NCBI RefSeq assembly: GCF_023055435.1
Contig: NW_025964372.1
Span: forward strand, 13,640,001 to 13,704,000
Length of the DNA stretch: 64,000 nucleotides
Reading direction: 5' to 3'
Source: Haliotis rufescens
Lineage: Eukaryota
Both the position numbers and the translations under genes were made by a program. This document shows positions 1 through 64,000 of the stretch, piece after piece. A model generated the notes under the pieces. That model made no database searches and was not told the origin of the DNA. It saw nothing but the letters and a program-made list of their open reading frames with translations. How positions within the stretch are numbered: position 1 is the first letter of the stretch; the number at the start of each line of letters is the position of its first letter.

Positions 1-342
1 TGTTCCTCATCATCATGATCATAGGCGTACCGCAAGCATAATCATGCTCATGTCATGATATGTAATACTAACAATACTATTACCAGAATTATTAGCAATG
101 ATTTTGTTTCAATACATCTACAAGTGTTGTTACTGGGTGAGGTAGTCATTATTGGTGACATGATATGAATAATAATCATTGATGATGATTCTAGTGGTAA
201 GAGGCTGGGGGCCCACATTAATTTCTAAAAATAGTGACACTGCTTTTATCATGTTTACAATGTTGACTTGTGATGATGACAGACATGAAGAGGAATAAAT
301 CTGTAGCTTGTGATATACATAAGTTGTTGTCTTGGTTACCAG

Positions 343-3300
343 GTGATAAAGGCGTACCTACAGATGTTGGCCAGTCACTGGAATGCACTTCTCCCACACC
401 ACTGCTATGTTCTCCCCATGGCCTTACAGCAACTGTGGCAGAGAGAGGAATACAACAGAGGCATGTTGGACAAGGTACTGTACCCAGGGCCCCCTTCCAC
501 AAAGCGATTGGACCCGCGAAGTTCTGCATTAGAATAGGTCTACAGCAACACATGCTTGTCGTTAACGTATCCAAATTGCGTAGATCGATGCTCATGATGT
601 CAACATGATCAATCACTCGATTGTCTGGTTCAGATTTGATTATTTACAGATCGCTGTCATATAGTAATGCTGAGTGTGGCGTTAACAAACAAACAAACAA
701 AGCGATCTTAGCACTACAATGATCATACTTTAATTACTAGTGTGTTAACAATGATTAAGAATGGGAGTTATGATTGTCTTTGCACTAAGATTGCTTTGTG
801 AATGTGGCCCTGGTCCACCTAAGCATTGACTCAGGTTGACAACCCCTTGCTTGAAGTAACCAAAACCTCTGGTAATAGTGAGTTCAGGTAAGATCCAGGG
901 TTGGTTTGACTCCTAACACACATAAGGTACTAAGGTTGATATTTAGTCAGTGTATATTCAGAGCAGTTTTTGAAACATGATGATAGGGTTTTTCTTCTTA
1001 TTTGTAACATGTGTACATGGTGTAAGGTATCAATTATTTTCTAAATGTTGAAAATCAAATTTTTCTGATTATACATACATGGTATAATTTTGATAATAAT
1101 GCAAATAGTGATAATGTTATTACGAAAATATCAAGAAAAATAATTGAAACATATTTAACACTGTCAAGCAGCGAGACATATAATATAAACAAAAGTATCA
1201 CCTTGTTCCAACATGTCCATTGCTCTGCAGAGAAGGACCAAATGCACCATCACATAGTTTATTGGCAAGATTGATCCAAAACCTTTCCCCCAATACACAC
1301 ATTGGGACATTTTTGTATCCTGAGTAAGTTTTCTACCCGGTAAATATTACAGGAAATTTAGGCGAACATATTGTTTGGCCCCACTTTGAGTTCGTTATAA
1401 CCGTAGTTCATTGTACTTTTGAAGTGTCATCTTGAATGGAATGGAACGCTGCTTTCTTAGTGGCTAATGCTGCCTTCCTATTAGTCATGACTCATTTGAT
1501 TGGTCAGTCAAAGTTCATGAAAGGTCAGTCGGATGTGATGTGTAATTGGATGTCCTCAGAGGTATCAAGAACTTTTAAACTGATTTTAAAGAGATTGGGG
1601 TAATTTAAACATGTGATAAATCTTGTTTTGTTTATTTAATGCATTTATTGTTTATTGTTAAGCAAGTTTATCTCTGCAGCCATTGTAATATGCAGCTACC
1701 AGCTGATGCGTCTCACATCAAAACATGGGGCTGTGTACTCGCGGGCAGATGACTACAGGATACACTGATCAGTGATCACTGTGTCAGGTTAACAAGACTG
1801 ATTTTGCTAATTCGTTGCAAATCAGGTGTGTCGGCGTCAGAGTGCGAGACTGTCGGATTAACAAGTCATTAGTGTCGGATAAAGCCGATTGTCAGATTAA
1901 CGAGGGTCGGATTAATGAGACTTGACTGTTCAGTCAAATCAATGATTGGCCGAAACATGCAAAATGACACAGCTTATGTTTGAGGTGTCCTTGCAGAAAT
2001 GTTTGACTTTGAACAGATAATGAGATGCATAGACATACAATTGAATGAAAAAAGAAAAGTAATTGAAAGGTATGGTTGCTATGGTTACAGGAAGTACTGA
2101 CTGAATACACATGGATCCTGATGCCGTATCAGGCGTCAGACAATCATTGGGTGCTGCTGGTCGCCAATGTACAAGATGGAACAATCCGGGTGGTCAACAC
2201 AGCACCAACTAAGCATCCCGATGTGACCATTGAAACAGCTGACCACTGGAGGTGGGTAGCCACTCACACATGCTTGATTGATTAATTCCATAAACATAAT
2301 AGAAACTTTGCAACAGATATATTCATAGATCTAAAAATCCCCACAGTCACCTAGTAACCCTCCTTGAGACATTTGAGATACCAACTTAGCATGCTGAAGG
2401 AGGTGGTTTGGTCGTAATCTTTTCTAATGAAGTTTTGTGCTCACTAGACTCGACTACTGCAATAGTTTGCTAGGTATTATCTCTAAGGAGCAGAACATGG
2501 CATCAAGGATTGTGTCAAGAACCAAAAAGGACATTTGACACCTGTGCTTCTCGATGTGCACTGGCCCCCCCAGTAGGATGTTTTGACCTGCCCAATAGCC
2601 GTGATAGCATGTATAGTGTCATATTTCTCCTACAAGATAGGATGCTCTGACCTGCCCAATAGCATGTGTAGTGTCATATTTCTCCTACATGATAGAATGT
2701 TCTGACCTGCCCAATAGCATGTATAGTGTCATATTTCTCCTACATGAAAGGATGTTTTGAAATGCCCAAAAGCATGTATAGTGTCATATATCTCCTACAT
2801 GATAGGATGTTTTGACCTGCCCAATAGCATGTATAGTGTCATATTTCTCCTACATTATAAGATGTTTTGACCTGCCCAATAGCATGTATAGTGTAATATT
2901 TCTCCTACATGATAGGATGTTTTGACCTGCCCAATAGCATGTATAGTGTCATATTTCTCCTACATGATAGAGATGTTTTGACATGCCCAATAGCATGTGT
3001 AGTGTCATATTTCTCCTACATGATAAGATGTTTTGACATGCCCAATAGCATGTGTAGTGTCATATTTCTCCTACATGATAGAATGTTCTGACCTGCCCAA
3101 TAGCATGTGTAGTGTCATATTTCTCCTACATGAAAGGATGTTTTGACATGCCCAAAAGCATGTATAGTGTCATATTTCTCCTACATGATAGAATGTTTTG
3201 ACCTGCCCAATAGCATGTATAGTGTCATATTTCTCCTACATGATAGAGATGTTTTGACATGCCCAATAGCATGTGTAGTGTCATATTTCTCCTACATGAT

Positions 3301-6300
3301 AAGATGTTTTGACATGCCCAATAGCATGTGTAGTGTCATATTTCTCCTACATGATAGAATGTTTTGACCTGCCCAATAGCATGTGTAGTGTCATATTTCT
3401 CCTACATGAAAGGATGTTTTGACATGCCCAAAAGCATGTATAGTGTCATATTTCTCCTACATGATAGAATGTTTTGACCTGCCCAATAGCATGTATAGTG
3501 TCATATTTCTCCTACATGATAAGATGTTTTGACCTGCCCAATAGCATGTATAGTGTCATATTTCTCCTACATGATAGGATGTTTTGACCTGCCCAATAGC
3601 ATGTATAGTGTCATATTTCTCCTACATGATAGAATGTTTTTAGCTGCCCAATAGCATGTATAGTGTCATATTTCTCCTACATGATAGAGATGTTTTGACA
3701 TGCCCAATAGCATGTGTAGTGTCATATTTCTCCTACATGATAAGATGTTTTGACATGCCCAATAGCATGTGTAGTGTCATATTTCTCCTACATGATAGAA
3801 TGTTTTGACATGCCCAATAGCATGTGTAGTGTCATATTTCTCCTACATGATAGGATGCTCTGACCTGCCCAATAGCATGTATAGTATCATATTTCTCCTA
3901 CATGATAGAATGTTCTGACCTGCCCAATAGCATGTATAGTGTCATATTTCTCCTACATGATAGGATGTTTTGACCTGCCCAATAGCATGTATAGTGTCAT
4001 ATTTCTCCTACATGATAGGATGTTTTGACCTGCCCAATAGCATGTATAGTGTCATATTTCTCCTACATGATAGAGATGTTTTGACCTGCCCAATAGCATG
4101 TATAGTGTCATATTTCTCCTACATGATAAGATGTTTTGACCTGCCCAATAGCATGTATAGTGTCATATTTCTCCTACATGATAGGATGTTTTGACCTGCC
4201 CAATAGCATGTATAGTGTCATATTTCTCCTACATGATAGAATGTTTTGACCTGCCCAATAGCATGTATAGTGTCATATTTCTCCTACATGATAGAGATGT
4301 TTTGACATGCCCAATAGCATGTGTAGTGTCATATTTCTCCTACATGATAAGATGTTTTGACATGCCCAATAGCATGTGTAGTGTCATATTTCTCCTACAT
4401 GATAGAATGTTTTGACATGCCCAATAGCATGTGTAGTGTCATATTTCTCCTACATGATAGGATGCTCTGACCTGCCCAATAGCATGTATAGTATCATATT
4501 TCTCCTACATGATAGAATGTTCTGACCTGCCCAATAGCATGTATAGTGTCATATTTCTCCTACATGATAGGATGTTTTGACCTGCCCAATAGCATGTATA
4601 GTGTAATATTTCTCCTACATGATAGGATGTTTTGACCTGCCCAATAGCATGTATAGTGTCATATTTCTCCTACATGATAGAGATGTTTTGACATGCCCAA
4701 TAGCATGTGTAGTGTCATATTTCTCCTACATGATAAGATGTTTTGACATGCCCAATAGCATGTGTAGTGTCATATTTCTCCTACATGATAGAATGTTCTG
4801 ACCTGCCCAATAGCATGTGTAGTGTCATATTTCTCCTAAATGAAAGGATGTTTTGACATGCCCAAAAGCATGTATAGTGTCATATTTCTCCTACATGATA
4901 GAATGTTTTGACCTGCCCAATAGCATGTATAGTGTCATATTTCTCCTACATGATAGAGATGTTTTGACATGCCCAATAGCATGTGTAGTGTCATATTTCT
5001 CCTACATGATAAGATGTTTTGACATGCCCAATAGCATGTGTAGTGTCATATTTCTCCTACATGATAGAATGTTCTGACCTGCCCAATAGCATGTGTAGTG
5101 TCATATTTCTCCTACATGAAAGGATGTTTTGACATGCCCAAAAGCATGTATAGTGTCATATTTCTCCTACATGATAGAATGTTTTGACCTGCCCAATAGC
5201 ATGTATAGTGTCATATTTCTCCTACATGATAAGATGTTTTGACCTGCCCAATAGCATGTATAGTGTCATATTTCTCCTACATGATAGGATGTTTTGACCT
5301 GCCCAATAGCATGTATAGTGTCATATTTCTCCTACATGATAGAATGTTTTTAGCTGCCCAATAGCATGTATAGTGTCATATTTCTCCTACATGATAGAGA
5401 TGTTTTGACATGCCCAATAGCATGTGTAGTGTCATATTTCTCCTACATGATAAGATGTTTTGACATGCCCAATAGCATGTGTAGTGTCATATTTCTCCTA
5501 CATGATAGAATGTTTTGACATGCCCAATAGCATGTGTAGTGTCATATTTCTCCTACATGATAGGATGCTCTGACCTGCCCAATAGCATGTATAGTATCAT
5601 ATTTCTCCTACATGATAGAATGTTCTGACCTGCCCAATAGCATGTATAGTGTCATATTTCTCCTACATGATAGGATGTTTTGACCTGCCCAATAGCATGT
5701 ATAGTGTCATATTTCTCCTACATGATAAGATGTTTTTAGCTGCCCAATAGCATGTATAGTGTCATATTTCTCCTACATGATAAGATGTTTTGACCTGCCC
5801 AATAGCATGTGTAGTGTCATATTTCTCCTACATGATAGAATGTTTTGACCTGCCCAATAGCATGTATAGTGTCATATTTCTCCTACATGATAGAGATGTT
5901 TTGACATGCCCAATAGCATGTGTAGTGTCATATTTCTCCTACATGATAAGATGTTTTGACATGCCCAATAGCATGTGTAGTGTCATATTTCTCCTACATG
6001 ATAGAATGTTCTGACCTGCCCAATAGCATGTGTAGTGTCATATTTCTCCTACATGATAGGATGCACTGACCTGCCCAATAGCATGTATAGTGTCATATTT
6101 CTCCTACATGATAGAATGTTTTGACCTGCCCAATAGCATGTATAGTGTCATATTTATCCTACATGATAGGATGTTTTGACCTGCCCAATAGCATGTGTAG
6201 TGTCATATTTCTCCTACATGATAGGATGTTTTGACGTGCCCAATAGCATGTATAGTGTCATATTTCTCCTACATGATAGGATGTTCTGACTGTTAATCCC

Positions 6301-7682
6301 TATAGTGATACATATTTCTCCCATTAATTTTGATGTTTCTCCTATTTCTCCAGGAAGTACATGAAGTATCGCAGCTCCCACACTGGACAGAACCTGACAA
6401 GATGGAGCCTGGAGGACTGTCATGTGTTGGAGCAAACAGATCCACCCAGTAGCGGAGTCCATGTTTTGATGGTCAGTATTCACAGACGTCTTCACCTTCA
6501 TGCAATATGTCACAAGGTCCTCATCCGACAAATATGGAACCTAGTGGTCTTTAAAAAACATAGCTGCCTCCACTCCTTTGCGTGGAACAGAATATGTCCT
6601 CAGTATGTTTGTTAAACAAGTTGACTGAGGATGGGACTGACACCATGGGTGACCTAGCTGAGTGTGTCATTGTGCCCTGACTGCACTGATTCATTTTTTA
6701 CTATGTTGCCAGGTAGGGGTGTGTGATATAACTGGCATACCGGTATATTGCAATACAGCCGTCAGCAAGACATGCATATCAATACAGCCATTGTGTATCC
6801 ATATTTTCCGATACAGTCAAAGAAGAATTAATCTATAATTATTTAGATCATATCTACTATTTGGCATTTGGATGGACTGGGTTCATATGTAAACAGAAAA
6901 CATTTTACATTAATATTCCATATTGATGACACAATAGGTAGTCGTTTATCCATACTACCCATCTCGCAATTTGAAGTCGGGATCATTGAATGAAGTACCA
7001 TTTGAACAGAACAGATATACATAATTTGGGCCCAAATACGTACTGCAGTATGTATCGCAATACAGCTTCTGAAGAAAGGGTTATGGCCTCTGAGGTTTGA
7101 AACAGCCAGAGACAACATACAGTACAGCATTTGTCATTTTAGAATGTGTTAAAATGGTAAACATGGTAAAAGTTTCACTATCTTTGTATAATTACAAACT
7201 GCAGTCATCTAGCTGGAATATTGCTGACATCAGCGTTTAACAACAAACAATTTTATTAAGCATGTTTTTTTGTGTGAAACCATTTCGTAATCATCATGAG
7301 ATGGGAACTCATGTGAACTATTGCTAAGGTTATTTTTCTGTTGTAGGCAGCGGAGTCCATCCTACGTGGAGCATCACCTGTAGTAATGAGAAATTGTCAT
7401 GTCCGACGGTTCCGTCAGTATGCGCTCGATAAAATTCTCAATGCAGCTAACTTTGATATGCAGGAGGAGCAAATTGGTGGACGTATGTATGCGTGATTAT
7501 TAATTGATTAATCCTTTGTTGTATGCGTGACAATAACTGCAGCAAGGTTAACTTCTAGTTTACAAGTGATTACCAACGATAACAGACGATGTCTTTTTTT
7601 TAATATCATTCGCTTAATCATATTTTAGGATTATTTTTTTTCGAATTATTGTAATGTTATGAAATTTCTGGAATATCTAATC

Positions 7683-7764
<82 letters not shown>

Positions 7765-9147
7765 TTTAACCGCAAATGTGAGCCAATGCTTCCAGAGTAA
7801 TTTGGTCCAGATTAAGGGGTTTCATTGTTTATGACGAACAGCTGACATTAAATGTTTTTCAACTGTGTTTCAGTGGATGATGAGGAGGATCTTCTTGCTG
7901 AGGACAACCTGCCAACAGGAGCTGATGGTTGTCCAGAGTCCATGGACAGAGACATCTCCTCTCGGGGTGCTGGGTCCAGTCAGACATGCATGTCAGCCAG
8001 TGCTGTACCCTCCTGCAGTTCAGCCTCTGTGTCAGGGGTGCAAGGCAGAGAGTCACCAGTTGGGAGGACCTCACCCCAAAGTCCCCGGAAGAGGAGGCAC
8101 TCATCTGGAGCTTCTGTGATTGATAGTCAAGACAAGGCAATAGATTTCTCCCTGGCCCAGAGCGGGGGCATATCTGAAGATGGACAGCCCAGGAGCTCAG
8201 ATGATGGTAGAAACTGCCGGAATCGCAGTCCCACTCAGTTTGTCGGCTCGCACCCTAAAGAACATAACTATGCCAATCGAGTGTCAGCCGCACAGGGAGC
8301 AGCATTCCTGAAGCCCACCCCCCACACTATTCCAAGCGCTGACAACCTAGAGAATGTTCCAAGGCAAGTGATAAACCCTGTTCCTGTGTTCAGACCATCG
8401 GGGTATTTGTTCCAGAGTGGATATGTTCCCAAACATCCACCTCCAATGTACCCAATAGACAATTTATATCGTGGACCTGGCCCCTTCCCGAATCCCCTCT
8501 CCTCCTCAACTGTCCAGGAGAAACCATGTGATATGAGTATGCAATCTCAGATAGCTCTAGACTCTCAACCAAGCACATCCTCTCAGTATAGTTATGCGCA
8601 GATGAACTCAGAGGTTGAGGATCTAAGAGTAAACCCCTCCAGCAGCTTTAACCATCCTCATCTACCCCCTCCCTACCAGGTGTCTGAGTCAGCAGGGGCA
8701 ACTTACACCGAGCTCTCAAATGTCCGCATCTCTGATCTGCAGTCAAGCAGCCTCATCACAAGCTCACTGACCATTGCTGAAAACGAGAATCTGGTGATGA
8801 AGACAATTGTGAGGGATGCCTCCCCATCCCCGTCAGCATCATCAGATAGCAGTAACATCACCATCCATGTTGTATCACCGGCGCCAGATCAAAGACTAGC
8901 TGGTGAATCATCAGAAGATGGATTTGCTCATGTGACTCGGCCTTCTACTAGTAGAGTTGTTAGTGACCAAGATCTGTTCCGGGCATCTGGGAGTGGACAA
9001 GGATCTGGGAGTGTTGAGTCGAGGGCAGCAGGAGCTGACGGTCACTCTGCACCTCCATGTAGTGACTCTGAAGACAGTGATGGGGACAAAGAGGAAGATC
9101 TTAGTAATCTGAATATGCTTAGTGCAGTAGCATCAAAAGATGCATGA
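343..9147 (+). CDS. Ulp1/SENP-like (peptidase C48 fold) protein, 5'-partial, with Ser/Pro-rich disordered C-terminal tail; probable pseudo-protease
   Basis: Exons with GT-AG boundaries and matching phases: 343-474 (VIKAYLQML...), 2091-2251 (WILMPYQASDNHWVLLVANVQDGTIRVVNT), 6354-6471 (LEQTDPPSSGVHVLM), 7347-7482 (AAESILRG...RRFRQY), 7874-9147 (stop TGA). Motif order VINxYL / PxxxxxHWxL / QxxxxxCGVxV / R matches Ulp1-type proteases. Upstream exons lie outside the window. Confidence 0.75.
486..812. mobile_element. Small MITE-like element interrupted by a SINE
   Basis: Inverted termini cagggcccccttccacaaagcgat / attgctttgtgaatgtggccctg; the SINE inside is flanked by duplicated acaaagcgat. Confidence 0.55.
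511..700 (+). mobile_element. SINE family A (internally deleted copy)
   Basis: Shares gatcgatgctcatgat...gattatttacaga...gctgagtgtggcgttaa and the (AAAC)n tail with more than 10 other copies in the window. Confidence 0.7.
2575..6290. repeat. 55-bp minisatellite (~67 copies) in an intron, with a 1710-bp higher-order duplication
   Basis: Unit gatgttttgacctgcccaatagcatgtatagtgtcatatttctcctacatgatag; identical variant order at 2909/4619 and 3143/4853. Confidence 0.95.
7685..7764. repeat. (GATT)n microsatellite
   Basis: About 20 perfect GATT units. Confidence 0.95.
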
Positions 9148-9904
9148 TCTTTGTTTTAGTTATTTAAAAAGTAACCTGTAATATTGTTCAATGAATTTAT
9201 GGTACCATGATGTATGCAGGTTAAAGGAGGAGATGAGTATCTGATGGACTGCTGCAGAAGTGTCCGGGGTCCAGCTGTAGCAACAAATTCAGGGATAAAT
9301 TAATACATGTATAAATGATTGTCCTGAAGCTTCATGTCTCACACAAATCTTGTAAACCTGCTTACATGTTGGACATTCAGGTAGAAACTGTAGACATACC
9401 AGGTCTTCACTTGAGCAAATGTCACATCTGTTCATCTGTTCACCAAATATGTAACGCTTTATCTAATAGTGCTTGGAATATGTGGAAGTGTGGTAACCAT
9501 TCTGACTTTGCTGAAGTAAAATTTTCATCCTGTTATTGAATTCATTACGTTCCAGTACTGTATGTTCATCAAGTTAGGATCCATTGTTGTGTTATATTTT
9601 AACATGTTCACCTTGTTTGATGTGTCTGTAATTAGTTTGTGCACTAACGGACTATGTGCTTTTTAATTTATTTGTTTTAATGTTGAATTTTTAAATATAG
9701 ACGCCCCCACCCCTCCAACTGTTCCAGTTTTACACTTTGTTTTGTTAATAGATCGAAACAGTCTTAGAACATCTGAATATTTGTAGACTTCCTAACTCAT
9801 TTAGGAATAGTTTGATAACATAATATTATGTTTCTCACAATTACTTACAATAAGATCTAAATTGGCTAATAAACCCTGGATGAAATAAAAAAAGACATGA
9901 TTAT

Positions 9905-10090
9905 AAGAGGCCATTAATTGGATCAGGTGGTCAGGCTCACTGACTTGGTTGATGCGTGTCATCGTATCCCAAGTGTGTAGATCGATGAAAATGATATCAA
10001 TCACTTGATTGTCTGGTCCACACTTGATTATTTACAGATGGCCGTAATATAGCTGGATTATTGCTGAGCATTAAACAACAAACAAACAAA
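9905..10090 (+). mobile_element. SINE family A, degenerate
   Basis: ggtggtcaggctcactgacttggttgatgc ... (AAAC)n tail. Confidence 0.7.
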
Positions 10091-10622
10091 AACATATTGA
10101 TGAAAGGGTGAAATCTTGTACCCCGGAAGGTTGTGTTATGCAATTTCTAGCCATAGCAAGCTTACTGTCAACTGTATGAAGATTGAAGAAGTCAGATATG
10201 TTCTCAAAAACAAAAAAGTGATCATTTAAATCTATTGAGAACTGATTTGATTTTCAAATTTTGAATTTATGAATTACAATACTTCTGATCTGTAGAACAA
10301 ATATGGGGTCCATTTTCAGCTGAATTTAAATAAGTATGCTTTAAATTTTCAAAGACTAAACAGCATTGATCTATGTTCTTCAGTCCAGTGTTGCATATGA
10401 GACTTGGCAGATTCATCTTTGATCAAACTCAAGTGGTATTCAGAACAAAGCATAACCTCCAACCCTACTTCAGGTGTCAGTCACTAAGTCAGATTGTCAG
10501 TACAAGTGTTTCCGTTGAAATGCTTCAATAAGTGTAACACTCTTGGGTATATATGCCTGTCACTCTTCATAGTGCTTTCTTGTAACCTCTTCATCAAACA
10601 CTGTATGCACTTAAGGTTCAGG

Positions 10623-10775
10623 GAGTTGAGTGAGTATGGTTTTAGCAATATTCCAGCAGTTTCACTGCGGAGGACACTGGGACATGGGCTTCACACATTG
10701 TACTCATGTGGGGAATCGAACCCAGGTCTTCACCGTGACGAGCCAACCCTTTAACCACTAGACTACCCATCACCT
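10623..10775 (-). mobile_element. tRNA-derived SINE family B
   Basis: B-box (ggttcgattcc on - strand), A-box-like tagtctagtgg, (ACTC)n tail. Confidence 0.7.
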
Positions 10776-13700
10776 AGGGTAGTTGCGGGTTACTGTTGTC
10801 ATGGAAGATTTGATTTAAGGACATGTTTATGATAACTGATCATGAAGTTTATAGATACATAAAATACTTACTATTTCCAGATGATGTATATATAATGTAT
10901 AGAGGTGTATCTTATTATGTAAATGTAATGTTTTCAAAGTCAGTGAACAGATTTGATTGAATAACTATAACTGTATTGTCTTAGTTGTCATGGTCAGATG
11001 CAATATATATATGTGTGATCATTATCTTGTAGACGTTTACAAGATCTATTTCATTATGTTTATAATTGTACAAGTAGCACGTGTGTAGCCCTTCTGTTAG
11101 TCTCCCTGTCTGTACAACAACAGTGAAACTCCTAACCAACCATCACACAGTGACACCAGTCTATCCATGTACAAGCATCCACATGACAGCTGCAATTACA
11201 CCTCAACAGTAATTCTGCAGTCCACATGCAGGTGCACTCTGCATCCTAAGCAATAATTCAGATGGAAGTATTTTTTTGAATATTCATTCACAACCGAACA
11301 TACAGTGGTCAGAAGGAGCTTTTTCTGTGTTCAAGAATTCAATATAAAGGTCAGTTGGTTCCTGTCATAACCCTCCTATTGAAAATTGTAGATCGGTGGT
11401 ACTTTTATCAAAGTATTTAATAAAATCTATGATGGAGACCAGGACCCTCTCAATCTTGAACATTTCTTTTCGATGCATTACGCAGCGGATGTGCATCACT
11501 TTGTTTGTGTACACCGTAAGCTCACTCGAAACGGTCGTGTAAAGTTATGTCATGGTGTGGTGTCCGTCTACCTTTAGCTCTACATTTTCAACATCTATGA
11601 AGCCGAAACTGGTGATACCATCGATGGTTTGTCTCAAAAGTGAAACAGAAATCAGCCATATTGAAAATAACATTTAGTTCCAGTACTTGTGTATTATTCA
11701 ATCATTCTTACATTGGGTATGTGTAAGGACATGTTACTTGTTGACATGATCTGTTCTACTCTATGGCTTCATCATGCACCATATTCTCATTGTTGCCCAT
11801 CAGGCATCCGCTGTTTTATTTTGCAATTCTGGATTTGCCAAAAAGAGCCAGAATCTCGCTAGAATACAGTACTACCAAAATCAAACAAATTCTAAAACTA
11901 ATGTAACAGCTGTAGGCTTATCCTCAAGCTCTAGTTTACCCCCGTTCACTATACCCGGGTATTAGTTTCTTGAATGATAATTGATAAAATGTGTTGTTTA
12001 TCTGGCCACTGTGGACCTCTAATAAATAGGACAAAGCATTCTCAAAAGTAAAGACATGTTGAGCTTCACAAGATTACAGCCCTATTGTAAAAGTCCTTTT
12101 GGTCCATTATTCAGCTGTCTGCATACATCACTGTGGAAAGCAAGTATGTTGGTGTGCAATACCATCTGATATGTCTCAATCTGATCAACGGAAACCTTCA
12201 ATCTTTGTTTAAAGGCAGCGTTAGAAATTGTCACTAGTCCTGTAGTCCTTGCCAAACTGCCCAATAGTTAGGTACCACAAAGGACTAGTAGAAATTTGCC
12301 ATTATTAATGTTTTTACTATATATTATCAGTGAGTTCAAGAGCCTTATGGCTCTAATATATTTATCTCACTAAAATGTCAAGGTTAGTCATCAGTTCAAC
12401 AACAAAAGTGCAAAGAAAATTCGTGAACTTGAAATATTCACAATAGTATTGTGGAAATAAACTATCAGTGATCTTTTGTTACATCTGGTAGATTATATTA
12501 GCTGTAGGTGGGAATGACGGACAATCGTTTACCAGCAGGCAATAATGACTATTGATGGTCCAACTTTTCATGGGAAAATACAAACCAAATAAACAGAAAG
12601 GGTAGTCTTTGATCAGTGCATGAAATATGTAGTGGGTGGTGCATGTATTCATGTTTGTGTAACTGTTCATTAATAAGCAGCACGAAATAGGTGGCACTTC
12701 AGTAGGTTTTCCGATAACTTTTTCAAAAAGGTGTATTAATTACCGAGAGATACATGGTTTGGTATAAACATAAGAATGTGGTGTTTGGGGTAGTGTAGTG
12801 GTAAAGCAGGATCGCAGAGTTCCCTGTGTAGTTGCATCCCCTATATGTGCCAGGATCTACTAATCACTGGTTCAAGTCCATCTTTGTACTCTGTGTGCTT
12901 TGTCAGCTCCATACCCAAGCTCAACGTTTTTCATGCTCCTTGGGCTTTTGGTTTTACATTCTCAGGCTGTGATGTTACCGAAATACTGTTCTAAACACAA
13001 GTCAGTCACTCGTCAAAGCATTGGCTCATCCGGCTGAAGAGCCAGTAGGAGTGCCAGGTCTCTCCAAGCCTATGTTACGGGAAGCTTTGCAGTCAATGGA
13101 TGTTGGATAAATCATCTATCACCCATCAATAGTTGTATGACTAGTACCACCACAAGGTGGAGGACTGCTCTTCTGTAAACAGATATAGCAAATTTATATG
13201 ACTTTTTGCTTTATCAAGGACGTTTTTGTTTGATTGAACCCTGCCATGGCTAGAGTACACATACAGTGGAATCTGAAAACACTGCACTGCACAGACTGGA
13301 GGCTGACTCTTTAGGTAATATTCTAGCAAGAGTTATATCCTTGGTAACACTGGTGGACATTCCAAAGTCTATTTGTGTGGTCATCTAAAATCGTAACAAT
13401 ATACAGTAGATTGTAACTTGGAAATAATTGTTGGTTTGTTCATATTCTAAAATATTTATGACAACTAAAATGTGTCTTGTCCTTTTTGTTGTAAACAAAT
13501 AGTTTTGGACAGGAGTAAGTGTGTAAATTAATAAGTGTGAAACAATTTTGATCAGGGAACTCATTATATTTTTTTATGATAGCCATCTTTCTGGGACCAC
13601 AGAGTAGTGTTATAGTGAAAGATTCCACTGTATTATTGTTAGGGGTTGGATTTATGTCATGTTTTTTGTTCATAGTATTTCATTATTTCACCTTGATTGA

Positions 13701-14089
13701 ATTTTCTATGTTGTGACCTAGATACTGTGCCATGCAAATAGTTGTTGATTTTTTGGTTAAAATAATGTGTATTATCTTCAAATGAAGCACTTATTCATGT
13801 GGAGATTCTCAGATGTTATTTTATGTACATTTATGACAAAAAGAATAAATGTATCTTTATCTTAAATAGCTGTTTTATGGTATTTTGTAACTTGTGTCAA
13901 TATTTTCTTCACTTATACAATGTCTGGAGTTTGCTTTAATGAAGCCCCATTGAATTACTATAGTAGAGACGCGCCATTGAATATTCTTGGGATTTTTGTA
14001 AGTGACAGGAATTATTTGCTTCAAAACACATTATGTTTATGTGAAAGGTGGACCCAAGCAATTTAATTGTGTGGAACAACTCCTAATCT

Positions 14090-14295
14090 GCAGGATTAGG
14101 TTAGAAAAGGTCCCCACCAACCCATGATTGTTATACGGGTTGACATGATAGATCGGGTGGTTAATTCTGGTATCGTACCCAAACAGCAATGAACCTTGCA
14201 CATATATCAATCACTGGTTTGTCTAATCAAGACTTGATTATTTGCCGGCTGCTGTCATAGCATGAACATGGCAGCATAACACAACAAACCAACAA
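14090..14295 (+). mobile_element. SINE family A, highly degenerate
   Basis: gatcgggtgg...atcaatcactggtttgtct...gacttgattattt...acaacaaacc. Confidence 0.5.
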
Positions 14296-14364
14296 ACCTT
14301 GAAACACCCAGATCACATGGTAGCTTACACCTGGCTCAGGGCAGTTGATGAGCTCCTTGTTACG

Positions 14365-14790
14365 ATGTTCAAACACTAACGACTGTGACCAGTTCACGAG
14401 TACCTTCGTTGCTATGTTCAAACACTAACGACTGCTGACCAGTTCACGAGTTCCTTCGTTGCTATGTTCAAACACTAACGACTGATGACCAGTTCACGAG
14501 TTCCTTCGTTGCTATTGTCAAACACTAACGACCGATGACCAGTTCACGAGTCTCTCCGTTGCTATGTTCAAACACTAACGACTGATGACCAGTTCACGAG
14601 TTCCTTCGTTGCTATGTTCAAACACTAACGTATGTGACCAGTTCACGAGTTCCTTCGTTGCTATTTTCAAACACTAACAACTGTTCACAGTTGATGAGTT
14701 CCTTCGTTGCTATTACAGACACACACGACTGAAGAGAAGTTCACGAGTTCCTTCTTTGCTGTGTTCAAACACTTAACGACTGATCACCAG
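14365..14790. repeat. 50-bp minisatellite (~8 copies)
   Basis: Unit gttcaaacactaacgactgatgaccagttcacgagttccttcgttgctat. Confidence 0.9.
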
Positions 14791-15607
14791 CTGAGGACTG
14801 CTCTGTTAGATTAAACCGTTCCAAGTCACCAGTCATCAATCATGTGAAAAAATGTCAGATATGAAAACATTTTTAATAACCACCAATGCCTCGTTTCACA
14901 ATACGATAATAGCACAGAGACGATGTAATTTTACGCCTTACCATAGCCTCTACGTGTAATTTGCTCCTCGACCAATCTGTGCATTGTGATACTTGTGAAG
15001 CAGGATTAAGCGTCTTGTCCCAACCTATCACCACCACAGCTCCCTGACAATAGGCCGAGAAGGTCGAGTAATTTCTGTATGTCAACATCACAATACAGTG
15101 ACGCTGACATTCTTTAAATAAGCCCATGGAAGGTTCACCGGAAGTGCACAGCTTGAGGAACGACATTGACTTTATGGAGCAGTTCAAAATTTCAATGACA
15201 GATAAAAAAAACACACCTTATTCCTGAATGTTTTATAACATTTTGGGTGGGTGGGGGATGTTTGGGTGGGAGAGGTGTAATAGATCTTCAAGTTTTCCAT
15301 CGGACAAAACATAATCGTGGGGGGGAACAGGTTTGACACTTCTAATCGTCCCATAATCGGCATCTCAATTGTGGGTAAATAGTTTTGAAATACATGGTAG
15401 TTTTAAAAACCTTATTAAGTGTGTTAGTGTTGGAAAATATGCAATGGTGAAATACTTTGTGTGTATTTCTTTCAGAAGGAATCTTGCTGAGGATATCAAC
15501 ATTATCACTGTTGTTAAGTATTAACGTGGAAGGGGTATGTCCCAAAACGAGAGTGTTTTTTTAACCAGTAACTTTTAAACTGCTACCTAAGGTCGTCCTT
15601 GTTAAGT

Positions 15608-15735
15608 CTCAGGTATGTATGTCATCCTTGTTCAGACTTTGGCGTGATGTCCTCAGGTATGTATGTCATCCTTGTTCAGACTTTGGCGTGATGTCCTCAG
15701 GTATGTATGTCATCCTTGTTCAGACTTTGGCGTGA
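15608..15735. repeat. 44-bp tandem triplication containing the CrAT stop codon
   Basis: Unit ctcaggtatgtatgtcatccttgttcagactttggcgtgatgtc at 15608, 15652 and 15696. Confidence 0.9.
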
Positions 15736-18700
15736 GGCCCTCCGAGTAAAGTTTGTATGTCGTCGAGACACTGTTTCATGGTTGATGCTAAACGTTTTGA
15801 GTCGGTCTGTGGACAGCTGAGGTACGAGGAGACCGAAAAGGCTATCCAGGAGGCGTGGGGACTGTAGCACACACCGTACCCATCGGGGACCACAGCTCCG
15901 AACCCCAGAACCATGTCGTGCAGCACGGGAACCTGACAAGGAGTATACAAATGGTCAGTCCCTCATTTACAGGTTGTTTCTCCCAACCGAGTTTGTGTGT
16001 TAATTGTTTAACGCCAAACCCAGCAATATTCCAGCTATATGACGGCGGTCTGTAAATAATCGAGTCTGGACCAGACAATCGGAGTAAGTGAGTGAGTTAG
16101 ACTTAACGCTGCGTTTATGAGTATTCAGTGTCAGCTTATCTAGGGAGGAAAGCCCAATGTGTCCAGGTCACAGACTGTTGCCACGTTCAGGCGCGTAGTT
16201 GCTTATATGCACAAAAGGCACGTACCTACACTTAGATATTTCTTAGGGAAATATCTTTTTATTTTTATAAATGTTTTTGTAGCTGGGTATCAGTGTACTA
16301 GTGAGAATGATCTCCCCTGTGTTTGAGTGAATGAGAGTATGGTTTGACGCCGCTTTCAGCAATATTCCAGCAATATCACGGCAGGGGGACACCAAAAATG
16401 AGCTTCACACATTGTACCCATGTGGGGAATCGAACCCGGGTCTTTGGAGTGCAAGCGAACGATTTAACCACTAGGCCGACCGCCCCCACCCTGTGTGTGC
16501 ACAAAGACATTCCTGTTAGCATTCAACAAGACATGGAATAGTTTGCTGGTTTGAAAAACAGATGCCTTGACTTCATTTGAGATTGAAACAGACTATGGAA
16601 GACTGCAGAGTCTTCAGGCGTGACCTTCCCAAGCAGGAAGCTCTTCTATGACTCTCTCCTATCTAGCAAAATAATTGGTTCACAGCTTATCTATAATAAT
16701 GCATAAGGGTTAATCTGTTTCTTAACATCTGAATTAGCGCGAATGAGACGGGTGCAGAAACAGCAATGGTTGTATTGCAATGATTGAACATGTATATATG
16801 ATATGTGAACTAATTGCGAACGTTTGTTCAACCCCAAAGAGCACTAAGTTACAAACACGTCAAAACGGTCCATTTGAGCCCAAATGGTACATTCCTGGTG
16901 TAATTGAGTCGAATATAGAAAACAGACCAAAATAAAGTTTACCTTACTGCTTACCTCCAAACCTAAAATGTCAGAGTTGGTTGGTTGGTTGGTTTGTTGT
17001 TTAACGCCGCACTCAGCAATATCCCAGCTGTATGACGGCGGTCTGTAAATAATCGAGTCTGGACCAGACAATCCAGTGATTGATATCATGAGCATCAATC
17101 CACGCATTTGGGATCGATGACACGCATCAACCAAGTCAGCGAGCCTGACCACCCGATCCCGTTAGTCGCCTTTTACGACAAGCATGGGTTAAAATGTCAG
17201 AGAGAAATAATACTTCGAGTGATTGCTAACTATTGCTGATTAAAAAGGCAAGGGAAATCTTGAACTTCTACTACAACCCCACTTGTGCATAGGGCCAGGA
17301 TAATTAGAGTGAATTACAGTACTACCTGACTTGTGGATAGTTTGAAGTAGAAGAACTTGGAGTAACCGACGTCAGAATGGAGTTCAGGTACGCCAAGACC
17401 GGCTTCTGCAGCAGCGAGCTTCCAGCCTAGTAAATGACGGTCAATGCCATTGCCACTGATGACCTGTAAAGGAGTCACACTTTCCACTACAACACAAGTA
17501 CACTCACTACCAACAGAATAGTATTTGTTGACTGAAACCTCACATCTTCGTCGGTTATCCATTGATTATATCTCCATACCAATTTCATTAAAATTAGATC
17601 TTAGTGTTCGCCACCGCCACACAGAGGTCAGAGTGAGTGAGTATGGTTTTAAGCCGCTTTTAGCAATATTCCAGCAATATCATGGCGGGGGGAGGGGGCA
17701 CCAGAAATGGGCTTCACACATTGTACCAATGTCGGGAATCGAACCCGGGTCTTCGGCGTGACTAGCGAACGCTTTAACCAGTAGGATACCCGACCGCCCC
17801 CCACCGAGGTCTGAGGACATCCCTTTACAGATCACACCAGAACGACCTTCCCAAATTTTGAACGACCAATGAAATGACTAAGAAGAAGTTGACAATCATT
17901 AAGCACTTTTCTCAAGCGTTACGGTACTAGTTTCAAAATGGCGACTGAATGTATCAAGACTAACCTTTTAAAAATATTTTGACAAAGTTCTCAAACTGAA
18001 CAAAAGAAAATTCCTGAATATCTAACAGATGGCCGAAATACTTCCCACCGGCTATGGAAAGTCTTTCCGTCACAAATGTTTGTCCCATTTAAGCGAGAGG
18101 TAGATGACATTACCGGAATTGTCATTAGGAGTACCCCCATGTTAACGTGGCATGAGGTTGCATGATTAGAAAACATATTTTCTGTCTGTCACTTTCCGGA
18201 TCTGGTAAGCGACGCTCTGATTGGTAGGATGAAAGGTTGTTCTGACCTCGGGAGGACACACATTGAACTTGACAATATAATACAATGTAAATTGTCAAAC
18301 ATGTTATGATAACAGGGTATGTTCCATATCACGCGGATACTAGTAATTTGGATAATATTTATTTTATAAGAAATAAAAATAACTGACACACCGACGCCCG
18401 AGAAGTAATTCTTTATTTGCCTGAGTTAATATTACAGACTCCGCACACCAACAAGTACCTACCTGATCGGTGTATTTCCGGTGTGCTACGACAGCCTTCT
18501 TGAAGAGCTCCACCTTGACCTCGCGAGAGACGGACCGGTCCTCCATGGCCCGGGTGAAGTTGTGAGAATCCACGGAGCAGGACCTGATGGTGTCTGTCCG
18601 CCCCTGCTGGAACCTGCGCAGCGACCCAGACTCGTACGTGGCACAGGGCTCGTCATACAACCTTCACAGAGGACAACACAGTATTAAAGGCTACAGGTCT

Positions 18701-21700
18701 GGTGGAGGAGAAAGACTGCACATAGTGTGACTGAAGCAGGTCAGCTGTGTATCACCTGAAGTAGGCCAACTGTGTACACACCTGAAGTAGGCCAACTGTG
18801 TACTCACCTGAAGTAGGCCAACTGTGTACTCACCTGAAGTAGGCCAATTGTGTACCCACCTGAAGTAGGCCAACTGTGTACTCACCTGAAGTAGGCCAAC
18901 TGTGAACCCAGAAGTAGGCCAACTGTGTACCCACCTGAAGTAGGCCAACTGTGAACCCACCTGAAGTAGGCCAACTGTGTACCCACCTGAAGTAGGCCAA
19001 CTGTGTACTCACCTGAAGTAGGCCAACTGTGTACTCACCTGAAGTAGGCCAACTGTGAACCCACCTGAAGTAGGCCAACTGTGTACCCACCTGAAGTAGG
19101 CAAACTGTGTACCCACCTGAAGTAGGCCAACTGTGTACCCACCTGAAGTAGGCCAACTGTGTACTCACCTGAAGTAGGCCAACTGTGTACTCACCTGAAG
19201 TAGGCCAACTGTGAACCCACCTGAAGTAGGCCAACTGTGTACCCACCTGAAGTAGGCAAACTGTGTACCCACCTGAAGTAGGCCAACTGTGTACCCACCT
19301 GAAGTAGGCCAACTGTGTACTCACCTGAAGTAGGCCAACTGTGAACCCACCTGAAGTAGGCCAACTGTGTACCCACCTGAAGTAGGTCAACTGTGTATAT
19401 ATACTCACCTGAAGTAGGCTACTGTGAACTCAGCTGAAGTAGGCCAACTGTGAAATCACCTGAAGTAGGCCAACTGTGTACTCACCTGAAGTAGGCTACT
19501 GTGAACCCAGCTGAAGTAGGCCAACTGTGAAATAACCTGAAGTAGGCCAACTGTGTACTCACCTGAAGTAGGCCAACTGTGAACCCACCTGAAGTAGGCC
19601 AACTGTGTACCCACCTGAAGTAGGCCAACTGTGTACTCACCTGAAGTAGGCTACTGTGAACCCAGCTGAAGTAGGCCAACTGTGAAATCACCTGAAGTAG
19701 GCCAACTGTGTACTCACCTGAAGTAGGCTACTGTGAACCCAGCTGAAGTAGGCCAACTGTGAAATAACCTGAAGTAGGCCAACTGTGTACTCACCTGAAG
19801 TAGGCCAACTGAAGGACGACCTGTACATAGCCATCAGGACTGAGTTGGACAGACTTGGGGAAATCCCTGCCGTACCTGTCGTACACCCACACCTGCATGT
19901 CTACATCGTTCACCAACCTGAAACAGATGTAGAAATCCCAGTCTTCAGCTAAGTCACTCGGATAACCATAACTGCATCAGTTTGTGGATTGCCTCACTCA
20001 TGGATTGTCCAAGCGTTCAGTATCTGAGGACCACAAACCACCTCATCTTTGGTTTAGGAAGGGTTCTGCTTTAATGACATCTAATGACCCCACTAATGAC
20101 TCATACATTCGGACGCTTTATAGGAGATCGGGTGTACTAAAAGTAAAAATGCACTGCAATTAAAACACTTTGAGCCGCTTCTAGGCTCGATTGTAACAAG
20201 TATTTGCAAACATTATAATACTCCGTTTCATCTCTGGTTAGATTTTACAAAATGGTAAGACCTCCGCCCGTATCCCCCTCCAAACGTTGTATATGTATGC
20301 ATAGCCGCTCAATCCTTTTATTTATATATACTTTTGAGGGGGGATACGAGCGGAAGTCTTACCTGAAATAATTATTGTTTTTTTTCAATTAACCGATCAT
20401 GCACTTATTGTACATTCGCATCTGAATTATTGTCTTTCACATTGTTGAAAGTTATAGCTGCGTGTTGCAGGGGCGAAACTGACACGGCAACGGCCGAGTC
20501 CACTTCTGTTTAGTGGAGACAACTCAAATATTGATTTTGCTCTATATGACACATTTTCGCAATCTCTTTCGACATATTTGATAATTGGTATCGGTATCGG
20601 TTTCTAAGATAGATAATCGGAAATGCGGGTGATTGTAACCCTCGTCAAGAGAGTGAGTGCGTATTTTTTACTAAACCCCGCATCAGCAATCTTGCAGCTT
20701 TTCGCGGCGCCTCGTCAAGAGAACATTTAAGAGTCTCGCCTTCTCCAGTCTCACTTTCTCTCAAGTCGTTGGTTTCAAAATCACGATCAAAACTTCGGAG
20801 TCATGTTTGATCTCACTAACCTTGCTTACTATCGATCCGTGAACCTTTGACCTTGTTCAACACCTCACCTTATCAAACCCCCGTCTGCAACCCACCACCC
20901 AGACGTAACCATTTCTGTAAAACATGGTATTAAAGACACAACTGTTATTATTACCTATCTGCTTCAACTTTACTTTCAGCAATATTTCTCAGGATATCGC
21001 CAGACAGTTCAGTTAGTAGTTTCCTAGGCGCGGTCATCGCGCCGCTCGCCCTCAGACCTGGAGCTTGGTGCTTCTCACTGTGAAACAATAAATACTGCAT
21101 GTGATGTTGGTTGGAGCCAGGGCACGAACCCAGATATGTGTGTTGACTACAAGTGTACATAATGGGCGGGAACAACAAGAACGTCGTCAGCTGTATCCAT
21201 TGTCACAGCTTGGCTTTAGCATGGGAACAGTTGTTTTTTTCTACAGGCACTCATGACTAATGAGTTCAATATCACATATGTAGACAAATCAGGAGTATTG
21301 AGTCATTGTGCTTATCCTGAGTTTCTACACTATGCTATAAACGCACCCTGACTGTCCCAGTAGATGTCGAATGTATCCCACATATATCCTATGAAGAACA
21401 CCTCTGACAACACTAATACCACTCATATGTGTGTCCAGTTTAATTATCATTATAAAGATAATAATACACCGAATAATCGAGAATGTCTGAGGTGAAATAT
21501 AGTTAAACGTCATGCTCAAGATTATTTCACTTAAATAGCAATTATATGCATGTATGTGTGGCAACTTGTACTGGTCGGAACTAATGCCAGTTTTATGATG
21601 CTAGCCCACTGAGTTTTACCAACTCTTATTTTATCCTTACAATATGGCCGAAATACTACAAGTGAATGGAAACAGCAGGTATACTCCCTGGAAGTAGTGT

Positions 21701-24700
21701 GTGACATATTACCTGTCTACAACTACACTCTGGAGTGCACCAACTTTGCCTTTATAAAGACTACTCTCGGTAATATAAATGGGTTATGTCCTTGTGGGAA
21801 TCTGTCCACATAACATTATAAATACATGCCACGATATGGCTTGTCCAGCTTACTGACCAGAATGCTAGAACGTGCTGGGCAATGGCAGCTATCGGAGGTC
21901 CATCAGCAGGCGTGTGTTCCAGATTCAAACCACAAACTCCTTTCACGCCAATGATGAACTGAAGATAAAAAAAATAGTTGCTTTTATCAGTAAAGAACTG
22001 TCACAAATAGACACATAGAACTGGCTCATGTACCCAAGTACAGTTCATTTGAATAGCATATTATTTATATGTGCTTACATATTTATGTCATAGTAAAACA
22101 GAAGATCTTTTGAGAGACAAAACCGTGAACTCCACTTTGTGCACCTTAAGGAACTAAACCGTTATACCATACATCGTTGTATTGTCCGTTTACTTCACAG
22201 AGAAGTGTTTTAAACAGTGAGATGCAGGTACCAGACATGTAACAAAGATCAACCTGGCAAAAATCATACAACCTGGCACGAATGATATCTGCTGTCGCAT
22301 TTTGAATGCGACATTTGAAGAAGCGAACCTGCAGGATCTTGTCAAAGAACCGGTTGGCAGAGTTCCAGGAACTCCCCCCTCCATGTAACATCTGGGCGAG
22401 ACCGAGGCTCCGGGCGTGGTCACTCCCTGCCGGCGGCTGACCCTCACCGTCCACACACAACACACATATGCTCCTCTGTATGTCCTCCATTGCCGACCTG
22501 TTAGCCTGGTCTGTAAACATACGGACGCCTTTTAACGGCAATACTGGTGTTGCATATAATATATCATACTGACGCGCTTATATGGCAAACACGGGTTTAA
22601 GTAGTGTTTCTAAATGGTGATCATAGTTTTGCTGGTTTGTTTATTGTTTAACGCCGCAATACCCCAGCTATATGACGGCGGTCTGTAAATAATCGATTCT
22701 AGACCAGACAGTCCAGTGATTAATATCATGAGCATCGATCCACGCAATTGGGATCGATAACATGCATCAGCAAAGTCACCGAGTCTGACCACACGATCCC
22801 GTTAGTCGCATCTTACGACAAGCATAGTAGTCGCCTCTTACGGTAAGCATGGGTTGCTGAAGACCTATTCTACCCCGGATCTTCACAGGTCGGTGATCAT
22901 AGTACATACAAACGTCTTTAAATGGTACCGAATTCGTTTCCCAAGTTTAAAAAGCCAATTAATGAGGATCGGTTGATTTCAAAATGTGACCAGCGGTCGT
23001 TCTCATAAAGCGATCTTTGCTACGAATTTTGAAACTTTAACACAGACCTACACATCGTTGCGCTACTATCGATGTACAAGTGGACTCTGATTGATAACGT
23101 GTCACCGAATGACAACAATGCTAACTGAGACACAAAACTCCCTTGAACGGTGAACACCCTGAAGGGTTCCTATCTTCTGACGACACCCTACATTAGCTGT
23201 AAGGATGGCGGCGTAGGATGGTGAGTAAATGTTGGTCAGTCGCCTGTGTTTACAGAGTAGACAACGATAACCTCACGAACTATCCCATTGTTCCCAACAG
23301 TCGATGCCCTACTGGCTGCGACGATTGAGGACTCAAGTTATGGAGTAACTGAAAGCTTTTCTGCAAAACAGTTTCAAAATGTTACGTAAACTCCTTTGAT
23401 TTAAAACTAATAAGAACGAATGTTTTGAGTTAATTACAGCAGTTCTTGTGACGTTGTGCATCAGTTGAGGCTTACCGCTGATGATGGTGCTGTAGTTTCT
23501 GGCCCAGCTGGCCCTGTCCCTCGTGGTGAGGATGCCGATGGAGGGGACGGGCTTAGGGGACATCTCCACAATGGTCTCCAGCTGCTGGTAAAGTTGCACA
23601 GTGTCGAGAGGCCGGCTGTCCTCCCCATACACGTCCAGAGAGAAGACCTGTAGCAATGACTTTAATGATGCTCAGCGTTTGCTTGGCATCATGTCACACA
23701 GTCATGCATGTAGTTAGATATGTTGCAGAGCTGACAAACGCTATCAGACTTTTAACATGAATTCGGCTTCCATGAGAGGATCCCTACATGAATGGGCGTT
23801 TTCTTTGTCAGGTTATACATTCGGTCTTGGTCCATTTTGCAAGACATAAATCATTGGCATACCGCCAATTTCATAGTGGGAGTTAAAAACATGTTGTACC
23901 TTTCACAGTAATTTCGAGATGAAAAAAGAAAGACGGGCAAATAGTAATGCTTTCATGGATGTGTATTGTGTCTGTGTCAACCTACTTGGTTATTGTGAAG
24001 CACCGTGATGTGTCTTGGTGGGTTGGGTCCCGTTGTTGGATGTAGCACGTGGTTATCCAACTCCACCCCGGGAATACGACAGCCAGAAAGCATCTGAGAG
24101 TGTTGTGACATGCATAGCCTCTGGCCGCCCATCATGTCCACGGTTAGCGTCTGCCTACACAGTTGCGAGGGCGAAGCAAAGTTACAAAATGGCGGAGATA
24201 CCATATTATGAAAGCAGAAGAATTCCGCTTCTTGAATGTATGTTTCAGAGTACAGGTCGGTAGGCTAGACTCATTTTTTAATTGTGCGGTAACTTTGCGC
24301 CTTAAGGAAGGCCAAGAATAGGTACTTAGTGCGCTAGGACTTACCTGTCTAAAAAACTGTGTCGTCAAGTGAAGGCATCGAGGCCGCTACGCCTTACCCA
24401 TCTATAACACTGTGGTCAAGTGAAGGCATCAATGTCGCTAGGAATTACCCATCTATAACACTGTGGTCAAGTGAAGGCACCAATGTCGCTAGGAATTACC
24501 CATCTATAACACTGTGTGGTCAAATGAAGGCATCAAGGTCGCTAGGTCTTACCCATCTATAACACTGTGTTGTCAGGTGAAGGCAACAAGGTCGCTAGGT
24601 CTTACCCATCTATAACACTGTGGTAAAATGAAGGCATCAAGGTCGCTAGGTCTTACCCATCTATAACACTCTGTGGTCAAGTGAAGGCAACAAGGTCGCT

Positions 24701-27700
24701 AGGTCTTATCCGTCTATAACACTGGTCAAATGAAGGCAACAAGGTCGCTAGGTCTTATCCGTCTATAACACTGTGTGGTCAGGTGAAGGCACCAATGTCG
24801 CTAGGAATTACCCGTCTATAACACTCTGTGGTCAAGTGAAGGCAACAAGGTCGCTAGGTCTTATCCGTCTATAACACTGTGTGGTCAGGTGAAGGCAACA
24901 AGGTCGCTAGGTCTTACCCATCTATCATAGCTTTATAGTCCAGTACTGCAGCAACTACCTTGGCAGCGAATCTGAAAGCGATATGGAACACTCACAAGAA
25001 ATTGATTACTGGCAACTACCTTATTACCATACTATAAGCTAACTTACTGAATCTACATTGATTGACTAGGGACATCGAGTACCTCGCCATTTTAACACAA
25101 TAAAGAAATGGTGTAACAAGACCTGTTTACAAATAGCTAAACACGTTTACACAGCTGGCGTTAAAGATCGTTACCATGTTTCTCATCTCTATTTTGTCAT
25201 AAAATGTATTTTTCATACTTCCAAAGACAGCACAAGAAACAGTAAACTGATAAAGAGTAAACTGATAAAGAGTAAACTGTTTTGTCATCGTTTTTTAATT
25301 GTAATTCTTAAGGCGGAATGATCAAACCTCAATTGGCCTTCCTTGTCAGTATAGTCCTGTTTCGGGAAGAGAACGGCTCCATTAGAGTAGACGACAACTG
25401 GAGTTCGGGGCTTGAGGTAAGCTACCTCCCTCCACCAGTCAGACAACTTGCGAGAAAACAGAGTGCATGCAAACTTAATTTTAAAACATTTAGTTGCTAT
25501 TCCTTCAAACTGCCCAATGTTATCGCAAGATCAATAGCGAAAGACGTAAAAACAAAAACAGCTTAATGTTTTGTGCATTTGGGGCAAAAGGAAAATCGGA
25601 AAGTACCATTCATAAATTTGAATATGGTTTTCCTTATGTCAAGAAAGACTCGCTACATCCTCGATTATTCAGTGTTTGTTTGTTTGTTGTTTAACGCCAC
25701 ACTCAGCAGTATTCCAGCTATATGACGGCGGTCTGTAAATAATCGAATCTTTAATCTTTAATCGAATCGTCTTTCGAGTTAAAGTTAATTATGCATTTCC
25801 ATTGTGTTTTAGTACAATACACTGGATTAAAGGGGATGGTCTCGCCTTCATTTCGAGTATGCCCTCGGGCCCTGCTTCACCTTGTTCACGCAAACAGTTA
25901 ACCTTGTTGGTATCTACCACCTAGTTCACGCACCAAGTTAACCTTGTTGACATCCCACACCTAGTTCACGCACACAGTTAACGGTGTTGACATCCCACAC
26001 CTAGTTCACGCACACAGTTAACGGTGTTGACATCCCACAAGAAGTTCACGCACACAGTTAACGGTGTTGACATCCCGCACCTAGTTCACGCACACAGTTA
26101 ACGGTGTCGACATACCACACCTAGTTCACGCACACAGTTAACGGTATTGACACCCCACACCTAGTTCACGCACACAGTTAACGGTGTTGACACCCCACAC
26201 CTAGTTCACGCACACAGTTAACGGTATTGACACCCCACACCTAGTTCACGCACACAGTTAACGGTGTCGACATACCACACCTAGTTCACGCACACAGTTA
26301 ACGGTATTGACACCCCACACCTAGTTCACGCACACAGTTAACGGTATTGACACCCCACACCTAGTTCACGCACCAAGTTAACGGTGTTGACATCCCGCAC
26401 CTAGTTCACGCACACAGTTAACGGTGTTGACATCCCACACGAAGTTCACGCACCAAGTTAACGGTGTTGACAACCATACCTAGTTCACGCACACAGTTAA
26501 CGGTGTTGACATCCCACGCCTAGTTCACGCACACAGTTAACGGTGTTGACACCCCATACCTAGTTCACGCACACAGTTAACGGTGTTGACATCCCACGCC
26601 TAGTTCACGCGCACAGTTAACGGTGTTGACATCCCACGCCTAGTTCACGCACACAGTTAACGGTGTTGACATCCCACGCCTAGTTCACGCACACAGTTAA
26701 CGGTGTTGACATCCCATACCTAGTTCACGCACACAGTTAACGGTGTTGACATCCCACACCTAGTTCACGCACACAGTTAACGGTGTTGACATCCCACGCC
26801 TAGTTCACGCACACAGTTAACGGTGTTGACATCCCACACCTAGTTCACGCACACAGTTAACGGTGTTGACATCCCACGCCCAGTTCACGCACACAGTTAA
26901 CGGTGTTGACATCCCACACCTAGTTCACGCACACAGTTAACGGTGTTGACATCCCACGCCTAGTTCACGCACACAGTTAACGGTGTTGACATCCCACGCC
27001 TAGTTCACGCACACAGTTAACGGTGTTGACATCCCACGCCTAGTTCACGCACACAGTTAACGGTGTTGACATCCCGCACTTAGTTCACGCACACAGTTAA
27101 CGGTGTTGACATCCCACGCCTAGTTCACGCACACAGTTAACGGTGTTGACATCCCACACCTAGTTCACGCACACAGTTAACGGTGTTGACATCCCACGCC
27201 TAGTTCACGCACACAGTTAACGGTGTTGACATCCCACACCTAGTTCACGCACACAGTTAACGGTGTTGACATCCCACGCCCAGTTCACGCACACAGTTAA
27301 CGGTGTTGACATCCCACACCTAGTTCACGCACACAGTTAACGGTATTGACACCCCACACCTAGTTCACGCACACAGTTAACGGTGTTGACATACCACACC
27401 TAGTTCACGCACCAAGTTAACGGTGTTGACATCCCGCACCTAGTTCACGCACACAGTTAACGGTGTTGACATCCCACACGAAGTTCACGCACACAGTTAA
27501 CGGTGTTGACACCCCATACCTAGTTCACGCACAGTTAACGGTGTTGACATCCCACGCCTAGTTCACGCACACAGTTAACGGTGTTGACACCCCATACCTA
27601 GTTCACGCACACAGTTAACGGTGTTGACATCCCACGCCCAGTTCACGCACACAGTTAACGGTGTTGACATCCCACACCTAGTTCACGCACACAGTTAACG

Positions 27701-29026
27701 GTGTTGACATCCCACGCCTAGTTCACGCACACAGTTAACGGTGTTGACATCCCACGCCTAGTTCACGCACACAGTTAACGGTGTTGACATCCCGCACCTA
27801 GTTCACGCACACAGTTAACGGTGTTGACATCCCACGCCTAGTTCACGCACACAGTTAACGGTGTTGACATCCCTCGCCTAGTTCACGCACACAGTTAACG
27901 GTGTTGACATCCCACGCCTAGTTCACGCACACAGTTAACGGTGTTGACATCCCTCGCCTAGTTCACGCACACAGTTAACGGTGTTGACATCCCTCGCCTA
28001 GTTCACGCACACAGTTAACGGTGTCGACATCCCACGCCTAGTTCACGCACCCAGTTAACGGTGTTGACACCCCATACCTAGTTCACGCACACAGTTAACG
28101 GTGTTGACATCCCACATCTATTTCATGCACACAGTTAACCCTGCTGACACCCCACACCTAGTTCACGCACCCAGTTAACGGTGTTGGCAGCTCTCCCTTC
28201 CAGCATCAGCTGCAGCCGAGGGCCGGGGGACTGCTTGAACCTCTGCACAAGCTGACGATGAGAGAAACCTCTTAGATCTACCGACATATGCACCGGCGGT
28301 TTCATGAAGACTAGAGTTGTCAGACAAATAGAGTGAGTGACTTGGTTTTAAAGCCGCTTTGAACACTGCTCCAGTTATATCACGGCATTGTAGGCTTACG
28401 GGGGAGAAAAGCCCGAAGTCATGCAGGTCTCCTCCACTTGGGTGAAACCCATGAGCACGGGTATGGTGCTGACAAACCTAGAAACATAATCGGAGTGAAC
28501 CGGGGTTCGAGCCAACGATCATAGGTTCCTAGCGTGCCCAAGGGATGCAACTCCACCTAAGACAACGTGGCGACCCGTGCCTCCAAATAAATAGAGACTG
28601 ACCCTCCATTGTTGTCAGTCAATTTGTGAAAATGTATTTTCTACGATACAACTTGGTAAGGTCGAATAGTGTTATCATGTTGCTTTCCAGATGAAGGATA
28701 TCTCCTGTATAAAGAAAACACATTTATGGGCATTTATTTCTATAAAAATACCATCCCACAACAAACAAATGAAAATCTTTTCGAAAGAGAACTTGTTCCG
28801 AGAATACTCTATGTCCTTTGACCCTTGATTAGCGCAGAAGTTTACCTCCAGTGTGTGGCTATATTCAGCATCACTGAGCAGCGGGCGGACTGCACGCAGG
28901 TACGTCTGCAGGGTTTGTTCAATGGTGGGTACGGGGAGTCTTGGCAGCGTTTCCTGTATTCCCCTCATCGTCCCCTGTGGTGTCGTATCGACCTGTAGCT
29001 GGGGTGGCGTCCGCCCAGGCTTGTAA
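15720..29026 (-). CDS. CRAT: Carnitine O-acetyltransferase (choline/carnitine acyltransferase family); 13 exons, ~617 codons, first exon not located
   Basis: Exons 28846-29026, 28171-28251, 25328-25446, 24918-24971, 23986-24154, 23476-23647, 22329-22510, 21858-21958, 20955-21077, 19795-19917, 18463-18661, 17326-17463 and 15720-15932, all GT-AG and in phase. Motifs: LPRLPVP, NW/LSDWW, CRIPG, NRFFDK, catalytic EHTPADG, SPDGYVQ, YESGSLRRF..GRTDTIRS (TDT is carnitine-type; ChAT has VDN), GIDRHLLG, LSTSQ, GFGAVVPDGYG; C-terminal AKV. Confidence 0.92.
16325..16487 (-). mobile_element. tRNA-derived SINE family B
   Basis: A/B boxes on the - strand, GAGT-type tail, flanking ccctgtgt duplication. Confidence 0.8.
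16977..17190 (-). mobile_element. SINE family A, 5'-truncated
   Basis: Target-site duplication taaaatgtcagag; (AACC)n tail. Confidence 0.85.
17631..17800 (-). mobile_element. tRNA-derived SINE family B
   Basis: ggaatcgaacccggg B-box, (GAGT)n tail, imperfect TSD cac(a/c)gaggtc(a/t)gag. Confidence 0.8.
18733..19811. repeat. 25/26-bp minisatellite (~41 copies) made of an exon end plus 5' splice site
   Basis: - strand unit cagttggcctacttcag|gtgagtaca; the first unit contains the real donor at 19794. Confidence 0.95.
20253..20363. mobile_element. Short inverted-repeat (MITE-like) element
   Basis: ggtaagacctccgcccgtatccccctc / gaggggggatacgagcggaagtcttacc. Confidence 0.55.
22628..22891 (-). mobile_element. 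SINE family A, full length
   Basis: 12-bp TSD ggtgatcatagt on both sides. Confidence 0.88.
24330..24925. repeat. ~53-55-bp minisatellite (~11 copies) containing a 5' splice site
   Basis: - strand atagatgg|gtaagacctagcgaccttg..., repeated from the donor at 24917. Confidence 0.92.
25880..28186. repeat. 40-bp minisatellite (~57 copies) made of an exon end plus 5' splice site
   Basis: - strand caacaccgttaactg(g/t)|gtgcgtgaactaggtgtgggatgt; the first unit contains the real donor at 28170. Confidence 0.95.
28330..28585 (-). mobile_element. tRNA-derived SINE family C
   Basis: Similar to 34489-34758; (GAGT)n tail. Confidence 0.75.
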
Positions 29027-29332
29027 CTGTGTGGTAAAAGGTGAGATGGTTCAAGCTAGCAAAATGGTTCAAGTCCCATTGGTTCATTGTGTTACGACGA
29101 TTGCAGTTCTGTGATACACTGGAAACTCGGCTTACCCAATGGCGTGGCCATTAGCTGTGCATGATGCGCAAACAAGGTTTCAATTTAATCAATTGAACGG
29201 TAATTTAGTTCTGATGAGTGAGTGCGTTATGGTGTATGCCACAATCACCAATATTACAGCTATACATCGACGGCCTCTTAATGATTGAAGCAAACGGGTG
29301 GTTTATACCATGAGCAAACATCAACGATGTAC

Positions 29333-29610
29333 CAGTGAAGACCGGGGTTAGGATACTTGCCGTAAAAGGCGACTATGCTTGTCGTAAAAGGCGACTATGC
29401 TTGTAAGAGGCGACTAACGGGATCGGATGGTCAGACTCGCTGACTTGGTTGATGCATGTCATCGTATCCAATTCTACCCAATTGCTCGGATCGATGCTCA
29501 TGATGTCAATCACTTGCTTGTCTGGTCCAGACTCGATTATTTACAGACCGCCGTCATATAGCAGGAATAATGCTGAGTGCGGCGTTAAACGCCAACCAAC
29601 CAATCAAACA
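29333..29610 (+). mobile_element. SINE family A with triplicated internal 22-bp module
   Basis: (atgcttgtcgtaaaaggcgact) x3 followed by the family A body. Confidence 0.8.
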
Positions 29611-30249
29611 TCCACGATGACCACAATGAGTCGGATCACACACTGTAACCCTCCGGTCCTCATCCTTCATGTCACCTATGGTGTATCTGCATTTTAGAGG
29701 ACATACCGGTCGTGTTGCCTCCAGACGTGTTAGCTTTCTGTGCAGAACGTTTCTAACGCCACGACATACAGTTCTACACAGAACCTTTCTAACGTGTAAA
29801 TGTACTCACGTACGGAGCAGAGATAACTTAAACGACAGGTGGGTGGATATCAATGTTTATCTTACCATAGAACTGCTTCGCAAATTCAGTGGTGAAGCAC
29901 CTTGTCATGAATTCGCATAAACCCTCTCCTCGCGGTTTGAACATGCGGCCTGCCTCGTCCATTATCGAGAACACACAAAGGATTGCTGACATTTCCATCG
30001 CTTGCACGTGTGCTTCATGCGTTGATCACGAGACTGCACTGAATCCGTGCAATACTCAGTGAGTGTCATGACACGTGGTCAGATGTCCAAGAATGAAGAC
30101 AGCTGTAAATTCCTTTGTGAAGCATTTAAAACCATATAAATGCACTTGTTTAGGTTTATTTTTCAGGTAGGCATGGTTTAATTCCTTTGGCTTGAATATG
30201 CACTGTATTTCATTATTGAAATAAACAGAGGGTATATTCTAAGACTTGA

Positions 30250-30457
30250 TTGGTTGGTTGGTTGGTTTGTTGTTTAACGCCGCACTCAGCAATATTCCAG
30301 CTATATGACGGCGGTCTGTATATAATCGAGTCTGGACCAGACAATCCAGTGATTAATATCATGAGCATCGATCAACGCAATTTGGATCGCTGACATGCAT
30401 CAACCAAGTCAGCGAGCCTGACCACCCGATCCCGTTAGTCGCCTTTTACGACAAGCA
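30250..30457 (-). mobile_element. SINE family A, 5'-truncated
   Basis: Near-identical to 16977-17190. Confidence 0.85.
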
Positions 30458-30474
30458 GTCGGCCGTTACTATGG

Positions 30475-30768
30475 GGAGGTGAGGTGAAATGGGGTTTAAC
30501 GTCGTAGTCCAAGGGAGGGGGACGCAAATAAGATTATTAATTACTTATTCAAGGTAACGTGTGTTTGTCGTCAGCCTAGTGAGATACTATGCCGTAGTTT
30601 AACATGAATATACTAGTCAGACACAGTATACTGACTCCGACCAGTCCTTAGCCCCTTTATGTCGAGCGTCAGGCAAAACAATGAGTGCAGTCTTTTAATA
30701 TCTTTTGGTATGACGCGGCCGGGGATCGAACCCCGAACTTTCCGCTCTCCGGGCGGACTTGGCCACAG
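30475..30768 (-). mobile_element. tRNA-derived SINE family D (degenerate)
   Basis: Similar to 46449-46777; B-box ggggatcgaacccc. Confidence 0.7.
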
Positions 30769-31171
30769 AGGACATCCCAACCATTAGATATTCTGGGGGT
30801 TGCCTGGGATTTTGTACCGAGAATAGACATTTTTCAGCTACAGCTATGCGATCAATAGTGCTCGATGTGGTCCTATATCAAGTGCATACCTGCCCCGTGA
30901 CATGGATGTCAAAATCCAAATAGCCAGAGTGAGGTACACGTGAGAAAGGCACGGGGAACGCTTTTCACATTCATCACGTTTGAAACTAGATCCATATAGC
31001 TACAGAAAAGGTCTTTCTGATTGGCTAATGTAGACTTCATGTTAGTCATTTCATTTGTCGATCAAAGTTCGCAAAAGGTCGTTCTGACGTTAGTCCAAAA
31101 TTATTATTCAAACTATTTTCACATTCTTCATACATTCCTTCTTCATATCCTTCTAATAGCCTTTGCACCTT

Positions 31172-31455
31172 TTATAAACACTGTCACACATTGCAATCGA
31201 ATTCCGATCTATTTACTGATCGAAAACCGGTTAAGAACTGAGTAAAGTCGTCGAGCAAAAGCATCTTTCCGGGGAAAGGGCGAAACGGACTCTAAAAGTA
31301 TAGTTTCCACCCTTGCTGAACTAGGCTGGAATTCCGGAATTACATGTTGGCTGGACTAACGAGTCTATGCATAGCCGAATCAATCCGGTTCGTAAACAAC
31401 ATGGATTTCAAAGTGTAGATTTCGGTTGACTGTAGCATCTCCAAAGCATGTGTGT
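31172..31455. repeat. Dispersed non-coding repeat, copy 1
   Basis: taaacactgtcacacattgcaatcgaattccgatct... repeated at 35252-35562. Confidence 0.8.
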
Positions 31456-33002
31456 TATCAACTATGGCCTTGCAAAGGCCTTGCGCTGTCCATTGCTGCA
31501 CTAAAAGGACTGTCGGATATGCTAGAAAAATGCTTTTCGCCCGTTAAACCAAGATATAATATTTCAGAGACTGTGAAAGTACCGATCTACCTACCTGTGG
31601 TTTGAAGTATTTCAAACACAAGGAGTCCTTACGGAGGAAATGTCTCTCGTTAGTTACCAGAACTATTCACTCGTTTCATAAAGTTGGTATTACACGGGAG
31701 CTCGATGGTTGTTACTGTCCCGATACAAGATAACTTTCATCCAGAGGATCAACACGGCGCCAAGACATTTTGTAGCATACATACCTGTTGACTCAAGTAG
31801 CGTTACAGTCATTAAGCGCACATATGTAATCCAGAGGGTGAAACAAATTGTAATTTGTAATGTGGTACTTTCAGAAGCAGGAAAAAAGAACATGACACAT
31901 TTGAGTTTAAATACATATCTAATATAAAAATAGAAAAACATACAAACATATCATCAAAACAAGTACTAGTAATATGATTCACAACAATAACATTTGGTAT
32001 TGCTTTCAAGGACATGCGATATTAAGTTGACACAATCCTAGTGGTATATATTATAAATGAAATGACATAAAAACTCTTCTGCTGGCGCATCACACGTCAG
32101 CAGCATATGTTGCAGTGTCTAGAATTGAACGAACACCGATACCAGGGACACAATGACTGGACAGAATGGCATACAAAGTGTTTTGTGAATATCCATTGGT
32201 AAAGATATTAATATTTGTTCATAATTTATCTTTTCTAAGTAATTGTTACATTGTTGTAATATTATTTTATAATGATCTAGATCAGTGGAAACTTGCAGAG
32301 ATTGTAAAAATTGAAAGCCACAACGTTATGAGTGCGTAGTTTTTATATCACCATGAATCCTACTTCTCTATGAGAGTTACCTCCCTGAAACTTACCGTAT
32401 TGTATGTGTACTCGTGTATCCTGACACGTCAGTTATTTACGCTGTACAAAAGTGCTCATACCTCGCTCCACAAAAACTCGGTCAACGTTTCCCGCCTGTC
32501 CCCATGACTAAGTTGTTGTTCCTTTGATAATTGTGCCCGAATAACACAAACAGGTTTCATGTAATAATCTACAGTTAGGAATGTTTTACAAAATATTTTC
32601 ATAATGATTTATGCATTTCATATGTACACATATCATTATGCATGTCCGTTTTAAGATTTTGCCCGAATAACACAAACATGTTTAGTTTAATAATGTACAG
32701 CTGGTAAGGTTTTACAAATATTTTCACAATTACTTATGTATTTCATATGTACACATATCATTATGCATATGCGAGATAAAGATAAGGTTTCTTTTGAAAC
32801 ATCCACCTCATCTAAATTCGCTTGGTGTTTTATGTCATTAATTATGATGTGAAAGGACATTAATTTATAACGAAAATCATGTTCGTTACTATATTGATAA
32901 ACATTATAGTTAGAATTTTCAACAAGGTTTGAAGAGTAGTCTCCCTTCGATCCCCAACGTCAACGATGGTAAAGGCCAGGTTTTCATTTAATGTACAATA
33001 TA

Positions 33003-34420
33003 TACTGAACCGCAAAAGAAACGTCGCGATGGATAGATATATGAGAAACCTTACTTGTCCAAACACTGTAAACATAGTTTGAGACATATTAAGAAGATGA
33101 AACATGGCAAAACTGATCATCAAGGTTGAAATTAAAGTGTCAAATGTTCTCAAAGTGAAACACAACACTAGTCTCTGAGAAAATGGCATCACAATGCAGT
33201 GTCTCGTGTGTCCATGGAATGGATGAGGTGGTTGATAAAGGCCATAGGCACTTGAGCCCACACTCTGAGGAACGCCTGACGCAGTTCAGCTGCAGTTGTC
33301 GGCCTTGGTCGGACACCATTCAGCCGTCTTTGAATCTCGTCCCACAGGTGCTCAATGGGATTTAAATCGGGACTGAGGGAAGGCCACTGCATGGTTCTCA
33401 TGTCATTCTGCTGGGGGAAGTCTCGTGTTGCTCTCGCAGTGTGTGCACGGGCGTTATCATGCTGAAACTGGTTGCGATGTGCCAAATGATGTATGGCGTG
33501 TGGACTCAAGACTTGATCAATGTACAGTGCTGCTGTGACACCATTGTCTCTCCCTGGGCCGATGTTCCGGAAGACCACAGGGCCGACCCTCTGTGCAATT
33601 CCACCCCACACCATGATGCTCGGACTACCCAACGAGTCTCTCTCAACAACACAAGCCTCCGAATAACGTTCCCCACGGCGTCGCCAGACTCTCTCTCTGC
33701 TATCTGCTGTTGAGATACAGTAACGGCTCTCGTCTGAGAAGAGGACTCTCCTCCACTGCTGGTAGCGCCAATGCTGGTGCTGTGTTGCCCACTGAAGACG
33801 GTCTCGGCGATGACGTCCTCGGAATGGGTCCTCGGTGTGGCCTGTGACAGTGGAGGTGTCTGCTCGTCAATCGTCAACGCACGGTGTCCGCACTAATGTG
33901 TCGCTGGTGTGTCCCCATGGTCTGTCGAGCAGTTTCCGCAACAGTAACAAAGTGATCTTGAAGATACTGTCGCACAAACTGACGACCCTTGGTCTTCCAC
34001 TACGTGGTCGGTCATCTGTAGTGTTGGTGATCTGGTACCGTTGCTGGAGCCTGTATATGGTCCTCACGTTGACTTGAAATGCAATGGCTACTTGCCGGGC
34101 AGTTTGTCCAGCTTGCAATCGTCCAAGGGCTTGGTGTCGGCTGATTTCTTGTCAATCTTGGCATGTGTTAGCAATTAAATAACGAATTAATGTTATCCGA
34201 TCTGGGTGGATATTTATGCATTGGGTTACCATGGCCGTTGCAGTGATGCGTTTGGGCGATCGGTTTTATTGTCATCTGCTTTGTTTTTTTAATCAAATTT
34301 CATTTTTTCCGGTCAAGGTAATGTTAAATTTTAGAAACTTTGACAAAAAATACCCAGATATTTTAATGACAACTTTTCATGCAATGTTACTTGGGGTGAC
34401 GTTTTTTTTGCGGTTCAGTA
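33003..34420 (-). mobile_element. Tc1-family DNA transposon, full length, transposase frameshifted
   Basis: TIRs tactgaaccgcaaaagaaacgtc / gacgttttttttgcggttcagta flanked by TA; fragments DRPRSGRPR, MVWGGI, FQHDNARAHTA, WPSLSPDLNPIEHLW. Confidence 0.93.
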
Positions 34421-34454
34421 TATATACTAGCAAGTGTAAATCTTTTGGCATAAT

Positions 34455-35203
34455 ATACTGATCAACAAAGGTTCCTGTGACAATGAATAGTGAGTGAGTT
34501 GGGTTTAACGCCGCTTTTAACAATATTCCAGTTATATCGCGGCGTGTCAGCTTAATGTGGGAGGAAAACCCGAAGTGATGCAGGTCTCCTCCACTTCGGT
34601 GAAAACCATGAGCACGGGTATGGTGCTGGCAAACCTAGAAACATAATCGGAGCGAACCGGGATTCGAACCCATAATCATAGGTTTCTGGCGTGCCCAAGG
34701 GACGCAACTCTGCACAGCGAATCGGGGCGCCTTAGACGACTGGGCCACCCGTGCCCCCATGACATTGAATAAGATTTAATGCAAAGTTATGTTTTTACCA
34801 AATCTGAAACAATTTCGGTTTGCAACAGATAAAAGACTCCTATAAGTGTTCAAATGGTTTTATTTGCCATGTTCACTTCAGAAAATGCGTGATTTCATAA
34901 AAAAAAACATGAACATGCCAAAAAGTCAATTTACAAATCAATAGCGTGTGTGTCCACCTCTGGTTGCGATGCAAGCAACACATCTTCGTCTCATGGAATC
35001 GACCAGGCGTCGCACAAAGTCCTGTGGGATATCTGTCCATATCTGCTGGAGCATGTTTCGAAGTTCCTGGAGTGTCTCTGGAACACGTGGCTGACGTCGA
35101 AGGCGCCGATCCATCTCATCCCACATGTGCTCGATTGGTGAGAGATCAGGGAAACGAGCCGGCCAGGGGATGACATTCACGTTGTTTTGTTGGAGAGAAT
35201 CCT
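34455..35203 (-). mobile_element. Tc1 transposon 3' fragment
   Basis: WPARFPDLSPIEHMWD...SMRRRCVACIATRGGHTRY*; probable terminus tatactgatc at ~34453. Confidence 0.85.
34489..34758 (-). mobile_element. tRNA-derived SINE family C inserted in a Tc1 end
   Basis: A-box tggcccagtcg, B-box ggttcgaatcc, TSD tgaca(a/t)tgaata. Confidence 0.85.
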
Positions 35204-35251
35204 GAAAAAATATATGGTTTTGTAATCTTAGCTCAGGGCTCAGGTACACCT

Positions 35252-35562
35252 TGATAAACACTGTCACACATTGCAATCGAATTCCGATCTATTTAGTGAT
35301 CGAAAACCGGACAAGAACTGAGTAAAGTCGTCTGTATGCCTGGCAAAAGCGTCTTTCCGAGGCAAGGGCGTTAACGGACTCTAAAAGTCTAGTTTCCACT
35401 CTTGCTAAACTAGGCTGGAATTCCGGAGTTACACTTTCGCTGGACTAACGAGACTATGCATAGCACAATCAAAATCGCGTAACGAACTAGACATCCGGTT
35501 CGTAAACAACGTGGATTTCAACGTGCAGATTTCGGTTGACTGTAGGATTTTCAAAGCATGTG
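35252..35562. repeat. Dispersed non-coding repeat, copy 2
   Basis: High similarity to 31172-31455. Confidence 0.8.
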
Positions 35563-35864
35563 TGCCGTTAATTGGGCGTCGACAGACATTTTGTAAATCT
35601 TTTCATGGTCTTAATCAATTTGCTCAAGTGAGTTGATGCACTTCGCGGGGTAAGACCCATTTTATTACGAAGACAATCTTGATTATCGAACATACTCTAT
35701 TGACGGGGTGCCGCCATTGTGTTTGAATCAAATGCAAGTGATATGATAGGTGGAATCTAATTGGTCAACAAGAGAGACATACAAGGGACATAACCCGTAT
35801 TCGCCATTGGTGGCGCTACGATCGAATCACGAAATTGCAGCCTAGTTCGGCAAGGGTGGGGGTC

Positions 35865-36213
35865 CTCGGTTGATTGGGGTCTCGGGCTGATATGGGTGTC
35901 TTGGGCTGATAAGGGGGTCTTGGGCTGATATGGGGGTCTCGGGCTGACATGGGGGTCTTGGGCTGATATTGGGGTCTCAGGTTGGGTTGATATGGGGGGT
36001 CTCGGGTTGGGTTGATATTTGGTTCTTGGGTTGACAAAGGGATCTCGGGCTGACATGGGGGTCTCGGGCTGATATGGTGGTCTCGGGCTGATATGGGGGT
36101 TTGGGGGTGACATGGGGGTCTTGGGCTGATATTGGGGTCTCGGGCTGACATGGGGGTCTCGGGCTGATATGGTGGTCTCGGGCTGATATGGGGGTCTCGG
36201 GCTGATATGGGGT
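35865..36213. repeat. ~19-bp G-rich minisatellite
   Basis: Unit tcgggctgatatgggggtc. Confidence 0.9.
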
Positions 36214-36990
36214 ATCACATGAAAACTGCCAAAAAATAACCTCTGAGTATCATACTACACCCTGATTGCCCGATAAAGGTATAGTCACCAATTTGATAGT
36301 CAGCCACAAGTCTTCCATTCACAACATGTGTGCTCAGAATTGAACACAATTCCAATGGTGTTTTTTCAAAGTTATTTATAAATTTGTCACATGAATATCT
36401 TTCCATGTCAACTTTTCTGAAGAAATCTATTAAGTAATGAGTTCCTTCAACATGGTAAATATCAGTGTTCTCCATATAGTCTAGCATCACACTGGTTCTA
36501 CCGTTCATCGCATCCTTGTACAAAAGAACCTTAGCGCTACGCACGACTGTCGCACGGCTATGTTTGGTAAGGGAGTTACCATAACCTTAGCACCCAGCCG
36601 TTTCACGACAGCCTTTTAGCGCTACGACCTCCTAACCACTACACACAGTTTACGACCCTCTTTAGGGTCTCATTACGACCGTTTCACGAAAGCATCTTAA
36701 TGTTGTTAAGTCAATCTTAAACGAGTAAATCGCGAGACTTACGAGACAGCAACGGGACCCGAGACAGCAACGGGACCCGGAAGTGAATGGGCACCTGTCA
36801 GTTTGATCTGCACATGAACAATTGCCAATTGTGTAAAACCGATGCCAATCACCCAGAAGAATTGTGCAAGCACCTGGAAAATAAGTTGTCTCACAATCTG
36901 ACATCACTGGCAACATTAGAAATTACGTAAAATTAACATTAGTCATTCCAGAATGCTTTGATAAAGGAATCCAAAACTAACGTGTATATA

Positions 36991-37320
36991 CGAGGGGCGT
37001 TCAATAAGTTTAGCAACTTTAATATTAGACCAAGTCGCAGAATATCTTTTGCACTATTACTTCTCAATATAATCTCCATTCACCTGAAAACACTTATTCC
37101 ATTTGTCTTTCAAGCTTTTAATACCACTTTTATAGAAATCCGCAGATTGGCCCTCTAACCACGCCTCTGTGGCAGCCTTTATGTCCTCGTAATCATGGAA
37201 GCATCTTCCACGTAGGGCAGATTTCATTTGCCGGAACAGGAAATAGTCACTTGGGGCTAAGTCTGGACTGTCGGATGGGTGATTTAACTGTTCGAACCCA
37301 GACTTAGCCCCCAATGACTA
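36991..37320 (-). mobile_element. mariner (DD34D) 3' fragment with terminal inverted repeat
   Basis: SPDLAPSDYFLF...WNKCFQVNGDYIEK*; TIR ta|cgaggggcgttcaataag, same as at 50613. Confidence 0.9.
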
Positions 37321-37489
37321 TTTCTGCACACTGTGGAACAACAGGCCTAGGGCATGTAGGATAGTTTTGGTTAGAAAAAGTGACTCATCCACAACATATT
37401 GCATTGATTTTACACGATTAAATCATGAATGACATGACAGTTGGAGACAGTTTTCCCAAGAGCTGATGACAGTTTGGTGTCTCTCGGTG

Positions 37490-38270
37490 ACACGGGACTC
37501 GTCAGTAAACAGTACATTTCTCCACCTTGCACGTGCCCATCTAACCCTCTGTTGGCACCAAAGCAGACGGTCCGCCAGATGACGTGGGGTCAATATATGA
37601 CGTCGAACAGGTCTTCGTGCAAAAAGTCCAGCCTCCCTCAGTCTGTTGCGTACCGTTTGATCTGATATGCTGCGTACCCAAGGGATCTGTGTGGTTGTAG
37701 ACGTGGCTGTAGTAGTGCGGTCTCGGAGGTGTCGCAGCCGGATGTATCGATCTTGTGCTTGGGTTGTCACCCTTGGTCTTCCTGACCTTGGTCTGTCGTC
37801 AACTCTGTTGGTGTTGTTGTATCGGGTCAACAGTGCGGAGATTGTCTGTCTTGATACACCAAAGTGCCTGGCCACTTCTTGCTGAGTTGCTCCAGCTTGT
37901 GATCTCCCAATGGCGTTGTTCCGTTGAGCTGCATTCAGTCTTGGCATACTGTCACCGGCCTCTACTGCCGTTATAAGGACTGTATGAACAGCCGTTGATG
38001 TGGATTTTTATGCCCATTCAGCAGAGGGGCCTGCATGCCTAAATGCAGGATCCTGTGCTGCACGTTTTTTAAAGGCGGTTGCGTTTGGATGAAGCTGTAA
38101 AATTGATCCCCAAACGCTACGTTCATGTGCTTTGCATGTGTTTTCGTGAATTATAGACACATCATCTTTCTGTTTGACTTATTTGGTTCTCATTTAATGT
38201 AATTATTTTAGATATTTGGCAAAAAGTGGTTTTACATCTATGTAAAGTTTCTTTTTTTTAAGAGAATATA
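37490..38270 (-). mobile_element. Tc1 transposon 5' fragment (paired-like HTH to the first catalytic Asp)
   Basis: MPRL...VARHFGVSRQTI...DRPRSGRPRVTT..QDRYIR...WRNVLFTDESR. Confidence 0.9.
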
Positions 38271-38479
38271 TTGACACGGAGGATAAAATTTTAAACTGCA
38301 GAAATAGTATATTATGTGCGAGGTTGAATTTACAGTTTGATTTCACCAATAAACATCATTTGTGTCAGCAGTGTGGAGTTCTGCTTATAATAATTTTATG
38401 GGATGGTTAGTGATCATCACAATGGTGGGAGTCATCCGTGAAGCTGGACAATTTTACAAAAAGAAATAAGAAAGGTCGT

Positions 38480-41400
38480 CGTTTGCAGAAAGAGTGATTT
38501 CTTTTCTTCTATGAAAATGAAATTCCGAATGAACGACCAAGCTGGATTCCTTTCCATGAACGGCAGCAGAACACATTGAGAGCTAACGTCTTTACTTTCG
38601 CCTGCGAGACCGCAAGACCACAGATTGGATCACTTAGTGACGCGTCTACAGAATCACTACACTAGTCATCGCAGAAAGATACAGATTTCACAAATGGATG
38701 CAAAGTTAAAGTGAAACAGTTGTGCAATATTTGACTGCATTGAAGGGACCTTCCCAAAACTGTGAGTTCTATTGCAGTTCAAAGGAAATTATTAGCAGAA
38801 AATGATCTTACTGTTGACCAGGTATTGTCAACTGCAAATTCTAAGGAATTAACTGCTGAGGACTGTGATGATCTCAGCCGAGGCGAGGTATTTTCGTTCG
38901 TATTGGTGCGATAACTCATTTCATCTTGCCAAAAAGTGCAGATTAAAGGATACAGTGTGTTTGTTCTGAAACATCTGTGGCCGTCTACAGGCAGTTTGTG
39001 GAATGAACACAGGATCAAGTTCCAGGCCAATTGAAAGGGCTATGTAACCAATGTCAGTAAGAAACACAATTCTCCTGTAAATGCCATTGACAAAAGTGAC
39101 AATGATAATAAGGTTATTGTCAATGATTTATCTGAGTGTTTGAGTCAGATGTTTTCCATGGCAGTAGTGACCTGAGAATGGAACTGGATACAGGTTCACG
39201 AAATTCCATCATAACTGAAGAAGTGGACAAGTCGACAGTACCTTGGAGAACTTACACAGGTGAGCGTGTTACAAACTTGGCATACCGAAAGTTGATGTAG
39301 CAAATGGGAATGATGTGAGCAAGTTTTGAATGTTGTGAAAGGGGAAGGGCCCCCTCTGCTAGATAGAGCATGCCTACCATATTTGGACATTGACTGGAAA
39401 AAGCTAGGTGATGCCATACTTATGTGTAGCGAAGATACAAGCCAAGAAAAGTTGGAAGACATACTGATGTTTTCTCTGAAGAAATTGGTACAATTAAAGG
39501 TATTGAACTTCACCTATCTGTCAAAGAGGGAATTTCTCACAGGTTCATGAAAGCAAGACCGGTAGCTTATGTTTAAGAGGACAGGGTGAAGGAAGAGATT
39601 GTGCAAATGGAGAAGAAAGGAGTGTTGATTAAAGTGGTCCACAGTGGGTGGGCAACTCTGATTGTACCTGTTGTCAAAGGGGATCTAACAGTAAGAATGT
39701 GTGGGGACTTCACGTCTCCACTGAACCAAGCCCTGAATGTCAACAAGTACCCATTGCACAAAATAGAAGATTTGTTTTCTACTCTGGCTGGTGGAAGAAA
39801 AATGTCCAAATAGACTTAGCGCATGTATATGAATAGATGGAAGTTGGTGCAGATTGTCTGAAATATTTGACAATTAACACATCAAAAGGACTTTACAGGT
39901 ATACTCGTCTCACGTTTGATGTTGCCCCAGCACCAGCCATATTTCAGGCCACAATGGACCAGATATTGCAAGGCTTGGAAAAAGTATTGTGTCATCAAGA
40001 TCACATTTTGGTGACCTGATCAAGTGATGAAGGACATTTCAGAAATATAGAGGCAGTCTTCGAAAGGTTGCAGGTTGCAGGTTGACTTCACACTGCTAAG
40101 GATAAGTATTTTGGGGTTTGTTGTTTAACGCCGCACTCAGCAATATTTCAGCTATATGACGGCGGTCTGTAAATAATCGAGTCTGGACCAGACAATCCAA
40201 TAATTGAAATCATGAGCATCGATCCACGCAATTGGGATGCGATGACATGCATCAACCAAGTCAGCGAGCCTGACCACCCGATCCCGTTAATCGCCTTTTA
40301 CGACAAGCATAGTCACCTTTTACGGCAAGCATGGGTTGCTGAAGACCTATTCTACCCCGGAATCTTCACGAGTCCTATTGATAAGGTACAGGCCTTTACT
40401 GATGCTCCAAGACCAGAGAATATATTGCAGCTGCGTTCGTTTTTGAATGCTGTGAACAATTATGGGCGTTTTTTGGAGTATTTATCAACAGTACTGCATC
40501 CACTAAATCACTTGCTGAGGAAAGATAAGAAGTGGGGGATGGTCTTTCCTGTGTGAAGAAGCGTTCAAGAAATGTAAGTGCATGATTGCCATCTTAATCT
40601 TCACTACCCATACGCCTGGTATGGTGTTGGAGCAGTACTATCACATGTTACAAGTGACAGTTTTGGCCCAGTGTATTTGCTTCTGCACACTGAAGAAAGC
40701 TGAAAGTTGGTATTCTCAGACAGACAAGGAAGCTTGGGACTATTGTTGGTGTGGAACCTTTTCACCACTACATTTATGACAGACAATTCACATTAATCAC
40801 TGATCATCACTGACTGATTTGTTTGGAGCTGGACGATCGGTGCCTACACTTGTTCATCATACATGATTATGAGATAGAGTATATGGCATCAGAGAAGCAT
40901 GCAATTGCTGATGTGTTATCCAGACTTCCACTTGTCACTGTTACCAGGGAGCAGAGAGAATCACCAGATGACGTGGAGATATTTTACAACCGACGGTTTG
41001 AGCAACTACCAGTTACTGGTGCTGATGTGAGAACCGAAACAAGACGTGATCCTCTACTGTCTCAAGTGTACACAGCAGTGATGAATGGATAAACAAGAGA
41101 GCATGGAAAAGATTTTAGAATGAAAACATACCACATTCGTAAGTTTGAACTCGCGGTGCACATGGGCTGTGTGACGTGGGGGTCCAGAGTAGTAATTCCC
41201 TCTAAACTGAGAAAGACTGTTACAAGAATTACACCATTTTGAAGTGGTGAAGATGAAATCTGTAGACAAAAGTAACGTTTGGTAGCCTGGGATAGACGAT
41301 GAAATAAAGGAAATTGCCAAGACATGCTCAACATGCCAGAACACTCACAACAATCCACAAGTAGCCCCTGCACACCCATTGGCTTGGCCTTCACGTCCAT

Positions 41401-41700
41401 GGACCCGCATTCATCTTGACTTTGCAGGGTCATTGTCGGGTCATATGTTTTTGTTAATTGTAGATCTATTTTCAAAATGGCCAGAAATATTAGTAAAGAC
41501 TTCTACAACATCTAGTGCTACAGTGAAGGAAGTGCGAAGGCTGCGTGCACAGTTTAGTTTGCCACACCAAGTGGTTACAGATAACGAATGCCAATTTATG
41601 TTAGAAGAGTTCGAAGCATTTTCAAAATGCAATGGTATCAAGCATATTTTGTCAGCTCCATATCATCCGGCTACTAATGGACAAGATGAGAGAGCAGTAA
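38480..41700 (+). mobile_element. Degraded Ty3/Gypsy LTR-retrotransposon gag-pol
   Basis: Frameshifted RT ([35 protein letters not shown]), RNase H (LRSFL, YSQTDKEA, ADVLSRLP) and integrase (WPSRPWTRIHLDFAG, VTDN, SAPYHPATNGQ.ER) in Gypsy order; LTRs not identified. Confidence 0.9.
40113..40371 (-). mobile_element. SINE family A inserted in Gypsy pol
   Basis: Full family A sequence interrupting the RT/connection region. Confidence 0.88.
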
Positions 41701-42359
41701 TTGTACCATCTGGCAAGAAAAACATTAATGCATATTCTTATGGGCGGGCATCCGGTCCAAAAATACAAAGTTGAAATAAAGGACAAACCTACGCAATAAT
41801 TATGTGATGCATAAAAACAGCACATTTCGACACACCAATAAAAGTACTGTGCTACAATTTATCCCTTTGTCTTTTTGAATATCTGAACAACATAAATAAT
41901 ATACTACGCGTTAAATGAATGTTTATTGGAGGTTGTGTACTAAATACACGTACTATAGACAGATGTCGGATGACACAGAGTATACTATTTATCAAAACAT
42001 GCCGCCTGTCTGTGACTGAACGCTCAATACGAGAACACAACATGTATAGATAGAATATGCACACATTATATATATGACGTCATACGATGAGTGCACACAG
42101 AATGACGTAATACATCGAGCACTTCAGCATGCATTTATCATATACTCGGCGGAACAAGCCAATTTAACTCGGAATGTTTTACAAATTGCAGCGCCATCTG
42201 GCGTTCTTCATATTGTCAATATTGTCCTTAAGCAGTTTAGTGTCCTTTTTCCTGTGTCCTGGTGTTCTTTAGTACCCATTGTTCTTTCTTTACATATGAC
42301 TTCTTTTGTTTGCGAGTTGTTCATTGGTATCGTCTTTTATGTTAAGTAAATAATGACCT

Positions 42360-42712
42360 TTATCATATAATGGGTTGGTTACCCGGCAGGATAAAGCCCA
42401 CTGATAAAAACGATATCCATCGGGGTCACATGCAGATAGAGATGCAAATATCAAAGGTCAAGTTGTGACTACTTTCAGTGTTTACAAACAAACATGGCGT
42501 CGTCCTTGTCATCCCAGTAGTTTCTCCAGATGCCCGATGGTAAATTCTGAATTAACCATCGGGAATCTGGAGAAACTACTGGGATATTTGCTATCATTAT
42601 CAAAAGTCTGAATATCAGTGTCTAACTGTGACGTAGCTAAGGCATTTTGCAAGTTTTTTTTCAACTTTGGAGATATTATTTGCGAAACAATTTAGCGAGG
42701 ACACTAGCCTAG
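42360..42712. repeat. Dispersed non-coding repeat, copy 1
   Basis: taatggg..ggcaggataaagcc..gatagagatgcaaatatcaaaggtcaag.. repeated at 47143-47490. Confidence 0.8.
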
Positions 42713-43591
42713 TGCCAGTAGCAGGATCAGTTTCCATATCTTAGCTTGTAAACCTCTGCGGCTTGGAACCTTTTTCCCAGAATAAAACAGTTTGATTTGG
42801 CCGAAATATGTATGAACTGTTACTTTGTTTCGTTTTGTCACTATGTGTATATCTGACTGCACATCGTAACATTATGACAGAACAGGCAGATTCTAGACAA
42901 ACGTGATGTCTCATAGAGGAACTTTTCTTTGATAAAGGACAGTTACTCTAGCGGACAGACCGATGGATTGCCGCGTATAAGTAGAAACAATAGGCAGTTG
43001 TTAGGCAGTTGTTATTTTGCCTATATGTAGTTACTCTACTGTATAAGAAACAGGTTTCAGATGGAACAATATTCAAAGCTCAAGATAACTTTTTGAGCAA
43101 TTGAGTTTTTACTCTAGGGTTTCTAATTTAATTAGGTTATTACATTTTTAAATGGATAACCAATATTTTTTCACTCAACTATTCATCACTCTACAGGATT
43201 TTTCCCAAAATTAGTGAACATATTAAGATTTAAAAACAATGAAATATTGTTTTAGATGTATGCATGCTGAAAAAGCTTCATTGGGTATTTACGCGAGCTG
43301 TTTTTATACATTTGAGTTTTTCATTTAATGCATGCGTTTCTGTACGCAAGTTAGTTGAAAGTAATTGGGTTTTGAATATTCTTGGGGGGGGGGGGATTTT
43401 ACGCAAATGCACTGCTTATCTGTAGCTCTGTATATTGAATGTCACTGCCCGAAGGACATGTCACTTACCTTCTGACATAATATATATTAATGGGCACATT
43501 CCAGGAGAACTTGGCAATGTTTAGATAATGTTTGTTAGAGATGTGAAGTGAGTTTTCGATGACAGAATTGAAGAATGACATTATATGAAAA

Positions 43592-43768
43592 AAGAGGTTA
43601 TCACGCTTGTGTGTTTAGCTATGGTAAATATATCCAGTATTAGGAATAAACAAATTATATCCAGTATTAGGAATAAATCTATTTAGCTCGCCAAGGCTGC
43701 TAAATACAATGTTTATTCCTAATACAGGATATTTGCCATCCCCAAACACACTCGCGTGATAAGCTCTA
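43592..43768. mobile_element. Hairpin (fold-back) element, CTCG-bulge type
   Basis: agaggttatcacgc...gcgtgataagctct palindrome. Confidence 0.65.
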
Positions 43769-44536
43769 TTTATTTGTAACATCCTTTATTCGTAACTATT
43801 ATTATGTATGTTTGTCCTTTATTTCAGCTTTGTATTTTGTGACCGAATGGCCTCCCATGTGTTGTGATGATTTGGGTAGAACATTGAATGTTGGAAGGCA
43901 AGTGTGTGTTGTCCCTAGAAGTTACCATGGTTACAAGACAAGCTGTCAGGCAATCAACTAGGACACACTTAATCTGTACTGCCATAGATCCTATTGTATG
44001 CCGGATTTTGCGCATCTGTAGAAAACCAAAAGTGTTGTTAAGTTAAATTACATGATTAAACCAGGCATTCGTTTAGTGTTAACTCATTGGGTTGGTGCTA
44101 AAAGTTTGTTGTAATGGATTGTTTTGTTTGTTCATCACAGAGGTGTTAGATTTTAGTTTAAGGGGGGAAAACGTTGTCTGAGGTTTGTTTACATTATGTG
44201 AGCGCCAATGTGCACGCACTATTACGCTATTATGTCACGTCCCCAGCATCGGAAGTGAGGTCATCACCATGTACCTCGTGTCAGTTACAAATAAATAGTT
44301 CAAACCAGGGCTGCGTTGCAAAGCGCCAGTCGCTTGCAAGCGATGTACAGTGATTTGCCTAACAACGGGGCGCTAACTTTTAGCCGCTTGCAATGATATC
44401 AATCGCTGACGGAGGTCGCTTCGTTCCCAAACCAAAATGGCGTCTGAGTTCGTCAGCGGAAGAAGAAATACTTGACTGGATCAACTGGGAAATGAACAAA
44501 GGCAGCTAACATCCCACCATCCCCAGCCTGCGCCAT

Positions 44537-44773
44537 TCCCGTGAAGATCCGGTTTAGAATTGGTCTTCAGCAAACCATGCTTGCCGTAAAAGGCGACTAA
44601 CGGGATCGGGTGGTCTGGCTCGCTTACTTGGTTGATGCATGTCATCGTATTCCAATTGGGTAGATCGATGCTCGTGATATCAATCACTGGATTGTCTGGT
44701 CCAGACTTGATTTATTTATACAGACCGCCATCATAGATGGAATATTGCTGAGTGCGGTTAAACAACAAACAAA
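44537..44773 (+). mobile_element. SINE family A
   Basis: cccgtgaagatccgg head through to the (AAAC)n tail. Confidence 0.85.
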
Positions 44774-45100
44774 CTGTCTGCCTCACATCTTCAAAGTGGT
44801 CATAAATTTCATCCGTATGTCATCGAGCCTCTTCAATTACGTTCTTCATTAGGGCAAGGCAACCAGGTGGTAGTTGCCACGCCATTTTAGAAGAGTGCGC
44901 AAGAGCTTCGAACTGTTGCAGACCCCGGGATGAGCGATTAATGTGCTTACGCTAAGCAAAGACGTATAATTCTTACACACCTGTGGGTGAGAAACCCATT
45001 TAAGATAACTGGTATCAAACATATGTGTGAGATCGAATTCCAGACCCGTGATTGGCTACTCCATGGTGATGACGGTCACATTATTTATGAGTAGTAAACA

Positions 45101-45472
45101 GTAGCCTGCAACCTCGGGGTATCGCGGTACTTGTCATGTAGCCTGCAACCTCGGGGTATCGCGGTACTTGTCATGTAGCCTGCAACCTCGGGGTATCACG
45201 GTACTTGTCATGTAGCCTGCAACCTCGGGGTATCACGGTACTTGTCATGTAGCCTGCAACCTCGGGGTATCGCGGTACTTGTCATGTAGCCTGCAACCTC
45301 GGGGTATCACGGTACTTGTCATGTAGCCTGCAACCTCGGGGTATCACGGTACTTGTCATGTAGCCTGCAACCTCGGGGTATCGCGGTACTTGTCATGTAG
45401 CCTGCAACCTCGGGGTATCGCGGTACTTGTCATGTAGCCTGCAACCTCGGGGTATCGCGGTACTTGTCATGT
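45101..45472. repeat. 37-bp minisatellite, 10 near-identical copies
   Basis: Unit gtagcctgcaacctcggggtatc(g/a)cggtacttgtcat. Confidence 0.95.
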
Positions 45473-45878
45473 ACGCTGAACGGAACAAAATGCACTCACT
45501 AACCTTTATGTTTATTCGTGTTCTCTATATCAGATGGCATTTATTTGATCTAACAATGGATATTTTACTGATAAAAGTTCATTATTTACATTAGTAGCTC
45601 CGAGTAAAAGCCGGGCCTCGCGCTCAGTTTGACAAGGGAGAGAACTCCATCGTATCGCGGTACAGAGAAAAGTTGTGTATTGAGGTCCGAATTGGACAAA
45701 AAGAGGACATAATTCTACCAACAACTCAGTATGATCATGCCAGATATTTTGTTGTTGATTTTTTAAATATTTTTCTCTTACTTTTCTGTAAATATGCATT
45801 GAATACCTATTGCAGATAACACATTTAGAATTTTACTTGTGCTGTCTTTGCACTTGTCTGGACAAATCACTGATATCA

Positions 45879-46170
45879 TTTTTTCTCGCTCTGTGCCCAG
45901 AATCTATTGGGCGATCATAAGGGCCATAATGCCAAACTTAGAAATACGTTCTTCACTGGTAGCCATATATATAAAAAAAAATTGGATGACAATAATTTGT
46001 CACATAATGAAAAAATGTTAAACGTTAACAATAAATATATAAAAAACACTCCTAGTATGCCCCAAAGTATGTTTTTATCTTTTGGCTACTAGTGAAGAAC
46101 GTATTTCTAAGTTTGGCATTATGGCCCTTATGATCTCCCAATAGATTCTGGGCACAGAGCGGGAAAAAAT
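45879..46170. mobile_element. MITE-like element with ~87-bp inverted repeats
   Basis: ttttttctcgctctgtgcccag...cactggtagcca / tggctactagtg...ctgggcacagagcgggaaaaaa. Confidence 0.75.
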
Positions 46171-46448
46171 GTGCGGACTACGTAACTTTCGTTACCTTAT
46201 TGGTCGCTACGAATATGCAGATGATCTAGTTCAGGTCGATAGAGAAAGTTTACTTGGGGAACTGCGGGTTATATCGTTGGCCATAGATAGATGGGGGTAA
46301 GGCAATATTACAAAAGATGCTAGAAATATGCATCAACGCATTAATAACTCCTTACTTACAGCAGACGGAACATTCCGAGGAAATTGAAATTGTTTTCTAA
46401 GTGTGCACTTCCTGGTTACTGATTTGCATTAATAGACAGCTGCTAAGA

Positions 46449-46777
46449 TGAGGTGAGGTGAAATTGGGTTTAACGTCGCGTCCAAGATTATTGCACTTAT
46501 ATAGCGACGTGGCTGCTTGTACTAGTCCGGACTGATGCCGATTTATAGTGCTAGCCCACTGAGATACAATGCCGCAGTTTAGCATGAATACCCCACTCAG
46601 ACACAGTATACTGACTCCGAGCCGACCAGTCCTTGTTTTAGCCCCTCATGCCGAGCGCCAGACAGGGTAACAACAAGTACCATCTTTTAATGTCTTTTAG
46701 TATGACGCGGCCGGGGATCGAACCCCGGACCTTCCGCTCTCCGGGCGGACGCTCTACAACTAGACCACGGAGACGGT
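46449..46777 (-). mobile_element. tRNA-derived SINE family D, full length
   Basis: 14-bp TSD gacagctgctaaga; A-box tggtctagttg, B-box ggttcgatcc; (CACCT)n tail. Confidence 0.9.
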
Positions 46778-46989
46778 GACAGCTGCTAAGAGGCGTGTCC
46801 CGCGTGAACTATCGGAAATCACAAATGCCGCTATACGATGAATGCCGCGGTACCATGGGGTCCGAGTATACATGGAACGACGTCACTTATGACAATGGTG
46901 TTATGTATTAATGCGCCACTGCGATAATGAGAATATACAAAATGCATCGATCCGATGCTAAAAAGGTGCGATTTTAGGGTGTGTAAGAA

Positions 46990-47141
46990 ACAGATTACTG
47001 TACTCGTGCCTGTCAGATAACATTACCTTCCAACTCGTTGTTAAAAAGCGTATCTAACTCGCTTTCATTCGTTAGATACGTTTTGAAACAACTCGTTGTA
47101 AGATCAATTGCATCTGATTGACACTCGTGTAGTAATCTCTA
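46990..47141. mobile_element. Hairpin element, CTCG-bulge type
   Basis: agattac...gtaatctcta palindrome with ACTCG on both arms. Confidence 0.7.
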
Positions 47142-47142
47142 T

Positions 47143-47490
47143 TTATCATGTAATGGGTAGGTTTCTCGGCAGGATAAAGCCAACGGATAAAAACGATATC
47201 CGTTGGGGTCATATGCGGATAGAGATGCAAATATCAAAGGTCAAGTAGGGACTACTTTCACTGTTTATAAACAAACATGGCGTCGCCCTCGTCATTCGGC
47301 GATCGAGTCTGATTTAACCATCGGGAATCTGGATAAACTATAGAGATAATTGCTATCATTATCAAAAGAACAGTCTCATATACTGTAAATCAGTGTCTAA
47401 CTGTGACGTAGCTAAGGCATTTTATAAGTTTTCGCAACTTTGGAGATATAAATTTCGACACAATTTTGCGAGGGCACGAGGCCTAGCCAA
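47143..47490. repeat. Dispersed non-coding repeat, copy 2
   Basis: Similar to 42360-42712. Confidence 0.8.
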
Positions 47491-47697
47491 GCTGCACTGT
47501 AGATATCGCTGCAATGAAATTGCATCACAATGCTTTGCAGAACATTGTGACGTCATTGTGACCATGACGTCACAATCAAATGACATCAATAATGATTCTG
47601 CTATTGAAGCTGTTAGCAGTACTTTTTACACTTAATACACTGCTTATTACTGTCTACAAACTGAAAAAGTTGGAAGAATGATGTTGGGTGATAAATA

Positions 47698-47832
47698 AAA
47701 TCTCACCCTCGTATCTTTTGAAACTCGTTGATAAATGTGGAAAAAATCCTCGGTAAGCCTCTGAGTTTTCCCACGTTTATCAACTCGTGTTGATATATTT
47801 GATATCAAAAGACACTCGGGTGAGATTCTCTA
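47698..47832. mobile_element. Hairpin element, CTCG-bulge type
   Basis: aatctcacc...ggtgagattctcta palindrome. Confidence 0.7.
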
Positions 47833-49163
47833 TATCTATTTATTACCCACGTGGTGAAGATACAGGTGGTAAGATACTAAATCCGTACGTCACACGTGTG
47901 TCGTACAAGGTTGACCTTGTTTTATTCGTTTTGATTGGATAACCGTGACCTCTGTCACACCAGGACTACTTTTTTCATTCATAAAAAATCGCGAGACGTC
48001 ATTCATTTTGCGATTACAAGGCAGAACTGAAGAAATTAATGAGAACGAGAGATATTTACAAACACTTTATTAAACCAAACAAGATAGTCACACGCATCAA
48101 ATTCGGTTTGCATTCTACATAAGTTATGCATAGAGGTCCTACAGACATATAATAGAGCTAGATCTATAAATCGATTAACAATGTACGACTGCCGATCGAG
48201 CGCGTCCCTTGAGCGTGACGCACCCGACCATTTTCGCAACTTTCAATTTGATTTAACGTAAAAGGATAGGCTTGGTGAAATGAAGTCTGTTTAAACTATC
48301 TGGACAGATATCTAGACTTACTTGGGATGATCCGGTTGTGCCATCGGTGTCCCCCTTGAAGCGTATTTTGTGGCGCTGTTTCGGGAGGTGTTGTTCATGA
48401 ATGAACGAACACGACAGCACGACCAGATCACTTAAGTCCACAGTTCCGATACAAATCATTCGAAAACTCCGTGGAAGTGTGCTTGACTTCTGATTTTGTG
48501 GCCCCAAACATCCCAAATGTGAACAGTAACATTCCCTATCTCTAGCGTAAAACGCTGTGAGTGGATTGCGGTTGTCTTTTCTTATTCTGGTGGCGACCTT
48601 GCCCTTCGATCGTTCGAAGCTGTCACTGACATGCAAGCAGATTTGAGTTTGTTGATTTTCACGTCTTCAGTAAATAGGGTGGTACAGTTAACATGAATGT
48701 CTTTGGCGAACAGTCTGATTTCCCTCTTCCAAAATGGTACGGACATGATATAAATTCAGCTGATAGATCAAGGAAACCGAACCATTTTGACTGCACAGAC
48801 GGGACCCCGGCAGTGTGATGCGTGTGACTGTTGGTCCGATATTCAAAGCGCGGCGCTAATGTGACATTTCAAATTTTCTTATCGGTGTCCTGCGTACTAA
48901 CAACATGGCGCTTAAAATTAACATAAGTTGAAGACTTTCTTCCAAAAGGATCTTGAGCGTCGGTGCTGGTTTGTTTGCAAACAGAACAGCAGGCGCATGT
49001 TGTTAATGCGTATGCATAAACATGTCAACAATGCCCATATTTGGTCATATATCAATATTCATGCGCAACCAGATTTTGCAACCGGTTTCAGTTTGGTCTG
49101 TCAACGAACGAAAGTTGTTATGTAATTACACTTAAATATATATTTAACGTGGGTAATAAATTA

Positions 49164-49289
49164 AATACCACACTCATTCTCGTTAGATACCATTTTTACG
49201 AAACTCGTGAACTTTCTATGGTATCCCATAGAAAGTCCACTCGTTTCGTAAAAATGGTATCTAACGAGAATGAGTGTAGTATTCTCTAT
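49164..49289. mobile_element. Hairpin element, CTCG-bulge type
   Basis: Near-perfect ~60-bp arms ending in attctcta. Confidence 0.75.
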
Positions 49290-49631
49290 ATACGTCTTTG
49301 CGCTAAGGGATTCGTGGCTTGCAACGCGCCCCTGACGGTTTTTTGCTTGATAGTATTCCCAGTTCAGGTCGTACAAGTATCCCCGTGTTATGGGTTTTCG
49401 GACGCCAAGAAACACGCGTAGGTCTAATCACATTCACTTTTAAAAGACAATTTTCTCTCAAAAACAAGCCACCATCTAAGTATTTACAAAGTCAGTGCGA
49501 TGATACACCCCCCGTTATAGCGATAATTATAGTAATCGCGATAAACATGGACGGCCGACAACCTGTAACCCGACGGTACCCGAGCATGATACACAACATG
49601 TACCAAACATTCGATCACTAACCCTTACTCT

Positions 49632-49857
49632 GACCCGTGAAGATCCGGGGTAGAATAGGTCTTCAGCAACCCATGCTTGTCGTAAAAGGCGACTAACGGG
49701 ATCGGGTTGTCAGGCTCGCTAACTAGGTTGATGTTGTCATCGTATCCCAATTGCGAGGATCGATGCTCATGACATTAATCACTGGATTGTCTGGTCCAGA
49801 CCGCCGTCATATAGCGGGAATATTGCTGAGTACGGCGTTAAACAACAAACAAACAAA
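49632..49857 (+). mobile_element. SINE family A
   Basis: acccgtgaagatccggggtagaatagg head through to the (AAAC)n tail. Confidence 0.85.
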
Positions 49858-50612
49858 CTTACCAGTTACTTAGCTTAGAATTTCCAGTTTTTACATTCAT
49901 TGTCACTTCCTGTATCTAGAGTTATCTCCCTTTGACCGTAAGCGTTTCTAGCTCCTTCCCAGCGCGTGACACCTTTGTTACACTCTCGTTAACATCGCGA
50001 TAGTATTGAGAGCTCCGCGAACGGGCTATCGCTGTGAGGAGCTTGGTAAGCGTTTGTAGCTATAACCACCTCCGTCACTTTGCTCGGCTCCAAGCAATGT
50101 TAGTTTTTCTTCATGTTGAGACTTCAGGTCATAGCAACTGCAATGCTGAGGATCTCCTTTTCCGCGTTGAGAAAATTGGCTATTAAATAAAGGCCTCAAT
50201 TTCATAAGAGCATGTTGGCTAATTCGGTGTGCACGAATGACATTCTGTAACACAAATGAATAACACGATCGAGAAGTCTTCAAAGTGTTCACTCCGATTG
50301 TTAACGAGGTTGTAGTCACGCCACGTGACTCCGGTAGCTCACATGCGGCCAATGGCTCTCACCCACACTTCCAGCCTATCAACTTCGTCCTTACGTTTCT
50401 CGTTTTTGTCGAGTTATGAATGGGCTGAATTTTCTTCTCGATATCGGTTTCCCGACACTTATTTCTTTTCATTCTGCAGATTCATTGTCAGTAAATGCAA
50501 TAGAGGTTAAAAAGTAGGTTTCCTATCTAATTCCTATATCAACGCGACATGCATTCGTTTTATATTTTTAAAACAGATATATGTGATGAACAATTATGAT
50601 AATACGCTTTTA

Positions 50613-51529
50613 CGAGGGGCGTTCAATAAGCTTTGCAACTTGGGCATTTGTGTTTATATCAACAATGTCAACTTGTGGCAGGTGTGACACTATTCATAAC
50701 ATCAGGTTGACACGTGTCATAACAAGTTCCAGACACAACAATAAGTTAGATGTGATGGCTTCATTCACCTAAGGGTGTGCCTTCAGATGCCACCCAACCG
50801 GAAACCATTGCTGCTATAGAAAGAAGAATTTTGTCTGACCGACGAGTGAAAGTATCTGAACTTTCTAGGGAATTCCAAATATCAGTTGGAACTGTTGGAA
50901 CCATTATTCATGAGCATCTTGGTATGTCCAGGGTATCTGCAAGGTGGGTACCTAGAAACCTCAGAGCTCAAGATCGCCATCAGAGAACTGAAAGTTGTCG
51001 AGACCCCCTGGATCTCTATACTGCTGATGAAGCCGGATTTCTTTCTTGTCTTGTGACAGGTGATGAAACATGGATCCGCTACTGGGACCCAGAAACTAAA
51101 ATGGAATCCATGCAATGGAAGCCCCCCAATTCTCCGCCTCCGAGGAAGTTTCGCACTTAACCATCTGCTGGCAAGGTAATGGCCACCATATTTTGGGATG
51201 CAAGAGGCATATTACTGATTAATTACATGACACCAAAAACTACAATCAATGGACGACAGTATTATGCTAATGTAATGAAAGAATTGCGAAAATCTATTCG
51301 CCAGAAACGCCGTGGGATGTTAACACGCGGTATTCTACTTTTGCATGACAACGCTCCGGTTCAAAAGTCGAGAATTGCACAGGCCGCCATACGTGAATGT
51401 GGATTCCAACAGTTAAATCACCCACCCTACAGCCCAGACTTAGCCCCCAGTGACTATTCCCTGTTCCGGCAAATGAAATCTGCTCTACGTGGAAGACGCT
51501 TCGAGGTGTCGAGGACATAAAGGCTGCCA
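50613..51529 (+). mobile_element. mariner (DD34D) transposon, defective and 3'-truncated
   Basis: TIR ta|cgaggggcgttcaataag; ARWVPR, VTGDETW, HDNAP, HPPYSPDLAPSDY; in-frame stop at 51158; N-terminus deleted. Confidence 0.92.
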
Positions 51530-54500
51530 TTGCGTCATATCTACCCCAGTGTCTCACTGCGTCATATCTACCCCAGTGTCTCACTGCGTCATATCTACCC
51601 CAGTGTCTCACTGCGTTATATCTACCCGTGTCTCACTGCGTCATACCTGCCCCAGTGTCTCACTGCGTCATATCTACCCCAGTGTCTCACTGCGTCATAT
51701 CTACCCCAGTGTCTCGCTGCGTCATATCTACCCCAGTGTCTCACTGTGTCATATCTACCCCAGTGTCTCACTGCGTCATACCTACCCCAGTGTCTCACTG
51801 TGTCATACCTACCCCAGTTTCTCACTATGTCATATCTACCCCAGTGTCTCACTGCGTCATACCTACCCCAGTGTCTCACTGCGTCATATCTACCCTTGTC
51901 TCACTGTGTCATATCTACCCCAGTGTCTCAATATGTCATATCTATCCCAGTGTCCCACTGTGTCATACCTATTCCAGTGTCTCACTATGTCATATCTACC
52001 CCAGTGTCTCACTGCGTCATATCTACCCCAGTGTCTCAATATGTCATATCTACCCCAGTGTCCCACTGTGTCATACCTACCCCAGTGTCTCACTATGTCA
52101 TATCTACCCCAGTGTCTCACTGCGTCATATCTACCCCAGTGTCTCACTGTGTCATACCTACCCCAGTGTCTCACTATGTCATATCTACCCCAGTGTCTCA
52201 CTGCGTCATATCTACCCCAGTGTCTCACTATGTCATATCTACCCCAGTGTCCCACTGTGTCATACCTACCCCAGTGTCTCACTATGTCATATCTACCCCA
52301 GTGTCTCACTGCGTCATATCTACCCCAGTGTCTCACTGTGTCATACCTACCCCAGTGTCTCACTATGTCATATCTACCCCAGTGTCTCACTGCGTCATAT
52401 CTACCCCAGTGTCTCACAATGTCATATCTACCCCAGTGTCCCACTGTGTCATACCTAACCCAGTGTCTCACTGCGTCATATCTACCCCAGTTTCTCACTG
52501 CGTCATATCTACCCCAGTGTCTCACTGCGACATATCTGCCCCAGTGTCTCACTATGTCATATCTACCCCAGTGTCTCACTCTGTCATATCTACCCCAGTG
52601 TCTATCTGCGTCATATCTACCCCAGTGTCTCACTGCGTCATATCTGCCCCATTGTCTCACTTTGTCATATCTACCCCAGTTTCTCACTGCGTCATATCTA
52701 CCACAGTGTCTCACTGTGTCATATCTACCCCAGTGTCTCACTGTATCATATCTACCCCAGTGTCTCACTATGTCATATCTACCCCAGTGTCTCACTATGT
52801 CATATCTACCCGAGTGTCTCACTATGTCATATCTACCCCAGTGTCTCACTGCGTCGTACCTACCCCAGTGTCTCACTGTGTCATATCTACCCCAGTGTCT
52901 CACTGTGTCATATCTACCCCAGTGTCTCACTATGTCATATCTACCCAAGTGTCTCACTATGTCATATCTACCCCAGTGTCTCACTGCGTCATACCTACCC
53001 CAGTGCTCACTGTGTCATATCTACCCCAGTTTCTCACTGCGTCATATCTACTCCAGTGTCTCACTGCGTCATACCTACCCCAGTGTCTCACTGTGTCATA
53101 TCTACCCCAGTGTCTCACTGCGTCATATCTGCCCCATTGTCTCACTTTGTCATATCTACCCCAGTTTCTCACTGCGTCATATCTACCACAGTGTCTCACT
53201 ATGTCATATCTACCCGAGTGTCTCACTATGTCATATCTACCCCAGTGTCTCACTGCGTCGTACCTACCCCAGTGTCTCACTGTGTCATATCTACCCCAGT
53301 GTCTCACTGTGTCATATCTACCCCAGTGTCTCACTATGTCATATCTACCCCAGTGTCTCACTGTGTCATATCTACCCCAGTGTCTCACTGCGTCATACCT
53401 ACCCCAGTGTCTCACTGTGTCATATCTACCCCAGTTTCTCACTGCGTCATATCTACTCCAGTGTCTCACTGCGTCATATCTACCCCAGTGTCTCACTGTA
53501 TCATACCTAACCCAGTGTCTCACTATGTCATATCTACCCCAGTGTCTCACTGCGTCATATCTACCCCAGTGTCTCACTATGTCATATCTACCCCAGTGTC
53601 TCACTGCGTCATATCTACCCCAGTGTCTCACTATGTCATATCTACCCGAGTGTCTCACTATGTCATATCTACCCCAGTGTCTCACTGCGTCATACCTACC
53701 CCAGTGTCTCACTGTGTCATATCTACCCCAGTTTCTCACTGCGTCATATCTACTCCAGTGTCTCACTGCGTCATATCTACCCCAGTGTCTCACTGTATCA
53801 TACCTAACCCAGTGTTTCACTCTGTCATATCTACCCCAGTGTCTAACTGCGTCATATCTACTCCAGTGTCTCACTGTGTCATATCTACCCCAGTGTCTCA
53901 CTGCGTCATATCTACCCCAGTGTCTCACTATGTCATATCTACCCCAGTGTCCCACTGTGTCATACCTACCCCAGTGTCTCACTCTGTCATATCTACCCCA
54001 GTGTCTCACTGCGTCATATCTACACCAGTGTCTCACTATGTCATATCTACCCCAGTGTCTCACTGCGTCATATCTACCCCAGTTTCTCACTGCGTCATAT
54101 CTACCCCAGTGTCTCACTTTGTCATATCTACCCCAGTGTCTCACTGCGTCATATCTACCCCAGTTTCTCACTATGTCATACCTAACCCAGTGTCTCACTG
54201 CGTCATATCTACCCCAGTGTCTCACTGTGTCATAACTACCCCAGTGTCTCACTGTGTCCTACATACCCCAGTTTCTCACTGCGTCATACCTACCCCAGTG
54301 TCTCACCGCGTCATATCTACCCCAGTGTCTCACTGTGTCATACCTACCCCAGTGTCTCACTTTGTCATACCTACCCCAGTGTCTCACCGCGTCATATCTA
54401 CCCCAGTGTCTCACTGTATCATGTCTACCCTAGTGTCTCAATATGTCATACCTACCCCAGTGTCTCACTGCGCCATACCTACCCCAGTGTCTCACCGCGT

Positions 54501-54880
54501 CATATCTACCCCAGTTTCTCACTGTGTCATACCTACCCCAGTGTCTCACTGCGCCATACCTACCCCAGTGTCTCACCGCGTCATATCTACCCCAGTGTCT
54601 CACTGTGTCATACCTACCCCAGTGTCTCACTGCGTCATACCTACCCCAGTGTCTCACCGCGTCATATCTACCCCAGTGTCTCACTGTATCATGTCTACCC
54701 CAGTGTCTCACCGCGTCATATCTACCCCAGTGTCTCACTGCGCCATATCTACCCCAGTGTCTCACTTTGTCATATCTACCCCAGTGTCTCACTGTGTCAT
54801 ACCTACCCCAGTTTCTCACTGCTTCATATCCATACCGTGTGTCCACTGCGTCATATCTATACCGTGTGTCCACTGCGTCA
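51530..54880. repeat. 27-bp minisatellite (~124 copies)
   Basis: Unit ccccagtgtctcactgcgtcatatcta. Confidence 0.95.
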
Positions 54881-55423
54881 TTGCGTCAAGGGCGTCACAT
54901 CATGTTTAGTGTCCGTCTGGACAGATGGCCAGAGGCTAGAGACCCGTAGTGCACCACAGTACAGCTCCACCATTAGGGTAGTGGCTCAGTGATTATCACC
55001 CACCGATACAGAACACACCGTATTGATGGCGACTCAAAAAGCTTCATATTCGTTATAAGCCCGGTCTGGGGCCCTATGTGGTGTTGATGGTCAGCTAGAC
55101 TTCCCATAGAATGACGCCCGCCCAGACACAGCTCATAGTTCAATGCACATTCTCAATGAACATCCATGGTATGAACTTTCACCAACGCAGGATTGACCTT
55201 GACATATAAAACTAAGGGTCCAGGGTAACATGTGCCCTAGTATTATTTATGTGCAACATTACGTTCTTCAGCTTCGCACGAATCAAAGTTTAGACAAGTG
55301 GTTAAATGTTACCAAGAGACGATAAACGATAAATGTACTCTGTGTTACCGAAAGTGTTTCAGGTGAAAAAGACAAAATAAAATCGACATGCTGTTGCTGC
55401 ATTGTTGCTGCAGAACAATTGTA

Positions 55424-55429
55424 TTTATT
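55424..55429 (-). promoter_or_regulatory. Candidate polyadenylation signal of the nAChR-like gene
   Basis: AATAAA on the - strand ~330 nt after the stop codon. Confidence 0.35.
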
Positions 55430-55760
55430 GTATGTGTTCTAGAGACAAGATCACGCATTGAGTTGAATTGGGTGTATAAACAAATAAACAATCGTAATAA
55501 ACCAATAAATCAAATACACGAAACCACCTACGTTGACATTCTGAGTAGTGTTCCATTAAAGATATATCAACGTAGGCTGACAATAGTGAGACCTGCCTGT
55601 GCCGAGGGGTACGGCTGTGTCATCAATAATGTGTTCCTGGAGTAGTCCACTGTTTCAGGCGGATTACGACATGCACTGGTGCACACTTGTTTCTGATCGG
55701 AACGGAACAGTTCCACATCCACAAGAAGTGTTGCTGCACAGAGAGCGGCACATCATCATG

Positions 55761-58700
55761 TCAAAAATAATTACTCATAAGGGACAAAACGAACCCAATC
55801 GTCATGACAGTCATGAAGGTTCCGAAAATACGGAAGAGAAATTTGTCCAGTATGTGAGCAATCTCTTTTGAACTGTAGCCACGTTTGGGAGATGTTTTCT
55901 TTCCGTTAAGGGACACCACTCTGTTTGACGTGCAGGTGAGGCACGCCAGGGGAGACAGGAAGGACTGGGTGACCTTCTGCAGCCAAGGTGGAACTGGTTT
56001 GGCCTCATCCTGGTGGTACAGGCGGAGAACGACGATAGTGCAGAGTGTGCCTGCAGTGCTTACACACATGACCACGGACAGGTACACCTCTGAAAAGGAC
56101 AAATAGTGAGTATCTACATTTACTCATGGGTGATGTACACGTGTACATATGAGGCTTATTAACTGAACAGTATACGTATTCAAGTGCAACATGACAATGG
56201 TTCTTCATACCCAATTTAACAGTTTAGAAGTAAAGTATTCTTGAAGAAAATGTTATTAACAGACGTCATGGGTTGCTACTATATCTTTAAGCCTATTTAT
56301 CATGCAGCAGCTACTATTCTTCCTCTCCATATTATACAGCTGCGACTATATCTTCCGGCCTGTAGCATACAGCTGCTACCATTCTTCGTCTCCATATCAT
56401 ACAGCTGCGACTATATCTTCCGGCCTGTATCATACAGCTGCTACTATTCCTCCTCTCCATATCATACAGCTGCTACGTCTTCTTCTGGTCAATATCGCAC
56501 AGTTGCTACTACTATTCTTCTACTCTATATCATACAGCTGTTACGTTTCCTCAGGTTTATATCCAACAGCTGCTACTACATACAGGTACTACAGCTTTCT
56601 CTCGTCTGTATCATGCAGCTGCTACAGTTTCTTCTGGTCTATATCATACAGGTGCTACAGCTTCTTCTGGTTTATATCGTACATGTGCTATAGTTTCCTC
56701 TGGTCTATATCATAAAGTTTATATTTCTTCTGTTCTAAATCATACAGCTGCTATAACATCTCTCGTCTATATCATGCAGCTGCTACAGTTTCTTCTGGTC
56801 TATATCATACAGGTGCTACAGCTTCTGGTTTATATCGTACATGTGCTATAGTTTCCTCTAGTCTATATCATACAGCTGCTACAGTTGCTTCTGGTCTATA
56901 TCATACAGCTGCTATTGTTTCCTCTGGTCTATATCATACAGGTGCTAAAGTTTCTTTTGGTCTATATCATACAGCTACTATTTCTACTGGTCTATATCAT
57001 ACAGCTGCTACTGTTTCTTCTCGTCTATATCATACAGGTGCTACAGCTTTCTCTGGTCTATATCATACAGGTGCTACAGCTTTCTCTGGTCTATGTCATA
57101 CAGCTGCTACAGTTTCCTCTGGTCTATATCATACACCTACTACTGTTTCTTCTGGTCTATACCATACATCTGCTACTGTTTCTTCTGGTCTATATAATAC
57201 AGCTGCTACAGCTTCCTCTGGTCTATATCATACACCTACTACTGTTTCTTCTGGTCTATACCATACATCTGCTACTGTTTCTTCTGGTCTATATTATACA
57301 GCTGCTACAGTTTCCTCTGGTCTATATCATACACCTATTACTGTTTCTTCTGTTCTATACCATACAGCTGCTACTGTTTCTTCTGGTCTATATTATACAG
57401 CTGCTACAGTTTCCTCTGGTCTATATCATACACCTACTACTGTTTCTTCTGGTCTATACCATACAGCTGCTACTGTTTCTTCTGGTCTATATAATACAGC
57501 TGCTAAAGTTTCCTCTGGTCTATATCATACAGGTGCTACAGCTTCCTCTGGTCTATATCATAAAGCTACTACTGTTTCTTCTGGTCTATATAATACAGCT
57601 GTTACTGTTTGTTCTGGTCTATATCATACAGCTGCTACTGTTTCCTTTCGTCTATATCATACGGCTGCTAAAGTTTCTTCTGGTCTATATCAACCCGGGA
57701 AGATTCCGGGGTAGAATAGGTCTTCAGCAACCCATGCTTGCCGTAAAAGGTGACTATGCTTGTTGTAAAAGGCGACTAACGGGATCGGATGGTCAGGCTC
57801 GCTGACTTGGTTGATGCATGTCATCGATCCCAATTGCGTGGATCGATGCTCATGATATTAATAACTGGATTGTCTGGTCAGGACTCGATTATTTACAGAC
57901 CGCCGTCATATAGCTGAAATATTGCTGAGTGCGGCGTTAAACAACCAACCAACCAATCTGGTCTATATCATACAGCTGCCACTGTTTCCTCTCGTCTTTA
58001 TCATACAGGTGCTTAAGTTTCTTCTAGTCTTTATCATACAGCTACGGTTTCTTCTGGTCTATATCATACAGCAACAGTTTCTTATCGTCTATATCATACA
58101 GCTGTTACTGCTTATTCGGTCTATATCATACAGCTACAGTTTATTCTGGTCCATATCATACAGCTGCCAATTTCTGTTCTTCCGAAAAGTTTATATCGAG
58201 AAATGAGAACGTGTCGTATCGGATAAAAATAGTAAGTAAGAATACACAAGTTGTTTCGTGACTTACTTCGTTTCCGTCTTGTATGATGGGTGCTGATGCT
58301 GCTCCCTGTGCAGAGTTGCAGCCTTTGGGCGCGCCAAAAACCTATGACCGTTGGTTCGAATCCCGGTTAGACCCGATTACATTTCTAGGTTTGTCAGCAC
58401 CATAACCGTGCTCGTGAGTTTGACCGAAGTGAGACCTGCATCACTTCGGGCTTTCCTCCCTAAGTAAGCTGACACGCCGGGATATAACTGGAATACTGTT
58501 CATAGCGGCGTTACACCCAACTCACTCACTCACTTCCTCACTCACTCACTATTGCTGCTACGATGAAGATGAGGCGATGGAGTAGCCGAACAGTTAAAAT
58601 TGTTGCCTCACAAAGCCCATTGGGTTCAGTTAGTGAAGCCCATTTGTGGTTGGCTGACATACTAATGAAGGCACCCTAAACTCTCACTCTAACACATCTA

Positions 58701-59914
58701 CAACTACTAACTGTACATCTGATGTAACTAATGATGATGTAACGTCTACCATCACATCCGCCACTACTTCACTAAGCCACTCACGGATGATGGACGTCTG
58801 ACTGGATATGGGCGGCAGGTTGGCAGCTATCATAGTCAGCAGGACGATGTAGGACAGGAGGACAGTCAGACAGTACCCCATCTTCTCCCCAGACTCTATC
58901 GGCAAGGCAAACACCACCATCATCAAGATGGAGTTGAGGATAAGGGGCAGCATGATGTTCAGGCCATAGAACTGCCATTGTCGACGGACAGTTACCTTGA
59001 ACACCAGTTTCCGGAATGTCATATCACCCTGGGTCACGTTAATGTATTCGTATCCAGTGCCCAACATTTCCCACTCTCCATTATTGGTGAAATACTTCAT
59101 TTCGAACGGACTGTTTGGGTCAGTGAGGAGATCTACCTCATCCGTGGTGTAACTCCAGCCAACCAGCGTCAGAGAACATGTCTGCTTGTCATAGGGGTAG
59201 TACGTTATGTCTGCAGAGCAGCTGGAGGTCGTAGAGAAGGGGGGAGACCATACTACTTCGCCGTTTGGGAACACTCGGAGAGGGGTGCCGTCGCTTCCTA
59301 GAACGGCCGCTGAGTTGATGCTGGGGAGGGAAGAGATTGGTGTCGGTGATTCAGGTTTATGTAAATTCAAAACGTCAAAGCCACATGATGACCAGTCCTG
59401 GGGCACCTTCCGAAACAGAAGATTCCATTGGTCGCTGAAAAGGGAAAATGGCACGAAAGGGGGGCAAAGACACAGACTATTTTCGGTCACTGATTCAAGA
59501 GATACAATTCTATTCTCAGAACAAATATATTATGTTTTTTTAACGTATTTTGTCAGCATGGCAAGCGGTCAAATTCAGTTCTGGTTTTTTTTCACATTTT
59601 TTTAAGGATACATGTATGTGCATGTCTGGCGAACAGTTTTTTTTGTAAAACACATCCAACTTTTCTCAGAGGGTAGCAAGGTAGTACTCTATGTAACTAC
59701 GACAGTTTTAATTTGAACACAGTATTACTTACAAACCAAATTACGCATAATATTACTCACGTCCTTGGTGTAGTAAATGCCACAGTTCGCTCATGTATAC
59801 ATACTCATTTTCAATGACCAGTGGTGGCTTCCAGATGTATTTGGTGTTGACAACTATCTTCTGTATTCCTCCCGCAGAAGCCGGGTCCCACATCAGTCGA
59901 GGGTCATTCCAAAG
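55761..59914 (-). CDS. Nicotinic acetylcholine receptor-like subunit (Cys-loop LGIC), non-alpha; last three exons
   Basis: Exons 59805-59914 (LWNDPRLMW...IWKPPLVIEN), 58785-59320 (Cys-loop CSADITYYPYDKQTC, GWSY, NGEW, TM1, ESGEK, TM2, LPPIS) and 55761-56089 (TM3, IAHILDKFLFRIF TM4); splice phases consistent; 5' exons lie beyond the window. Confidence 0.9.
56280..58170. repeat. ~33-bp intronic minisatellite
   Basis: Unit tttcttctggtctatatcatacagctgctactg. Confidence 0.92.
57692..57956 (+). mobile_element. SINE family A inserted in a minisatellite
   Basis: Full body flanked by tctggtctatatca on both sides. Confidence 0.88.
58290..58550 (+). mobile_element. tRNA-derived SINE family C (degenerate)
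   Basis: ggttcgaatcccgg B-box, (ACTC)n tail, similar to 34489-34758. Confidence 0.75.
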
Positions 59915-59920
59915 CTGTCG

Positions 59921-62900
59921 ACATGTGTCAATACTGTACATGTGATCATTTCAATACTGTACATGTGGTCATGTCGAGGGTCAATACTGTACATGTGGTC
60001 ATTTCGAGGGTCAATACTGTACATGTGGTCATGTCAAGGGTCAATACTGTACATGTGATCACGTCGAGGGTCAATCCTATACATGTGATCATGTCAAGGG
60101 TCAATACTGTATATGTGATCATGTCAATACTATACATGTGATCACATCGAGGGTCAATACTGTATATGTGATCATGTCAATACTATACATGTGATCATGT
60201 CGATGGTCAATACTGTACATGTTATGTCGATGGTCAAGACTACATGTGATCATTTGAGGGTCAATACTGTACATGTTACCATGTCGAGGGTCAATACTGT
60301 AATGTTATGTCGAGGGTCAATACTGTACATGTGATCACGTCAAGGGTCAATACTGTACATATTATCATGTCAATACTGTACATGTGATCACGTCGAGGGT
60401 CAATACTGTACAAGTGATCACGTCAATACTATACATGTGATCATGTCGAGGGTCAAGACTGTACATGTTGTAAGGACAAGGGTCAATACTATACATGTGA
60501 TCATGTCGAGGGTCAAGACTGTACATGTTGTAAGGACAAGGGTCAATACTATACATGTGATCATGTCGAGGGTCAATAGTATACATGTGATCACGTTGAG
60601 GGTCAATGCTGTACATATGATCACGTCGAGGGTCAATACTGTACATGTGATCATGTCAATACTATACATGTGATCACGTTGAGCGTCAATACTGTACATG
60701 TGATCACGTCGAGGGTCAATACTGTACATGTGATAATGTCAATACTATACAAGGGATCACGTCGAGGGTCATTACTGTACATATTATCATGTCAATACTA
60801 TACATGTGATCACGTCGAGGGTCAATAATGTACATGTGATCATGTCGAGGGTCGATACTATACATGTGGTCATGTCGAGGGTCAATACTGTACATGTGAT
60901 CACGTTGGGGGTCAATACTGTACATGTGATCATGTCAATACTATACATGTGATCACGTTGAGGGTCAATACTGTACATGTGATCATGTCAATACTATACA
61001 TGTGGTCATGTCGAGGGTCAATACTGTACATGTGATCACGTTGGGGGTCAATACTGTACAAGTGATCACGTCAATACTATACATGTGATCATGTCGAGGG
61101 TCAAGACTGTACATGTGATCATGTCGAGGGTCAAGACTGTACATGTTGTAAGGACAAGGGTCAATACTATACATGTGATCATGTCGAGGGTCAATACTGA
61201 ACATGTGATCATGTCAATACTATACATGTGATCACGTTGAGGGTCAATACTGTACATGTGATAATGTCAATACTATACATGTGGTCGTGTCAATACTGTA
61301 CATGTGATCACGTCAAGGGTCAATACTGTACATGTGATCACGTCGAGGGTCAATACTGTACATGTGATCATGTCAATACTATACATGTGATCACGTTGAG
61401 CGTCAATACTGTACATGTGATCACGTCGAGGGTCAATACTGTACATGTGATCATGTCAATACTATACATGTGGTCATGTCGAGGGTCAATACTGTACATG
61501 TGATCACGTTGGGGGTCAATACTGTACATGTGATCATGTCAATACTATACATGTGATCACGTCGAGGGTCAATACTGTACATGTGATCAGGTCGAGGGTC
61601 AATACTGTAAATGTGATCATGTCGAGGGTCGATACTATACATGTGATCACGTCGAGGGTCAATACTGTAGATGTGATCACGTCGAGGGTCAATACTGTTC
61701 ATGTGATCACGTCAATACTTTACATGTGATCATGTCGAGGGTCAATACTGTACATGTGATCACGTTGAGGTTCAATACTGTACAAGTTATCATGCTGAGG
61801 GTCAGTACTGTAGATGTGATCATGTCAATAGTATACCGTGATCACGTCGAGGGTCAATCCTATACATGTGATCATGTCGAGGGTCAATACTGTATATGTG
61901 ATCATGTCAATACTATACATGTGATCACATCGAGGGTCAATACTGTATATGTGATCATGTCAATACTATACATGTGATCATGTCGATGGTCAATACTGTA
62001 CATGTTATGTCGATGGTCAAGACTACATGTGATCATTTGAGGGTCAATACTGTACATGTTACCATGTCGAGGGTCAATACTGTAATGTTATGTCGAGGGT
62101 CAATACTGTACATGTGATCACGTCAAGGGTCAATACTGTACATATTATCATGTCAATACTGTACATGTGATCACGTCGAGGGTCAATACTGTACAAGTGA
62201 TCACGTCAATACTATACATGTGATCATGTCGAGGGTCAAGACTGTACATGTGATCATGTCGAGGGTCAATACTGAACATGTGATCATGTCAATACTATAC
62301 ATGTGATCACGTTGAGGGTCAATACTGTACATGTGATAATGTCAATACTATACATGTGGTCGTGTCAATACTGTACATGTGATCACGTCAAGGGTCAATA
62401 CTGTACATGTGATCACGTCGAGGGTCAATACTGTACATGTGATCATGTCAATACTATACATGTGATCACGTTGAGCGTCAATACTGTACATGTGATCACG
62501 TCGAGGGTCAATACTGTACATGTGATAATGTCAATACTATACAAGGGATCATGTCGAGGGTCATTACTGTACATATTATCATGTCAATACTATACATGTG
62601 ATCACGTCGAGGGTCAATAATGTACATGTGATCATGTCGAGGGTCGATACTATACATGTGGTCATGTCGAGGGTCAATACTGTACATGTGATCACGTTGG
62701 GGGTCAATACTGTACATGTGATCATGTCAATACTATACATGTGATCACGTTGAGGGTCAATACTGTACATGTGATCAGGTCGAGGGTCAATACTGTAAAT
62801 GTGATCATGTCGAGGGTCGATACTATACATGTGATCACGTCGAGGGTCAATACTGTAGATGTGATCACGTCGAGGGTCAATACTGTTCATGTGATCACGT

Positions 62901-64000
62901 CAATACTTTACATGTGATCATGTCGAGGGTCAATACTGTACATGTGATCATGTTGAGGGTCAATACTGTTCATGTGATCATGTCGAGGGTCAATACTGTA
63001 CATGTGATCACGTCGAGAGTCAATACTGTTCAAGTGATCATGTTGAGGGTCAATACTGTAGATGTGATCACGTTGAGAGTCAATACTGTTCATGTGATCA
63101 TGTTGAGGGTTAATACCGTACATGTGATCGGGTCGAGGGTCAATACTGTAGATGTGATCATGTCGAGGGTCAATACTGTACATGTGATCACGTCGGGGGT
63201 CAATATTGTACGTGTGATCATGTCAATACTGTACATGTCATCATGTCGAAGGTCAATACTGTACATGTGATCATGTCAATACTGTACATGTGATAATGTC
63301 AATACTGTACATGTGATAATGTCAATACTATACATGGGATCATGTCGAGGGTCAATACTGTACATGTGATCATGTGAATACTGTACATGTGGTCATCTCG
63401 AGGGTCAATACTGTTCCTGTCATCATGTCTAGGGTCAATACTATACATGTGATCATGTAGAGGGTCAATACTGTAGATGTGATCATTTCAATACTGTACA
63501 TGTGATCATGTAGAGGGTCAAACAATACTGTACTTGTGATCATGTCGAGGGTCAATACTGTACATGTGGTCACATCGAGGGTCAATACTCTACATGTGAC
63601 CGTGTCAAGTGTCAATACTGTACATGTGATCATGTCAAGGGTCAATACTGTACATGTGATCACGTCGAGGGTCAATACTGTACATGTGATCACGTCAATA
63701 CTATACATGTGATCACGTCGAGGGTCAATACTGTACATGTGATCACGTCAATACTATACATGTGATCACGTTGAGCGTCAATACTGTACATGTGATCACG
63801 TCGAGGGTCAATACTGTACATGTGATAATGTCAATACTATACAAGGGATCACGTTGAGGGTCATTACTGTACATATTATCTTGTCAATACTATACATGTG
63901 ATCACGTCGAGGGTCAATACTGTACATGTGATCATGTCGAGGGTCGATACTATACATGTGGTCATGACGAGGGTCAAAACTGTACATGTGATCATGTCAA
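59921..64000. repeat. 30/23-bp compound minisatellite abutting an nAChR splice acceptor; runs off the window
   Basis: Units tcgagggtcaatactgtacatgtgatcatg and gtcaatactatacatgtgatcat; block duplication with ~1783-bp offset (60071/61854). Confidence 0.95.

What the first reader, a model, noticed from the sequence alone, without database searches (positions are those of the whole stretch)
2091..6471. Ulp1/SENP-fold domain with catalytic Cys replaced by Ser (and Asp by Asn)
Seen: the His motif (NHWVLL) and oxyanion Gln (EQTD) are present, but the expected DCG/SCG reads SSGVHVL (AGC at 6451-6453, one base from TGC). The usual YDS reads VNT. Established: C48 proteases use a His-Asp-Cys triad, and Cys-to-Ser mutants act as SUMO substrate traps. 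The reading frame and splice sites are intact. Inference: a natural pseudo-protease or ubiquitin-like-modifier reader, possibly domesticated from a transposon-borne Ulp1 domain.
Basis: partly seen in the sequence, partly recalled or inferred. Interest (0 to 1): 0.7.

Follow-up and report, generated by a model that had tools for sequence, protein, structure and literature searches.

The report
Abalone DNA-binding protein with dead SUMO-protease
An intact, spliced abalone gene joins a predicted DNA-binding domain to a SUMO-protease-fold domain that has lost its cutting cysteine and also its predicted SUMO-gripping residues in four abalone species, so it is likely a transposon-derived nuclear regulator using the dead protease as a scaffold rather than a SUMO trap.

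Summary
The Cys-to-Ser change is real and fixed. The region is exons 4-5 of a 7-exon, 1248-aa Haliotis rufescens gene (XP_046376319.2) whose splice joints appear in RNA-like contigs. Ser is kept in H. cracherodii, H. rubra and H. asinina (about 36 My); the H. asinina model has also lost the His. The fold is Ulp1/SENP (Z 24.7 to SENP1). Two first-reader points fail. Asn is no sign of death: 13 of 18 Cys-keeping relatives also have it. A SUMO trap is unlikely: the Trp lid and the Asp that Ulp1 C580S needs to bind SUMO are both lost, while 16 of 16 relatives read keep both. Upstream lies a CG-1-like DNA-binding domain, 97-98% conserved. The protease exons share four intron positions with a Mutator transposase gene in this genome. 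The gene is the catalytically dead, ankyrin-less member of a CG-1/C48/ankyrin family. The scan noted that family before (e1-9944838) and a fungal Cys-to-Ser Ulp1 (e1-7578179). Best reading: a domesticated nuclear regulator with a scaffold pseudo-protease. Function is untested, and orthologues were found only in Haliotis.

The parts
343..474 (+). Exon 3 of 7 (VIKAYL...MLDK), first helix of the C48 domain. Exons 1-2 lie upstream of the window (L017:4362-4524 and L017:7834-9596; G000:C594:13634362-13634524 and 13637834-13639596). They encode the CG-1-like domain (aa 1-135), a disordered spacer with a PKKRR basic motif, a helical domain (aa 487-615) and the degenerate lid motif (A638, A641).
   Evidence: the joined CDS equals P0001; RNA-like contig covers it
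2091..2251 (+). Exon 4: His705 (2145-2147) and Asn722 (2196-2198)
   Evidence: contig X18 record 28
2604..6290 (.). 55-bp satellite, 66.9 copies, inside the intron between exons 4 and 5; not coding
   Evidence: one X18 contig runs from exon 4 into exon 5 without it
6354..6471 (+). Exon 5: Gln767 (6433-6435), Pro-Pro in the oxyanion loop, Ser773 in place of the catalytic Cys (AGC 6451-6453)
7347..7482 (+). Exon 6: last helices of the C48 domain
   Evidence: GT..AG joints 6470>7346 and 7482>7874 in X13 and X18, depth 0 in DNA runs X14 and X15
7874..9147 (+). Exon 7 coding part: about 424-aa Ser/Pro-rich tail ending in TGA; no Pfam family and no ankyrin repeats, unlike the paralogues

Best explanation
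This is an intact, spliced abalone gene whose Ulp1/SENP-fold domain lacks its catalytic cysteine and its predicted SUMO-gripping residues, and it likely works as a transposon-derived nuclear DNA-binding regulator in which the dead protease domain likely serves as a folded scaffold or partner-binding module. Shown: gene structure, splicing, fold, the Ser and lid changes in four species, shared introns with a Mutator-type transposase gene, and an active, ankyrin-bearing sister gene 430 kb away. Inferred history: a CG-1 + C48 cassette left a Mutator transposase, lost the transposase core and gained an ankyrin tail, founding a Haliotis family. One duplicate then lost the ankyrins and its active site, changed fast (stem 0.9 changes per column) and has since changed slowly (branches under 0.05). 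Inferred mechanism: the CG-1-like domain binds specific DNA sites after import by the conserved PKKRR motif. The helical plus pseudo-C48 unit and the disordered arms recruit partners, without removing SUMO.
For: Fold: AlphaFold2 model pLDDT 87.3; VIA-align SENP1 Z 24.7, rmsd 2.2, 209 aligned; Ulp1 Z 23.9, rmsd 2.4, 209 aligned; Foldseek SENP3/SENP2 E 5.5e-10 and 3.2e-9. Dead: Ser in 4 of 4 species, His also replaced by Asp in the H. asinina model; 18 of 18 paralogue loci read keep Cys. Substrate site eroded: W>A/V and D>A in all four species, against 16 of 16 paralogue loci keeping both. Variable positions across orthologues: 5 of 19 in active-site loops vs 15 of 159 in the core (Fisher p 0.044, post hoc). 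Constraint: versus H. asinina, CG-1 132/135, C48 182/200, spacer 244/297, tail 341/426. A neutral simulation at 0.104 substitutions per site gives a mean identity of 0.80, maxima of 0.92 (CG-1) and 0.87 (C48), and 0 of 1000 runs without a stop (divergence from bioRxiv 10.1101/2024.09.16.613283, passages). DNA-binding domain: Atlas top three hits CG-1 clusters, 0.87-0.89; close family members pass the Pfam CG-1 cut-off (P0012 30.9 bits, P0013 25); model pLDDT above 90 over aa 1-120, best structural matches WOPR Z 8.2, NAC 7.2, GCM 7.0. Origin: four intron positions and phases shared with the C301 MULE gene. Tree: sister to the active gene at C594:13.2 Mb, support 95/95; an ankyrin array lies 7-10 kb downstream of that gene's last C48 exon.
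Against: No binding, localisation or expression level was measured. The RNA label of the runs is a guess by the tool, and contigs give no level or tissue. Pfam does not detect CG-1 in P0001 or P0008 themselves, the Atlas score is under 0.9 (a lead only), and the fold Z scores are middling. C48 constraint depends on the assumed divergence: at 0.08 the observed 0.91 is only just above the 99th percentile, and at 0.05 it lies within the neutral range. The helical domain (111/129) is not above the neutral range. Both C48-domain differences listed in organisms B and C are non-synonymous (C762F, R786C). The tree tool flags the sister pairing as a meeting of long branches. The C301 transposase carries an ALS2CR8-type, not CG-1, front end, so it is a relative and not the direct donor.
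Confidence: 0.55

Rival explanations
1. Vestigial passenger: the gene works only through its CG-1-like domain and disordered arms. The C48 domain is kept merely because it must fold, and is slowly eroding.
For: CG-1 is far more conserved (97-98%) than C48 (91-92%); extra active-site losses in H. asinina; both listed C48 differences in organisms B and C change the residue.
Against: The domain has survived whole, with four exons and intact splice sites, for about 36 My, and is above the neutral range at the divergence that fits spacer and tail.
Confidence: 0.13
2. Decoy or brake on its own family: it occupies the same DNA sites or partners as the active CG-1/C48/ankyrin paralogues but can neither sense through ankyrins nor remove SUMO, so it dampens them.
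For: Shares CG-1-like, helical and C48 domains with at least 45 other exon matches in the genome; ankyrin arrays follow the C48 exons in 9 paralogue loci fetched but not here.
Against: Its CG-1 is only about 30-52% identical to the paralogues', so site sharing is not assured. The paralogues seem to diverge fast (P0012 vs its H. rubra relative P0019: 217 of 345 identical, orthology unproven) while this gene is stable.
Confidence: 0.12
3. SUMO or NEDD8 reader: a natural version of the engineered Cys-to-Ser substrate trap that binds modified proteins without cutting.
For: Ulp1/SENP fold intact; Gln767, and in three species His705 and the following Trp, are retained; Ulp1 C580S traps SUMO conjugates (PMC3216068, passages).
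Against: The lid Trp and the Asp aligned with the SUMO salt-bridge residue are lost in all four species. D451N abolishes the trap in yeast. The oxyanion loop reads Pro-Pro or Pro-Leu. The putative substrate face is more variable than the core, 13 of 61 vs 15 of 159 (p 0.024, post hoc).
Confidence: 0.12
4. Active enzyme using Ser773 as nucleophile with His705 and Asn722.
For: Ser, His, Asn and Gln occupy the triad and oxyanion positions in three species.
Against: His is Asp in the H. asinina model while Ser is kept (one gene model, not checked in reads). Cys-to-Ser inactivates plant ESD4 (PMC6759571, passages) and yeast Ulp1.
Confidence: 0.03
5. Decaying pseudogene or assembly error.
For: The family turns over fast, and some copies carry stops.
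Against: An open frame of 1248 codons in H. rufescens and H. cracherodii and 1239 in H. asinina; spliced contigs in two studies; 0 of 1000 neutral simulations stay open. H. rubra is annotated as two adjacent models, cause not checked.
Confidence: 0.03

Closest known systems
Ulp1/SENP SUMO proteases (MEROPS C48, Pfam PF02902, clan CE): human SENP1/2/3/5, yeast Ulp1, DEN1/SENP8
   Same: Fold (Z 21-25), Pfam match, order and spacing of His, third residue, Gln and nucleophile position
   Different: Ser for Cys, no lid Trp, no salt-bridge Asp, His lost in one species; fused to a CG-1-like domain and a helical domain with no clear structural match
Engineered substrate traps Ulp1 C580S and SENP2 C548S
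   Same: The same Cys-to-Ser substitution
   Different: The yeast trap needs D451 (PMC3216068, passages); the aligned residue here is Ala in four species
Mutator/MULE and Ginger1 transposases with C-terminal Ulp1 domains (PMC2836005, passages; P0031, P0040; C301 locus)
   Same: C48 domain with four shared intron positions (C301); N-terminal domain homologous to that of MULE + C48 + PHD proteins
   Different: No DDE core, SWIM or PHD; no gene-specific inverted repeats found; orthologous across Haliotis; protease dead
CAMTA transcription factors (CG-1 domain), and transposase-derived factors generally (PMC13538051, passages)
   Same: N-terminal CG-1-like domain with a WRKY/GCM/NAC-like sheet; the paralogues also carry ankyrin repeats
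   Different: No TIG, ankyrin or IQ match in this protein; the genome has separate true CAMTA genes on C212
Pseudo-DUBs and inactive papain-like scaffolds (PAN2, USP39/SNUT2, menin, XPC; PMC10919355 and PMC10318531, passages)
   Same: Catalytically dead cysteine-protease fold kept in a likely nuclear protein
   Different: Those belong to other families; the passages read name no natural C48 pseudo-enzyme

Membership tests
Active Ulp1/SENP (C48) protease | Clan CE fold and Peptidase_C48 profile | tested here: met
Active Ulp1/SENP (C48) protease | Catalytic Cys | tested here: not met
   Ser773 in 4 of 4 species
Active Ulp1/SENP (C48) protease | Catalytic His | tested here: inconclusive
   Present in 3 of 4 species; Asp in the H. 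asinina model, not checked in reads
Active Ulp1/SENP (C48) protease | Third triad residue Asp | tested here: not met
   Asn722; but Asn in 13 of 18, Asp in 4 of 18 and Ser in 1 of 18 Cys-keeping paralogue loci, so not diagnostic
SUMO-binding trap (Ulp1 C580S type) | Trp lid and Asp of the WLND motif | tested here: not met
   A638 (Val in H. rubra and H. asinina) and A641 align with SENP2 W and D. Equating that Asp with Ulp1 D451 rests on the N450/D451 passages of PMC3216068 plus recalled motif numbering; the lid role of this Trp is recalled, with a general statement in PMC10919355.
SUMO-binding trap (Ulp1 C580S type) | Measured binding to SUMO or NEDD8 | not testable with these tools
   needs a binding assay
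Mutator/MULE transposase | DDE (MULE) catalytic domain and SWIM finger | tested here: not met
   Pfam finds only C48 in P0001; five MULE-type or SWIM-bearing proteins hit only the N-terminal exons by tblastn
Mutator/MULE transposase | Terminal inverted repeats around the gene | tested here: inconclusive
   14 inverted pairs between 14 kb upstream and 12 kb downstream; all are dispersed repeats hitting 20-38 of 72 loci. Old repeats could have decayed.
Mutator/MULE transposase | Common descent of the C48 domain | tested here: met
   four intron positions and phases shared with the C301 MULE/SWIM/C48/PHD gene
CAMTA / CG-1 factors | CG-1 domain | tested here: inconclusive
   No direct Pfam hit; indirect support
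CAMTA / CG-1 factors | TIG, ankyrin and IQ domains | tested here: not met
   none in P0001 at E up to 10; no ankyrin match in the window
Domesticated pseudo-enzyme | Expressed, orthologous and constrained despite lost catalysis | tested here: met
   codon-level dN/dS to distant species was not possible

The most novel reading that the evidence does not exclude
Abalones have built from a Mutator transposase a family of DNA-binding SUMO proteases with variable ankyrin sensors, resembling CAMTA factors with a built-in protease. This gene is the family's conserved, catalytically dead, sensor-less regulator: a natural pseudo-SENP that sets the activity of the rest at shared DNA sites.
Probability: 0.15. 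Interest if true: 0.75.

Novelty: new variant of a known kind. Interest (0 to 1): 0.47.

Why it matters
Pseudo-enzymes are well known among deubiquitinases, but the ten paper searches here turned up no natural, conserved pseudo-enzyme of the SENP/Ulp1 family. This one comes with a natural control set in one genome: a transposase that carries the domain, active domesticated paralogues, and a dead copy kept for about 36 My. That makes it testable what a transposon-borne Ulp1 domain does once domesticated, and what a C48 fold can do without catalysis. The limit is that it seems confined to Haliotis and has no phenotype.

Tried and rejected
Homodimer prediction of aa 480-815: no answer, no evidence either way. 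No complex with SUMO was predicted. Three word-index protein searches returned only the protein itself and two H. rubra models. The full HMMER search with the N-terminal half gave 106 proteins; of the 10 looked up by name, those with both domains were all Haliotis. No orthologue outside the genus was found, but this does not show absence. phmmer of the whole protein against PDB sequences found nothing at E up to 1; a profile was needed. The helical domain (aa 487-615) has no clear structural match (best Z under 5), but it was not folded alone. SNP lists are truncated to the best-supported rows; of the 27 coding differences listed, 17 are synonymous and 10 are not, too incomplete for dN/dS. Inverted-repeat searches gave only dispersed or local repeats. 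Paper searches with no hit or nothing relevant in the listing: CG-1 domain + Ulp1 + transposon (0 papers); inactive + Ulp1-like + peptidase domain + transposon + catalytic cysteine; Haliotis + sentrin + ankyrin + expansion; CG-1 + MULE + transposase + Peptidase_C48; pseudoprotease + SENP + Ulp1. Subscription papers and supplements were not searched. Rejected: Asn as an inactivating change; the 4.4-kb span as coding.
Full report
OBSERVATION. The intron between them holds a 55-bp satellite of 66.9 copies. The first exon alone passes the Pfam Peptidase_C48 cut-off.

THE GENE. The window is G000:C594:13640001-13704000. From the window and the stretch upstream I built a 7-exon model. Its translation is identical to P0001, named by the sources as Haliotis rufescens XP_046376319.2, uncharacterized protein LOC124149033, 1248 aa. 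Contigs of runs guessed to be RNA support the splicing. X13 and X18 show GT..AG joints 6470>7346 and 7482>7874 that have depth 0 in DNA runs X14 and X15. An X18 contig of 3967 letters covers exons 2 (part), 3 and 4 and exons 5, 6 and 7 with adjoining record coordinates, and a second X18 contig joins exon 1 to exon 2. Contigs give no level, tissue or strand.

THE SERINE IS FIXED. X13 and X18 have 0 other letters over 6352-6470. X14 and X15 (organisms B and C, about 1% diverged) list no difference at 6451-6453, although 95 rows were not shown. Protein models of H. cracherodii (P0002), H. rubra (P0005/P0007, annotated as two adjacent genes with P0006) and H. asinina (P0008) all keep Ser, and H. 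asinina has Asp in place of the His. East and West Pacific abalones split about 36.4 My ago (bioRxiv 10.1101/2024.09.16.613283, passages read).

FOLD. An AlphaFold2 model of aa 480-815 has pLDDT 87.3. It matches SENP1 at Z 24.7 (rmsd 2.2, 209 aligned) and Ulp1 at Z 23.9; Foldseek's top ten rows are all SENPs. The helical part ahead of it has no clear match.

PARALOGUES AS CONTROLS. Exon 4 has 46 matches in the genome, 45 besides this gene, most of them in tandem on C594:41.6-41.9 Mb, C6 and C72. I read the nucleophile exon at 18 other loci (17 of those 45 plus one found): 18 of 18 have Cys. The third residue is Asn in 13, Asp in 4 and Ser in 1 of the 18, so Asn is a family trait and not a lesion. 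The motif aligned with SENP2 'WLNDEVI' keeps both W and D in 16 of 16 loci where it was covered. Here it reads A-I-D-A-Q-V, with Val for the Trp in H. rubra and H. asinina. In yeast Ulp1, D451 forms the salt bridge to SUMO, and D451N abolishes the SUMO interaction of the C580S trap (PMC3216068, passages). Equating A641 with D451 uses those passages and recalled numbering. Across the four orthologues the active-site loops vary at 5 of 19 positions and the core at 15 of 159 (p 0.044, post hoc and small). The site has thus lost more than its nucleophile, which argues against a SUMO trap.

CONSTRAINT. Against H. asinina: aa 1-135 132/135, spacer 244/297, helical 111/129, C48 182/200, tail 341/426. 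The paper's mutation rate, generation time and date give about 0.104 neutral changes per site. At that value 1000 simulations give a mean identity of 0.80 (matching spacer and tail), maxima of 0.92 for aa 1-135 and 0.87 for C48, and none without a stop. At lower divergence the C48 excess weakens or vanishes, and the helical domain is never clearly above neutral. Of 27 listed coding differences in the laid runs 17 are synonymous, but the two in the C48 domain are not.

N-TERMINUS AND ORIGIN. Residues 1-140 retrieve CG-1 clusters from the Atlas (0.87-0.89, a lead only). A full HMMER search with the H. rubra N-terminal half gave 106 proteins. I scanned 41 of them plus P0008 against Pfam: many carry CG-1, several carry MULE, and two (P0031, P0040) are MULE + C48 + PHD. 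Pfam does not detect CG-1 in P0001 directly. The model of this domain is confident and best matches WOPR, SSR4, NAC and GCM domains at Z 7-8. The five closest full-length relatives (P0012-P0016) carry C48 and long ankyrin arrays, four of them with a Pfam CG-1 hit; the three looked up by name are Haliotis. Ankyrin arrays follow the C48 exons in eight fetched loci and in the sister locus, but not in this window. A locus on C301 encodes ALS2CR8, MULE/RNase H, SWIM, an active C48 and a PHD-like end. Its C48 exons break at the same four positions and phases as ours. Ulp1 domains on Mutator and Ginger1 transposases are known (PMC2836005, passages), as are Ulp1-ankyrin and Ulp1-MULE fusions in rice (PMC12903978, passages). 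In a 21-row tree the four orthologues form a clade with a 0.9 stem and short tips, sister (95/95, flagged for long branches) to an active gene 430 kb away on the same contig. No gene-specific inverted repeats were found.

MECHANISM. Shown: an expressed-type, conserved gene with a dead C48 fold behind a highly conserved CG-1-like domain and a conserved PKKRR motif. Inferred: nuclear DNA binding through CG-1, with the helical plus pseudo-C48 unit as a scaffold (0.55). Rivals: vestigial passenger (0.13), decoy for the active paralogues (0.12), SUMO/NEDD8 reader (0.12), Ser enzyme (0.03), pseudogene (0.03).

KNOWN AND NEW. It has the C48 fold but fails membership as an active protease, as a transposase and as a CAMTA. 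It works, if the inference holds, like the dead-protease scaffolds PAN2, USP39 or menin (PMC10318531 and PMC10919355, passages) on a transposase-derived DNA-binding domain (PMC13538051, passages). Ten paper searches turned up no description of this gene, of a CG-1/C48 fusion or of a natural conserved SENP pseudo-enzyme. For most hits I saw only the listing; subscription papers and supplements were not seen. The scan earlier noted the protease-ankyrin family in this genome (e1-9944838) and a fungal Cys-to-Ser Ulp1 family (e1-7578179). Verdict: real, a new variant of a known kind, interest 0.47.

Noticed in passing
G000:C212:299555-805249; L071-L072: Seven near-identical CG-1 exon matches spaced about 70-140 kb apart; the one fetched lies in a full CAMTA-like gene. 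Either a tandem CAMTA array or an assembly artefact.
   Followed up: partly
G000:C594:41.62-41.93 Mb, C6 (11 kb-996 kb), C72: About 37 tandem copies of the CG-1-like/C48/ankyrin gene; the 10 read keep His and Cys, nine with Asn and one with Ser as third residue. C6 and C72 may be alternative haplotypes of the same array.
   Followed up: partly
L045-L031 (G000:C301:1734001-1754000); similar match on C357: Intron-rich Mutator-type gene: ALS2CR8, MULE/RNase H, SWIM, active C48, PHD-like end. Terminal repeats and copy number not checked.
   Followed up: partly
G000:C594:13.19-13.23 Mb (L067, L039, L027, L028, L038): Active sister gene with W/D lid and His-Asp-Cys, followed by a long array of near-identical ankyrin repeats; a Tc1-like transposase frame sits in its first intron.
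   Followed up: partly
window 22146-29055 (-), 36215-36586 (-): Exons resembling a carnitine/choline acyltransferase by eye (recalled resemblance, not scanned).
   Followed up: no
window 58684-59529 (-) and 55761-56123 (-): Exons resembling a Cys-loop (nicotinic-type) receptor subunit by eye (not scanned).
   Followed up: no
window 33189-38007, 40173-41774, 50756-51520: Remnants resembling Tc1/mariner transposases and a Gypsy-type integrase by eye; several long satellites at 18.7, 24.3, 25.9, 51.5, 56.6 and 59.9 kb.
   Followed up: no
L034:1-4833 (G000:C27): Cluster of long open frames resembling Polinton/Maverick-type genes next to a paralogue (by eye, observed only).
   Followed up: no
P0009, P0010, P0017, P0018, P0020: Proteins with tandem CG-1 domains and no transposase core; P0009 is from the annelid Capitella. 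Possibly further domestications of the same domain.
   Followed up: no
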